Origin: Sphingomonas sp.
Lineage (GTDB): Bacteria; Pseudomonadota; Alphaproteobacteria; Sphingomonadales; Sphingomonadaceae
Direction of reading: 5' to 3'
Assembly (NCBI GenBank): GCA_043778785.1
Contig: JAYWFN010000283.1
Location: 18,060 to 82,059, forward strand
DNA length: 64,000 bases
In this document: positions 1-64,000 of the stretch, in pieces
How the letters are laid out: every line of letters begins with the position of its first letter
How positions within the stretch are numbered: the first letter of the stretch is position 1
Position numbers and translations under genes: made by a program
The notes under the pieces: model-generated
The model's database searches: none
What the model was told of the DNA's origin: nothing
The model's input: only the letters and a program-made list of their open reading frames with translations

Positions 1-9573: not shown

Positions 9574-9694
9574 ACTTTCCCGCAAATCCGCCGTTCCCAC
9601 GTCTGACCGAAATATGCTTTCGACGCGTTAACCATTTGTTGAAACCATTTCGGCGACAGTTTCGATTGACAATCGTCAATGGGGGTATGGGGTT

Positions 9695-9994
9695 ATGGCT
9701 TCAAGTTTCAAAAGCGCGGCGTTTCTGATCGAAAGCCGGATGAGCGACGCAGCATCGGGCGATGCCAATGCATGTTACGAACTGGGCATATCGTATTCGA
9801 GTGGATCGGGCGGCATCGACGTCGATCTGATCCAGGCGCATAAATGGTTCAATCTGGCCGCAGTCTCGGGCAACGAACGTGCGCAGGAATGCCGCGCCGA
9901 AGTCGCCGACGAAATGTCTGCACGCGAAATCGCCGAGGCGCAGCGTCAGGCCCGCGCCTGGCTCGGTGCCACACAAATGCGTCGCGCAGCCTAA
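9695..9994 (+). CDS. Sel1-repeat (TPR-like) small protein
   Basis: 99 aa. CYELGISYSSGSGGIDVDLIQAHKWFNLAAVSGNERAQ fits the Sel1 repeat pattern. Confidence 0.6.
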   Translation: MASSFKSAAFLIESRMSDAASGDANACYELGISYSSGSGGIDVDLIQAHKWFNLAAVSGNERAQECRAEVADEMSAREIAEAQRQARAWLGATQMRRAA

Positions 9995-11124
9995 ACGTCT
10001 TTCTTGAACGGGGCCATCGCCCCCAGAAATTCGATCTGGCGTTCGACCGCGCGCCGTTCGCGCGTCAGAAAATCGGCGATGGCGCGGCGAAAGTTCGGAT
10101 CGGGAATATAATGCGCTGACCAGGTCGGCACGGGGACATAGCCGCGCGCGAGCTTGTGTTCGCCCTGCGCGCCGGCCTCGACAGTCTTCAGCCCGCGCGC
10201 AATCGCGGCATCGATGGCTTGGTAATAGCAGAGTTCAAAGTGCAGGAACGGCACATCTTCGGTGCAGCCCCAGTAGCGCCCGTAAAGTGTCTCCGTGCCA
10301 ATGAAGTTCAGCGCCCCGGCAATCGGCACACCATCACGCAGCGCAAGGATCAACAGGATCTTGTCGGGCATTGTCACCCCGATTTCGGAGAAAAACGCGC
10401 GCGTCAGATAGGGCTGCCCCCATTTGCGCATCCCCGTATCCTGATAAAAGCGCCAGAAGATGCTCCAGTGCGCCTCGGTAATGTCCGCGCCGCTGATATG
10501 GACAATCTCGAGGCCTTCGACAGCGCCAGCGCGCTCCTTGCGGATTGCCTTGCGCTTTCGTGATGCCAATGCACCGAGAAAATCGTCGAAGCAGGTGTAG
10601 CCGTCATTCGCCCAGTGGAACTGTGTCCCCTCGCGGATCAGCCAGTCGCCCGCTTCGAACAGATCGACCTGATCGGGCGCGATGAAATTGGCATGAACCG
10701 ACGACAGGCCATTCTGCGTCGTCAGCACTTCGGCGGCTGCAATCAGCCCGCGTGCAACGGTCAAATCCTGTGCCAACACGCGCGGTCCCGGCACCGGGCT
10801 GAATGGCACCGCAATAACGAGCTTGGGGTAATATCGCCCGCCTGCATGTTCATAAGCATCGGCCCAGCTATGGTCGAAAACATATTCGCCCTGGCTGTGA
10901 CTTTTCACATAGGCCGGGAGCACACCTGCAAGCGCACCATCTTCGGCATCGATGGCAATTGGCACGGGTTGCCAACCCGTCCGCGTCGTCGCGCTGCCCG
11001 ATGTTTCGAGTGCCGACAGAAAAGCATGGCTGACAAAGGGATTGGCATTGCCTGCGCAAGCATCCCAAGCGGCGGCGTCAAAGCTCGCCACGCCATCACC
11101 AACGCGCGCCACGACATCCTTCAT
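9991..11124 (-). CDS. GNAT-fold protein of the DUF482/COG3146 (FemAB-like) family
   Basis: 377 aa. AAWDACAGNANPFVSHAFLSALETSGSATTRTGWQPVPIAI is the characteristic N-terminus of this family as I recall it. Confidence 0.7.
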   Translation of the reverse strand: MKDVVARVGDGVASFDAAAWDACAGNANPFVSHAFLSALETSGSATTRTGWQPVPIAIDAEDGALAGVLPAYVKSHSQGEYVFDHSWADAYEHAGGRYYPKLVIAVPFSPVPGPRVLAQDLTVARGLIAAAEVLTTQNGLSSVHANFIAPDQVDLFEAGDWLIREGTQFHWANDGYTCFDDFLGALASRKRKAIRKERAGAVEGLEIVHISGADITEAHWSIFWRFYQDTGMRKWGQPYLTRAFFSEIGVTMPDKILLILALRDGVPIAGALNFIGTETLYGRYWGCTEDVPFLHFELCYYQAIDAAIARGLKTVEAGAQGEHKLARGYVPVPTWSAHYIPDPNFRRAIADFLTRERRAVERQIEFLGAMAPFKKDV

Positions 11125-11885
11125 GCGGGCTTTTCGTAAATCGCTTCATCGGCATGGGCAAAGGCGCGGCGCTCGGCCTCAGAATCGCGCACTGTCCATG
11201 TCAGCACCGGAATGCCCCGCGCCCGCGCCGCGCCTGCGAATTTCGACGGCAAATCGCGGACGTCGTAGGCGAGAAAATCGGGCTTTGCTTTTGCCATCGA
11301 GAGCCACCGCTCGATCACGCCTTTCACTCCGGTCTTGCCTTCTTCGCTGACCACCAGTCCGCGCACGACCCGCGCTGCATTTTCGGCAAACCACGCGCCG
11401 ACCAGTGGATTGAACGACATGATTGCGGCATCCCCGCGATATCCTTCGAGCGCGCGGCGCACCGACAGGCAAAGTGGCGCAACGCGCGGCCCCTTCGTTT
11501 TGATCTCGATCAGCACAGGGACTTGGCCGCCGATCAGCGCCAGTATTTCGGGCAGTTGCGCGATCGTCTCGCTGGTGCCTCGCAACGTAACTTTGCCCAG
11601 TTCGGCAGGCGTGTGCGCGGCAAGCTCGCCGGTCGACTCCGTCAGCCGCTCCAGCGTTGCGTCATGAAACACCATCGCCTCGCCGTCGCGCGCACCCTGG
11701 ACATCGGTCTCGATCCCGTGGCCCAGCGCGATTGCCGCTCGGAACGCTGCCCGGCTGTTTTCGATCACGGCGCCACCATGCAATCCACGGTGCGCGTAAG
11801 GCTGCGCTTTCAGAAACGCCACGCGAGTCGGCGCGGGTGCTGGCGCGATCAGGCCCTCAAGCGGGGCGAACAGCGACAATGGCAT
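11121..11885 (-). CDS. Glycerophosphodiester phosphodiesterase family protein
   Basis: YAHRGLHGGAVIENSRAAFRAAIALGHGIETDVQ is the GDPD catalytic region. I chose the start at the third ATG (11885), which limits overlap with the upstream RidA gene to 29 nt. The track ORF extends to 11960. Confidence 0.75.
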   Translation of the reverse strand: MPLSLFAPLEGLIAPAPAPTRVAFLKAQPYAHRGLHGGAVIENSRAAFRAAIALGHGIETDVQGARDGEAMVFHDATLERLTESTGELAAHTPAELGKVTLRGTSETIAQLPEILALIGGQVPVLIEIKTKGPRVAPLCLSVRRALEGYRGDAAIMSFNPLVGAWFAENAARVVRGLVVSEEGKTGVKGVIERWLSMAKAKPDFLAYDVRDLPSKFAGAARARGIPVLTWTVRDSEAERRAFAHADEAIYEKPA

Positions 11886-12324
11886 CAACCTCCACCATCG
11901 CGCCGCGCGGCAACACGGGCACGCCAACGGCCGCACGGGCATGTTTTCCGGCCTCGCCAAAAAGTGCGACCATCAGCGACGACGCACCATCGGCAACTTT
12001 GGGCTGATCGGTGAAGCGATCGTTGCTTGCCACAAAGACGCCGAGGCGCACAATCCGTTCAACACGCGAAAGATCGCCAAGTGCCGCTTTCAGTTGCGCG
12101 ACGATCATCAGCGCACAGGCCTGCGCCGCTTCCTGACCGGCGGCAACATCGCGATCATCGCCCAAGCGACCGACCATGACCTCGCCATTCTTGAACGGCA
12201 GCTGGCCCGAGACGAACAGCATCCCGTTCACTTCGACTGTCGGCACATAGTCGGCCACCGGCGCCGCAGCGAGGGGCAGCGTGAGGTTCAGCGCGGCAAG
12301 CGCGTCACTGATGTTTTGGGTCAT
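11857..12324 (-). CDS. RidA/YjgF family reactive-intermediate deaminase
   Basis: Has GMLFVSGQLPF... and a C-terminal PRGAMVEVDAIVAV typical of RidA. I chose the start at MTQNISDALA (12324); the track ORF extends to 12366. Confidence 0.75.
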   Translation of the reverse strand: MTQNISDALAALNLTLPLAAAPVADYVPTVEVNGMLFVSGQLPFKNGEVMVGRLGDDRDVAAGQEAAQACALMIVAQLKAALGDLSRVERIVRLGVFVASNDRFTDQPKVADGASSLMVALFGEAGKHARAAVGVPVLPRGAMVEVDAIVAVRPA

Positions 12325-12402
12325 GGCGATCACAAAGCGCAAGGCAGGGCGGCGGTCAAGACGCATCTTTGATTGTTAGGCGAAGCGCTCTATCTAGGGC
12401 GC

Positions 12403-12768
12403 ATGGCCATCCTGCCCCGTCCATCCTCGCCGCTTGCCGCCTGGCGCGATTTCCGCGACGTCGTGCGCGCCCCGCGCAAGCACAAGATCGTGTTTGCCGC
12501 ACTATCACTGACGCTGCCGATGGGCATTTTCTGGGCGATGATCCGCGAGGCGAAGATCGACGAAGTGTGGACCCCGCCGACCATCATCTATGTCAAGCAA
12601 TGGCCCGCCAGCCGCACCGCCGCCGCAGTGCGCGCGCAACAGGCCAGGGACTTGCCCGCCGAGCTCGCCGCCAAGAAAGAACGCGAGGATGCCGCCGAAG
12701 CACAGCGTCAGGCCTATCGCCGCCTTGCCAACAACATGGGCATCGACGTCGACAAGCAGCGCAAATGA
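12403..12768 (+). CDS. Hypothetical single-pass membrane protein upstream of ribD
   Basis: MAILPRPSSPLAAWRDFRD..., one hydrophobic helix (IVFAALSLTLPMGIFWAMI) and a charged tail. Its TGA overlaps the ribD ATG (ATGA). I recognise no family. Confidence 0.5.
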   Translation: MAILPRPSSPLAAWRDFRDVVRAPRKHKIVFAALSLTLPMGIFWAMIREAKIDEVWTPPTIIYVKQWPASRTAAAVRAQQARDLPAELAAKKEREDAAEAQRQAYRRLANNMGIDVDKQRK

Positions 12769-13793
12769 ACGACGACGCGCGCTGGATGGGCGCCGCGATT
12801 GCTCTGGCGTCTAGGGGGCGAGGGCGGACATGGCCCAATCCCAATGTCGGCTGCGTCATTGCCAGCAACGGTCGCGTTGCCGGGCGCGGCGTAACAGCGG
12901 CGGGCGGGCGGCCGCATGCCGAAGCCATTGCCCTTGCGCAGGCGGGGAACGCCGCAAAAGGCGCGACGCTTTACACAACGCTCGAGCCCTGCGCGCATAC
13001 CAGTGAACGCGGGCCGACCTGTAGCGACCTGATCGTCGACTCGGGTATTGCGCGCGTCGTTATCGCTGTCCGTGATCCCGATCCGCGCACCGACGGCAAC
13101 GGTGCTGCCCGGCTGCGTCGTGCCGGTGTCGAGGTTGCGGAAGGTGTTGAAACTGCGGACGCTTTCCGTGCAATGGCGGGATTTCTGACCCGCCAGCGCC
13201 TCGGCCGTCCGCACGTGACGCTTAAACTGGCGCTGTCGCTTGATGGCTGTATCGCCCGCGCCGATGGCGAAAGCCAGTGGATCACGGGCCCGCAAGCACG
13301 CGCGCACGGGCATCTCGAACGGTCGCGCGTCGAAGCGATACTGGTCGGGCGAGGAACATATGAGGCCGATGCGCCGCAGCTTGACGTCCGGCTGGCGGGA
13401 CTGGAGGGGCGGAGTCCGGCGCGTTATATCCTTACCCGTCACCCCCGCGAAGGCGGGGGTCCAACGCCCAATATCGAGCCTCTGGCGTTGGATTCCCGCC
13501 TTCGCGGGAATGACGAATGGGGGTGGGTGTCAAATCCTCAAGCCATCGCTTCTATCGCCGCCGACCACCTCCTCATTGAAGGCGGCGCTGGCGCAGCATC
13601 GGCATTTCTTGCAGTGGACCTCGTTGACCGCCTCCTGATCTACCGCGCCCCGATCCTGATCGGCGGGGGCAAGCCTGCGCTCGCCGACATTGGTCTGACA
13701 ACGCTGTCAGACGCGCATGGCCGGTGGCGCCTCACTGATTCGCGCATGCTTGGCGCGGACCGGCTCGACATTTACGACCGGGTGCGGGAATAA
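12765..13793 (+). CDS. ribD: Bifunctional riboflavin biosynthesis deaminase/reductase RibD, carrying an in-frame repeat insertion
   Basis: MNDDARWMGAAIALASRGRGRTWPNPNVGCVIA, the zinc motifs HAE and PCAHTSERGPTC, and the reductase part LKLALSLDGCIARADGESQWITGPQAR ... LLIEGGAGAASAFL. The track ORF (from 12369) has a spurious N-terminal extension. Confidence 0.9.
   Translation: MNDDARWMGAAIALASRGRGRTWPNPNVGCVIASNGRVAGRGVTAAGGRPHAEAIALAQAGNAAKGATLYTTLEPCAHTSERGPTCSDLIVDSGIARVVIAVRDPDPRTDGNGAARLRRAGVEVAEGVETADAFRAMAGFLTRQRLGRPHVTLKLALSLDGCIARADGESQWITGPQARAHGHLERSRVEAILVGRGTYEADAPQLDVRLAGLEGRSPARYILTRHPREGGGPTPNIEPLALDSRLRGNDEWGWVSNPQAIASIAADHLLIEGGAGAASAFLAVDLVDRLLIYRAPILIGGGKPALADIGLTTLSDAHGRWRLTDSRMLGADRLDIYDRVRE
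13437..13515. repeat. MITE-like palindromic element, family 2, copy A, inside the ribD reading frame
   Basis: 32-nt arms: CGTCACCCCCGCGAAGGCGGGGGTCCAACGCC / (reverse complement) CGTCATTCCCGCGAAGGCGGGAATCCAACGCC, around the core CAATATCGAGCCTCT. It is translated as RHPREGGGPTPNIEPLALDSRLRGND. An almost identical copy is intergenic at 14440-14518. Confidence 0.85.
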
Positions 13794-13799
13794 GGGCGC

Positions 13800-14408
13800 A
13801 TGTTTACTGGCATTATCACCGATATCGGCACGATCCGCAGCGCGGAACAGCGCGGCGACCTGCGCCTCGTGATCGAAACCGCTTATGACACGACAACAGT
13901 GGCGATCGGCGCATCGATTGCCTGTTCGGGCGCATGCATGACGGTTGTCGACAAGGGACCAGGCTGGTTTGCGGTGGATATGTCGGGCGAAAGCGTGTCG
14001 TGCACAGCGTCAGGAATGTGGACTGCTGGAGGCCGGCTCAATCTCGAACGCGCGATGAAAATCGGCGACGAGCTCGGCGGCCATATCGTGACGGGCCATG
14101 TCGACGGCATCGGCCATATTATCGCCTTCGACAAAGTTGGCGATTCGTGGCGCGTCGTCATCGCAGCGCCCGACGCTGTTGCGCCCTATGTGGCGGCGAA
14201 AGGATCCATCACGGTCGACGGCGTGTCGCTGACCGTCAATGACGTGACCGACCAGCCCGACGGGACAGCCCATTTCACGCTGAACATCATCCCGCATACC
14301 GCCGCGATGACGACGCTGGGCGGCCTGAAAGCAGGCACGCCGGTGAATCTGGAGATCGACATCCTCGCGCGCTATTTGGCACGGATGCAATCGCGGCTGG
14401 CACGCTAG
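13800..14408 (+). CDS. ribE: Riboflavin synthase (alpha chain)
   Basis: 202 aa. Has MFTGIITDIGTI, the internal duplicated barrel (GGHIVTGHVDG) and GVSLTVNDV. Confidence 0.9.
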   Translation: MFTGIITDIGTIRSAEQRGDLRLVIETAYDTTTVAIGASIACSGACMTVVDKGPGWFAVDMSGESVSCTASGMWTAGGRLNLERAMKIGDELGGHIVTGHVDGIGHIIAFDKVGDSWRVVIAAPDAVAPYVAAKGSITVDGVSLTVNDVTDQPDGTAHFTLNIIPHTAAMTTLGGLKAGTPVNLEIDILARYLARMQSRLAR

Positions 14409-14439
14409 AGCTTATGATTTTTGATTGATCCATACTTCT

Positions 14440-14518
14440 CGTCCTTCCCGCGAAGGCGGGAATCCAACGCCCAATATCGAGCCTCAGGAATTGGACCCCC
14501 GCCTTCGCGGGGGTGACG
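14440..14518. repeat. MITE-like palindromic element, family 2, copy B (intergenic, between convergent ribE and SURF1)
   Basis: CGTCCTTCCCGCGAAGGCGGGAATCCAACGCC-CAATATCGAGCCTCA-GGAATTGGACCCCCGCCTTCGCGGGGGTGACG. Same length (79 bp) and same core orientation as copy A. Confidence 0.85.
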
Positions 14519-14550
14519 AAGTTGGCGAATCAACTTAAAGTCATCACGCG

Positions 14551-15171
14551 TTAAACCTTCACCCGCCGCCAGAGCGCAATCGCATAAATTATCAGTGCGA
14601 TCGCGGCGAACAGGAACCATTGCACCGCATAGGCAAGATGATTGTTCGAAACGCCCGCGGCGCTGGGTGGTGCGCTCGCTGCCAAGCCCTTCGCCGGCAC
14701 ATCGGCGACGAGCATCGGGCGCAGCGGTGGTGCGCTGCCGAAGGCGCGACCGATCAGGCTCGTTTGATTAGGCTCGGTCGTGATCAGGCCATCGACCGTG
14801 CCGCCCGTCCACGCCGGTTTGACCGTCGGGTCGGCGGCGACGCCCATGTCGATCAGCGCGCCCGGGCCTTCGCTGCCGGTCACGCATTCGGCGATGTGGC
14901 GGTATCCACCTTGCCCGGTCGGCGTCGCACCGCCCGTCACGCGCCAGCCCGTCACGCGCAGACAGGTCACCCGGCTTTTACGAAACATCGCTTCGTCCGC
15001 GACCGGCGCGCGTTCGGGATAGGCCATTGGCGGCAAATTGCGGTTTGCGGCATAGCGCGCGATCAGCGCTTCTTTCTCGACACGGCGCTGGAGTTGCCAG
15101 ACGCCGAGCGCGATCATGGCGGCAACTGCGATCAGGACCAGCAACGTCGGGAGGGCCGGCAAGCGCTTCAT
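14551..15171 (-). CDS. SURF1-family cytochrome oxidase assembly protein
   Basis: 206 aa. Has an N-terminal TM helix followed by GVWQLQRRVEKEALI, and a C-terminal NNHLAYAVQWFLFAAIALIIY, which is the SURF1 signature. Confidence 0.85.
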   Translation of the reverse strand: MKRLPALPTLLVLIAVAAMIALGVWQLQRRVEKEALIARYAANRNLPPMAYPERAPVADEAMFRKSRVTCLRVTGWRVTGGATPTGQGGYRHIAECVTGSEGPGALIDMGVAADPTVKPAWTGGTVDGLITTEPNQTSLIGRAFGSAPPLRPMLVADVPAKGLAASAPPSAAGVSNNHLAYAVQWFLFAAIALIIYAIALWRRVKV

Positions 15172-15494
15172 TTGCGATATTCCGACTGGAGCAGCGCGGC
15201 TTTACCGACGCGCAGACCGCCGATGACAAGCGCCAGCGCGAGCACGGGCCAGATCAGGATGTGCACCCAAAACGGCGGTTCGGCGCTCAACTGCAAACTC
15301 ACCGCACCGATCACGATAATCGCGCCGACAATCAGCGTCAGGAACGCTGCGGGGCCATCGCCGACATTGAACACCGTGAAATCGAGCCCGCAGGCGCGGC
15401 ACTTTGGCGCGAAATCGATCCATCCGCCGAACAACGTCGCCGCCTCGCATTTCGGGCATTGGCCTTTAAGTGCGGCAATGAAGCGCGGCGCCAT
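15168..15494 (-). CDS. DUF983 zinc-ribbon membrane protein (commonly linked to cta clusters)
   Basis: MAPRFIAALKGQCPKCEAATLFGGWIDFAPKCRACGLDF followed by two TM helices. The ATG at 15494 overlaps the upstream stop; the track ORF is over-extended to 15674. Confidence 0.7.
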   Translation of the reverse strand: MAPRFIAALKGQCPKCEAATLFGGWIDFAPKCRACGLDFTVFNVGDGPAAFLTLIVGAIIVIGAVSLQLSAEPPFWVHILIWPVLALALVIGGLRVGKAALLQSEYRK

Positions 15495-15997
15495 CAAGCG
15501 CGCCCGACACACCACGGATCGGGTTGCAGATCGACGGGTGGCCCCCCGAGAGCGGGGTTGGGAAAGCGCGCCTTGAACGTAAACGCCTGCGCGCTCGGGC
15601 CAAAGCGGTCGAGCATCCACAAGCGCGAGAGCGCATCGTTGACCGTCGGTATCGTCCCCGCCGGAATCCACCACAGCGCCTGATACGCGCCGTCATAGCG
15701 ATCAAAATAGTCGCGGCGGCGCGCCATTTCGGGGGTGTGCGCACTGCGATAGACGAAATCAAACAATGATTCGGCATCGATCCAGACCGACATGTTGATC
15801 GCCAACAGGGGGTCAGGCGAATAGCTGATCGCCGTTGCGTTGCCGCTTTCGTCCTGGAGTCGCCAGACGAAACCCGGCGACACGTCGGCCAGCGCATTGA
15901 CCCGGTCGAGCGCATCGAAGAACGGCACGACGCGCGGATCGAGCATTGCGGCAATCAGACGGCCGACGTTGACCTGAGCAAGGTGCCAGCCGGTCAC
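15494..15997 (-). CDS. DUF3291-domain protein
   Basis: 167 aa. HLAQVNVGRLIAAMLDPRVVPFFDALDRVNALADVSPGFVWRLQDE matches my recollection of DUF3291. Its GTG start directly abuts the ctaE stop (TAAGTG). Confidence 0.65.
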   Translation of the reverse strand: MTGWHLAQVNVGRLIAAMLDPRVVPFFDALDRVNALADVSPGFVWRLQDESGNATAISYSPDPLLAINMSVWIDAESLFDFVYRSAHTPEMARRRDYFDRYDGAYQALWWIPAGTIPTVNDALSRLWMLDRFGPSAQAFTFKARFPNPALGGPPVDLQPDPWCVGRA

Positions 15998-16846
15998 TTA
16001 TCCGCCGTGGACCGGCGCGCCCCAACCGCCCCAGACATAGATGGCGACGAAGAGGAACAGCCACACGACATCGACGAAATGCCAGTACCAGGCCGCTGCT
16101 TCAAAGCCGAAATGCTGGCGCGGCGTGAAGTCGCCGTTGTAGGCGCGCTTCAGACAGACGGCGAGGAAGATTGTCCCGACGAGCACATGGAAGCCGTGAA
16201 ACCCCGTCGCCATGAAGAAGGCCGCGCCATAGTTGGTGCCCGCAAAACCGAAGGGTGCGTGGATATATTCATAAGCCTGAATGCTGGTGAACAGCGCACC
16301 GAGAATGATCGTCGCCCACAGGCCGTTTTTCAGGCCGTCGCGGTTGCCGTGAATCAGCTCATGATGCGCCCATGTGACTGTTGTGCCCGAGCAGAGCAGG
16401 ATCAGCGTATTGAGCAATGGGAAGTGGAACGGATCGATGACTTCGATACCCTTTGGCGGCCAAGTCGCCGCGGTTTCACCTAAAGTTACGGCTCCTTCGG
16501 ACACCGACATCGCCACGGGGAACAGCGAAAAATCGAACCACGCCCAGAACCAGCCAACGAAGAACATGACTTCGGAAGCAATGAACAGGATCATGCCGTA
16601 GCGCAGATGAAGCGAGACGACCGGCGTATGATCGCCGGCATTGGCTTCACGGATCACGTTCGCCCACCAGCTGTACATGGTGTAAAGCACCGCCGCGAGG
16701 CCCGCAAAGAACACATACCCACCGAACGGTGCCTTGTGCATCCACATGATCGCGCCTGCCGCCATGATCAACGAGGAAAACGCGCCGATCAACGGCCACG
16801 GATCGGGCGGCAGAATATGATATTCGTGGTTCTTGGCACCGGACAT
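15998..16846 (-). CDS. ctaE: Cytochrome c oxidase subunit III
   Basis: 282 aa. Has HEYHILPPDPWPLIGAFS, multiple TM segments, and FGFEAAAWYWHFVDVVWLFLF near the C-terminus. Confidence 0.92.
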   Translation of the reverse strand: MSGAKNHEYHILPPDPWPLIGAFSSLIMAAGAIMWMHKAPFGGYVFFAGLAAVLYTMYSWWANVIREANAGDHTPVVSLHLRYGMILFIASEVMFFVGWFWAWFDFSLFPVAMSVSEGAVTLGETAATWPPKGIEVIDPFHFPLLNTLILLCSGTTVTWAHHELIHGNRDGLKNGLWATIILGALFTSIQAYEYIHAPFGFAGTNYGAAFFMATGFHGFHVLVGTIFLAVCLKRAYNGDFTPRQHFGFEAAAWYWHFVDVVWLFLFVAIYVWGGWGAPVHGG

Positions 16847-16880
16847 CGGGTCGTTCCTCGGATCGATAGTGTGTTGGCGA

Positions 16881-17432
16881 TTAACCCGTCTTTTTAGACG
16901 CGTCTACGGGATAGAAAGTATAGGACAGCGTGATCGCGCGGACATCGTTTGCCAGTGGATCCTCAAGGATCGAGGGCTGCACGAAAAAGATCACGGGCAT
17001 CCGCACGGTCTGTCCCGGGGCCAGCGTCTGCTGGTTGAAACAGAAGCACTGGATTTTGGCGAAATGCGCGCCCGATTGCGTCGGCGTGACGTTATAGGTG
17101 GCGGTCCCGGTGACCGGCTTGTCCGACAGGTTGGTCGCGGTGAAAAAAGCGATGTTGCGCGCGCCGATGGTCACGGTTTGCGACGGCGCTTCGGCTTTGA
17201 ACGTCCACGGCAAGGACGACGAATGATTGGCGTCGAAATAGATTTCCATCGTTTTGCCCGCAACGGCACCGGCGGCTTTGCTCGCGCGCATTGTCGTGCC
17301 GCCATAGCCAGTGACGTTGCAGAACAGCCGGTAGAGTGGGACGCTGGCGTAACCAAGGCCAAGCATCGCCAGCGCGCCCGCCAGCGCGATCAAGGCAGTG
17401 CGGCGATTGCGGTCGGGCGCGAGCATGGTCAT
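16881..17432 (-). CDS. ctaG: Cytochrome c oxidase assembly protein CtaG/Cox11
   Basis: YASVPLYRLFCNVTGYGGTT and FAKIQCFCFNQQTL are Cox11 motifs. I chose the start at [11 protein letters not shown] (17432); the track ORF is over-extended. Confidence 0.88.
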   Translation of the reverse strand: MTMLAPDRNRRTALIALAGALAMLGLGYASVPLYRLFCNVTGYGGTTMRASKAAGAVAGKTMEIYFDANHSSSLPWTFKAEAPSQTVTIGARNIAFFTATNLSDKPVTGTATYNVTPTQSGAHFAKIQCFCFNQQTLAPGQTVRMPVIFFVQPSILEDPLANDVRAITLSYTFYPVDASKKTG

Positions 17433-17551
17433 GACGTGCTGATCCGCGCCAGCGTGATGAAGTAGAACAGCACGACCATGCCGACCAGCAGGACCGCTGT
17501 CACAATCGCGCGCGATTTGCGGCGGCGGGTGAATTCGTCGTCGGGGATCAT
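17429..17551 (-). CDS. Small (40 aa) single-pass membrane protein between ctaB and ctaG
   Basis: [40 protein letters not shown]. It has ATGA overlaps with both ctaB (upstream) and ctaG (downstream), which suggests translational coupling. Identity is not established. Confidence 0.45.
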
Positions 17552-18456
17552 GCAAGGTTCCTGTCCACCGCAAGCGCGGCAAAGATCAAGAGGAGATAGC
17601 CAATCGAATAGATAAACAGCACCCGCTCGGGCTTCATCGTTGCGGGGGTCGGGGCATTGGCGATGAGGCACCAAGCGGTGAGCGCCACGAAGACTGCCGA
17701 GCCGACCGCAGCGATGATCCCGTAAAGCATGCCCGCAAAGCCCAATGCCCAGGGGGCAACGGCGGCCCCCGCCATCAGCACGGCATAGCCCAGCATCTGG
17801 ACCCGCGTTGTGCGGCCACCCGCAACCACCGGCAGCATCGGCACGCCGCCCTTGGCATAATCATCGCGGATCAGCAGCGCGAGCGCCCAGCTGTGCGGCG
17901 GGGTCCACAGGAAAATGATCGCAAACATCAGGACCGGCAACAGCGACACATCACCCGTGGCCGCGACCCAGCCGATCAGCGGCGGAAAAGCCCCCGCTGC
18001 GCCACCGATGACGATATTCTGCGGCGTCCGGCGCTTGAGACCAACGGTATAGACCAGTACATAGAACAGGATCGAAACGACAAGCAGCGCGGCGGCAAAG
18101 GCGTTTGCGGCAAGATACATCAGCACCACCGAAAACACACCGAGCCCAACGCCGAAATGCAGCGCGGTCTGCGCGTCGATCCGCCCTGCTGGCAGGGGCC
18201 GGTTCGCGGTGCGCTTCATCAGCGCATCGATGTCAGCCTCATACCATTGATTGAGCGCGCCCGCCGAGCCCGCCGCCAGCGCAATCGCGAGGATCGCCGC
18301 AAAGCCGAGCGCAGGCGGCAGCGCGACAGGCGCCGCGAGCATGCCGCACAGTGCGGTGAACACCACCGACCGCATGACGCGCGGCTTCGTGAGCGCGAAA
18401 AGGTCGCGCCAGTCGGCGGGGAGCGCCGGAGATTGGATAACAGTCGTTATGTTCAT
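17548..18456 (-). CDS. ctaB: Protoheme IX farnesyltransferase (heme O synthase)
   Basis: [11 protein letters not shown]..., [25 protein letters not shown], and multiple TM helices. I chose the start at MNITTV (18456), because the longer track ORF runs into repeat copy 3. Confidence 0.9.
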
Positions 18457-18476
18457 CGGAACCTTCGATCCAAAAA

Positions 18477-18567
18477 CCGTCTGCCCTGAGCCTGTCGAAG
18501 GGTTGTCTTTTTCCTGTGCCATACCACAGAAGGAAAGACAGGGCTTCGACAAGCTCAGCCCGAACGG
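18477..18567. repeat. Palindromic MITE/REP-like element, family 1, copy 3 (between ctaD stop and ctaB start)
   Basis: CCGTCTGCCCTGAGCCTGTCGAAGGGTTGTCTTTTTCCT ... AGGAAAGACAGGGCTTCGACAAGCTCAGCCCGAACGG. Confidence 0.85.
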
Positions 18568-18589
18568 GTTTGGGTTAATTGTTCAAGCC

Positions 18590-20254
18590 TCAGTCAATCT
18601 TTGGCAGCGTTTCGAACTGGTGATAGGGCGGCGGGCTCGACAGCGTCCATTCGAGCGTTGTCGCACCTTCGCCCCACGGGCTGTCTCCGGCTTTGCGTCC
18701 GGCAAGGAACGCCCAGGCCAGATTGACGAAGAAAATCACCATCGATGCTGCCATGATCACATAGCCGATCGACGCGACATAATTCCACTCATGCAAGGCA
18801 TCGGTGTAATCGGGGATACGCCGCTGCATTCCTTGCAGACCGAGGAAGTGCATCGGGAAGAACAGGACGTTGACGCCCACGAAGAAGGTCCAGAAATGGA
18901 TTTGGCCAAGCGCTTCGTTATACATTCGCCCGCTCATTTTCGGGAACCAGTAATAGAAGCCCGCGAACAGCGAGAACACCGCGCCAAGCGACAGCACATA
19001 ATGGAAATGCGCGACCACATAATAGCTGTTGTGCATGTAGGTATCGATGCCGCCATTGGCGAGAACGACGCCGGTCACACCGCCGACCGTGAACATGAAG
19101 ATGAAGCCCAGCGCCCACATCATCGGCGTCTTGAAGCTGATCGAACCGCCCCACATTGTCGCGATCCAGCTGAAAATCTTGATACCGGTTGGCACCGCGA
19201 TGACCATCGTTGCCGCCGTGAAATACATTTTCACGTTCACGCCGAGGCCGCTGGTAAACATGTGGTGCGCCCAGACGACGAAGCCGACAACGCCAATCGC
19301 GACCATGGCATAGGCCATGCCGAGGTAGCCGAAGACCGGTTTTTTCGAGAAGGTCGAGATGATCTGGCTGACCATGCCGAAGCCCGGCAGGATCATGATG
19401 TAAACCTCGGGGTGGCCGAAGAACCAGAAGAGATGCTGATACAGCAACGGATCGCCGCCGCCCGCCGGATCAAAGAATGTCGTGCCGAAATTGCGGTCGG
19501 TCAGCAGCATCGTGATCGCGGCGGCGAGAACCGGCAGCGAGAGCAGCAGCAGGAACGCGGTCACCAGAATCGACCAGACGAACAACGGCATCTTGTGCAG
19601 TGTCATGCCCGGCGCGCGCATGTTGAAAATCGTCGTGATGAAATTGACTGCGCCGAGAATCGACGACGCACCCGCAAGGTGCAGCGACAGGATCGCCATG
19701 TCGACCGCTGGCCCGGGCGAACCCGTCGTCGACAGCGGGGCATAGACTGTCCAGCCGACGCCCGCGCCATTGCCCGTGCCGCCTGAAAAGAAAGTCGAGC
19801 CGAGAAGCAGGATGAATGACGGCACCAGCAGCCAGAACGAGATATTGTTCATGCGCGGGAATGCCATGTCGGGCGCACCGATCATGATCGGGACAAACCA
19901 GTTGCCGAAACCGCCGATCATCGCGGGCATGACCATGAAGAAGACCATGATCAGGCCGTGCGCCGTGATCAGCACGTTCCACAAATGATAGGCTTCATCG
20001 AGGCTCGCGCCCTCACCAACCCAGCCTTGCAGATATTGAATGCCCGGCGCGGCCAGTTCGAGGCGCATCAGCCCCGAAATCGCGCCGCCGATGATCCCCG
20101 CGACAATGGCGAAGATCAGATAGAGCGTGCCGATGTCCTTGTGATTGGTTGACATGAACCAGCGCGTGAAAAAGCCCATCTTGTGATCTGCATCGTGGTC
20201 GTGACCATGCGCATCGGCCTGAAAAGCGTGGGTGTTGGCGGCAATATCAGTCAT
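18590..20254 (-). CDS. ctaD: Cytochrome c oxidase subunit I (aa3-type)
   Basis: 554 aa. Has [25 protein letters not shown] and HHMF..., the classical subunit I motifs. Confidence 0.97.
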
Positions 20255-20258
20255 GTCT

Positions 20259-21230
20259 TTAGCTCTTTGTCGCGGCGGCGGGGGCCGAGGGAGATGCAGG
20301 GATAACGGCAGCGGCGGCAGCAGGTTTCGCGCCCTTCATCGTGCCGCCTTTCGAAGCGACCCACTGCGCGAATTTCTCTTTCGAAACCGCTTCAACGGTG
20401 ATCGGCATATAGCCGTGGCGCGCCCCGCAAATCTGGTTGCACTGGCCATAATAAACGCCGGGCTTTTCAATGGTGAAGCTGGCTTCATTAATGCGGCCGG
20501 GGACGGCGTCCATCTGCGTCCAGAACGCAGGCAGTGCCCACGCATGGATCACGTCATTCGATGTCGTGAGCAAGCGGATCTGCACGCCGACGGGCAGGAC
20601 GACGCGGTTGTCGGTCGCCAGCAGGCGCGGTTCGCCCCGCTTTTTCGCTTCGGCATCGGGCAGCATGTTGGCGGTGATCTCAAACCCGCCATTGTCGGGA
20701 TATTCGTAACTCCAATACCATTGGTTGCCGATTGCCTTCAGCGTGATCGCATCCTTGCCAACGGGTTTGTATTGCGCGGCAAGCAAGCTGATCGACGGCA
20801 CCGAAATCACGACGAGGATGAGCACGGGGATCAGCGTCCACGCCACTTCGATCGCCGTGTTGTGCGATGTTTTCGACGCAACCGGATTGACCTTGCGGCG
20901 ATAACGGAACGATGCCCAGAACAGCAGGCCGAGGACAAACAGCGAAATCGCGACAATGATCGGCATCAGCAAGGCATCGTGCATCCACAGCGCGTTGCGA
21001 CCGTTCGGCGTGACCTGTCCCTGAATCCCGAGTCCCCCGGGAACCGGCTGACCCACGCCCGCGACAGGCGCCGTTGGCGCCGGTGCGGCAACGGCTGGCG
21101 TCGTCGTCGCGGGTGCGGCGGCAACGGGCGCGATGGTTTCCGTAACGGCGGGCGTGGCTTGCTGTGCCAGTGTTACGGGTGCAACGACCAGTCCCAGTCC
21201 CAGGAAAAAGGTCTTCAAAAACATCTTCAC
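20259..21230 (-). CDS. ctaC: Cytochrome c oxidase subunit II with Ala/Pro-rich N- and C-terminal extensions
   Basis: 323 aa. Has the CuA site [19 protein letters not shown] and a signal peptide followed by a PAxA-rich linker. Confidence 0.92.
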
Positions 21231-21406
21231 AGCGTTGCGCCCTCGTTATTTTTGGCAGCGGCGAGCGGCAATACGCCCGATCCGGATGCGCCGCCTATAC
21301 GCCCGCTTTTCCGCGCTCTCAAGTGTTTGATGCAGTGCAACGTGGATCATATTGTGTTGCAGTAAACGCAACCCTATCAGATGACGAAATTCAGGCGGAG
21401 CGTAGA

Positions 21407-21976
21407 ATGACCGACGACGAGGTTTTGGCCGAATTCCGTGCGGCAGAGGCTTTGCTCGAAGGGCATTTCATTCTGTCGTCCGGTCTGCGCAGTTCGCGCT
21501 ACCTGCAATGCGCGCGCGTTCTGATGGATCCCCGGCGCGCCAGCCGCCTTGCCGAAGCGCTCGCTGCAAAAATCGACTTGGAAATCGACATCGTCGTGTC
21601 GCCTGCAATGGGCGGCGTCATCATCGGCCATGAAATGGGCCGCGCCCTCGGCGTCGAGGCACTGTTTCTCGAAAGACCCGAGGGTGTGTTCGAACTGCGG
21701 CGCGGGTTCCGGTTGAAAGCGGGGCAACGCGTCCTGATGGTCGAGGATGTCGTCACGACCGGCCTGTCATCGCGTGAAGCGATTAAAGCGATAACGGCGG
21801 CAGGCGGCACTGTCGTTGCGGCAGCGGCGCTCGTTGATCGGTCGGATGGCGCGGCTGATTTGGGCGTGCCGTTTACGCCGCTGATCCGCCTTTCAGTGCC
21901 CAGCTACGAAGCCGATAAGCTGCCGCCCGAACTCGTAGCGATCCCCGCGATCAAGCCGGGGAGCCGGACGGCATGA
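21407..21976 (+). CDS. pyrE: Orotate phosphoribosyltransferase
   Basis: [39 protein letters not shown] and the PRPP loop [13 protein letters not shown]. The track ORF start (21164) overlaps ctaC and is not credible. Confidence 0.88.
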
Positions 21977-22698
21977 CGTTAAGACTCGGCGTCAACATCG
22001 ATCATGTCGCGACCATCCGCAATGCGCGGGGCGGTGATCATCCCGACCCCGTGAAAGCCGCGCTCATCGCGGCAGGGGCAGGTGCAGACGGCATTACCGC
22101 GCACCTACGAGAGGACCGCAGACACATCCGCGACGATGACATTGCTCGCTTGATGGACGAAATCGATCTGCCTTTGAACCTCGAGATGGCGGCAACAGAC
22201 GAGATGCTCGCCATTGCGCTGCGTCATCGTCCCCATGCGTCAATGCTTGTCCCGGAAAAGCGCCAAGAGCGGACGACTGAAGGCGGGCTGGACGCTGCCG
22301 GCCAATTTGATCACCTGAATAAATATGTGGGCGCGTTGCTGGATGTCGGCATTCGTGTCAGCCTGTTCATTGAAGCTGACCCGCGACAGGTCGATGCGGC
22401 GCTTCGCCTTCGTGCGCCTGTCGTCGAGTTTCACACCGGACGATATGCGCATCTCGAAGGACCAGAGCGCGCAACCGAGTTGCATCGGATTGCCGACGCG
22501 GCGGCGCTGTGCGCAAAAAACGGTATCGAACCGCATGCGGGCCACGGCCTGACCTTCGATAATGTCGCGCCCATCGCAGCGATCCCGCAGATTGCCGAAC
22601 TCAACATCGGGCACTTCCTGATCGGCGAAGCGATCTTCATCGGCCTCGACGCAAGCATCCGCGAAATGCGCGCGCGGATGGATGCGGCACGGCAGTAA
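21973..22698 (+). CDS. pdxJ: Pyridoxine 5'-phosphate synthase
   Basis: 241 aa. Has [22 protein letters not shown] and [17 protein letters not shown] overlap with pyrE. Confidence 0.92.
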
Positions 22699-22717
22699 TC
22701 ACCAGCCTCGGTTGCGA

Positions 22718-24832
22718 TCAGGCCAGTAACCGTAAACTGGGCTCGCGGTCCCAGTATCGCTTTTTTGCTGCATTGATGAATGCATCGCCAAGCGCGGTGA
22801 TGCCGTCGTCAGGCGCGACGCCCGCCTTGTCGAGCAGTGGTTTTGCCGCGTCCGTCGAACCGATTGCTTTCAAATGGCCAAAGGCATTCATGACAAAATC
22901 AATCGCCGCGCTGTCCTTCATCAGCGACGCGGCACCGTCGTCCGACAATATTAACGCCACTGCATCGAACAGTTGCGACGGCGTTCCCGCCAATTGGCCA
23001 TCGGCTTTGCGGACGGACCCGTCCGCCAGTTTCGCGCCACCTACCTTTGGTGCAATCAAGACTGCCGTGCCTTTGGCCTTCTTCACTGCAGCGACCAGGG
23101 CGTCGATTTCCGTGCCGTCCGATCCATCGGCGTAAAGAATGCCGACCGAACGCCCTTCGAGCGTTTCGTGCGCGTTCTTCTGGATCGACAACGCCGGGCT
23201 TGGCGCCATGTCGACGGGTTCGCGCGCGGCCTTGGCTTTGGGAGGAAGGTCGATGCCCAGCCCGGCGGCCACGCGTTTTGCCAACTCCTCATCGACATTG
23301 CGCAAGTTCCCAATCATGCGCGGCGGCACCTGATCGAGTTGTCCCACCTTAGACAGCTCGAACGTGAACGAAGACGCAACATGGGCACGTTCATTGTCGG
23401 ACAGCGAGCGCCAGAACATGCGTGCCTGGCTGTAATGATCAGCGAATAGATCGGCGCGGACTCTCAGCTTCTCGCCTTGCTCATCCGGGCCGGTGGCTGC
23501 GGTTGACGTTGCAAAGCCAGTCATCGGGCATTCGCGCGGACCGCCATCCTCGCCGTGCGCGGCAAGGCTGTTGGGTTCGTAATTCCCGCGCCCTTTCGGC
23601 ACATTCATCTGCATCTGGCCATCACGCTGAAAATTCATCACGGGGCATTTCGGCGCATTGATCGGCAGCTGGTGAAAATTGGCTGTGCCCAGACGCGACT
23701 TCTGCGTGTCGAGATAGGAGAACAGTCGCCCCTGCAGCAGCGGGTCATTCGAGAAATCAATGCCCGGCACGATATTGGTCGGGCAATAGGCCACCTGTTC
23801 GGTTTCGGCGAAGAAGTTATCGGGGTTTCGGTCGAGCACCATCCGGCCGATGATCCGCACCGGGAGGACTTCTTCTGGAATCAATTTGGTCGAATCGAGC
23901 ACATCATAGGGCTGCGCTTCGGCAAATGTCTGATCGAATGTCTGAATGCCGAGCTCCCATTCCGGGAACGCACCAGTGTCGATGGCTTCATGCAAGTCGC
24001 GGCGGTGATAATCATTGTCGGCGGCCTGTAACTTCAGTGCTTCGTCCCACAGCGTCGATTGCACACCGAGCTTGGGTTTCCAGTGAAACTTTACAAATGT
24101 CGTTTTGCCAGCGGCGTTGACAAGCTGGAAGGTATGGATTCCGAAGCCTTCCATCATCCGCAGCGATCGCGGTAGCGTTCGGTCCGACATCGCCCACATC
24201 AGCATATGTGTCGCTTCGGGCATCAGCGACGCCCAGTCCCAGAACGTGTCGTGCGCGCTGCCTGCTTGCGGATAGCCGGTGTTCGCTTCCATCTTGACCG
24301 AATGAATCAGGTCGGGAAACTTGATGGCGTCCTGAATGAAAAATACCGGGATGTTGTTGCCGACCAAATCCCAATTGCCTTCATTGGTATAGAATTTAAC
24401 GGCAAAGCCGCGCACGTCGCGCGGCGTGTCCACCGATCCGGCGCCCCCGGCCACTGTTGAAAATCGCGTAAACACGGGGGTTTTTGTGCCCTTCGTGAAC
24501 AGCGCTGCTTTGGTCAGGTCGGAAATGTCGTCGGTCGCCTCGAAATAGCCATGCGCTGCCGATCCGCGCGCGTGGACAATGCGCTCGGGAATGCGCTCGT
24601 GATCGAAGTGAAATATCTTTTCACGCAGAACAAAATCCTCGAGCAGCGACGGTCCGCGCGCGCCGGATTTCAAGCTGTTCTGATTATCGGAAATACGCAG
24701 GCCGTGGTTCGTCGTCAGATGCGTTTCGGCAGCGTCGTGATTGCCGTCTTTTGCAACCTGCTGATGCGTTTCGCCACCACTGCCGGTGATATGCGCTGGA
24801 ACGTCGTTGGCTGTCGTCGGTTTATGCGCCAT
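22718..24832 (-). CDS. katE: Large-subunit (HPII-type) monofunctional catalase
   Basis: [23 protein letters not shown], the heme-catalase core, and a ~150-aa C-terminal flavodoxin/DJ-1-like domain. I chose the start at MAHKPTT (24832), preceded by AAAGGAG. Confidence 0.92.
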
Positions 24833-24872
24833 TACATCGGCTCCTTTCAGGAAAAATGCCCGTCGGAATGGC

Positions 24873-24897
24873 AACCGCTTCCCATAATCAATGTTCC
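24873..24897 (-). promoter_or_regulatory. Candidate EcfG-type (general stress ECF sigma) promoter upstream of katE
   Basis: The minus strand reads GGAAC-attgattatgggaagcg-GTT, i.e. GGAAC-N17-GTT. The alphaproteobacterial EcfG/SigT consensus as I recall it is GGAAC-N16-17-(C)GTT. The site ends about 40 nt upstream of the chosen katE ATG. Confidence 0.4.
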
Positions 24898-24947
24898 GTC
24901 AGTGCGCTGGCGTCCCGGCGGAATGATCAGCAACAGGGATAAACCAC

Positions 24948-26432
24948 ATGTCATCACGCGCACCGCTGGTTCTAGGAAAAAATTGCTGGCGCATCGAGCG
25001 GGCGACCCGCGTCTCGATCATCATCGATGCCGATGCGTATTTTAGCATCGCGCGTTCGGCAATGCTCAAAGCAAAGCATCGCATAATGCTTGTCGGGTGG
25101 GATTTCGATGCGCGGATCAAACTGGGTGACAGCGGCAACGACGATGGCCCCGAAACGGTCGGCGAATTCATTTACTGGCTCGTCGAGCGCACCCCGGGAT
25201 TGGAGGTGTTCCTGTTACGGTGGGACGTCGGCGCGCTTAAATCGCTCACGCGGGGTTCGACGATCTTTACGGTGCTCAAGTGGATGCGGCACCCGCGGAT
25301 TCATACCAAACTCGACAGTTCGCATCCGACCGGCGCGTCGCATCATCAAAAGATCGTTTCGATCGATGACTGCTTTGCCTTTTGTGGTGGTATCGACATG
25401 ACCGGCGACCGTTGGGACACACGGCAACATCTTGATGACGACCCCGGGCGCACATCGCCCAATGGTAAAGCCTATGATCCCTGGCATGATGCAACCAGCG
25501 CATTGCAAGGACCTGTCGCTGCCGCGCTTGGCGATTTATGTCGCGACCGATGGGCGCGTGCCGGCTGTGCACCGCTTGCGCCGGTGGAGGGTGTTACGGA
25601 TTGTTGGCCGGACGACCTGATCGCGGATTTCGAGGATGTCGATGTCGCGATCGCGCGTGCCGAACCGGCGATGGGCGATCATCCCGCGTCACTCGAAATC
25701 GAGCAGCTATATCTGGATCAGATCGCGCGCGCGAAACGGTTCATTTATGCCGAGAGCCAGTATTTTGCTTCGCGCCGGATCGCCGAAGCAATGGCACGGC
25801 GTCTCGATGAAGCCGACGGCCCCGAAATTGTCGTGATAAACCCGCTCACGGCCAATGGCTGGCTTGAACCCTTGGCGATGGACACAGCGCGGGCGCGCCT
25901 TCACGAAACACTGTGTCGACACGACAAGCATGGTCGTTTTCGTATTTACCATCCATTTACCGACGGCGGGACCGCGATTTATGTCCACGCGAAAATCCTG
26001 ATCATCGACGACGATATCCTGCGTGTCGGCTCGTCGAACATGAACAACCGCTCGATGCGGCTCGACACCGAATGCGATATCACCATCGATGGCTCGCATG
26101 GCGATAACAACGTGCGGGTGGGCAAGATACGAGCGATACGTGACGGCCTCATTGCCGAACATCTGGGAGTTGAGCCTGAAAGCGTCGGCGCGAAGATCGA
26201 CTCAACGGGCTCTTTGATACGCGCGATCGACGAACTGAGCGGGCGCACGCAACGCCTGCGTCGCTATGAAACCCCTGACCTTTCGGCGGTCGAGGCCTGG
26301 CTGGCCGAAAATGAAGTGCTCGACCCGGAAAGTCCGGACGAAATGTTTGAGTCGGTTACAAACGCGGGGTTGTTTCGTGGTTTCCTGCAGAAGCAAAAGC
26401 ACGGCCGAGGCGCGGACACACTATCAAAATAG
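24948..26432 (+). CDS. Phospholipase D / cardiolipin synthase-like protein with two HKD motifs
   Basis: 494 aa. The first HKD is SHHQKIVSIDD; the second is VHAKILIIDDDILRVGSSNMNNRS. Confidence 0.85.
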   Translation: MSSRAPLVLGKNCWRIERATRVSIIIDADAYFSIARSAMLKAKHRIMLVGWDFDARIKLGDSGNDDGPETVGEFIYWLVERTPGLEVFLLRWDVGALKSLTRGSTIFTVLKWMRHPRIHTKLDSSHPTGASHHQKIVSIDDCFAFCGGIDMTGDRWDTRQHLDDDPGRTSPNGKAYDPWHDATSALQGPVAAALGDLCRDRWARAGCAPLAPVEGVTDCWPDDLIADFEDVDVAIARAEPAMGDHPASLEIEQLYLDQIARAKRFIYAESQYFASRRIAEAMARRLDEADGPEIVVINPLTANGWLEPLAMDTARARLHETLCRHDKHGRFRIYHPFTDGGTAIYVHAKILIIDDDILRVGSSNMNNRSMRLDTECDITIDGSHGDNNVRVGKIRAIRDGLIAEHLGVEPESVGAKIDSTGSLIRAIDELSGRTQRLRRYETPDLSAVEAWLAENEVLDPESPDEMFESVTNAGLFRGFLQKQKHGRGADTLSK

Positions 26433-26566
26433 CGGTGAACGCGGCGTGGCAAATCGACCAAACATTCAAACCGAACATTTCGTCGCTTTCGTGCAGTAGC
26501 GATGGCACAAACCGGCCAATATCTTGTTCTCCTCGGCTCTTCACCAGCAGAGCAGAGGAAGTGAAT

Positions 26567-27025
26567 ATGACCGATACCAGTTATGACATTCGTACACTGA
26601 ACGGCCTCATCAAGACGACAATCGACAGCGTCGATGGCTATCGCGCGGCAGCCGAGGATAGTGAAGCGGGACGCTTTGCATCGTTGTTCAACGAGCGCGC
26701 GAACGAGCGCGCCACAGTTGCCGAAAAGCTAAAGTCAGAGGTCGCTCGGTTGGGCGGTAACCCCGAAGATGATGGCTCGTTGCTGGCCGGCGCACACCGG
26801 GCCTTCATGGGCCTAAAGGAAATCGTGACCGGTAAAGACGAGCAGGCCATCGTCAACGAGGTCGAACGCGGCGAAGATGTGATCAAGGCGCGTTACGAAA
26901 AAGCGATGGCAGATGAAGATGTCTCGCCGACCGTCAAAACGCTTATCGCAGATTGCTATACGTCGGTGAAGCAAGGGCATGATCAGATGCGCGATCTGAA
27001 GCACAGCATGCAAGCCGCTTCGTAA
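26567..27025 (+). CDS. PA2169/DUF2383 family four-helix-bundle (ferritin-like) protein
   Basis: MTDTSYDIRTLNGLIKTTIDSVDGYRAAAE ... VERGEDVIKARYEKAM. The ATG at 26567 is preceded by AGAGGAAG; the track ORF start (26435) is over-extended. Confidence 0.75.
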   Translation: MTDTSYDIRTLNGLIKTTIDSVDGYRAAAEDSEAGRFASLFNERANERATVAEKLKSEVARLGGNPEDDGSLLAGAHRAFMGLKEIVTGKDEQAIVNEVERGEDVIKARYEKAMADEDVSPTVKTLIADCYTSVKQGHDQMRDLKHSMQAAS

Positions 27026-27030
27026 ATATC

Positions 27031-27065
27031 AAGCGGGGCGCTCCATTCGGGGTGCCCCGCTTTCG
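27031..27065. terminator. Hairpin terminator between convergent genes (possibly bidirectional)
   Basis: A ~14-bp stem (including two G-U pairs) with an ATTC loop pairs 27031-27044 with 27049-27062. The core is AAGCGGGGC paired with GCCCCGCTT, followed by T then CGG. It starts 6 nt after the DUF2383 stop. Confidence 0.6.
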
Positions 27066-27120
27066 GCTCAACCTCGCAAGTCAATTGTGTCGGGTGCGCG
27101 GGCCGTCCAGATTGATATGA

Positions 27121-29481
27121 CTATATCCCGTTACGCCGCAGCAGTAGCTCGGCGGTGGCATCGATGATCGCAGCCCTATCGAGGCGATGGTGATGATAGA
27201 GATCGGGGAGGTCGCCGGTCTGGCCGAATTGCTCGGTGCCGAGCGGGCTGACGCGGTGGCCGCAGACGCCACCAATCCAGCTCAGCGCAGCGGGCGCACC
27301 GTCAAGAATTGTGACCAGTTGCGCCTCAGGAGAAAGCGGGGCCAGCAATTGTTCGATATGCGAGGTGTCCGCGCCGGCCGATGTCCAACGCGCGCGGTGT
27401 GCTGCGCTCCATCCGCGATGAAGCAATGTCGGTGACGTGACGTTGAGCAGGCCGATGCCGGGCAAGTCTTCGGCGATGGCTGTCCATGCGGCCAAGGCTT
27501 CGGGGGCAATCGCACCCGAAAAAATAATCGCGGCATCGGCACCGGGCGAGGGCTCGCGCAACCAGTATCCACCCGCGATTGCATCCTTGCGCCAGTCATC
27601 ATTTTCACGCTCAGCCTGATCGATCACGCGCGTTGTCAGGCGCAGATAAACTGATTCACCGTCTTCCGCTTGCATCAGCCGGAAACTCTCGGCCATCAGA
27701 AGCGCCAGCTCGTCGGCAAACGCAGGCTCGTAATGCCGCAGGCCTGGCTGACCCATGGCAATGAGCGGCGGATTGATTGACTGGTGCGCGCCGCCCTCTG
27801 CGCCAAGCGTTACCCCCGACGGTGTCGCCACCAGCAGAAAACGTGCATCCTGATAACAGGCATAGTTGAGCGCATCGAGCCCGCGCGCGATGAACGGGTC
27901 ATAGACAGTTCCGATCGGTAGCAGCCGTTCGCCGAAAAGCGCGCCCGCCAAACCGAACGCCGCGAGGTTCAGGAACAGGTTATTTTCCGCGATACCAAGT
28001 TCAACGTGCTGGCCCGCGCCACTGCCACTCCATTTCTGGGCCGACGGGATTTTGGCCGCGCGAAACACATCGGCGAGTTCGCTGCGCCGGAAAAGCCCGC
28101 GCTGGTTCACCCACGCGCCGAGATTGGTCGACACCGTGACGTCGGGCGATGTTGTCACGATATGGTCGGCAAACGCCGTGTCCGACTTGGCAATCCCCAG
28201 CAGGATTTTGCCGAATGCGGCCTGCGTCGATTGCGCATCGCCATCGGGTGTTGCAATTGTCGGCACGTCAAAGGTCGGCGCGCTGGTGACCGATTTACGA
28301 CGGGCGATCGTGCAGGCCTCGATCTGCGCGCGGACGGTTGGGGCAATATTGTCCCCCAGTCCCGCCCATGGGGCCCATTCGTCGCCGCTGCGAATACCGA
28401 GCTGATCGCGAAAACTTTCGATCTGTGTCGGCGTCATCAGGCCCGAATGATTATCTTTGTGACCCGCAAAAGGGAGGCCGTAGCCCTTGACCGTATATGC
28501 GATGAACAACGTCGGCGTTTCGCCTGTTGCCGCATCGAACGCTTCGCACAATGTCGCGATACAATGGCCGCCGAGGTTGGTCATCAGTCGCGCAAGTGCG
28601 TCGTCATCGCGTGCCGCGAGCAGCGCCTTGACGCCTTTTTGCTTGCCAATATCGTCGATCAGCCGGGCGCGCCATGCAGCGCCACCCTGATAGGTAAGCG
28701 CGGCAAACTCGGCATTGGGTGTGGTATCGATCCATTCGCGCAAATGCTCACCGCCGGGCTCGGCAAAGGCGGCTTCTTGCAACTTGCCGTGCTTGAGCGT
28801 GACAACGCGCCATCCGCAGGTTTCGAAAATGTCATCGAACCGGCGAAACATGCGGTCAGCCGTCGTCGCATCGAGCGACTGGCGGTTATAATCGACGATC
28901 CACCAGCAATTGCGGATATCGTGCTTATAACCTTCGATCAGGCATTCGTAGATATTGCCCTCATCGAGTTCGGCATCGCCCATCAGCGCGATCATCCGCC
29001 CTGCATCGCTTTCGGCCAGCGAACCGTGCGCGATCAGATAATCCTGAACCAGACTGGCAAAAGCAGTGATCGCAACACCAAGCCCGACGGACCCCGTCGA
29101 GAAATCAACCGGGATGACGTCTTTCGTCCGGCTCGGATAACTCTGCGCACCGCCAAAGCCGCGATACGCCTGCAATTGTTCGAGTGATTGTGACCCGAGC
29201 AGATAGTGGATGGCGTGGAGCACCGGGCTGGCGTGCGGCTTGACGGCAACCTTGTCATTGGGGCGGAGCGCATGGAAATAGAGCGCGGTCATGATCGCCG
29301 TAATTGACGCGCAGGATGCCTGGTGCCCGCCAACCTTCACGCCGTCGCGGCTTTCGCGCAGGTGATTGGCGTTGTGTATCGTCCATGACGATAGCCAGCG
29401 CAGCCGCTCCTCGATCCGCTCGAGCGTCACAGTAGTTTCCGGGGCGGGGGTTTCCGGGGCGAGCATATCAGGATCAAGCAA
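27121..29481 (-). CDS. Thiamine-diphosphate enzyme of the homodimeric pyruvate dehydrogenase E1 (AceE)/transketolase-like type
   Basis: 786 aa. GGHQASCASITAIMTALYF and the ThDP motif ALMGDAELDEGNIYE...DYNRQSLD parallel AceE as I recall it. The start is ambiguous: TTG at 29481 or ATG at 29466. Confidence 0.7.
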   Translation of the reverse strand: MLDPDMLAPETPAPETTVTLERIEERLRWLSSWTIHNANHLRESRDGVKVGGHQASCASITAIMTALYFHALRPNDKVAVKPHASPVLHAIHYLLGSQSLEQLQAYRGFGGAQSYPSRTKDVIPVDFSTGSVGLGVAITAFASLVQDYLIAHGSLAESDAGRMIALMGDAELDEGNIYECLIEGYKHDIRNCWWIVDYNRQSLDATTADRMFRRFDDIFETCGWRVVTLKHGKLQEAAFAEPGGEHLREWIDTTPNAEFAALTYQGGAAWRARLIDDIGKQKGVKALLAARDDDALARLMTNLGGHCIATLCEAFDAATGETPTLFIAYTVKGYGLPFAGHKDNHSGLMTPTQIESFRDQLGIRSGDEWAPWAGLGDNIAPTVRAQIEACTIARRKSVTSAPTFDVPTIATPDGDAQSTQAAFGKILLGIAKSDTAFADHIVTTSPDVTVSTNLGAWVNQRGLFRRSELADVFRAAKIPSAQKWSGSGAGQHVELGIAENNLFLNLAAFGLAGALFGERLLPIGTVYDPFIARGLDALNYACYQDARFLLVATPSGVTLGAEGGAHQSINPPLIAMGQPGLRHYEPAFADELALLMAESFRLMQAEDGESVYLRLTTRVIDQAERENDDWRKDAIAGGYWLREPSPGADAAIIFSGAIAPEALAAWTAIAEDLPGIGLLNVTSPTLLHRGWSAAHRARWTSAGADTSHIEQLLAPLSPEAQLVTILDGAPAALSWIGGVCGHRVSPLGTEQFGQTGDLPDLYHHHRLDRAAIIDATAELLLRRNGI

Positions 29482-29673
29482 ATTCAGATTCCGGCGGCAA
29501 TTTAACTGTCAGAGCAAAGCGCATAGACCGATAATGGGCGCGATTGTTGCTGAATACTATTGATTGACCGGTAGATTATCGCGCTCTGCATTCCGTCGCA
29601 TATTGTCCCCAATAAATTTTCCAATCCCGACAAGATTTTCATTCTGAAAATCCTGTAGCGCGCCGCATGATCG

Positions 29674-30996
29674 GTGTTGATGAGACTCGAAAATGATCCG
29701 CTGGCGGCATTGTGGATGCCGTTTACCGCCAACCGCGCCTTCAAGGCGACGCCGCGTTTGCTGACCAGCGCTAAAGACATGCATTACACCAGCAGCGATG
29801 GTCGGCAGCTGCTCGATGGCACGGCTGGGCTGTGGTGTGTCAATGCCGGCCATTGCCGCGCCCCCATTGTCGAGGCGATCTGCAAGACGGCACACGAGCT
29901 GGACTTCGGCCCGACCTTTCAGGTTGGCCACCCGCTTGTTTTCGAGCTGGCGTCACGGCTTGCCGCGTTGATGCCCGAAGGCCTCGACCGGATATTTTTC
30001 ACGGGTTCGGGGTCTGAATCCGTCGACACCGCCCTGAAAATCGCGATCGCCTATCAGCGTGCGCGCGGCGAAGGAACGCGAACCCGCCTGATCGGGCGCG
30101 AGCGCGGCTATCACGGCGTCGGTTTTGGCGGCATTTCAGTCGGCGGCATCGTCAACAACCGGCGGCAGTTCGGCACGTTGCTGGCCGGTGTCGATCATCT
30201 GCCGCACACCCACTCTCTGGCGCACAACGCCTTTACCCGGGGTCGCCCGGCGTGGGGCGGGCATCTTGCGGAAGACCTCGAACGCATTGTCGCGCTGCAT
30301 GGCGCGGAAACCATCGCCGCTGTCATTGTCGAGCCGATGGCTGGTTCGACCGGTGTTTTGATCCCGCCGGTCGGCTATCTCGAAAAGCTGCGCGAGATTT
30401 GCACCAAACACGGCATCGTCCTGATCTTTGATGAAGTCATTACGGCGTTTGGCCGGATTGGTGGCGCGACGGCTGCGGGAACACTGGGCGTAACCCCCGA
30501 TGTCATTTGTATGGCCAAAGGACTGACCAATGCTGCCGTGCCAATGGGCGCTGTTGCTGTCAGCCGGACGATCCACGACACTGTTGTCGAAGGCGGACCG
30601 GACGGCATCGAGCTGTTCCACGGCTATACCTATTCGGGGCATCCGCTCGCGGCTGCCGCGGGGCTTGCGACGCTCGACCTCTATAAATCCGAAAACCTGT
30701 TCGAGCGCGCGGGTGAACTGCACAGTTATTGGGAAGACGCCGTCCACAGCCTGACGGACAAGCGTCACGTCATCGACATTCGCACGATGGGCATCGTCGC
30801 GGGGATCGAGCTTGAAGCCCGCCCCGGCGCGCCGGGCAAGCGCGCAATGGAACTGTTCCACAAATGCTTCGACAACGGCCTGCTGGTCCGCGCGACAGGG
30901 GATATCATTGCGCTTTCACCGCCGTTGATTTTGGAAAAAGCGCATATTGACGAAATGGTCGGGCGGATCGCGGCGTTGGTCGAGACAATTGACTGA
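29674..30996 (+). CDS. Class III (omega) aminotransferase, beta-alanine--pyruvate transaminase-like
   Basis: 440 aa. WMPFTANRAFKATPRLL...GLWCVNAGHCRAPIVEAI and IFDEVITAFGRIG, with a putative PLP lysine in CMAKGLTN. Confidence 0.8.
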   Translation: MLMRLENDPLAALWMPFTANRAFKATPRLLTSAKDMHYTSSDGRQLLDGTAGLWCVNAGHCRAPIVEAICKTAHELDFGPTFQVGHPLVFELASRLAALMPEGLDRIFFTGSGSESVDTALKIAIAYQRARGEGTRTRLIGRERGYHGVGFGGISVGGIVNNRRQFGTLLAGVDHLPHTHSLAHNAFTRGRPAWGGHLAEDLERIVALHGAETIAAVIVEPMAGSTGVLIPPVGYLEKLREICTKHGIVLIFDEVITAFGRIGGATAAGTLGVTPDVICMAKGLTNAAVPMGAVAVSRTIHDTVVEGGPDGIELFHGYTYSGHPLAAAAGLATLDLYKSENLFERAGELHSYWEDAVHSLTDKRHVIDIRTMGIVAGIELEARPGAPGKRAMELFHKCFDNGLLVRATGDIIALSPPLILEKAHIDEMVGRIAALVETID

Positions 30997-31063
30997 GCGC
31001 AGGTTTCAACGGCGGCAAAAACCGCTACCTATCGATATGATCATGCCAAGTCAGGGACCTCAC

Positions 31064-31735
31064 ATGCAGTTTGATGACGTTGTTCTCGGGCGCCGGAGCA
31101 TCCGGGGCTATAAACCCGACCCCGTCCCCCGGCCGCTGATCGAGGAGGTCATCGGCCTGGCGATGCGCGCGCCATCCTCGATGAATACCCAGCCGTGGAA
31201 TTTCTATGTGATCACCGGCGACCCCCTTGACCGTATCCGCGCGGGCAACACCGACCGGATGGTCGCAGGCGTGCCGCAATCGCGCGAATTTCGCACCGGT
31301 GAGGCTTTTGCCGGGCCGCACCGCGAGCGCCAGATCGGCGTCGCCAAGCAATTGTTTACGGCAATGGGGATCGAGCGTGATGACAAGGACCGGCGGCAGG
31401 ACTGGGTGCTGCGCGGGTTTCGCCAGTTCGACGCCCCCGTCTGTGTGATCATCACCTATGACAAAGTGCTGGACGGCAGCGACGATACGCCATTCGACTG
31501 CGGCGCTGTGGCAACTGCGCTTGTCAATGCCGCATGGTCGCGCGGACTCGGCGCAGTGATCAACAGCCAGGGCATCATGCAATCGCCCGTTGTTCGTGAA
31601 CATGCCGGGATTGCCGATGATCAGGTCATCATGAAAAGTATCGCGCTGGGCTGGCCTGATGAGACTTTTCCCGCCAACGCCGTGGTATCCGAGCGCAAAT
31701 CCGTCAGTGAGGCGACGGTGTTCGTCGGGTTTTGA
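31064..31735 (+). CDS. Nitroreductase-family flavoprotein
   Basis: MQFDDVVLGRRSIRGYKPDPVPRPLIEEVIGLAMRAPSSMNTQPWNFYVI. I chose the start at 31064; the track ORF starts at 30947, inside the preceding gene. Confidence 0.8.
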   Translation: MQFDDVVLGRRSIRGYKPDPVPRPLIEEVIGLAMRAPSSMNTQPWNFYVITGDPLDRIRAGNTDRMVAGVPQSREFRTGEAFAGPHRERQIGVAKQLFTAMGIERDDKDRRQDWVLRGFRQFDAPVCVIITYDKVLDGSDDTPFDCGAVATALVNAAWSRGLGAVINSQGIMQSPVVREHAGIADDQVIMKSIALGWPDETFPANAVVSERKSVSEATVFVGF

Positions 31736-31754
31736 AACGCAGGCGCGGCGCGCG

Positions 31755-33005
31755 TCATTCTGCCCGCGCCAGGCCGAACTGCGCCAGATACCATTGCTGG
31801 AATTTGACCACGCTGCCTTCCTGATCCGAATAGCGCCCCGGGCGATAGCGGCTCGACATGATTCCCGCCTGATTATTCTCGGTGATCACTTTGTCTTGCG
31901 TCGTGGTGGCATGATAACCCCAGATCATCTTTTCGATGTCGACTTCGGCCCCAGTCGCGCGGCCATCCACAAGCCATATCATTTCGACGTCCGTGACCAA
32001 CGCCCCGCGCGGCGTGAAGAGAAACAGGATTGCGAAATGATCGTCGGCAACGATCTGGCTGAACGGGCTGAAACTCAAATGCATCCGGCCGCCGTCAGCG
32101 CTGGTGCGTTTGCCCATCAACGGCGCGGGTGCGGCACCATCCTGGGTTTCCGCCGCAAAGCCAGGCTTGTTCATCCGCTGCATCAATAGGCGCAAATGGC
32201 TGCTTGTCGGGGGTTCATCGATCGTGCCGACCGGGCGACCGAGTGCGGTGGCGCTGTCTTCCCATGCCTTGAGCTTGGGCGCAAAGCTGGCAATCGCATT
32301 GGCTGGCCCCGAGCTCGGCCCCGCGCCGACGGCCACAATCGAGTCCGCCGCGTGCATCGAGCAGAATTCGGGATGCGACGGGACACAGTGGTAGCATTCG
32401 AAGAAATTCTCGACGACCAGTTTCCAGTTGGCGGTCGTCGGGTAACTGCCCGCGTGCGCGATCCGTGCGTCGGCAATGCCGTGATAGTCGAGGATCGCGC
32501 CCATATCGCCAAAAGTCGCGTCGAAATCGGCGGGTTCGCCCTCGCTCATGTTGACGAAGATAAGGCCGTGGAAGACGCGGATGTGGCAAGCAAACAGGCT
32601 GTTGTCTGCCTTGTCGAAATCCTCGGGCATGAGCCGCGCGGCGATTAACCGGCCATCAAGACCGAACGTCCAGGCGTGATAGGGGCAAACCAAACGCGGC
32701 GCATTGCCGCTGTCGGCCTGGCAGATTGTCGACCCACGGTGACGGCAGACATTGAAAAATGCGCGAACGCTGTCAGCATTTTCGCGGATGATGATGATCT
32801 GCTCGACGCCGATCTTGAACAGGAAGTAATCGCCTTTGTTCGGGATTCGGGACACATGCCCGGCCAATAGCCACTTCTGACTGATGACGCGGTCCAGATC
32901 GGCTTTGAATACCGCATCACTGGCGTAAAATTCCTGATCAAAGCTGTAGCCAACGCGCGTGTTTGCGGCGAGGCGGGCCATCATGTCGGTTTGCGTTTCG
33001 GGCAT
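31755..33005 (-). CDS. Rieske [2Fe-2S] non-heme-iron oxygenase, alpha-subunit-type (paralog 1)
   Basis: 416 aa. Has the Rieske motif CRHRGSTIC...CPYHAWTF and a catalytic-domain EC YHCVPSHPEF region. Its ATG shares a base with the upstream gene's stop (TGATG). Confidence 0.85.
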   Translation of the reverse strand: MPETQTDMMARLAANTRVGYSFDQEFYASDAVFKADLDRVISQKWLLAGHVSRIPNKGDYFLFKIGVEQIIIIRENADSVRAFFNVCRHRGSTICQADSGNAPRLVCPYHAWTFGLDGRLIAARLMPEDFDKADNSLFACHIRVFHGLIFVNMSEGEPADFDATFGDMGAILDYHGIADARIAHAGSYPTTANWKLVVENFFECYHCVPSHPEFCSMHAADSIVAVGAGPSSGPANAIASFAPKLKAWEDSATALGRPVGTIDEPPTSSHLRLLMQRMNKPGFAAETQDGAAPAPLMGKRTSADGGRMHLSFSPFSQIVADDHFAILFLFTPRGALVTDVEMIWLVDGRATGAEVDIEKMIWGYHATTTQDKVITENNQAGIMSSRYRPGRYSDQEGSVVKFQQWYLAQFGLARAE

Positions 33006-35449
33006 CAGATTTTTATCCGGGCGTTGCTGGGGTCGAACATCGGTTTGAGCGAGGCAGTGACCGGATGACGGACACCTGCGATTTCGATTTCATAGTCATC
33101 GGCACCAATCGGCCCCACCACGCCGCCGTCCGCTGCATCGACATAGCCAAGCCCGCACGCCGCGCCAAGCGTATGGGCATACATGCCCGAACGGATGTAG
33201 CCCGCGATCCGGTCACCCTGCCAGATTGGCTCGTTATGATAGAGCAAGGGCTCAGGCGACTTGAGCAGGAACTGGACAAGGCGCTGTTTCAGACCTGTTT
33301 CCTTTTGCGCCAGCAGCGACTCTCGCCCGATGAAACCACCCGGCTTGTCCATCTTCACCGCAAAGCCAAGCCCCGCCTCGAGCGGGGTATCCTCGTCGGT
33401 GACGTCGTGGCCCCAGTGGCGATAGCCTTTTTCCATCCGCAATGAATTGAGCGCATGATAACCGCAGTGTTTAAGGCCGAATGCCGCGCCCGCCGCGACG
33501 ATTTCGTCGTAAACGCCCGCCATAAATTCGGTCGGGATATAGAGTTCCCAGCCAAGCTCACCGACATAGGTGATCCGCGAGGCGCGGACGATGGCATAGC
33601 CGAGCTCGATTTCCTGGCTGGTCGCGAACGGGAAGGCCTCATGTGACAGGTCGTTGGGCGTGCGCGACTGAAGCAGCGCGCGCGCGTTCGGTCCCATGAT
33701 CGAAATGACGCCCATGCCCGAACTGACATTGGTCAGAACCGCATGGGCATCGTCAGGCGTGTGGCGCTTGAGCCAGTCGAAATCGCGAATCTCGGTTTCG
33801 GCGCCCGTAACGATCAAATAGGCTGTCTTGCTGAGCCGTGTGACGGTCAGGTCCGCCTCGATCCCGCCCTTATCGTTGAGCCACTGTGTATAAACGAGCT
33901 TGCCCGGCGCGACATCGACATCGTTCGCGCAGACCCGGTTCAGGACGGGCATCGCGTCGCGACCCTCCAGCCGGAATTTGGCGAAGGAGCTTTGGTCGAA
34001 CAGGCCAACGGCTTCGCGCACGGCTTTGCATTCGGATGCACTCGCGTCGAACCAGTTCTGGCGACCATAGCTATAGTCGTATTTGGGCGTGCTGCCGGGT
34101 TCGCCATACCAGTTGGGCCGTTCCCATCCGAAGGCCTCGCCGTGGCACGCGCCCGCCACCGCCACCCGGTCATGGATTGCCGACTTGCGGACACCACGCG
34201 CGGTTTCATATTGTTTGAACGGATAGTGCGTGGCGTAAAGCAGCCCGAGGCTCTCGCTCACGCGTTCGCGCAGATATTTGCGGTTGACCTGAAACGGCAT
34301 GTTGCGGCGGATATCGACCGACCACAGATCGGCGGGCGGCATACCGTCTCGAATCCAGTCGGCCATCACTTTGCCGACGCCACCAGCCGATTGCAGGCCA
34401 ATCGAGTTGAGGCCCGCCGCCACGAAGCAGCCCTTCAGTTCGGGTGCCGCGCCCAGATGATAGCGCACGTCGGGCGTAAAACTCTCAGGGCCGCAGAAGA
34501 ATTTCTGGATACCGGCTTTTTCGAGTGCAGGCACACGCCGCATTGCATCGACCAGCACGGGTTCGAAATGTTCGAAACTTCCGGCAATCTCGTCGAAGCA
34601 AAAGTCGTCCGATATGCCGTCCATGCCCCAGGGCCGCGCGTTGGGCTCGAAAGCACCGACGAGCAATTTGCCCGCATCATGCTTGTAATAACCGCAATAG
34701 TCATAGTCGCGCAGCACCGGCAGCGAGGCGTCGAGCCCCTCCACCCCTTCAAACAGGACATAATAATGCTCGCAGGCATGAAGCGGGGCCGCAACGCCGA
34801 TGCTCGCGGCCAGATCGCGCGTCCACATGCCGCCGCAGATGACGACATAATCGGCGTCGATTGAACCGTCTTCGGTGTCGACACCCGTCACGCGCTCGCC
34901 ATCATGGCGGATCTTGATGACCTTGGTATTTTCGAAAATCCTTGCGCCGCCGGTCCGTGCGCCTTTGGCCAATGCCTGCGTGATGTCGACTGCATTGGCG
35001 TAACCATCGCTCGGTATATGAATACCGCCGACGACGTCATCAACATTGACGATGGGAGCGAGTTCGCTGATCGCTTGCGCCGTGACGACATGGACCGGCA
35101 GGTCAAACACCTTGGCCATCGACGCGCTGCGTTTCAGCTCCTCGAACCGTTCCATCGTGGTCGCCATTGAGATCGACCCGCACTGACGGTATCCGGTCGC
35201 CTGACCCGTTTCGGCCTCAAGCCCGCGATAAAGTTCGCCGGTATATTTCGCGAGCTTGGTCATGTTGATGCTGGGGCGCAGTTGCCCGACCAGCCCCGCC
35301 GCATGCCATGTCGTGCCGCTGGTCAGTTGCTTGCGTTCGAGCAGGACGACATCGTCCCAGCCGATCTTGGTCAGATGATAGGCAATCGAGCATCCGATGA
35401 CACCGCCCCCGATGATCACAACGCGCGTTTTTTTGGGAAGGTCCGCCAC
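33005..35449 (-). CDS. FAD-dependent oxidoreductase fused to a GcvT-type aminomethyltransferase domain (dimethylglycine/sarcosine dehydrogenase family), copy 1
   Basis: 814 aa. The N-terminus is VVIIGGGVIGCSIAYHL...TSGTTWHAAGLVGQLR. The C-terminal half is folate-binding GcvT-like (ITYVGELGWELYIP). Confidence 0.85.
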   Translation of the reverse strand: MADLPKKTRVVIIGGGVIGCSIAYHLTKIGWDDVVLLERKQLTSGTTWHAAGLVGQLRPSINMTKLAKYTGELYRGLEAETGQATGYRQCGSISMATTMERFEELKRSASMAKVFDLPVHVVTAQAISELAPIVNVDDVVGGIHIPSDGYANAVDITQALAKGARTGGARIFENTKVIKIRHDGERVTGVDTEDGSIDADYVVICGGMWTRDLAASIGVAAPLHACEHYYVLFEGVEGLDASLPVLRDYDYCGYYKHDAGKLLVGAFEPNARPWGMDGISDDFCFDEIAGSFEHFEPVLVDAMRRVPALEKAGIQKFFCGPESFTPDVRYHLGAAPELKGCFVAAGLNSIGLQSAGGVGKVMADWIRDGMPPADLWSVDIRRNMPFQVNRKYLRERVSESLGLLYATHYPFKQYETARGVRKSAIHDRVAVAGACHGEAFGWERPNWYGEPGSTPKYDYSYGRQNWFDASASECKAVREAVGLFDQSSFAKFRLEGRDAMPVLNRVCANDVDVAPGKLVYTQWLNDKGGIEADLTVTRLSKTAYLIVTGAETEIRDFDWLKRHTPDDAHAVLTNVSSGMGVISIMGPNARALLQSRTPNDLSHEAFPFATSQEIELGYAIVRASRITYVGELGWELYIPTEFMAGVYDEIVAAGAAFGLKHCGYHALNSLRMEKGYRHWGHDVTDEDTPLEAGLGFAVKMDKPGGFIGRESLLAQKETGLKQRLVQFLLKSPEPLLYHNEPIWQGDRIAGYIRSGMYAHTLGAACGLGYVDAADGGVVGPIGADDYEIEIAGVRHPVTASLKPMFDPSNARIKI

Positions 35450-35453
35450 CGGG

Positions 35454-37871
35454 TCAGACTTTCATCTTGGCATTATCGGGATCATAGGCGGGCTGCGCGA
35501 GCACTGTCGCCATCCGCCGTTCGCCTTGAAGATAAAGGTCGAACGTTGATCCCGGCGTGGCATTTTCATGCGGCACACAAGCAAAGAACAAGCTCTTGCC
35601 GACACGGTGTCCGTATCCGCCCGATGTGGTCAGGCCAATGCAATTTTCGCCGACCAGACACGGCTCGGCCCCGCGCACATCGACGTCGTGTGCATCGACT
35701 TCGCCGTAAACGATCCGGAACCGGTCGGACGCATCGAGCGTCGCCTGCTTGCCGACAAAATCATCTTTCTTGAAATTGATGAACCGGTCCATATCCGCCT
35801 CGATCATCGTCAGCTCGTTGGTCAGTTCGGACCCCCACGCCTTGTAACCTTTTTCGACGCGCATCGTGTTGACCGCGTAGAGGCCGTAATTGGCAATGCC
35901 GAATGCCTGACCGGCTTGCCAGATCGCGTCGTAAAGCGCGGCGACGTCGCCGATCATCGGATGCAATTCCCAGCCGAGTTCACCGACATAGGACACCCGC
36001 AACGCGCGCATCATGTGGCCCGCAATCAAAATTTCCTGACCACTGAGCCAGCGGAACCCTTCGTTCGACAAATCGGCATCGGTCAGCGTCGCCAGCACAT
36101 CGCGCGAGCGCGGACCACTCACCACGATCACGCCGCGATCCTCGGTCACGTTCGTGATCGTCACATCCTCATGCGGCAACTTGCTCTGCATCATCAGGTC
36201 GAGGTCGCGCTGCTCGGCGGCGGCGGCCGAAAGGCAGTAGAAATGATCATCGGCGAACCGCGTCACGGTCATTTCGCCGTAAATCCGCCCCTGCCGTGAC
36301 AGCGGGTGGACAAGCCCTATCCCGCCCGCCTTTTTGGGCATCCGGTTCGCGCAAATCCGGTTGAGGAACGCCTCTGCATCGGGCCCTGTCACATCATATT
36401 TGGCAAAGCCCGTCAGATCGAGCACGCCGACACGCTCGGCCACCGCACGAACTTCTGCGGCGACTACTTCGAACACATTATTGCGACCGTAACCCGATAC
36501 TTCCGCGCGCCCGTCGAGCGAGAACCATTTCGGTCGTTCCCACCCAAAGGTTTCGCTGTGCACCGCGCCGGCCGCTTTCAACCGGTCATGCAGCGGCGAC
36601 ACTTTGCACGGCCGCCCGTCGGGCTCTTCCTCACCGGGCAACCGTGTGGTGAAGGTCAGGCGGTAATCGAGGAACACTTTTTCCCGGCTATAATCTTCGT
36701 CCGCAAACGCCCCGTAACGACGCGGGTCAAATTCGGTCATGTTGATGTCGGCGTCGCCATAGACAATCGACTGCGCTAGATATTTGCCCGACCCGCCACC
36801 CTGCGCGATGCCGAACGATGTCCCGCAGCACTGCCAGAAATTCTTGAGGCCCGCCGCTGGCCCGAGCAGCGGGCCACCGTCGGGCGTGTGCGGGATCGCA
36901 CCATTGACGATCCGACGGATGCCAACCTCGCCAAAGATCGGCATGCGTTCGATGGCACGTTCAAGCCATTTCGAAATCCGGTCGAGATCATCAATGAAAA
37001 GCTCGCTTGTCGATGCCCATTCGGGCTGACCCTTGGGCGCCCAAGCCTCGGCCAGACCGATGTTTTCATAGATACCGATCAGTCCGCTTTTCTGCTCCTG
37101 CCGGAAATAACCCGAGACATAGGGGCAGCGCATGACGGGGATTTCGCCGTCGCGGTCCATGAATGCCTGGATCGGATCGGTGACAACATAATGATGTTCC
37201 ATGTTGGTCACCGGAATGTCGATACCCGCCATCTGCGCCACTTGCCGCGCGTAACAGCCTGCTGCGTTCACGACGATCTCGGCGCGCACGGTGCCCTCGT
37301 CGGTGATCACATCCCATTCGCCGGTCGGCAGTTGCGTCAGACCCGTCACGAGTGTTTTGCGGATAATCGTTGCGCCCAAGTTCTTTGCGCCGATTGCCAT
37401 TGCGTTGCACAGGCCTGAAGGATCGGCATGACCGTCGCTGGTGGTGTAAGCGCCGGCAATCACGCCTTCAGTGGTCATGAATGGATTGATACGGCGGATT
37501 TCTTCCGGCGGGATGATCTCCATGTCAAACCCGATAATTTTCGAATAGCCGTGGATATATTTGAACCAAGCCAGCTCGCGCTCATTCGTCGCAAGGCGGA
37601 TGCCGCCCGATTTGTGCCAGCTGACATACTGCCCCGTCAGCCCCTCCAGCCGGGGATAGAGATCGTTGCTGTAAGCATGGATTTTAGCAAGATTATAGCT
37701 GCCCGTAATACTCGGACACTGCCCCGCTGCGTGCCACGTCGAGCCCGACGTGAGTTCATCTTTTTCGATCAGCATGCAGTCAGTCCAGCCCAGCTCGGCC
37801 AGATGATAAAGCAGTGACGCACCCATGATGCCGCCCCCGATTATGACCACACGCGCGCTTGTTTTCATCAT
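35454..37871 (-). CDS. FAD-dependent oxidoreductase fused to a GcvT-type domain (dimethylglycine/sarcosine dehydrogenase family), copy 2
   Basis: 805 aa. Has VVIIGGGIMGASLLYHL...TSGSTWHAAGQCP and a C-terminal VSYVGELGWELHP. A 4-nt gap separates it from copy 1. Confidence 0.85.
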   Translation of the reverse strand: MMKTSARVVIIGGGIMGASLLYHLAELGWTDCMLIEKDELTSGSTWHAAGQCPSITGSYNLAKIHAYSNDLYPRLEGLTGQYVSWHKSGGIRLATNERELAWFKYIHGYSKIIGFDMEIIPPEEIRRINPFMTTEGVIAGAYTTSDGHADPSGLCNAMAIGAKNLGATIIRKTLVTGLTQLPTGEWDVITDEGTVRAEIVVNAAGCYARQVAQMAGIDIPVTNMEHHYVVTDPIQAFMDRDGEIPVMRCPYVSGYFRQEQKSGLIGIYENIGLAEAWAPKGQPEWASTSELFIDDLDRISKWLERAIERMPIFGEVGIRRIVNGAIPHTPDGGPLLGPAAGLKNFWQCCGTSFGIAQGGGSGKYLAQSIVYGDADINMTEFDPRRYGAFADEDYSREKVFLDYRLTFTTRLPGEEEPDGRPCKVSPLHDRLKAAGAVHSETFGWERPKWFSLDGRAEVSGYGRNNVFEVVAAEVRAVAERVGVLDLTGFAKYDVTGPDAEAFLNRICANRMPKKAGGIGLVHPLSRQGRIYGEMTVTRFADDHFYCLSAAAAEQRDLDLMMQSKLPHEDVTITNVTEDRGVIVVSGPRSRDVLATLTDADLSNEGFRWLSGQEILIAGHMMRALRVSYVGELGWELHPMIGDVAALYDAIWQAGQAFGIANYGLYAVNTMRVEKGYKAWGSELTNELTMIEADMDRFINFKKDDFVGKQATLDASDRFRIVYGEVDAHDVDVRGAEPCLVGENCIGLTTSGGYGHRVGKSLFFACVPHENATPGSTFDLYLQGERRMATVLAQPAYDPDNAKMKV

Positions 37872-38027
37872 GACTTAATGTGCTCAATGGCTGACAGGCT
37901 ACAAAGTTAGTGCGAATGCCCAACGGGGCACAAATTAGGATTTAGGGCGGATTGGCTCAAAAAATTTCAGGATTAATGCCAAAACTTTCAATTGTAGCGT
38001 TTATCCCCCAGCGATTTAGTCCGGCCT

Positions 38028-38981
38028 ATGAAAATAGGTTTTATCGGACTCGGCAATGTCGGCGGAAAGCTGGCGGGAAGCCTTATTCGAAATGGTCATG
38101 ATGTCATCGTCCGCGATCTCGATGATGCGCTGGTCGATGATTATGTTGCACGGGGTGCTGTTGCCGCCGCCACACCGAAGGCACTGGGCGAAGTCGCCGA
38201 CCTGATTATCACCTGCTTACCCTCGCCCGCTGCCAGCGCTGCGGTCGCAGAGGGCAACGACGGCTTTCTTGAGGTCATGCGCCCGGGTCAGGTCTGGCTC
38301 GAAATGAGCACAACCGACCACAGCGAGATCATCCGCCTCGGGGCGCTGGTCGAGGCGCGGGGCGCGATGATGATGGAATGTCCGGTGTCCGGCGGCTGTC
38401 ACCGCGCCGACACCGGCAATATCGCGATCTTCGCCGGCGGTGCCCGTGAGGCCTTCGAGTTTGTGCTGCCCATCCTCACGACAATGGGCCGCCGCATCCT
38501 TCATACCGGACCACTGGGCACGGCGTCGCAGCTGAAAGTGATGACGAACTATCTTTGCACCGTCCACCTTGTGGCGCTCGCCGAGGCACTGACGGTTTGT
38601 AAGGCAGCGGGGATGGACATGAATACCACCTATGAAGCGATCCGCATCTCGTCGGGCAACAGCTTCGTCCACGAAACCGAAAGCCAGGTGATCCTGAACG
38701 GCAGCCGCGATATCAACTTTACGATGGACCTTGTCAGCAAAGACGTCGGGCTGTTCGATGCAATCGCGCAGCAGCATCACGTGCCGGTTGAGCTATCGCC
38801 GCTGATCGTGAGCATTTTCAAGGACGGTGAAGCGCGCTTTGGCCCCCGCGAACATAGCCCCAACATCATTCGCCGTTATGAAGAACCACTGGGGATCAAA
38901 GTGCTCGGCACCGGATTTCCGGCAGAAATGGTCGACGATGAACCCGAAGCCCCGGGCTATGAGGTTGTGCCAAAGCGGTAG
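38028..38981 (+). CDS. NAD(P)-dependent oxidoreductase, 3-hydroxyisobutyrate dehydrogenase family
   Basis: 317 aa. Has the Rossmann N-terminus MKIGFIGLGNVGGKLAGSL. Confidence 0.75.
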   Translation: MKIGFIGLGNVGGKLAGSLIRNGHDVIVRDLDDALVDDYVARGAVAAATPKALGEVADLIITCLPSPAASAAVAEGNDGFLEVMRPGQVWLEMSTTDHSEIIRLGALVEARGAMMMECPVSGGCHRADTGNIAIFAGGAREAFEFVLPILTTMGRRILHTGPLGTASQLKVMTNYLCTVHLVALAEALTVCKAAGMDMNTTYEAIRISSGNSFVHETESQVILNGSRDINFTMDLVSKDVGLFDAIAQQHHVPVELSPLIVSIFKDGEARFGPREHSPNIIRRYEEPLGIKVLGTGFPAEMVDDEPEAPGYEVVPKR

Positions 38982-38983
38982 GG

Positions 38984-39904
38984 TTAACTGAGTGCCGTTG
39001 CGTGTCCGGCGACCCAGTCCATAAACGTCCGCACCCGCACATTTTCTTTCATGTCCTTGCGACAGATCAGACCCCATTCGCCGGGACACACCGCATAGTG
39101 CTCGACGGGCTTCACGAGCCGCCCGCTCGCCAGATCCTGATCGACAAAAGGCCCGTTGACGAGCGCAATAGCCTCTCCATCGAGCGCCAGCTCGAGCGCA
39201 ACCGCCAGCGTATCAACAACCATGTGCGGCGATGCCGGATCGAATTCGAGGCCGGTGGACGCAAACCATGTCTCCCAATTGCGCACTTCGGTATAGATCG
39301 CAACGAGCGGCTGATCGAGCAGATCGGCCGGTTTGGGCTTGGCCCCTATCCTGGTCGCCAGCGCTGGGCTGCATACGGGAAACAGGCTATATTCGAACAG
39401 TGGCACCCAGTGATATCGGGCGGGATCGGGCATAGTCTCGCAATAGACCAGCCCGACATCGGCATGGACCTCGTCAAATTCCCACTCGACCGCGCACGTG
39501 CTCAGCGTCAGCTTCACCTTGGGATTTTCCTGCAAAAACAGTGGCACACGCTTTGCCAGCCAGCGGATCGATGCCGTCACGTACGTCTGAACCCGCAGCG
39601 GCTTGTCGAGTGTGTTGCGATGGACCGCTTCCACGCCTTCGATCAGCGATTCAAATGCTGCGCGGACATAGGGGTAAAGAACGCGGCCTTCTTCGGTCGA
39701 GATGATATGGCGACCACTTTGCGCAAACAGCTGGACGCCAAGCGCATCCTCGATGAGTTGAACCTGATGGCTGACGGCCGGGTGGGTCAGGCACAACTCG
39801 TCGGCGGCATCACGGATACTCTGGCGGCGCGTTGCAGCTTCAAACCCTTTAAGCGCCTTGAGCGGTGGCAACTGCCGGAGGTCGATTTTGGTTTGGCTCG
39901 ACAT
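38984..39904 (-). CDS. LysR-family transcriptional regulator (GcvA-like)
   Basis: 306 aa. LPPLKALKGFEAATRRQSIRDAADELCLTHPAVSHQVQLIEDALGVQLF is a LysR winged-HTH. Confidence 0.88.
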   Translation of the reverse strand: MSSQTKIDLRQLPPLKALKGFEAATRRQSIRDAADELCLTHPAVSHQVQLIEDALGVQLFAQSGRHIISTEEGRVLYPYVRAAFESLIEGVEAVHRNTLDKPLRVQTYVTASIRWLAKRVPLFLQENPKVKLTLSTCAVEWEFDEVHADVGLVYCETMPDPARYHWVPLFEYSLFPVCSPALATRIGAKPKPADLLDQPLVAIYTEVRNWETWFASTGLEFDPASPHMVVDTLAVALELALDGEAIALVNGPFVDQDLASGRLVKPVEHYAVCPGEWGLICRKDMKENVRVRTFMDWVAGHATALS

Positions 39905-39968
39905 ACATCCCCTCTCCCAAGGCTATGTTGTATGCCGTTCAGCGGTTGGCGCAACCGGTAAAAGAAAT

Positions 39969-41606
39969 TTACGCGTCAGATTTGCGGCGACGTGCGTCTT
40001 CAAGGATCATTGCCGCGCCTTTTTCCGCCACCATCACGGTCGGCGCGTTGATGTTGCCAGACGTGATGTTGGGGAAGATCGAGGCATCAACCACGCGCAA
40101 GCCATCAATGCCGTGGACACGAAGGCGGGCATCGACAACCGATGTCGCCGCATCGGGCCCCATCATGCAGGTCGAGCTTGGATGATAAACCGTATCCGCG
40201 CGGCTGCGGAAATCATGCAGCAGGTCGTCGTCACCCTGAAGATGCGCACCGGGCATCAGCTCCTCGGTGATGATGTCGGCGAGTGGAGCCTGCGCCGCCA
40301 GCGCACGAAGCAACCGGATGCCGGCACGCGCCTCTGCCACGTCGTGATCAGTCGAAAGATAATGGGGCTGGATCAGCGGATATTCGAACGGATCGGGCGA
40401 CGTAATCTGCAAATGCCCACGGCTCGTTGGGCGACAGCTGTTGAACGAAAGCAGGAACGCCGAAAAAGGATCGGGGTTAAGCAGTTTGCGTTCGGACAGG
40501 GGACTTTTGGTGTAGCTCACTGGACTGAAATAGAGCTGTAAATTGACGCGCGGCTGATCTGCTGCGCTGCGGACAAAGCCACCGCCCTGATTAACGCTCA
40601 TCGACAAGGGGCCGCCGCGATTGAGGAGATAGTGCAGGCCTGCCCTGATCTTGCCGGTGAGCGGACCCAGCACATCATTCAGTGTCGGCACCGAGGTTTT
40701 GTAGAAATAGCTGACCGCGAGATGATCCTGCAGATTTTGCCCGACTGCCGGTGCGTCAATCAACGGCGTAATCCCAAGCGATCGAAGCAAAGCGCCATCG
40801 CCAATCCCCGAAAGCTGCAACAGCTGCGGCGAATTGATCGTGCCGCCGCACAGGATCACTTCGCACGATGCGCGCGCCTGCTGGATCTCGTTGTCGCGCC
40901 TATATTCAACGCCCACCGCACGTTTTCCTTCAAACAGGATGCGCGTCGCGTGCGCTTTGGTGCGCAGCTCGACGGTGCCGTGCTTCAGGGCAGGCCGCAG
41001 ATATTCGTTCGCCGTGGAGGCGCGCCGCCCGTTGCGCGTGTTGATCTGGAAAACGCCGACCCCTTCGGACTGCGCGCCGTTGAAATCAGCTGTGGCCACA
41101 AACCCAAGCGCTTCGCCGGTTTCAACAAATGTCCGGCACAGCGGATGCGCACGCGCCGAAATGTCCGTGACATGCTGTGGTCCGCCCGCCCCGTGCCAGT
41201 CGCCGCTACCGTGGTCATGATCCTCCGCCTTGATGAAATAGGGCAGCACATCATCCCAGCCCCACCCGGCATTGCCCGCCGCTGCCCAGTCATCGAAATC
41301 ATGCGGCTGGCCACGGACATGCACCATCGCGTTGATCGAGCCTGATCCCCCGATCACTTTGCCGCGCGGCCAATAGCTGGTGCGGCCATTCAGGCCCGGA
41401 ACCGCTTGCGTATCATACATCCAGTTGACGCGGGCGTCGAAGAACGTGCGACCATAACCGATCGGCAGCTGGATCCAGACCGTGCGATCCGATCCACCTG
41501 CTTCGAGCAGCAACACGCGCGTTTTGCCGTCCGCCGACAGCCGATTGGCCACCACGCAACCGGCAGTCCCGGCACCAACAATCACATAGTCAAATTCTTC
41601 GTTCAT
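39969..41606 (-). CDS. GMC-family FAD oxidoreductase (choline dehydrogenase-like)
   Basis: 545 aa. Has FDYVIVGAGTAGCVVANRLSADGKTRVLLLEAGGSD and a C-terminal HPSSTCMMG...GLRVVDASIFP. Confidence 0.85.
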   Translation of the reverse strand: MNEEFDYVIVGAGTAGCVVANRLSADGKTRVLLLEAGGSDRTVWIQLPIGYGRTFFDARVNWMYDTQAVPGLNGRTSYWPRGKVIGGSGSINAMVHVRGQPHDFDDWAAAGNAGWGWDDVLPYFIKAEDHDHGSGDWHGAGGPQHVTDISARAHPLCRTFVETGEALGFVATADFNGAQSEGVGVFQINTRNGRRASTANEYLRPALKHGTVELRTKAHATRILFEGKRAVGVEYRRDNEIQQARASCEVILCGGTINSPQLLQLSGIGDGALLRSLGITPLIDAPAVGQNLQDHLAVSYFYKTSVPTLNDVLGPLTGKIRAGLHYLLNRGGPLSMSVNQGGGFVRSAADQPRVNLQLYFSPVSYTKSPLSERKLLNPDPFSAFLLSFNSCRPTSRGHLQITSPDPFEYPLIQPHYLSTDHDVAEARAGIRLLRALAAQAPLADIITEELMPGAHLQGDDDLLHDFRSRADTVYHPSSTCMMGPDAATSVVDARLRVHGIDGLRVVDASIFPNITSGNINAPTVMVAEKGAAMILEDARRRKSDA

Positions 41607-42790
41607 CTGACCGGGTGCTGGGTCATTTCGAGGTGGAGCATGGTCCCGGTGTAAGGGTTGGCGTCTGCAACCGCTTCGTCAAGTTCGACGCCGAGGCCTG
41701 GCGCGGTGGACGGAATGACATGGCCATCCTCGAACCGGATCGGCGTTTTCAGGATTTCGCTGTGGAAGCCGCCCCATGTCTCGATGCTTTCGAGGATCAG
41801 GAAATTGGGCGAACAGGTCGCAATCTGGATATTGGCCGCGCCGACGACGGGGCCACAATACAGATGCGGCGCGATCTGGGCATGATAGACTTCGGCCATT
41901 CCGGCAATTTTCTTGGCTTCGAGAATGCCGCCGACGCGCCCCAGATTCATCTGCAATATCGCGGCTGCGCCCGCTTTGAGCAGGCGTGCGAAATCATATT
42001 TCGTCGTAAGGCGCTCGCCGGTCGCAATCGGGATGCTCGTTGCGCGCGCAACCTTTGCCATCTCGTCGGGCGCGTCGGGCGGCACAGGCTCTTCGAGCCA
42101 CAGCGGATCATAAGGCTCGAGCCGCTTCGCAAGCCGGATGGCCCCGGCCGCTGTCATCTGGCCGTGCGTCCCGAATAACAGATCAGCTTTGGTGCCAACC
42201 GCTTCGCGCAGCTTCGCCGCAAACCGCTCGCACAGGTCGAGCGCTTCGAGCGACAATTGCCGTCCGTCAAATGCCGAGTACGGCCCCGCCGGGTCAAACT
42301 TCAGCGCCGTAAAGCCCTGCGCCAGATAGTCGACCGCCCGTTCCGCCGCGAGGTCGGGGTCGTGATAGACATCGCTTATGTCACCGGGGCGGGGATAAAT
42401 ATACGTATAGGCGCGCAGCCGCTCATGCACTTGCCCGCCAAGCAATTTGTAAACCGGCTTGTTCGCTTCCTTGCCGATAATGTCCCAGCACGCCATCTCG
42501 AGCGCGCTCAGGACGCCCATCAGCGTCAGGTCGGGATGCTGGGTAAAGCCGCTCGAATACACCCGCCGCCACAGTGTTTCGATATCGTGCGGATCATTGC
42601 CCGCCGCATAGCGCGCAAAAACATCCTCGATCATTTTTGCGACAAGATGCGGGTCGAACGGCACGCAGTATGCCTCGCCAATTCCCGAAACGCCCGTGTC
42701 TGTCGTCAGCTTGACGAACACGAAATAACGCCCGCCGAAATGGGGCGGTGGATTGCCGACAACGAACGTCTTGATGTCGGTCAGCTTCAT
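41603..42790 (-). CDS. Enolase-superfamily enzyme (mandelate racemase/muconate lactonizing enzyme family; specificity unknown)
   Basis: 395 aa. Has an N-terminal capping domain (MKLTDIKTFVVGN...VKLTTDTGVSGIGEAY) and a barrel with LEEP and ATGERL segments. ATGA overlaps at both ends. Confidence 0.8.
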   Translation of the reverse strand: MKLTDIKTFVVGNPPPHFGGRYFVFVKLTTDTGVSGIGEAYCVPFDPHLVAKMIEDVFARYAAGNDPHDIETLWRRVYSSGFTQHPDLTLMGVLSALEMACWDIIGKEANKPVYKLLGGQVHERLRAYTYIYPRPGDISDVYHDPDLAAERAVDYLAQGFTALKFDPAGPYSAFDGRQLSLEALDLCERFAAKLREAVGTKADLLFGTHGQMTAAGAIRLAKRLEPYDPLWLEEPVPPDAPDEMAKVARATSIPIATGERLTTKYDFARLLKAGAAAILQMNLGRVGGILEAKKIAGMAEVYHAQIAPHLYCGPVVGAANIQIATCSPNFLILESIETWGGFHSEILKTPIRFEDGHVIPSTAPGLGVELDEAVADANPYTGTMLHLEMTQHPVR

Positions 42791-44220
42791 GCCGGGTAGA
42801 AACCGTTGACCACTTTGATTTCAAGAAAGTCGTGAAGTCCAAACGCTCCCCATTCGCGACCATTGCCCGATTGCTTGTAACCGCCAAAGGGAGAACCATA
42901 ATCCTGGCCCGCGCCATTGATGTGGACACTGCCCGCCCGGATTTTGCCCGCAACCCGGCGCGCGCGGTCGATGTCGCCGCTCTGCACATAACCGGCGAGA
43001 CCGTAAGGCGAGTCATTGGCGATGGCGATGGCGTCGGCTTCATCGGTAAATGGGATCATGACCAGCACGGGGCCGAACACCTCCTCCTGCGCAATCGCCA
43101 TCTTGTTGTGGACGCCCGCAAAAACGGTTGGTTTCACATAATAGCCGTGGTCGAACCCGTCTGCCCGTCCGACCCCGCCAGCGACGGGAATAGCACCTTC
43201 ATCGATACCGACCTGAATCAGCCGCTGGATTTTGTCATATTGCAGCTTGCTGACCACGGGACCCAGATGCGGTCCCTTATCCTTTGGATCGCCCAGCTTG
43301 ACTGCGGATGCAACACGCGCGGCAATCGCGACCGCAGCATCATAAGCCGACGCCTCGACCAGCATCCGTGTTGGCGCGTTGCATGACTGACCAGCGTTTT
43401 CGAAACAATGCCGCACACCGCGCTCGACCGCCGCTTCAAGATCGGCATCGGCAAAGACGATATTGGCTGACTTTCCGCCAAGCTCCTGCGACACGCGCTT
43501 GACAGTGTCGGCGGCGGACTTGGCAACCTGTATCCCGGCGCGGGTTGATCCCGTGAAGGAGACCATGTCGACTTCGGCATGGCTCGTCAGGGCATCGCCG
43601 ATTGCTGCCCCCGTGCCGTGCACCATGTTGAATACGCCGGGCGCAAAGCCCGCTTCGTCGATGAATTCGGCAAACAGCTGGGCCGACAGTGGTGCGACTT
43701 CGCTTGGTTTCAGCACCATCGTGCAACCGACGACCAGCGCCGGGCCCACTTTGGCGGCCAGCTGGTTGATCGGCCAGTTCCACGGCGTGATCAGCACGCA
43801 GACACCGATCGGTTCATGGACCAGCGCACTGTTGCCGCCGATTCGGCTGGTCCACGCCATGTCGCGCGCGGCCTTGATCGTTTCCTTCAGGTGCCCCGGC
43901 CCGCATTCGGCCTGCGCATTGAACGACAGGTCATAGGGCGCACCCATTTCGGTCGAAATCGCAATGACCATTTCGTCATAGCGCCGCTCGAATATCGCGA
44001 TCAGTTTTTCGACAAGCGCAATCCGGTCATCCATTGGTAGCGCTGAATAGTCGTCGAATGCCGCCCGCGCCGCACGCACGGCTGCATCGACATCGTCGGG
44101 GCCGCACAGTGCGACCCGCGTGGCAATTTCTTCGGTCGCCGGATTGATGGCGTCGATTGTGCCGGTTGCTGTCAGCGGCAGCGCCCACGCGCCATCGATA
44201 TAGGATTTAAGCCGCTCCAT
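42787..44220 (-). CDS. NAD(P)+-dependent aldehyde dehydrogenase
   Basis: Has ELGGKSANIVF (catalytic Glu region) and FENAGQSCNAPTRMLV (catalytic Cys). I chose the start at MERLKSYIDGAW (44220); the track ORF start (44376) lies inside the MFS gene. Confidence 0.88.
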   Translation of the reverse strand: MERLKSYIDGAWALPLTATGTIDAINPATEEIATRVALCGPDDVDAAVRAARAAFDDYSALPMDDRIALVEKLIAIFERRYDEMVIAISTEMGAPYDLSFNAQAECGPGHLKETIKAARDMAWTSRIGGNSALVHEPIGVCVLITPWNWPINQLAAKVGPALVVGCTMVLKPSEVAPLSAQLFAEFIDEAGFAPGVFNMVHGTGAAIGDALTSHAEVDMVSFTGSTRAGIQVAKSAADTVKRVSQELGGKSANIVFADADLEAAVERGVRHCFENAGQSCNAPTRMLVEASAYDAAVAIAARVASAVKLGDPKDKGPHLGPVVSKLQYDKIQRLIQVGIDEGAIPVAGGVGRADGFDHGYYVKPTVFAGVHNKMAIAQEEVFGPVLVMIPFTDEADAIAIANDSPYGLAGYVQSGDIDRARRVAGKIRAGSVHINGAGQDYGSPFGGYKQSGNGREWGAFGLHDFLEIKVVNGFYPA

Positions 44221-44221
44221 C

Positions 44222-45523
44222 TCAGATATATCCCACCGCGCGTTTTTGGTCCTCGATAATGGTCTTTCCTGCCATCCAGTAATGCCATGCCGCCCAAAAT
44301 CCGGTCGGGGCCAGAAAAAGCAGCGCAAGGCGGAGCGACGCAGCATCCGCGCCACCGGGTCCAGCAAAATAATCACTGAGCCAGCCCACGCCTTGCGGCG
44401 CGATGATCAAGTTGAGCACATTTGCCGACAGCAGCGACACCGCGATGAACATCGCGCGCATCTTGCACGGCGCGAGATTCTGGATGAGCGCCATTGCTGG
44501 CCCTATGTAAAAATAGATCGCCGGAATGAATATCCACAACATCAGCGTCGCCGTCGACAGCGAGTGCGTATAATAAACGATGAACGACGGGATGGTCGCC
44601 GCCGCCGTCACGCCCGCGAGCAGCCAGACAATCCGGCGCGGATCCGTGAACGCCGGTCGCGCCAGCAACCAAGCCGTGAATAGCGACGCCGCGATGCCGG
44701 CAATCAAATGGATCGGGCCGACGACGGCACCTGCTTCGCCGACGCTCAGATTAAAGCTGCGCTGGAGAAATGTGGGTGTAAACCACATCAGACCCCAGCC
44801 CCAGAATGCCGAAACGCCACCGCCCATGACCATGTGAAATGCTGCCTTCTGCTTCCAAAGAAGGCGCATCGTTTCAGCGATAGTCGGTGTCGCATCATGC
44901 ACAACGGCGTCCAGTCGCCCGCGAACTGGTTCTTTGATGGTGAAATACACGATGGCCCCGACAAGCACGCCCGGTATCCCGAGCGCCAAGAACGCCGCCC
45001 GCCACCCGTAGGCATTGGCCACCGCACCTGCCATATCGGCACCGAGCCACGCCCCGATCGGCGCACCGAGCGCAAAAACCGTCATCGCCATCGGCCGGCG
45101 GTTCGCGGGAAAATAGTCGGCCACAATCGAGTTGCATGCAGGCGTTCCACCGGCTTCGCCGACGCCCACACCGATGCGCGCGAGCAACAGCTGCCAATAG
45201 CCTTGCGAAAGCCCGCAAAGCGCGGTCATCGCCGACCAGATGACAAGCGATGCGGCCAGTAAGTTCCGCCGGTTATGCCGATCCGCCACCCATGACAGCG
45301 GAATACCAAGCGTCACGTAAAACAGCGCGAGTGACACACCCGTCAGAAACGCAATGCCGCCGTCGGTCAGTTTGAGTTCGAGCCGGATCGGTTCGAGCAC
45401 TGTCGACATGACATAACGGTCAGCGATATTGATCGTATAGACCAGCATCATGATGATCAGCACATACCAGCGCTCGCCGACCGAGTGGGTCTCGTTGGGG
45501 ATTGTTGCACTCGTCGTCGCCAT
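44222..45523 (-). CDS. MFS transporter
   Basis: 433 aa with about 12 hydrophobic segments. Has ADRHNRRNLL in the loop 2-3 motif position. Confidence 0.8.
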   Translation of the reverse strand: MATTSATIPNETHSVGERWYVLIIMMLVYTINIADRYVMSTVLEPIRLELKLTDGGIAFLTGVSLALFYVTLGIPLSWVADRHNRRNLLAASLVIWSAMTALCGLSQGYWQLLLARIGVGVGEAGGTPACNSIVADYFPANRRPMAMTVFALGAPIGAWLGADMAGAVANAYGWRAAFLALGIPGVLVGAIVYFTIKEPVRGRLDAVVHDATPTIAETMRLLWKQKAAFHMVMGGGVSAFWGWGLMWFTPTFLQRSFNLSVGEAGAVVGPIHLIAGIAASLFTAWLLARPAFTDPRRIVWLLAGVTAAATIPSFIVYYTHSLSTATLMLWIFIPAIYFYIGPAMALIQNLAPCKMRAMFIAVSLLSANVLNLIIAPQGVGWLSDYFAGPGGADAASLRLALLFLAPTGFWAAWHYWMAGKTIIEDQKRAVGYI

Positions 45524-45534
45524 CTGTGCGCCCT

Positions 45535-47544
45535 TTATGTTGCTTGTGGTATCAGCTCAGGCCCCAGTGCCGCGCGCAGGGGCGCAAGATAGGGCGCATA
45601 ATTTTCCCATTGGTCAAGGCCGCTGGTAAAGATCGGCTGGCGCACCTGTTCGGAACTTGGCGTCCGTACCGCGCGCTCGCTTTGATGGAAATTGAGGCAG
45701 GCCGCTTCGAACGGTAGGCCCACATAGTCGAGGATGCGGCGGACCTGCGTTTCAAGGTCCGCGACAACATCCTCATAGCGGACACGCAAGACTTTGCCGG
45801 GCAGCACTGCGTCCCAATGCGCCATCAGATCGACGTAGCCCTTGTAGTAACGGCCGACTTCTTCGAGCCCGTACGTAAACTCCTGCCCTTCGGCGAAAAG
45901 CTGTTTGAAACCACTGAAGCAACAACCCATCGCATCACGCCGCGCATCGATGATCCTGGCATTGGGCAGGATGAGATGGATCAGCCCGATATGCCGGAAA
46001 TTGTTCGGCATCTTGTCGATGAAAAACGGTGCCCCCGTTTTGCGGTGGATCGCCGTGTCGCGGATATAGGCTTCACCGAACCCCGTCAGTTCTTGGTCTG
46101 ACAATTCGGCCAGATTGGCGGGATAGCGCGCTTCCTCGCCGACCCGCCGACGACCGTCAATCTTGTGCGCGAGCGCCAGGATATTGGGCAATTCCATCGT
46201 GCCCTCGACTTGCGAATGCGATGCGAGGATTTGTTCGAGCAATGTCGACCCGGCGCGCGGCAGTCCGACAATGAAAATCGGATCGGGCGCCGCGCACCCA
46301 GCGCCTTTTTTGGCATCGAACAATGCCGTGTTGCCGTGGTCGATCTGCGCCTGCATTTCCTTGTCGATCCGCGTCGCGTCATAACGGACTTCTTCGCGTT
46401 TCAGGCGGTTGCCGCGCTCATAATAAACGAAAGAGTCGGTATAAGCGCTCTGATCCTCAAGTGCTTTGCCGAGCGCAAAACACAAGTGATAGCGATCCAC
46501 CAACTGCGTTGTATCCGCGTCCTCGATCACCCGCATGTCGGCGATCTGGTCATCGGAAAAACGGTAGGTTTTAAGGTTCGCGAGGCTCCAATAGGCATCG
46601 CCGAAATCAGGACGCACGTCGTGGGCGCGAATGTAAGCAGCGATGGCGTCGGGCAACCGGCCAATCGTTTTGAGCGCATGACCCATCGTCAAATGAACGC
46701 CCGGATTGTTTGGCGTTTCGGCTGCCCGGTGCCGGTAGATGCTCAGCGCTTCGTCGAAATTGCCGACCGCAAGATTCTGGTTGGCATAAAGCATGTCCAA
46801 CTGCGGGTTGCCGGGCTCCTTTGCGCGCAGGACGGCGGCCTGTTCAAGCGCTTCGGCAAACTTCTGGCGCTTGTTGAGAACGCCGACATAATCGAAATGC
46901 GCGCCGGTATTATCGGGTTCGAGCACCACCGCCGATTGGAGCAAAAACTCCGCTTCTTCGAATGAACTGAATTTCGTGCCGATGTCTGCCAGGAACCGCA
47001 TCCCCTCGACATGATGCCCCTTGGTCTGGAGAAAATGGCGGCAGAGATTTTCGGCCTTTTGAAACCGGCCTTCCTGAATCAAGCTGGCGACGCTCAGCAA
47101 TTCGGTCGGCAGGGTGGACAGATAGTCGCGCTGCGCCATGGCCATATCGGCCGCTTGAACCCGGCCCGCTTCCTGATGCAGATCGGCCAGCATCGTCCAG
47201 CTGCCAAGCAGTGCACTGTTGTGGGAAACTGCCTCTTGATATGCCGCCAGCGCGGCACCGGGATCGCCGCTGTCGCGCAAACAATGCCCGCGCTCCTGAT
47301 GCGCGCGGCCATTGGTTTTATCGAGCGCAATGAGTTTATCGACCAATATCAGCGCGCGGTCGAAATTGAGCTGGTATCGTTCGGCGACAACGCGCGTGTA
47401 GAGCGCATCGCCGTGGAGCGGATCAAGGGCAAGTGCCGCATCGCACGCCGCGGCAGCGTCAATGAACTGCCCATTCTGCACCATGTCTCGCGCCCGGCTG
47501 ACCAGCACGTCAATCTCGCGTGTGGCATCGGCAGGTGGCGTCAT
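45535..47544 (-). CDS. TPR-repeat protein fused to a sulfotransferase domain
   Basis: 669 aa. The N-terminal ~370 aa are TPR-like. The C-terminal part has a PAPS 5'-phosphosulfate-binding-like loop (IVGLPRAGSTLLEQIL) and later RRDAMGCCFS. Confidence 0.75.
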   Translation of the reverse strand: MTPPADATREIDVLVSRARDMVQNGQFIDAAAACDAALALDPLHGDALYTRVVAERYQLNFDRALILVDKLIALDKTNGRAHQERGHCLRDSGDPGAALAAYQEAVSHNSALLGSWTMLADLHQEAGRVQAADMAMAQRDYLSTLPTELLSVASLIQEGRFQKAENLCRHFLQTKGHHVEGMRFLADIGTKFSSFEEAEFLLQSAVVLEPDNTGAHFDYVGVLNKRQKFAEALEQAAVLRAKEPGNPQLDMLYANQNLAVGNFDEALSIYRHRAAETPNNPGVHLTMGHALKTIGRLPDAIAAYIRAHDVRPDFGDAYWSLANLKTYRFSDDQIADMRVIEDADTTQLVDRYHLCFALGKALEDQSAYTDSFVYYERGNRLKREEVRYDATRIDKEMQAQIDHGNTALFDAKKGAGCAAPDPIFIVGLPRAGSTLLEQILASHSQVEGTMELPNILALAHKIDGRRRVGEEARYPANLAELSDQELTGFGEAYIRDTAIHRKTGAPFFIDKMPNNFRHIGLIHLILPNARIIDARRDAMGCCFSGFKQLFAEGQEFTYGLEEVGRYYKGYVDLMAHWDAVLPGKVLRVRYEDVVADLETQVRRILDYVGLPFEAACLNFHQSERAVRTPSSEQVRQPIFTSGLDQWENYAPYLAPLRAALGPELIPQAT

Positions 47545-47633
47545 TGTTGAATCCCCGTCATCGAGCCCGGGTATAGAGGATATGGAGGCCGAAGTAAGGA
47601 TGCTCGTGCCGTTTCAAATTGGACCGTCTCTGT

Positions 47634-47681
47634 AATGTCCGGCACCGGCGTTCCTGCTGTGGGACGCCGGTGCCGGACATT
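47634..47681 (-). terminator. Perfect 18-bp stem hairpin immediately after the TonB-receptor stop codon (terminator/attenuator or mRNA-stabilising element)
   Basis: AATGTCCGGCACCGGCGT-(12 nt)-ACGCCGGTGCCGGACATT. The stem abuts the TAA at 47682-47684. No clear U-tract follows on the transcribed strand. Confidence 0.5.
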
Positions 47682-50390
47682 TTACATCTTGAACGAGACG
47701 CGCATGCCGATCGTCCGCGGACGCGACGTCGTGATACGTGTTTCGCCGTCGTTGCCGCTCTTGTAGAGTTCGGGGCGCGCATCGCTCAGATTTTCGCCGA
47801 AGATTTCGATGCCCCAATTATCCTTGTTCACACCGAATGACAGGCTGAACGTGTTGTAGGCTGCCTGCGGCAATGATGCCTTGAGCGGGACGACGACATC
47901 GCCGGGCTTTACGGTCACGCCATTATAGGTGATCGGGATGCTGCCCGCATAGCCGAGCGTCGGGTTGAAGCTCTGATAGCGGATATCGACATTGTCGATG
48001 TCCGACGACACGCTGCTCCCGACATGATGAAACGCCGCCTGGAAGAACGGTGTCAGACCCGACGCCAGTTCCTTTTCATAGCGCAAGCGGATGTTGCCCT
48101 GAAACTTGGGACTAAGTGCAAGCGGGCTGCCGAGCGGCAGCAGCACAGTCGTCTTTTTGACATATCGTGTCAGCTTCGAGTCATTATACGAAAAGGCCGC
48201 GTTGAGCGTCAGCTCGGGTGTCGTCCGCCATGTCACATCACCTTCGACCCCGTTGATGCGGGCATCGGCGAGATTGGTGGTAAAGGTCTGGTTCGAAATA
48301 TTCTGGTCAAACACCGTCATCTGGATGTTCGACCAGTCGATCCGGTACGCTGCCAGATTGATCTGGAGCGATTTGTTCAAAAGCGACAGTTTCGTGCCGA
48401 TTTCATAGTTTTTCACTTTGTCGGGCGTGTAGACCGCGAGCTTGGCGAAATCGGCGGCCGTCGGACATGTCGCCGATGGGACGTTGCATGGCTTGCGATT
48501 GAAGCCGCCCGGGCGGAACCCGTCCGAGTACGTTACATAAGCCAACGAGCCGTCGCCGAACTTATAGGTCAGATTGCCCTTGACGAGCACGCCCGAATAG
48601 GTCGCGGGCGACACCTTTGCGAGCAGGGTGTTGAGGTTAGCACTGATCCCGTAAAATTGGGGCGGCGTGGCCGATGCCGTATATGTGCCTGTGGCGGGGT
48701 TGTAGATGCCGCGTGCACCCGTCCCGAAGCTGGTGCTCGACGACCCGTTCTGTGACGCCTTTTCATTATAGTAACGCAATCCGCCGGTGATGGTCAGTGC
48801 GTCGGGCACGATGTCAAACGACGCTTCTCCGTAAACGGCAAACTGACGGTCGCGGCGCTGGACGTCGTTGAAAAACCCGACATTCACGGGCCGGATGCTA
48901 TTGTCATAGGCATTTACGGCTGGGTTAGGACGGCGCGGATAGATGAACCCCGCATCGGTCAGCAGATACGACCAATCGGTATTATCATACAGCTTGTTGA
49001 CGTCATAAAACACGCCGAACGTTCCGCGGATGCGCTCTTTGGCCGGTGTCGTGATGCGGAATTCATGCGTATAACGCTTGGTCTTGTTGCGCACCTGATA
49101 GCTTTTGTTCGGCGCGTAGCAGGTGTTGCCGATGTTGCCGTTATAGGCCGCCGTATAATAAACGCCGCGGTCGCATTCATAATAAGGGACGAATAGTCCG
49201 ATATTCGAATAACGGGCATAATCCGCTTTTTGCAGCGCATTATGGTTCAGATAGGATCCCGTATAAATCATATCGAGAATGCCGAGGCGACCGTTGATCG
49301 TCAGCGTCGTCAGGTCGAACTTGTCGTTCAATGAATTCTCGTTGAACTGCGTTACTTTCAAATCGCCGACTGCGGGTGCGTAGTCGAAAGCCCCGTCCGA
49401 CTTCAGTTGCTGGCGCACATGCATGACGTCGATCGACCAGTCATCGCTGATCTTCAACGTCGCGGCAATGCGTCCACCGGTATACGAAGCATCATTGTAG
49501 TTATCTTCGACAAAGCGGTCATTGTTGATCGTCCGTCGCGTCGGCGCAACATATTGACTGCCGTTGCAATTCGGGATCACCGTGGTCGCCGTCAGCTGGC
49601 ATGATTGCAGCGCGCGCATGACAAGGAGCGGATTGCCCGTCGGCAGCTTGCCCGCCACCCCGACGTTGGCGTTGAACGGCATCTGGAACGTGCCGGGGAC
49701 ATTGTCGATATAGCCGCCCTGCTGGTCATTATACAGCACGACACGGACGGCGAGCCGGTCTTCGATCACCGGAATGTTGATGAACCCGTCGCCGGCAACG
49801 CTATTCTTGCCACCCTTGGTGAACGAATAGCTGCCGTTAAACCCGGCATGGAATTCGGTGAGGTTTGGCTTGTTGGTGATGTAGCGGACGGCACCGCCCA
49901 TCGCGCTGGCCCCGAACAGCGTTCCCTGCGGTCCGGCAAGCACTTCGACACGCTGCAAATCGGCTGCATAAATATCGAGATTGCGGCCAACCAGCGACGC
50001 TGGCGCATCATTCAGATACAGCGCGACACTCGGCGCGGTCCCTGCCGTCCCCTGAATCTGCAAGCCCGGCGAATCGGTTGAAAGGCCACGAATGAAAATC
50101 GACGACGTGCCGGGCCCATGCGAGGCGCTGCGGACATTGGGGAGGAATTCAATCAGCTTTTCAAAGTTGGTGACATTCAATTTTTCCAGCGATGCGCCAC
50201 TCAATGCCTGAATGGCAATCGGGATCCGGTTGAGCGATTCTTCACGACGCGTTGCCGTGACGACGATATCAGGGATGCCCTTGTCAGCACCGGTTGCCGG
50301 TGTTGCCTGTTGTGCAAAGACGGGCGCGCCGCCTGCGCCAAACGCGACCAGCGCGAGGGCGGCTGTTGAACGCTTCCAACTTGATTTCAT
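47682..50390 (-). CDS. TonB-dependent outer-membrane receptor
   Basis: 902 aa. Has a signal peptide, a plug region (DIVVTATRREESLNRIPIAIQALSG) and a long beta-barrel with Y/G/N-rich strands. Confidence 0.9.
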   Translation of the reverse strand: MKSSWKRSTAALALVAFGAGGAPVFAQQATPATGADKGIPDIVVTATRREESLNRIPIAIQALSGASLEKLNVTNFEKLIEFLPNVRSASHGPGTSSIFIRGLSTDSPGLQIQGTAGTAPSVALYLNDAPASLVGRNLDIYAADLQRVEVLAGPQGTLFGASAMGGAVRYITNKPNLTEFHAGFNGSYSFTKGGKNSVAGDGFINIPVIEDRLAVRVVLYNDQQGGYIDNVPGTFQMPFNANVGVAGKLPTGNPLLVMRALQSCQLTATTVIPNCNGSQYVAPTRRTINNDRFVEDNYNDASYTGGRIAATLKISDDWSIDVMHVRQQLKSDGAFDYAPAVGDLKVTQFNENSLNDKFDLTTLTINGRLGILDMIYTGSYLNHNALQKADYARYSNIGLFVPYYECDRGVYYTAAYNGNIGNTCYAPNKSYQVRNKTKRYTHEFRITTPAKERIRGTFGVFYDVNKLYDNTDWSYLLTDAGFIYPRRPNPAVNAYDNSIRPVNVGFFNDVQRRDRQFAVYGEASFDIVPDALTITGGLRYYNEKASQNGSSSTSFGTGARGIYNPATGTYTASATPPQFYGISANLNTLLAKVSPATYSGVLVKGNLTYKFGDGSLAYVTYSDGFRPGGFNRKPCNVPSATCPTAADFAKLAVYTPDKVKNYEIGTKLSLLNKSLQINLAAYRIDWSNIQMTVFDQNISNQTFTTNLADARINGVEGDVTWRTTPELTLNAAFSYNDSKLTRYVKKTTVLLPLGSPLALSPKFQGNIRLRYEKELASGLTPFFQAAFHHVGSSVSSDIDNVDIRYQSFNPTLGYAGSIPITYNGVTVKPGDVVVPLKASLPQAAYNTFSLSFGVNKDNWGIEIFGENLSDARPELYKSGNDGETRITTSRPRTIGMRVSFKM

Positions 50391-50745
50391 GATTTTTCCC
50401 CTGATTTCGCCCCTTTTCCCGAGGCGTTATTTTGACGTTAAATAATCGACCGAGAGTGTTTGGATCGATTGGCGCACGCAAATGACCAATTTTGAATGAC
50501 CGGTAAGAAAAATTACCTCTGCCTCAACCTGCCACGGCGCAGAGCTAAGCATATTGTTACAGCGCGATGCCATATCAAAATGCGCCCATGACATCGCATT
50601 TATGCATGGCGCTCTGCGTGTTGCGCGTGTTTTACATATGTCAGATCGTCGTTCGGTACGTCTTATCGCCGTCCGGTCGCGTGCGATATTTTCCCTATGT
50701 GCCGGATGCCCAGCACGCCAACCCGATCACAAAAGAGACGCAACA

Positions 50746-51600
50746 TTGGCTGACCGCAAGTTCATTCTGACCCTCGCCTGCAAAGACAGGCCTGGTATCG
50801 TTTCGCGCGTTTCGACGCACATTTTTGAATCACAGGGAAACATTCAAGACTCAAGCCAGTATCACGATCCCGAGACCAACCAGTTTTTCATGCGTGTCGC
50901 TTTCGGGCTGCCGGCCGATGCGGCAGTGCCCAACGCTGCCTTTGCCCTGCTGGCCAACGACTATGGCATGCACTGGCACATCCGCGAAAGCACCGAGCGT
51001 CAGAAAGTCCTGATTCTCGTCTCCAGATTCGATCACTGCCTCGTCGATTTGCTCTACAGGCTGCGTATCGGCGAACTTCAGATGGACGTGACGGGCATCG
51101 TCTCCAATCATCCGCGCGAGGCGCTCGGCACGCTCGACTTTGGGGCCATCCCCTTCCACCATTTGCCGGTGACCAGAGAGAACAAAGCGGCGCAGGAAGC
51201 GCGAATCTGGGAAATTTTTACGCAAACGGGTTCAGACCTCGCGGTTTTGGCGCGTTACATGCAGATCCTCTCGGACGATCTGTCCGCGAAGTTCAATGGG
51301 CGCTGCATCAACATTCACCACAGCTTCCTGCCGGGCTTCAAGGGCGCAAAACCCTATCACCAAGCGCATCGGCGCGGTGTCAAAGTCATCGGCGCAACGG
51401 CCCATTATGTGACGACCGACCTCGATGAAGGGCCGATCATCGAGCAGGATGTCGAGCGGATCAGCCATGCCGACACCGCCGACGATCTCGTCCGCAAGGG
51501 GCGCGACATCGAACGTCGGGTTTTGTCACGCGCCGTTAGCCTTCACCTCGACGGCCGCGTTATCCTGAACGGCGAACGAACCGTGGTGTTCAGGGATTGA
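50746..51600 (+). CDS. purU: Formyltetrahydrofolate deformylase
   Basis: Has the ACT domain ([19 protein letters not shown]) and formyltransferase core ([20 protein letters not shown]...[17 protein letters not shown]). I infer a TTG start at 50746, which gives a typical ~284-aa length. The upstream in-frame ATG would add an atypical extension. Confidence 0.85.
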
Positions 51601-51616
51601 GCGGAAGGCAAAACCG

Positions 51617-52924
51617 ATGAAGATTGCCCTGATCGTTTTGGCTTTATGCGTTGCCGTGCACCCAGCCAGCGCCCAACCGCCAAGCGTGCCGGGAGCCGAC
51701 GCGCCAGAACTGGCAGCGATGGGGTCCGACGCCGTAGGGTTTCGCACCGTCACGCTGATTCACCCGAACCAGCCGCAGCTTGATGCCGCTGATCCAAAGA
51801 GCGGGACCGTTCCGCTGCATGACCGCAAACTGGTTGTCGATATCTGGTATCCGGCGACAATGGCAAAAGCGGCAAAGCGCGTGACCTATCATGGTTCGCT
51901 CTGGGGCGAACCACCCGGACCGTCCGTTGCTTTCACGCAGGAAGGGCTCGCGGTTTTGAACGCAACGCCAGCGGGCCATGCGCACCCCTTGGTGATCCTC
52001 AGCCACGGCTATAGCAATGCGCCCGCCGTGATGACCTGGCTGACCGAAAACCTCGCATCAAAAGGCTATGTCGTCGCGGGCATCCACCACGAAGACCCTG
52101 ATCCCTATGTCGTTTCGGCGGACAAGCGCGCGGCACCGAATTTCAATCGGCCGCACGACATCGCTTTTGTCACCGCACAGTTGCGGGCGACGTTGGGCGC
52201 GCAGATCGATCCCGAACGCGTCGCGATGATCGGTTATTCGCAAGGCGGCTATGGCGTCCTCACCGCAGGCGGGGCGACGCTTGATCCCGACGGACCGAGC
52301 ATGAGCCAAGTCGCTGGTGGCTGGCTGAAAACATATGCGCGGGGAACGGCCGCCGCTGGCGACATCATCGTGCCCGGCGTGAAAGCCATTGTCGCGCTCG
52401 CGCCGGCGGGTGGTTTGCCGAAAAGCGCGTGGGGCGCTGAAGGACTGGCCGCGATCACTGCGCCGCTGCTCCTTATTCAGGGCGATGCCGACCCTGTTGT
52501 CGATTACAAAACCGGCGCGCTCGCAGTGTTTGACGGCGCGGTGCATGCGGATCGCACCCTGCTGACCTATCGTCAGGCGGGGCACGCCATCGCGCTCAAT
52601 CCCGCCCCGCCGCAAATGCGCGGCAGCCTGTGGGATATGGACTGGTTCGAAGACCCGATCTGGCGACAGGACCGGATCAACGCGATCAATCTGCACTTTA
52701 TCACGGCGTTTCTGGCCGTGCATTTGCGCGGCGAGAATGCCCGCGCGGTGTATCTCAATGTGCCTGTGGAAAATTCGGACGAGGGCACGTGGGCCGCGCC
52801 TGCCGGAACACCGTGGGGCGCGTATAGCCCGGGCGGCGACGGGGTGACATTGTGGAAAGGCTTTCAACGGCGGCATGCGCGGGGGATGACATTGCAGTTT
52901 GGCGGTGCAAAAGCTCAGCGTTAG
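51617..52924 (+). CDS. Secreted alpha/beta-hydrolase (dienelactone hydrolase / PAF-acetylhydrolase-like)
   Basis: 435 aa. Has the signal peptide MKIALIVLALCVAVHPASA and the nucleophile elbow IGYSQGG. Confidence 0.65.
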   Translation: MKIALIVLALCVAVHPASAQPPSVPGADAPELAAMGSDAVGFRTVTLIHPNQPQLDAADPKSGTVPLHDRKLVVDIWYPATMAKAAKRVTYHGSLWGEPPGPSVAFTQEGLAVLNATPAGHAHPLVILSHGYSNAPAVMTWLTENLASKGYVVAGIHHEDPDPYVVSADKRAAPNFNRPHDIAFVTAQLRATLGAQIDPERVAMIGYSQGGYGVLTAGGATLDPDGPSMSQVAGGWLKTYARGTAAAGDIIVPGVKAIVALAPAGGLPKSAWGAEGLAAITAPLLLIQGDADPVVDYKTGALAVFDGAVHADRTLLTYRQAGHAIALNPAPPQMRGSLWDMDWFEDPIWRQDRINAINLHFITAFLAVHLRGENARAVYLNVPVENSDEGTWAAPAGTPWGAYSPGGDGVTLWKGFQRRHARGMTLQFGGAKAQR

Positions 52925-53372
52925 AAGTTGGACATGGGTTTTTGCCCGGGATTTCAGACAAAATTCATACCAAATGCGCATTTTGACTGCGCGCGAAGTT
53001 CACGAAGTTCTCACTGGTTTCCTACGCAACCTCCGCAACAATCAGAGGGGGTGAGTGACGTCATGGTGTCGGATTTCTTTACGAAGGTTACAAAGGTGAC
53101 ACTACGCAGGCCATCCGAAATACTCGGGACCGGGGGTTCGGGGCCAACGGATAGAAAGAGCCAAATCGGAACGTAGCAGGAACATTTTATGTAGGAAAGC
53201 GGTTCGTGGTCAGGCGACTGCGAAATGGCGGGTTGCGACGACGATTGCGACGTTCAAATGGCGCGCTTGCGACCATTATAGCAGACATTGCGATCCCAGT
53301 TTCTGACCCCGACACCCCTGAAAAAGCGAGCTTGGTATGGTGGTGTCAGAGCTAAGCGATCTCGATACGTGA

Positions 53373-53801
53373 CTAGGGCAAAAGCCTCAAGCCAAGGTCG
53401 GTGTAGAACCTGAGCAAATATCCATCGTGGTCCGCGACGACGAACTGGCGGTTGCCGCGCTCACGCCCATCCTGAATATACCAGCGCTCTTCAAGGGGGA
53501 TGAGCATCGAATACCCCATGGCCACGGCGCGAGCATAACGGGTGGCCACATTCGCAACCCGTATTTGAAGGTTGATACCGCGACCGAATGGCGGGTCTAA
53601 CGGGGCAGTCCTGAACCGACGGCCCGGGCCCTCGGCTTGCTGTAACATGAGGTGTGCGCCTTCGCAGTTGAGGTAGGCAAACCCTTCCTCCGCACGTTCG
53701 AACAGCAGCTCGAAGCCGAACAGGTCGATGTAGAGCCCGACCGCCTTCGCCAGGTCGCTTACGTCCAACTCTGGAATGAGGTGCGGTGACTCTGGCTGCA
53801 T
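53373..53801 (-). CDS. VOC-family (glyoxalase/bleomycin-resistance-like) protein
   Basis: 142 aa. LDVSDLAKAVGLYIDLFGFELLF...GAHLML...FVVADHDGYLLRF is the beta-alpha-beta-beta-beta module pattern. Confidence 0.7.
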   Translation of the reverse strand: MQPESPHLIPELDVSDLAKAVGLYIDLFGFELLFERAEEGFAYLNCEGAHLMLQQAEGPGRRFRTAPLDPPFGRGINLQIRVANVATRYARAVAMGYSMLIPLEERWYIQDGRERGNRQFVVADHDGYLLRFYTDLGLRLLP

Positions 53802-53929
53802 TGCATCGCCTATACCATAACAAGTGCGACTCCAAAACCGAACGCCGTTGGCACCTGAACAAACGGCAGCACTGGCTCCTTGCGACCTAGCAACGGACAG
53901 TCCGCTCCCCGCAACAAATCAGGCGCACG

Positions 53930-54445
53930 CTATCCTTCCAAAGTCCCGACTGCCTGTTCCCAAAAATGGATCAGGCCTGCGCTGAAGCTGGCGGGGACAT
54001 AGACGTCGCACGTGTCGTCACTGACCACGTGCAAGCGCACGGCGACATGGTCGATGATCGTGGCGGCGCTGGTGCCAGGGGCAAAGGCGGGGGACTCGGC
54101 ATCGAATACGCCGCCTTCCATCAGGAGCGTTCGCCAGCTCGCGCCCGAGAGCTGGACGCGGACAATGCCGCCGCCGATCGCGGTGATGGCACCGTCTTCG
54201 CCAAGGACGGCGGGCAGCGCGGTGGTGTCGCCCTCAACCAGCCAGACCGTGGGTTCGTAGCGGATCAGGCGGAGCGCATCGGTGCCGCCCGACGTGCCGA
54301 GGCGCGGCAATGCAATGCCCATCGCGGCTTCGAACCGTTTGGCGACTCTACGAGGATTGCTCCAGATTTCGAGCGCGTGGAGCGGCGCGGCGGGCCGCAG
54401 AGTGATCGTCACCTCAGTCACGATAACGCGCCCCCACACTGTCAT
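53930..54445 (-). CDS. soxG: Sarcosine oxidase gamma subunit
   Basis: It is the last gene of the sox block. TITLRPAAPLHALEIW...IRYEPTVWLVEGD is family-typical. The start is ambiguous: ATG 54445 or GTG 54421, both overlapping the soxA 3' end. Confidence 0.75.
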   Translation of the reverse strand: MTVWGRVIVTEVTITLRPAAPLHALEIWSNPRRVAKRFEAAMGIALPRLGTSGGTDALRLIRYEPTVWLVEGDTTALPAVLGEDGAITAIGGGIVRVQLSGASWRTLLMEGGVFDAESPAFAPGTSAATIIDHVAVRLHVVSDDTCDVYVPASFSAGLIHFWEQAVGTLEG

Positions 54446-57155
54446 AGAAATGCGGGGCGACCACGCGGACACGCGCCGATTGCCCGCGCGTCGGCGATGT
54501 CGCGATCAGTTCCTCGCCCGCCCGCGCGAAACCGCCTTCGAGTTGAGCGAGCGCGATAGCGCCACCGTCGATGATGCGGAACGCAGCGGCGCTGACATGG
54601 CCGCAGGGTAACTGGCCGTCGCGGGTGATCAGCATCGCGCCTTCGGGGATGATGCCTTCAGTCGCTTCGAGCCCGACGAGTTGACGACGCCCGCTCGCCG
54701 ACAGCGCAGGACGCGACAAACCCGATGCGCCGATGAATCCACCCGCTTTGTTCAGCATTTTATCGAGCGCGAGATCATGCGGGGTCAACCGCCCGTCAAT
54801 TTCGCCACCGACGACCAGATGCCCTTTCTCGATACGAAGGAATTCCATAGCTTCCATGCCGTAAAGGCACCCGCCATTTGCCGTGACCGCCTGTTCGAGT
54901 GCCGCCCACACGGGCGTGGCCTGTGTTGCCTCGACGTAGATTTCGAACGCGCGCTCGCCGCTGTAGCTGGCCGCAAGGACAAGCACCGGCGCGCCGGCGA
55001 TTGTCGCCGGGACAGTCGACATATGGCGCGGCGGTTCTTCGCCGGTCACCGCCGCCAGCGCCGCCTTGGCATTCGGCCCCGCCACGGCAATTCCGGCATA
55101 ATGCTCCTGAACATTGACCGCCGAGACGCGCAGATGCGGACAAAGATACTGGCGGACGTAGGAGATATGCGTCGCCATCCGGTCCGCGCCGCCCGTTGAA
55201 CTGGTGAGCAGATAACGGTTGTCGCCGACGCGCCAGACGGTGCCATCATCGAACATGAACCCGTCTTCGCGCAGCATGAAGGTATAACGCCCGCGCCCGA
55301 CGGCGAGCTTGTTGACTGTCGTCGCGCAAATGATTTCGAGGAAAGCCGCTGCATCGGGGCCGCTCACCTCAAACTTGGCGAGCGTCGAGACGTCGGTCAT
55401 CCCGACATTGCTGCGCACAGCGCGGGCTTCGCGCAGCGCCGCCTCGGCCAGCGTTTCGGTCCCCTGCGGATAAGCGCGCGGACGGAACCAGTAACCGAGC
55501 GGCTGCCAGATCGGGCCATGCACCTGATGCGCGTCATAGAGCGCGAGCCGCCGGACCGGTGCGCCGCCATCCTTTGCGCCTGCGCCAGCGAGCAGGCCCA
55601 TCGTGACGGGCGTGTATGGCGGACGGAAGGTCGTCAGCCCGGCCTCGGGAATTGCGACGCCCTGCTTCTCGGCAAGTCGGCCAAGTGCCGCCATATTGCT
55701 CAGCTTGCCCTGATCGGTCGCCATGCCGAGCGTCGTGTAGCGCTTCAGATGCTCGACCGAGCGATACCCCTCTGCCCATGCCAGATCGACATCGGCGAGC
55801 GTCACGTCATTCTGGAAATCGATGAAGGATTTGCGCGCGTCGCCCGCAGGAGGCGTGGTAAAGACCGGATCGGGCGCCGCCGCCCCGCCAATCGTCTGCA
55901 CCGATTGTAGCGATGCACCGGCGACGAAAGCCTGTGCCGCGTCATCCCAATCGAGCGCGCCGCCCGCTTGCATGTGGAGGTGGACGACAGGTGTAAAACC
56001 GCCCGAGACTGCGAGCAAATCTGCAGCCCAGCTTTTGGTTTCGGTCCCGACCTTCGCGGTGACGCTTGCCAGATGGTGGCGCGTGCCTTTGGTCGAAAGC
56101 GGGACGGCATTATTGAGGACATTGAACTGTCGCCGGGCAGACGCGCCCGCAGGCGATGGCCGCGCGTCGAGGATCGCTACGATCCCCGCCCCGGCTTCGA
56201 CAAGCGCATGCGCAGTGCGATAGCCATCGTCGTTGTTCGTCGCGATCACCACGCGGGTGCCGGGCAGCACACCGAACCGCTGAACATAGGTGCGCGCGGC
56301 CTGGGCGAGCATGACACCGGGACGGTCGTTGTGGGCAAACGCAACGGGGCGTTCGATGCTGCCGGTCGCGAGGATCACGTGCCCCGCCCGGACATGCCAC
56401 AGGCGCTGGGCAACACCGTGCGGTGGGACTTGCCCGGGCTCGACGATCCGTTCGGTGAGCGTCAGGAAATTATGATCCCAATAGCCCGATGCCGTCGTGC
56501 GCATCAGGATGCGGCCCTCGGCGGCACGGATACGCGCAGCCGTGGCGTCGATCCACGCGGCGTCGAGTTCCTGCGGATCGCGGATCAGCGACGCGCCGAG
56601 AATGCGGTCCTGCTCGACAAGGATCACGCGCTTGCCTGCCTCGGCTGCTTCGAGTGCGGCTGCCAGACCGGCAGGGCCGCCGCCGACCACGAGCACATCG
56701 CAAAACGCGGCGCGCTGGGCAAAGTGATCGGGGTCCGCCTCGGTCGGCGCTTTACCCAATCCGGCGGCTTTGCGGATGAAATATTCGTAGATCATCCAGC
56801 GTTTGGCAGGGCCGAAAAAAGTTTTGTAGTAAAAACCGGCAGATAAGAAGCGCGACGCAAGACCGAATATTGCGCCCGCATCGAAGGCCAGATTGGGCCA
56901 GCGGTTCTGGCTTTTGGCGACCAACCCCTCATAGATAAATACATCGGTTGTGCGGGTATTGGGTTCGCTGCGACCGCCGACGCCCACCGTGACGAGCGCA
57001 TTGGGCTCCTCGATCCCCGCCGTCATGATTCCGCGCGGACGATGATATTTGAAGCTGCGCCCGACAAGGCCAATGCCGTTGCGCAAGAGCGCTGCGGCGA
57101 GCGTGTCGCCTTCGCGCGCCTGATAGGATTTGCCGTCAAACGTGAACCCGATCAT
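54414..57155 (-). CDS. soxA: Sarcosine oxidase alpha subunit
   Basis: Has FTFDGKSYQAREGDTLAAALLRNG, the NAD/FAD fold DVLVVGGGPAGLAAALEAA, and a C-terminal GcvT-like folate domain. The ATG at 57155 forms an ATGA overlap with soxD. Confidence 0.9.
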   Translation of the reverse strand: MIGFTFDGKSYQAREGDTLAAALLRNGIGLVGRSFKYHRPRGIMTAGIEEPNALVTVGVGGRSEPNTRTTDVFIYEGLVAKSQNRWPNLAFDAGAIFGLASRFLSAGFYYKTFFGPAKRWMIYEYFIRKAAGLGKAPTEADPDHFAQRAAFCDVLVVGGGPAGLAAALEAAEAGKRVILVEQDRILGASLIRDPQELDAAWIDATAARIRAAEGRILMRTTASGYWDHNFLTLTERIVEPGQVPPHGVAQRLWHVRAGHVILATGSIERPVAFAHNDRPGVMLAQAARTYVQRFGVLPGTRVVIATNNDDGYRTAHALVEAGAGIVAILDARPSPAGASARRQFNVLNNAVPLSTKGTRHHLASVTAKVGTETKSWAADLLAVSGGFTPVVHLHMQAGGALDWDDAAQAFVAGASLQSVQTIGGAAAPDPVFTTPPAGDARKSFIDFQNDVTLADVDLAWAEGYRSVEHLKRYTTLGMATDQGKLSNMAALGRLAEKQGVAIPEAGLTTFRPPYTPVTMGLLAGAGAKDGGAPVRRLALYDAHQVHGPIWQPLGYWFRPRAYPQGTETLAEAALREARAVRSNVGMTDVSTLAKFEVSGPDAAAFLEIICATTVNKLAVGRGRYTFMLREDGFMFDDGTVWRVGDNRYLLTSSTGGADRMATHISYVRQYLCPHLRVSAVNVQEHYAGIAVAGPNAKAALAAVTGEEPPRHMSTVPATIAGAPVLVLAASYSGERAFEIYVEATQATPVWAALEQAVTANGGCLYGMEAMEFLRIEKGHLVVGGEIDGRLTPHDLALDKMLNKAGGFIGASGLSRPALSASGRRQLVGLEATEGIIPEGAMLITRDGQLPCGHVSAAAFRIIDGGAIALAQLEGGFARAGEELIATSPTRGQSARVRVVAPHFYDSVGARYRD

Positions 57156-57415
57156 GGCAGCGCTTCCGGCCCGACGGCGCGGACAGCTTCGATGACATGC
57201 GTGACCCGGTGGCGCGTCAGGACCATCCACGCGCGGCAGCCGAATGTGTGGCGCCAGATCTCGTCATCCAGCCCGCGCGGGTTGGCACGGCTGAACAATA
57301 TGGCCATGGTGTCGTCGGACGACGCATCGAGCGTCACGACTGAATCCACCGTGCGTTCGTACGTGAACTCACCTTGCGCGCGCGGGCCGCAATGGGGGCA
57401 GGTGATCTGCATCAT
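57152..57415 (-). CDS. soxD: Sarcosine oxidase delta subunit
   Basis: 87 aa. MMQITCPHCGPRAQGEFTYE ... WRHTFGCRAWM matches the Cys3His zinc pattern of SoxD. Confidence 0.88.
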   Translation of the reverse strand: MMQITCPHCGPRAQGEFTYERTVDSVVTLDASSDDTMAILFSRANPRGLDDEIWRHTFGCRAWMVLTRHRVTHVIEAVRAVGPEALP

Positions 57416-57430
57416 GTCAGCGCCCCGCCT

Positions 57431-58687
57431 TCATCGACTATTCGGCATCGGGCCGGTGCCGGTTTCGTCGATGGTGGCACCACTGGTAAAGCGATCCAGC
57501 GCAAAAGGCGCGTTCAAGCCGTGCGGCTTTCCCGTTGCGAGCGTGTGGGCATAGGTCCAGCCCGACGCCGGTGTCGCCTTGAACCCGCCATAGCACCAGC
57601 CGCCGTTGAGATAGAGATTCCGGACGGGGGTTTCGCCAATGATCGGCGCGCCGTCAAAACTCATGTCAGTTACGCCTGACCAAGTCCGCACCATGCGCAG
57701 GCGCGAGAGCGCGGGCACGAGCATGACTCCTTGCGCAATGGCCTGTTCCATCACCACCGGATTGCCGCGCTGGGCATAGCTCGGCCAGTTGTCGGGATCG
57801 CCGCCAAAGACGATGCCGCCCTTGTCCGACTGGCTGATGTAACAATGGACCGATTGCGACATGATCACGCTGTTGATCATCGGCTTGACGCCTTCGGTGA
57901 CCATCGCCTGCAAGGTTTGCGATTCCACCGGCAGCTTGAGCCCGGCAAGCCCCGCGACATGGCCGCTGTTCCCCGCCACGCAAATGCCGACGCGACCCGC
58001 GCCGATCCGCCCGCGCGTGGTTTCAACCCCGACGACCGCATCACCATCGCGCACAAATCCGGTGACTTCGCATTTCTGGATGATGTCGACGCCCAGACTG
58101 TCGGCTGCACGCGCATAGCCCCAGGCGACAGCATCATGACGCGCCGTCCCGCCCCGCCGCTGGATCAGCCCCCCCTCAATCGGGAAACGCGCGGTGCGCG
58201 ACATGTCGAGCAGCGGTTCGAGTTTTGCGACCTCATCGCGCGTCATCAGGTCGGCGTCGATCCCGCTGCACCGCATTGCATCACCGCGCTCGGCAAGTTT
58301 GGTCATGTCGGCATCCGAGTGCCCGAGAAACACCGCCCCGCGCGGGCTGAACATGACGTTGTAGTTCAGTTCGTCGCTGAGGTTTTCCCACAGCTTCAAG
58401 CCGAATTCGAACAATGTGTGGAGCGGTGCCAGGCGGTAATTCGACCGGACAATCGTCGTGTTGCGCCCGGTGTTGCCGCCGCCGATCCAGCCCTTTTCCA
58501 GCACTGCGATGTTGCGGATGCCGTGGACCTTGGCGAGGTAATAAGCCGTGGCAAGGCCATGTCCGCCACCGCCGATGATGATGATGTCGTAACTGGCCCT
58601 TGATTCGGGGTCACGCCACGCGGGTTGCCAATGCTTGTTGCCCCCGAATGCGCCGCGGATCAGCCCAAGTGCCGAATAGCGGTTCAT
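57431..58687 (-). CDS. soxB: Sarcosine oxidase beta subunit
   Basis: MNRYSALGLIRGAFGGNKHWQPAW...YDIIIIGGGGHGLATAYYLAK. The ATG at 58687 forms an ATGA overlap with the upstream gene. Confidence 0.9.
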   Translation of the reverse strand: MNRYSALGLIRGAFGGNKHWQPAWRDPESRASYDIIIIGGGGHGLATAYYLAKVHGIRNIAVLEKGWIGGGNTGRNTTIVRSNYRLAPLHTLFEFGLKLWENLSDELNYNVMFSPRGAVFLGHSDADMTKLAERGDAMRCSGIDADLMTRDEVAKLEPLLDMSRTARFPIEGGLIQRRGGTARHDAVAWGYARAADSLGVDIIQKCEVTGFVRDGDAVVGVETTRGRIGAGRVGICVAGNSGHVAGLAGLKLPVESQTLQAMVTEGVKPMINSVIMSQSVHCYISQSDKGGIVFGGDPDNWPSYAQRGNPVVMEQAIAQGVMLVPALSRLRMVRTWSGVTDMSFDGAPIIGETPVRNLYLNGGWCYGGFKATPASGWTYAHTLATGKPHGLNAPFALDRFTSGATIDETGTGPMPNSR

Positions 58688-59820
58688 GAAATCGGCAGCC
58701 ACCCGCGCTTTTCACGCCAATCGGCCTCAAGTCCGGCGAAACGCGAAAGCCCGAGAATGCCGATGTCAGCGAACGAACATGCCCCGTCGAGTACAAGGTC
58801 GCGGATGGCATGGCCCGATGCGGGCGACAGACCAAAGCCGACACCCGACATTGTTGCCACGACAACATTGTCGGGGCTGGCCAGCCGGTCGATGATCGGA
58901 CGACCATCGGGCGTGTTCTCGATGACCCCGGCCCAGCTGCGAATGACGTTCAGATGCGCGGCTTTTGGCAGAAGTTCGGCAAGGCGCGACGCGAGATTGC
59001 GCATCAGCGGCGTCGAGGGCCGCGCGGCTGGCCCTGCCTCGTCAATATCAATCCATTCATGCGGACCGCCACCATATGCCAGATTGCCCCTTTGCGTCTG
59101 GCGACCGTAAAGTTTGTGCCCGTCGACGCCGCCAATCGGCATCATCGGCGCGGGTTCGGTGATGATCATTTCGGCGCGCGCGGCGGCAAGGGGGATGTCA
59201 ACGCCGAGCTGGGCGGTCAGCTTGTCGGTCTGCGGCCCTGCGGCGATCACCAGCGAATCGCATCCATATGTCGCCTGGGCAGTGTTGACCGCCGTCACTT
59301 TGCCGCCTGCCGTCTCGAACCCTGTCACCGCGCTATGCTGGACAATCGTCCCGCCGAGATCCTGCAGCGCCCAGGCATAGGCCTGCACGGTGCGTTGCGG
59401 ATTGGCATGGCCGCCGAACCGGTAATGCACACCGCCGAAACATGTATCCCCGGCCAGCGGCACGGCTTCCTGCACCTGTTTGACGTCGAGAAGATCGACC
59501 GGATGACCGAGACGGTTGTGCCGTTCGGCAACGAAGCGATATTGCTCCCACTGCCGTTCGGTCATGGCAATGATGATGCGTTCGCGGCAGTGTTCGGTCG
59601 GATAGCCGAGGAGATCGTCCATCTGCGGCCACAACCGGTGCTCTTCGTCAAACAGCGGACTTTGATAATGCGAAGCACCGCCGCCGTTGCGACCCGATGC
59701 TTCCCATCCGACAATGCCTTTATCGAGCACAGTGACTTTCACGCCCGAGCGCGCGAGCCACCAGCCCGCGCTAAGCCCGGTTACGCCGCCACCAACAATG
59801 ACCACTTCCGCGCCGCTCAT
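58684..59820 (-). CDS. FAD-dependent oxidoreductase (DAO family), opine oxidase subunit B / HcnC-like
   Basis: 378 aa. Has MSGAEVVIVGGGVTGLSAGWWLARSGVKVTVLDKG...EASGRNGGG. ATGA overlaps at both ends. Confidence 0.75.
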   Translation of the reverse strand: MSGAEVVIVGGGVTGLSAGWWLARSGVKVTVLDKGIVGWEASGRNGGGASHYQSPLFDEEHRLWPQMDDLLGYPTEHCRERIIIAMTERQWEQYRFVAERHNRLGHPVDLLDVKQVQEAVPLAGDTCFGGVHYRFGGHANPQRTVQAYAWALQDLGGTIVQHSAVTGFETAGGKVTAVNTAQATYGCDSLVIAAGPQTDKLTAQLGVDIPLAAARAEMIITEPAPMMPIGGVDGHKLYGRQTQRGNLAYGGGPHEWIDIDEAGPAARPSTPLMRNLASRLAELLPKAAHLNVIRSWAGVIENTPDGRPIIDRLASPDNVVVATMSGVGFGLSPASGHAIRDLVLDGACSFADIGILGLSRFAGLEADWREKRGWLPIS

Positions 59821-61280
59821 TCGTACATGCCGGTATAGAGCATCTGGCGGTGTTCATCCTCATGCACGGTGCCAAGATCTTGCACCGGCACCCACTGCGT
59901 TGGAATGCCAAACCAGACGTCCCAAGCCACCGTCATCGCGTCGCTTTCATGCCAGTCAGCGAGGATCTTGAGCGGCAGCGGGCGAACCGGCGCGCGGTGG
60001 CTGGCAAGCGGGATCGTGCCGAATGGCTGATCTGCTTCGATCGCGAGCAACATCGCCACTTGATCGCGGCAGCGGCGCCCCTGACACACACCCATCCCGG
60101 CACGCGTCAGGCGCTTGATCTGGTCGGGATGCGGCGGGCCATCGGCAATCAGCGTGTCGAGCGACCGCGCACACATCGCCGGTGGCCGCGCGAGATAATT
60201 TGGCGGCTGGACACCGATAAGGTCAGCACGGGTAACCTCTTCGCACTGGCAGATGATCGTGTCGGGCGCACTGATGGCGGCGAGCGACCGCATCCAGTCC
60301 ATCCGATAGGCGATATGGTCAAAGCCCGTGTCGGTCAGCCCGGCGCAATCACCGATGGCAGTCACAGTCGGTTCGCCTGCGGGGATGTAGCCGCCGCGGG
60401 TCGCATGCAAGGCGCGCGGGCCGTGCATCGCATCGACCAGCTCGATGGCAGGGACAAGGCCAATCGCAACACAGATGCAGTCGCAGACAATTTCTTCGCC
60501 CGACGACAATATGGCACTTTCGACGCCATCGATTCCGCCCTGCGCAATAGTGATCGTCTGCCCGCAGCGAATTTTTATCCCTGCTCCCTCTACTCTGGCG
60601 ATCAGATCGGCACTGCCCTGCGGTGCGTCTCGCACTTCGATCAGCCCGGCAACTTCAATGCCGCGCTCATGCGCCAGCAGCGCCGTTTCCAGCGCCAGAT
60701 CATGCGATCCCAGCACCAGCACCCGCCGCCCCGCAAACGCATCGTAGCGCGTCAGCAACATTTGCAGCGCCGCCGCGCCCATTACGCCGGGCTGGTTCCA
60801 GCCCGGAAAGGCCATCGCCAGATCACGCGCGCCGGTCGCCAGCACCAGTCTGTCGAAACCGACCAGCCACGACCGCTCGGCATCGGCCAGTCCGACGACT
60901 TGTTCGGGCAAGCTCGCGACGCCCGGCCCGTTGCGATAGACACCCCATGCCGAGGTGCCGAGCAGCAGTTCGACACCGGCCTCCATGGCCGTTTCCAGCG
61001 CGGGCATCGACATGAAAATCGCTTCGAGCATCCGGTCGCTATTCTGTGTCGCTGCCGTCATCCGGCCTCCAAAATAGAGCGGGACGTCATTGCCCATCAG
61101 CGCGCCCGACACCGGGTTTTCATCGACCAGCAGCACTGATGCACCGGTTTTGGCAGCGTCGATGGCCGCAGCGACACCGCTCGGTCCCGCACCGATGACG
61201 ACGAGATCATAATGCGCTTCCGCCGCACTGCGTGTGCCGTTGATGGCGCAAACATCGGTTCCCGTGAAATTCAGTTCCAT
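59817..61280 (-). CDS. FAD/NAD(P)-binding oxidoreductase with BFD-like [2Fe-2S] domain, opine oxidase subunit A / HcnB-like
   Basis: Has YDLVVIGAGPSGVAAAIDAAKTG, ICQCEEVTRADLIG and TRAGMGVCQGRRC. The ATG at 61280 overlaps the upstream TGA (TGATG); a GTG at 61283 is also possible. Confidence 0.75.
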   Translation of the reverse strand: MELNFTGTDVCAINGTRSAAEAHYDLVVIGAGPSGVAAAIDAAKTGASVLLVDENPVSGALMGNDVPLYFGGRMTAATQNSDRMLEAIFMSMPALETAMEAGVELLLGTSAWGVYRNGPGVASLPEQVVGLADAERSWLVGFDRLVLATGARDLAMAFPGWNQPGVMGAAALQMLLTRYDAFAGRRVLVLGSHDLALETALLAHERGIEVAGLIEVRDAPQGSADLIARVEGAGIKIRCGQTITIAQGGIDGVESAILSSGEEIVCDCICVAIGLVPAIELVDAMHGPRALHATRGGYIPAGEPTVTAIGDCAGLTDTGFDHIAYRMDWMRSLAAISAPDTIICQCEEVTRADLIGVQPPNYLARPPAMCARSLDTLIADGPPHPDQIKRLTRAGMGVCQGRRCRDQVAMLLAIEADQPFGTIPLASHRAPVRPLPLKILADWHESDAMTVAWDVWFGIPTQWVPVQDLGTVHEDEHRQMLYTGMYE

Positions 61281-62539
61281 CACACTGCATCCAACGCCTG
61301 AGTGAGATCCGCAATAAGATCGTCGACATGTTCGAGCCCGACCGACAACCGGATCGTGCCGCCGGTAATCCCGCCTGCCCGCCGCTGTTCGGGGGCGACG
61401 GCATAATGAGTGGTGCTCGCCGAATGACAGATCAAAGTCTCCGACCCGCCAAGACTGACGGCCATTTTCATCAGCTGCAACTTATCGAGCATCCGGAATG
61501 CTTCGGCCTCGCCGCCGTGGAGGTGGAACGAAAAGGTCGATCCCGCCGCACGGCACTGCTGGTCATAAACCGCGCGTTGCCGCGTCCCCTCGGCAAGGAA
61601 ACCGAGATAGGTGACGCCCGCAACTTTAGGATGATCGCGCAGATATTCGGCAACGCTGCGCGCATTGCTCATTGCCCGTTCCGACCGGACATGGACGGAC
61701 TCAAGCGAGCGCATCACGAGCCATGACGTATAGGGATCGAGGTGATTGCCCCATGTCGTGCGCTGTGTGCGGAGCAGATCGATCAAGTCCTTGCGCCCGC
61801 TGATCCCGCCCGCCAGCAAATCGCTGTGCCCCCCGCAATATTTGGTGAGCGAGGTCATGCAAAGATCAACGCCAAGGTCGAGCGGACGTTGCGCAAACGG
61901 TCCGAGCAGTGTGTTGTCGACGACGACATGCGGGCGACGCCCCTGCTGCGCGCCGACTTCGTCCGCGATCCGCACCATCAACGCCAGATCGACAATCGCC
62001 GCCGTCGGGTTGGCCGGGGTTTCGGCAATGATCAGCGCGAGCGGCCCCTGCGCCATTGCCGCTTTCGCCGCCGACCGGACATCATCCTCGTCAGTGCCAT
62101 CGATATAGGCCGTCGCGTGCGATCCGAATTGCGGCATGATGCTGTTGTAAAGCATGTCTACGCCGCCATAGATTGGCCGTCCGTGGATGACGCTGTCACC
62201 GGGCCGGACAAAGGCGAGCGCAATCGAAGAGTGCGCCGCCATGCCGCTGCTGTAAGCGACAGCTGCTTCGCCACCATCAATTGCGGCCAGTCGCGCCTCA
62301 AGAAAATCGAGACCCGGATGGCCCAGCCGCGAATAGATATGATGACTTTGGCCGACGGCCGGGCCGGTGCCGTCGAAAAAGGCTTCGTGAACGTCCTTGG
62401 CTGCTTGCGCCGAGGGATAGACGAACGTCGAGGTCATGAAAATCGGTGGCTTTACCGAACCCATGCCCATTGCAGGGTCATAGCCGTGGCTGACGGCGAG
62501 GGTTTCGGGGCGCATGCCCTTTGGCGGATCAATCGACAT
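61280..62539 (-). CDS. Cys/Met-metabolism PLP-dependent enzyme (cystathionine gamma-synthase / methionine gamma-lyase family)
   Basis: Has PPIFMTSTFVY, YSRLGHPGLDFLEARLAAIDGGEAAVAYSSGMAA and the PLP-lysine motif SLTKYCGGHSD. I chose the start at MSIDPPKG (62539), which overlaps the upstream gene by 11 nt. Confidence 0.8.
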   Translation of the reverse strand: MSIDPPKGMRPETLAVSHGYDPAMGMGSVKPPIFMTSTFVYPSAQAAKDVHEAFFDGTGPAVGQSHHIYSRLGHPGLDFLEARLAAIDGGEAAVAYSSGMAAHSSIALAFVRPGDSVIHGRPIYGGVDMLYNSIMPQFGSHATAYIDGTDEDDVRSAAKAAMAQGPLALIIAETPANPTAAIVDLALMVRIADEVGAQQGRRPHVVVDNTLLGPFAQRPLDLGVDLCMTSLTKYCGGHSDLLAGGISGRKDLIDLLRTQRTTWGNHLDPYTSWLVMRSLESVHVRSERAMSNARSVAEYLRDHPKVAGVTYLGFLAEGTRQRAVYDQQCRAAGSTFSFHLHGGEAEAFRMLDKLQLMKMAVSLGGSETLICHSASTTHYAVAPEQRRAGGITGGTIRLSVGLEHVDDLIADLTQALDAV

Positions 62540-63737
62540 TGGCATCAAGATAAGCGCGGCCCTTGTCGCAATACCAGTCGACAAAGCGCTGCGCGAGCAT
62601 TTCGGCATCCTGCGAATAGGGACCGGGCGTATAGCCAAGGCTGTTCACACCAAGCTGGTTATTCTCGGCCAGCGCTTTGTCTTGCAAATTGGTCCGCGTC
62701 CAAAGCTCGGTCAGCGTGTCGACGTCATAATCGACGCCTTCGACGGCGTCCTTGTGGACAAGCCATTTGCCGATGACGTGCGTTTCGTTGGGGCCGACGG
62801 GCATCGCGCTGAACATGAACACATGGTCGCCGGTCGCATGGGCAAAGCAATGGGGGTCCAGCGCCCAGCGCATCGACCCGATGTCACCGTTATTGGCGTC
62901 GCACATCAGCTTGTCGACGACGCGTTTTCCGTCCATAGATATCGACACACTGCCTTCGTTCAGGCGAAAGCGGGCAAGTTGCCACCAGCTTCCTTCAACA
63001 GGGTCAAGCTCGAGATCATGTTCGGCCATCGTGGTTTCGAATGTTTTGGCAAGAACGTCCTCGCCGAAGTCGAAATGCTTCGACATGCCGACCGGAAACG
63101 TCGCAGCGAGTTCGGGGTGCCCGGTGCCGCAATGATAACATTCGCGGGCGTTTTCCATCACCAGCTTCCAGTTGGCGTTTTCAACCAGCACGCTTTCGAA
63201 CGCAACTTTCGCATCCTTGAAGTTGTGCGGTTCGGCAAAGGCCGTCATGCGGGCCCGAAACTCGTCGAATTCGGGTGGGCTGTCGGCAAGGCAGATAAAC
63301 ATCACACCCGCCACGATTTCCAGCGCAACCGACTTCAGACCATGATCGGATTTCTCAAAATCATCGGGCATGCGCCCGGCGGAAAAAAGCGATCCGTCAA
63401 GATTGTAGGTCCAGCGATGATAGGGACAGACCAGCTTGGGCACTGATCCACTCCCCGGTGTGCACAGCATCGATCCGCGGTGTCGGCAGCTGTTGTGGAA
63501 AGCGCGGATGTCGCCGGCCCGGTCACGAACAATGATCACCGGCCATTTGCCGATCATCATCGCCAGATAACTGCCCGGTTTGGGCAATTCGACTTCGAAA
63601 CCAGCCATCAGCCAGCTGGTCGCGTAGATCGCATCCATATCGAATGCGAAAGCGGCCGGATCATTATAGAGCGCTTGCGGCAAACTATGCCCCGCCCGAC
63701 GCGCATCAAAACTGTCGCGAATCTGGCCTAAATTCAT
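62529..63737 (-). CDS. Rieske [2Fe-2S] non-heme-iron oxygenase, alpha-subunit-type (paralog 2); first gene of the long sox-containing operon
   Basis: 402 aa. Has CRHRGSMLC...CPYHRWTY and ECYHCGTGHPEL, the same architecture as 31755-33005. Confidence 0.85.
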   Translation of the reverse strand: MNLGQIRDSFDARRAGHSLPQALYNDPAAFAFDMDAIYATSWLMAGFEVELPKPGSYLAMMIGKWPVIIVRDRAGDIRAFHNSCRHRGSMLCTPGSGSVPKLVCPYHRWTYNLDGSLFSAGRMPDDFEKSDHGLKSVALEIVAGVMFICLADSPPEFDEFRARMTAFAEPHNFKDAKVAFESVLVENANWKLVMENARECYHCGTGHPELAATFPVGMSKHFDFGEDVLAKTFETTMAEHDLELDPVEGSWWQLARFRLNEGSVSISMDGKRVVDKLMCDANNGDIGSMRWALDPHCFAHATGDHVFMFSAMPVGPNETHVIGKWLVHKDAVEGVDYDVDTLTELWTRTNLQDKALAENNQLGVNSLGYTPGPYSQDAEMLAQRFVDWYCDKGRAYLDANVD

Positions 63738-63892
63738 TAATACGCCCCTGCCGGTATCCCTAAGACCCGAAGGGATGGACGATGATCAATCGGGCGAACA
63801 ATCCCATTTTCTGATAACCCCATGTCAAATTGCGACGCCAGAGCGGATAGCCTCTTGCGTCGATTGGCGATGGCTTGGATTATGCACGCCAA

Positions 63893-64000: not shown

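Follow-up and report, generated by a model that had tools for sequence, protein, structure and literature searches.

An eight-gene operon of Sphingomonas sp. is best read, from its gene content and its neighbors, as a single pathway that would catabolize a quaternary alpha-amino-acid betaine other than glycine betaine, a reading to which we give a probability of about 40% and in which a trimethylhomoserine substrate fits all of the parts. The leading candidate is N,N,N-trimethylhomoserine, either free (homoserine betaine) or as the glyceryl ether left when DGTS is deacylated. DGTS, or diacylglyceryl-N,N,N-trimethylhomoserine, is a betaine lipid of algae and fungi. The operon lies near one end of the window, the whole 64,000-nucleotide stretch of DNA that was analyzed. 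An original prediction, made from the letters of this DNA, had proposed that the block serves as a single unit for the catabolism of an N-methylated, betaine-like amino acid, and this is supported by its quaternary-amine Rieske oxygenase, its folate-linked Sox enzyme, and its one-carbon neighbors. Full-text literature searches found no published pathway for the eight-gene arrangement, in agreement with the earlier claim that the combination belongs to no characterized one.

Eight intact open reading frames run along the minus strand from 63737 to 53930, with the same starts and stops as in the first reading, in the order Rieske, PLP, OoxA-like, OoxB-like, soxB, soxD, soxA, and soxG (Table 1). 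The Rieske and PLP genes overlap by 11 nt and the PLP and OoxA-like genes by 1 nt (GTGATGG), while 4-nt ATGA overlaps join OoxA-like to OoxB-like, OoxB-like to soxB, and soxD to soxA. A 15-nt gap separates soxB from soxD, and soxA overlaps soxG by 32 nt with the ATG at 54445 as the soxG start or by 8 nt with the GTG at 54421. On rechecking of the frames and junctions, the order, the overlaps, the translational coupling, and the divergent GcvA-type LysR gene all hold as first described. So do the gene identities at the family level, since the labels agree with the domain content: Rieske plus Ring_hydroxyl_A, PF01053, Pyr_redox_2 plus SO_alpha_A3, DAO, and the SoxB, SoxD, SoxA, and SoxG families. 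Could internal promoters or terminators split the block, as the prediction allowed? Promoter-like and terminator-like matches within it show no excess over shuffled controls.

Table 1. Features of the operon and its surroundings in the window
Feature	Coordinates	Strand	Support
Rieske non-haem-iron oxygenase, quaternary-amine (group V) type	62529..63737	-	Pfam Rieske + Ring_hydroxyl_A
PLP enzyme, Cys/Met (gamma-family) fold, PRK07049 subfamily	61280..62539	-	PF01053, 326.8 bits
Large subunit, flavoprotein amine dehydrogenase/oxidase, OoxA-like	59817..61280	-	Pyr_redox_2, 101 bits; SO_alpha_A3, 22.7 bits
Small DAO-fold subunit, OoxB-like	58684..59820	-	DAO, 207 bits; soxB subfamily, 118 bits (cut-off 529)
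SoxB-like beta subunit, heterotetrameric sarcosine-oxidase type	57431..58687	-	TIGR01373, 646.2 bits (above the cut-off of 529.45)
SoxD-like delta subunit	57152..57415	-	PF04267, 70 bits; TIGR01374, 75.4 bits (below the cut-off of 116.5)
SoxA-like alpha subunit, folate-binding GcvT domain, 913 aa, short form	54414..57155	-	Fer2_4, SO_alpha_A3, GCV_T, GCV_T_C
SoxG-like gamma subunit, start uncertain (ATG 54445 or GTG 54421)	53930..54445	-	PF04268, 24.7 bits; TIGR01375, 48.9 bits (below the cut-off of 143.95)
Divergent GcvA-type LysR, 5' end, start approximate, runs off the window	63893..64000	+	Translation …INRRWLPLNALRAFDAVGQHLS
Esterase/lipase-like alpha/beta hydrolase, convergent with the operon	51617..52924	+	PETase/PAF-AH_p_II/Hydrolase_4 matches
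purU (formyl-THF deformylase), one-carbon disposal	50554..51600	+	NF004684, 396.6 bits (cut-off 223); TIGR00655, 334.5 bits (cut-off 286)
MFS transporter	44222..45523	-	56-75% identical to the MFS gene directly after soxG in N. nitrogenifigens, L097, and N. capsulatum

Such an arrangement far exceeds what chance would give. Among the species-representative loci of Sphingomonadales whose flanks are long enough, 44 of 45 have all eight genes in the same order, and at the sole exception the OoxA-like gene is matched in two pieces. The operon is kept in at least about 60 species-level freshwater Sphingomonadales genomes, from glacier-fed streams, lakes, and sediments. Beyond the eight-gene operon, the Rieske-PLP-OoxA-OoxB order is kept in other arrangements: Novosphingobium capsulatum carries this four-gene block without sox, and in Phenylobacterium the block adjoins a convergent sox cluster. 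N. nitrogenifigens has a patatin lipase gene inserted ahead of soxB, inside the operon. The PLP gene is missing in some relatives (locus L095, Paracoccus, and Ancylobacter), and so the flavoprotein pair need not go with a gamma-substituted substrate.

The Rieske protein carries the motifs CRHRGS…CPYHRW (Rieske CxH…CxxH) and ECYHCGTGH (the E-C-x-H-C-x3-H iron site). Its best PDB matches are 3N0Q, Stc2 (3VCA), and 4QUP, at E values of about 1e-106, with CntA next at 3e-33; both its motifs and its closest relatives place it in group V, the quaternary-amine oxygenases. Stc2 is a proline-betaine demethylase. The Rieske protein is proposed to be the first of three demethylases, converting a trimethyl to a dimethyl compound. 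Is it simply an ortholog of GbcA? That candidate was rejected. On the GbcA/BmoA model NF058607, the protein scores 445.1 bits, under the 670 cut-off and below Stc2 (493.8), Pden_4897 (528.5), and the Ancylobacter protein (541.1). An Asn two residues ahead of the bridging Glu is the signature of group Vb (PMC7948474), and it is found in Stc2, 3N0Q, and the GbcA-like proteins of Paracoccus and Ancylobacter. The window protein has Ala at this pocket position (ENARECYHC), as do 52 of 85 module-type copies, the other 33 having Gly. In addition, a tblastn search with the Paracoccus GbcB-type ferredoxin-NAD(P) reductase found no match in the window or in 91 other loci, all 80 sphingomonad loci included, and no such reductase adjoins the gene. 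Because the reductase gene is absent, the flavoprotein's 2Fe-2S/NAD(P)-FAD subunit is considered as a relay that might pass electrons from the second step to the Rieske oxygenase of the first.

The larger, OoxA-like subunit of that flavoprotein combines an NAD(P)/FAD fold with a CxC…CxxC cluster motif (ICQCEEVT…GVCQGRRC), and an ortholog gives a faint Fer2_BFD match. It scores 131 bits on the soxA subfamily model (cut-off, 1164) and is 55%, 44%, and 39% identical to its counterparts in N. capsulatum, Ancylobacter, and Paracoccus, respectively. In structure, the OoxB-like subunit comes closest to 1Y56_B and to the beta subunit of heterotetrameric sarcosine oxidase. How close is the pair to the opine oxidases after which it was named? 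It has their two-subunit build, one Pyr_redox_2-type and one DAO-type, and the OoxA/OoxB label stands at the superfamily level. Specific relatedness does not. A tblastn search of the larger subunit against the 72,556 plasmids of PLSDB, which contains many Ti plasmids, returned 31 records at E<=1e-20, none of them a Ti/Ri-plasmid opine oxidase OoxA. The lone Agrobacterium record, from A. leguminum, has 25.5% identity, not above the SoxA alpha subunits, whose N-terminal halves are 25-27% identical to the larger subunit.

This bears on the chemistry. The flavoprotein might instead cleave a non-methyl secondary-amine C-N bond in an opine or nicotianamine-like substrate (an N-carboxyalkyl or aminocarboxypropyl compound), with the PLP enzyme removing an amine or thioether linked at the gamma position and the sox genes handling an N-methylglycine-type fragment. 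Such a pathway, which we judge very unlikely, would account for a build common to opine oxidases, HcnBC, and LhpBEF, and the discussion in PMC9533460 allows PLP gamma-family enzymes N or S leaving groups. It sits poorly with the plasmid search, with a Rieske partner from the quaternary-ammonium demethylase group, and with the folate-linked Sox and one-carbon genes, which favor N-methyl chemistry; none of the loci inspected holds a transporter of the opine type or other opine-related surroundings. Serial demethylation suits the flavoprotein better than the opine-type C-N cleavage first suggested for it, and the two subunits together are proposed to be the second demethylase.

The last four genes show the B-D-A-G order of SoxBDAG and a folate-binding GcvT domain in the alpha subunit, but do they encode sarcosine oxidase? 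The SoxA-like protein reaches 1020.8 bits on TIGR01372, short of the 1164 cut-off, and five further module-associated copies score 996-1092 bits, all below it. At locus L099, the operon-type SoxA scores 996 bits, and directly beside the operon is a canonical SoxA of 1386.7 bits, whose SoxD scores 129.6 bits. The sub-threshold copies and this canonical neighbor therefore argue that the operon enzyme is a paralog coexisting with the ordinary sarcosine oxidase. SoxA identity between the module-type and canonical groups is 41-43%, and the SoxB-like protein is 69-91% identical to other module-linked copies and about 50% identical to the second, canonical L099 copy. Judged by sequence, the operon's sox genes form a separate paralog group, distinct from canonical sarcosine oxidase. 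The soxBDAG identification made at the outset is upheld for family, for gene order, and for SoxB, which clears its cut-off; it fails for the canonical enzyme, given the sub-threshold SoxA, SoxD, and SoxG and the arrangement in L099. The SoxBDAG-like enzyme is proposed to be the third demethylase, converting an N-methyl amino acid to the amino acid and methylene-THF.

What would a PLP enzyme do in such a series? It is proposed to perform the last step, on the fully demethylated amino acid, because the alpha-amino group is free only after the third demethylation. It scores 511.5 bits on the PRK07049 subfamily model NF005455 (cut-off, 504), and its closest structures, 5IJG and 7SWH, are listed in the PDB under no more than generic family names. 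Alignment to the methionine gamma-lyase (MGL) structure 4MKK and to 5IJG shows the catalytic residues to be complete: the Schiff-base Lys (LTKYCGGHSD), the DNT Asp (N1), the YGG Tyr (stacking), and the IRLSVGLE Arg (carboxylate). The position of the active-site Cys of MGL (Cys115 in C. freundii) is Gly (Tyr-Gly-Gly). Methionine gamma-lyase was rejected as an identity for the enzyme on this replacement and on a TIGR01328 score of 345.9 bits against a cut-off of 549.7. Enzymes of the PF01053 family catalyze eliminations at the beta as well as the gamma position, and an alkoxide such as that of glycerol is a poor leaving group in gamma-elimination. The enzyme is 81-97% identical over 80 loci, among the best-conserved products of the block. 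A sulfur-containing substrate, which the prediction had entertained, is disfavored: the MGL Cys is absent, no sulfur-metabolism gene was seen in any locus inspected, and the recurring neighbors are lipases and glycerol genes.

The main rival to trimethylhomoserine, and an unlikely one, is catabolism of choline lipids and glycine betaine by lineage-divergent enzymes, with the PLP gene as an accessory or passenger. Lipases would free glycerophosphocholine and choline from phosphatidylcholine, and choline would be oxidized to glycine betaine; the Rieske oxygenase would then yield dimethylglycine, the flavoprotein pair, in place of DgcAB/DMGDH, sarcosine, and SoxBDAG glycine. Clusters on a Paracoccus denitrificans plasmid and in Ancylobacter speak for it. 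Like the operon, they hold a trio of Rieske, OoxA-like, and OoxB-like genes (46%, 39%, and 62% identity, the last to the Paracoccus homolog adjoining Pden_4896-97); unlike it, they have a GbcB-type reductase, a GlxA-family regulator, glycine-betaine ABC transporters, and the Asn pocket, and they lack the PLP gene. purU accompanies the trio there as well, and in P. denitrificans Pden_4906-4909 are sox genes. The Paracoccus Rieske/reductase pair is taken, by its gene content and order, to be Pden_4897-96. Deletion of Pden_4896-97 contributes to lost growth on glycine betaine, although by itself it causes only a modest defect; no paper was found that mentions Pden_4894 or Pden_4895. The window and Phenylobacterium-like loci also contain a choline-dehydrogenase-like GMC enzyme (578.7 bits versus 605) and a nearby aldehyde dehydrogenase resembling BADH, and soxB clears its family cut-off. 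But glycine betaine leaves a translationally coupled, highly conserved PLP gene without a role, and it must contend with a Rieske protein farther from GbcA than Stc2 is and altered at the Asn position. The sub-threshold SoxA, SoxD, and SoxG and the canonical sox set beside the L099 operon likewise count against it, and glycerophosphodiester phosphodiesterase was not seen in the loci.

For trimethylhomoserine, much of the argument comes from neighboring genes. The divergent LysR, found in 62 related loci, matches at its N-terminus (Table 1) those of Sphingorhabdus lacus and locus L009. The esterase/lipase-like hydrolase has a hydrophobic, signal-peptide-like N-terminus (MKIALIVLALCVAVHPASA) and weak PDB similarity to esterases and cutinases. 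It is present in 33 of the 45 full loci, Phenylobacterium copies (47-53% identical) also adjoin the module, and it is a probable accessory enzyme that would deacylate the substrate. Module-adjoining hydrolases differ in family by lineage (PAF-AH/PETase-like, patatin, CocE/NonD, and a weak PF00756 match). These esterase families are broad ones. The true start of purU is internal to the frame, with the family match at about 50740-51600; in L002, L010, L081, L096, and L098, too, purU is found beside the module or beside sox genes, and the one-carbon neighbors further include FdsGBA(C)D and FdhD. TonB receptors and an orthologous MFS transporter recur beside the module, the latter a possible importer with a weaker association. 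Genes for GlpK (glycerol kinase), GlpD (G3P dehydrogenase), and a DeoR regulator adjoin it in only two related Novosphingobium-type loci, and an ADH_N/ADH_zinc_N dehydrogenase is among the neighbors in S. lacus and a related MAG.

Together, the lipase and glycerol-gene neighbors point to a lipid-derived betaine. They could instead be coincidental, and the operon could serially demethylate some other amino-acid betaine that bears a leaving group at its beta or gamma position, whether sulfur-containing, of the serine/threonine type, or an undescribed freshwater metabolite. The operon itself specifies only three demethylase types and a PF01053 enzyme, whose family range spans both kinds of elimination, and the neighbors differ between lineages. 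Even so, we hold this to be distinctly improbable: hydrolases of several families recur by the module in separate lineages, once as a patatin inside the operon, and a sulfur compound would have neither sulfur-metabolism genes in any locus nor an MGL-type Cys to act on it.

With trimethylhomoserine as the substrate, catabolism would run in five steps. (i) An extracytoplasmic esterase/lipase would deacylate the lipid-bound or esterified form, and the soluble head group would be imported, with the TonB receptors and the MFS transporter as candidates. (ii) The Rieske oxygenase would hydroxylate one N-methyl of the trimethylammonium group, releasing formaldehyde and a dimethyl amino acid. (iii) The OoxA/B-like flavoprotein would take off the second methyl. 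(iv) The SoxBDAG-like enzyme would transfer the third to tetrahydrofolate, and PurU and the neighboring formate dehydrogenase would clear the one-carbon units. (v) The PLP enzyme would eliminate or replace the gamma substituent, to yield 2-oxobutyrate with NH3 (or homoserine) and the leaving group, which for glyceryl-trimethylhomoserine would be glycerol. On the DGTS route, the homoserine-glycerol ether would thus be cut to glycerol, 2-oxobutyrate, and ammonia. Several observations weigh against this scheme: the relatives that lack the PLP gene, the missing Rieske reductase, the closeness of the OoxB-like subunit to the Paracoccus copy, the poor alkoxide leaving group, the restriction of the glp neighbors to two loci, and the breadth of the esterase families. 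That the operon, together with the neighboring esterase, TonB/MFS, and glycerol genes, mineralizes the DGTS head group or free homoserine betaine is a more doubtful proposition than the general scheme; no bacterial route for breakdown of this head group was found in the literature searched.

How does the scheme compare with known systems? Like GbcAB-DgcAB (or DMGDH)-SoxBDAG of Pseudomonas and the Chromohalobacter BmoAB version, it places a Rieske enzyme, a flavoprotein, and a folate-linked heterotetrameric oxidase in series, acting on a quaternary, a tertiary, and a secondary amine, with purU and formaldehyde/formate genes nearby. Unlike the glycine betaine pathway, the operon has a Rieske protein that fails the GbcA model and has Ala for Asn, encodes no GbcB, uses a SoxA/SoxB-like two-subunit flavoprotein rather than DgcAB or DMGDH in the middle, and includes separate sox paralogs and a built-in PLP gamma-family enzyme. 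Demethylation of proline betaine by a Rieske enzyme and a flavoprotein is established (PMC3950512). That proline/hydroxyproline betaine system (Stc2; HpbB1C1/HpbB2C2 and HpbA of Sinorhizobium and Paracoccus; PMC3950512) offers the closest structurally characterized Rieske protein, Stc2 (E, 1e-106), a LysR regulator adjoining the Rieske gene, and a non-glycine betaine whose demethylation delivers a free amino acid to a dedicated enzyme. It differs in that its last enzyme is PutA, not a PLP lyase, in the Asn pocket of Stc2, and in having no Sox step, because proline betaine has two methyls.

For the last step there is a precedent by reaction: a PLP enzyme that its authors assign to the family of cystathionine gamma-lyase converts canavanine, an O-substituted homoserine, to homoserine, removing an O-linked gamma substituent from the same skeleton (PMC9533460). 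Canavanine is unrelated to the proposed substrate and has no N-methyl groups, and, compared with the canavanine gamma-lyase CangL, a Rhizobium plasmid homolog (47% identity) has another accession and another context. The flavoprotein resembles OoxAB/NoxAB, HcnBC, LhpBEF, and the archaeal proline dehydrogenase (1Y56), whose Pyr_redox_2-type and DAO-type subunits oxidize secondary or tertiary amine C-N bonds, at the superfamily level only; unlike that group, the operon has no separate small 2Fe-2S subunit. A Rhizobium etli relative of the pair lies behind etfBA and near ETF-QO, a context that suggests an ETF-linked dehydrogenase.

DGTS-type betaine lipids substitute for phospholipids under phosphorus scarcity in many freshwater and marine algae, in fungi, and in some bacteria, and much carbon and nitrogen is therefore stored in them. 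Whatever the substrate, the operon calls for annotation corrections that apply to many genomes, where these genes now go by the names "aromatic ring-hydroxylating dioxygenase," "methionine gamma-lyase," "thioredoxin reductase," and "sarcosine oxidase." The corrections concern a Rieske subgroup whose pocket has Ala/Gly for Asn/Tyr, a two-subunit, SoxAB-like flavoprotein replacing DgcAB/DMGDH, and a Sox paralog that is separate by sequence from canonical sarcosine oxidase.

As originally predicted, the minus strand carries eight intact ORFs from 63737 to 53930, whose starts, stops, and junctions agree with the original assignments. In gene order, the first four junctions overlap by 11, 1, 4, and 4 nt; a gap of 15 nt comes next, and the remaining two overlaps measure 4 and 32 nt, the last shrinking to 8 nt if an alternative GTG start is used. 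Pfam and NCBIfam uphold the family labels throughout: a Rieske oxygenase (Rieske plus Ring_hydroxyl_A), a PF01053 PLP enzyme, a Pyr_redox_2/SO_alpha_A3 protein (OoxA-like), a DAO protein (OoxB-like), and members of the SoxB, SoxD, SoxA, and SoxG families. The predicted divergent LysR gene is likewise present, the final ~100 bases of the window encoding on the plus strand a LysR N terminus matching its divergent counterpart in Sphingorhabdus lacus. Within the block, consensus promoter and terminator matches do not exceed the counts expected from shuffled sequence. The sequencing runs that contain the block are of metagenomic DNA only, and near-identical DNA is absent from the plasmids searched, which give only partial matches of 71 to 75%. 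The glyoxalase/bleomycin-resistance-fold (VOC) gene that follows soxG has no counterpart in any related locus, including two whose operons are 97 to 98% identical.

How well is this arrangement conserved? Close relatives of the PLP protein number in the thousands, and those with names are from Sphingorhabdus. A survey confined to one genome per species yielded 80 loci (81 to 97% identity), all but one of them labeled Sphingomonadales or merely Pseudomonadota; metagenomes of glacier streams, lakes, and sediments are the source of many. A genome neighborhood survey (tblastn with the window's proteins) found the operon order kept in 44 of the 45 loci with a long enough contig; in the sole exception, the OoxA-like gene is in two pieces. 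The Rieske gene of the metagenome-assembled contig JANORM010000023 is called as two ORFs of 127 and 213 aa, which suggests a frameshift or assembly error. The divergent LysR is kept in 62 loci. Upstream, 29 to 40 loci have FdhD together with a formate dehydrogenase cluster of the NAD type, and downstream, 33 of the 45 full loci have a convergent esterase with a signal-peptide-like N terminus. Because gene order and neighbors are conserved across loci, the eight-gene block is a real, selected unit.

In Novosphingobium capsulatum, the first four genes occur without sox behind a divergent LysR (identities of 63, 72, 55, and 72%) and are followed by a CocE/NonD hydrolase, with sox and purU 72 kb away. 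More distant genomes were reached by a search seeded with the N. capsulatum OoxA-like protein. Phenylobacterium has the four genes, then a convergent sox cluster and purU, and an esterase of the window's family lies upstream; in P. montanum, the core is accompanied by a TonB receptor, this esterase, and fatty-acid-hydroxylase-family and lipid-desaturase-family proteins. Lipase and glycerol genes join the module in N. nitrogenifigens (L094), where an MFS gene directly follows soxG, and glycerol genes recur in the metagenomic locus L097 (see the table). Both loci encode, between their glycerol genes and LysR, a conserved protein of 267 to 269 aa that matches no family; in L094 it comes after the TonB receptor. 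Further relatives keep the Rieske-PLP-OoxA-OoxB core with no sox nearby, and the PLP gene is missing from one relative.

Features of the window and of related loci (window positions unless a locus is named)
Feature	Location	Strand	Remarks
Omega-aminotransferase and nitroreductase-family gene	29674-31735	plus	End 20 nt from second Rieske stop; convergent
Second Rieske oxygenase	31755-33005	minus	Part of demethylase cluster 31755-37871
Two ~810-aa FAD + GcvT fusions, dimethylglycine/sarcosine dehydrogenase type	Within 31755-37871	minus	
HIBADH/tartronate-semialdehyde-reductase-like gene, GcvA-type LysR, GMC oxidoreductase	38028-45523 run		
Enolase-superfamily dehydratase, BADH-like aldehyde dehydrogenase, MFS transporter	38028-45523 run		
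669-aa TPR + sulfotransferase-domain protein, TonB-dependent receptor	45535-50390		Between MFS gene and purU
VOC gene	53373-53801	minus	128 nt downstream of soxG, same strand
OoxA-like subunit	59817-61280		
Rieske gene called as two ORFs	L006/L017 8775-10001		JANORM010000023
Flavoprotein pair relative	L091 7166-11615		Rhizobium etli Mim1 plasmid pRetMIM1e
glpD, glpK, TonB receptor	L094 1-2636		N. nitrogenifigens; upstream of module
Patatin-like lipase gene	L094 12700-14151		N. nitrogenifigens; inserted between OoxB-like gene and soxB
glpR-like gene (DeoR-type regulator), glpD, glpK	L097 1113-5030		Position as in N. nitrogenifigens
Second soxBDAG, canonical	L099 17317-21464		Contig JGI 3300082540; convergent, tail-to-tail with operon-type sox genes

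What do the oxidative enzymes act on? None of them is a canonical glycine-betaine enzyme. The structures nearest to the Rieske protein are the stachydrine demethylase Stc2 and the Ruegeria protein 3N0Q (E ~1e-106), and on the NCBI GbcA equivalog model it reaches 445 bits against a cut-off of 670; on the same model Stc2 scores 494, the protein taken as Pden_4897 528, and the Ancylobacter protein 541. Work on the CntA structure singled out a pocket residue, two places ahead of the bridging glutamate, that is Tyr or Phe in carnitine/choline-type enzymes and Asn in GbcA, BmoA, and Stc2 (PMC7948474). It is Asn also in 3N0Q and in the Paracoccus and Ancylobacter proteins, and Ala (n = 52) or Gly (n = 33) in all 85 module-type proteins. 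The strongest rival reading, catabolism of choline lipids or glycine betaine by divergent enzymes, leaves this substitution unexplained, and we consider it somewhat unlikely. It draws on Paracoccus and Ancylobacter plasmid clusters that share the Rieske-flavoprotein trio with the operon, and on the partial glycine-betaine phenotype of a deletion of Pden_4896-97, a GbcAB-like pair. Those clusters also encode a reductase of the GbcB type, a regulator of the GlxA family, and ABC transporters for betaine, and have no PLP gene. Neither the window nor the related sphingomonad loci contain a reductase or ferredoxin gene to serve the Rieske oxygenase. The OoxA-like subunit combines an NAD(P)/FAD fold with a CxC…CxxC (BFD-like 2Fe-2S) motif and could conceivably supply the electrons.

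The flavoprotein pair is related to SoxA/SoxB, archaeal proline dehydrogenase, and opine oxidases at the superfamily level only. An opine-type substrate, part of the original prediction, is without specific support: among the 31 records matching the large subunit in a search of 72,556 plasmids, there is no Ti-plasmid opine oxidase, and we consider such a substrate very unlikely. On a Rhizobium etli plasmid, a pair with 33% identity lies directly behind etfB-etfA, with ETF-ubiquinone oxidoreductase (ETF-QO), GABA transaminase, and succinate-semialdehyde dehydrogenase as neighbors. Its position behind etfBA and near ETF-QO suggests that this relative is an ETF-linked amine dehydrogenase, and the cluster looks like another uncharacterized N-alkylamine pathway.

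The Sox proteins do not bear out the canonical sarcosine oxidase that had been proposed. SoxB is above its family cut-off, but SoxA (1020.8 vs. 1164), SoxD, and SoxG are below theirs, and five other module-associated SoxA copies score 996 to 1092 bits, all under 1164. Mere lineage divergence as the cause of these low scores is weakened by the metagenomic locus L099, where a canonical set (SoxA, 1386.7 bits; SoxD, 129.6 bits) comes after the eight-gene operon and shares only 41 to 43% (SoxA) and ~50% (SoxB) identity with the operon-type proteins. By this comparison, the operon's Sox enzyme is a paralogue found together with an ordinary sarcosine oxidase; L099 is direct evidence that the two groups coexist, which glycine-betaine catabolism does not explain.

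The window also holds a second demethylase cluster (31755-37871). Its Rieske protein reaches no more than 274 bits with the GbcA model and has, at the pocket position, the Phe (ENFFEC) of the carnitine/choline-type signature; in L096 and L098, both Phenylobacterium loci, orthologues with 67% identity adjoin the module. The convergent omega-aminotransferase passes the AptA equivalog model (719 bits vs. 500); a demethylated omega-amino acid would be a fitting substrate for an omega-transaminase. In the 38028-45523 run, the GMC oxidoreductase is choline-dehydrogenase-like (578.7 bits vs. 605); together with the nearby BADH-like gene, it counts in favor of the glycine-betaine reading. The HIBADH-like, LysR, and GMC proteins are 74 to 81% identical to neighbors of the Rieske-PLP module in the Phenylobacterium-like loci L096, L098, and L100, and for that reason this region and the operon may be functionally linked. 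In L082, L084, and L085, both the TPR-sulfotransferase protein and the TonB receptor have homologues upstream of the operon, and in L101 a TPR-sulfotransferase protein (40% identity) directly adjoins the module LysR.

What, then, of the PLP enzyme, which glycine-betaine catabolism leaves without a role? Within the Cys/Met family, it falls in the PRK07049 branch (511.5 bits vs. a cut-off of 504), and the PDB gives the structures closest to it, 5IJG and 7SWH, no more than generic family names. The catalytic residues of the gamma family are complete, and the marker Cys of methionine gamma-lyase is replaced by Gly. This replacement and the score on the methionine gamma-lyase model (345.9 bits vs. 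549.7) lead us to reject the methionine gamma-lyase identity of the JGI gene name, and with it goes the possible sulfur link suggested earlier. PLP enzymes depend on Schiff-base formation with a primary amine; an N-methylated amino acid is therefore accessible to this one only when fully demethylated. On rhizobial plasmids, homologues with ~47% identity lie in unrelated contexts, and the PRK07049 homologues inspected on Rhizobium and Bradyrhizobium plasmids give no functional hint. Canavanine gamma-lyase, a PLP enzyme assigned to the cystathionine-gamma-lyase family, can detach a substituent bound through oxygen from a homoserine skeleton (PMC9533460). That study serves here as a chemical precedent only; the 47%-identical homologue in Rhizobium WSM1325 is WP_012755216, in an unrelated context, and not the characterized WP_012555980.

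We infer that a trimethylated amino acid bearing a gamma leaving group would call for just such a set: quaternary, tertiary, and secondary demethylases combined with a gamma-family PLP enzyme. To our knowledge, diacylglyceryl-N,N,N-trimethylhomoserine (DGTS), a lipid of the betaine type, or homoserine betaine, its head group in free form, is the one abundant natural compound that combines all the required features; that the substrate is some different betaine we consider unlikely. DGTS is an N,N,N-trimethyl alpha-amino acid with a gamma O-substituent, glycerol, and acyl esters. Its catabolism would proceed in four steps. (i) The acyl groups would be stripped by an esterase or lipase. (ii) Import of the head group would follow, for which TonB receptors and the conserved MFS protein are candidate carriers. 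(iii) The Rieske oxygenase would act with the flavoprotein pair and the Sox-like enzyme to take off the three N-methyls as formaldehyde or methylene-THF, units that PurU and formate dehydrogenase would dispose of. (iv) The PLP enzyme would finally cleave at the gamma carbon. Cold-adapted freshwater algae are reported to make DGTS when phosphorus is limiting (PMC11771548), a circumstantial match to the habitats of these genomes. Full-text literature searches that covered few subscription journals found no paper assigning the eight-gene arrangement to a pathway, in line with the original prediction. Nor did they turn up work on Pden_4894/4895 or a bacterial route by which DGTS or homoserine betaine is broken down. 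Overall, betaine-type N-demethylation with a PLP finishing step survives from the earlier interpretation, its opine, sulfur, and canonical sarcosine oxidase elements do not, and the operon provides a specific, testable substrate hypothesis within the betaine N-demethylation pathways.
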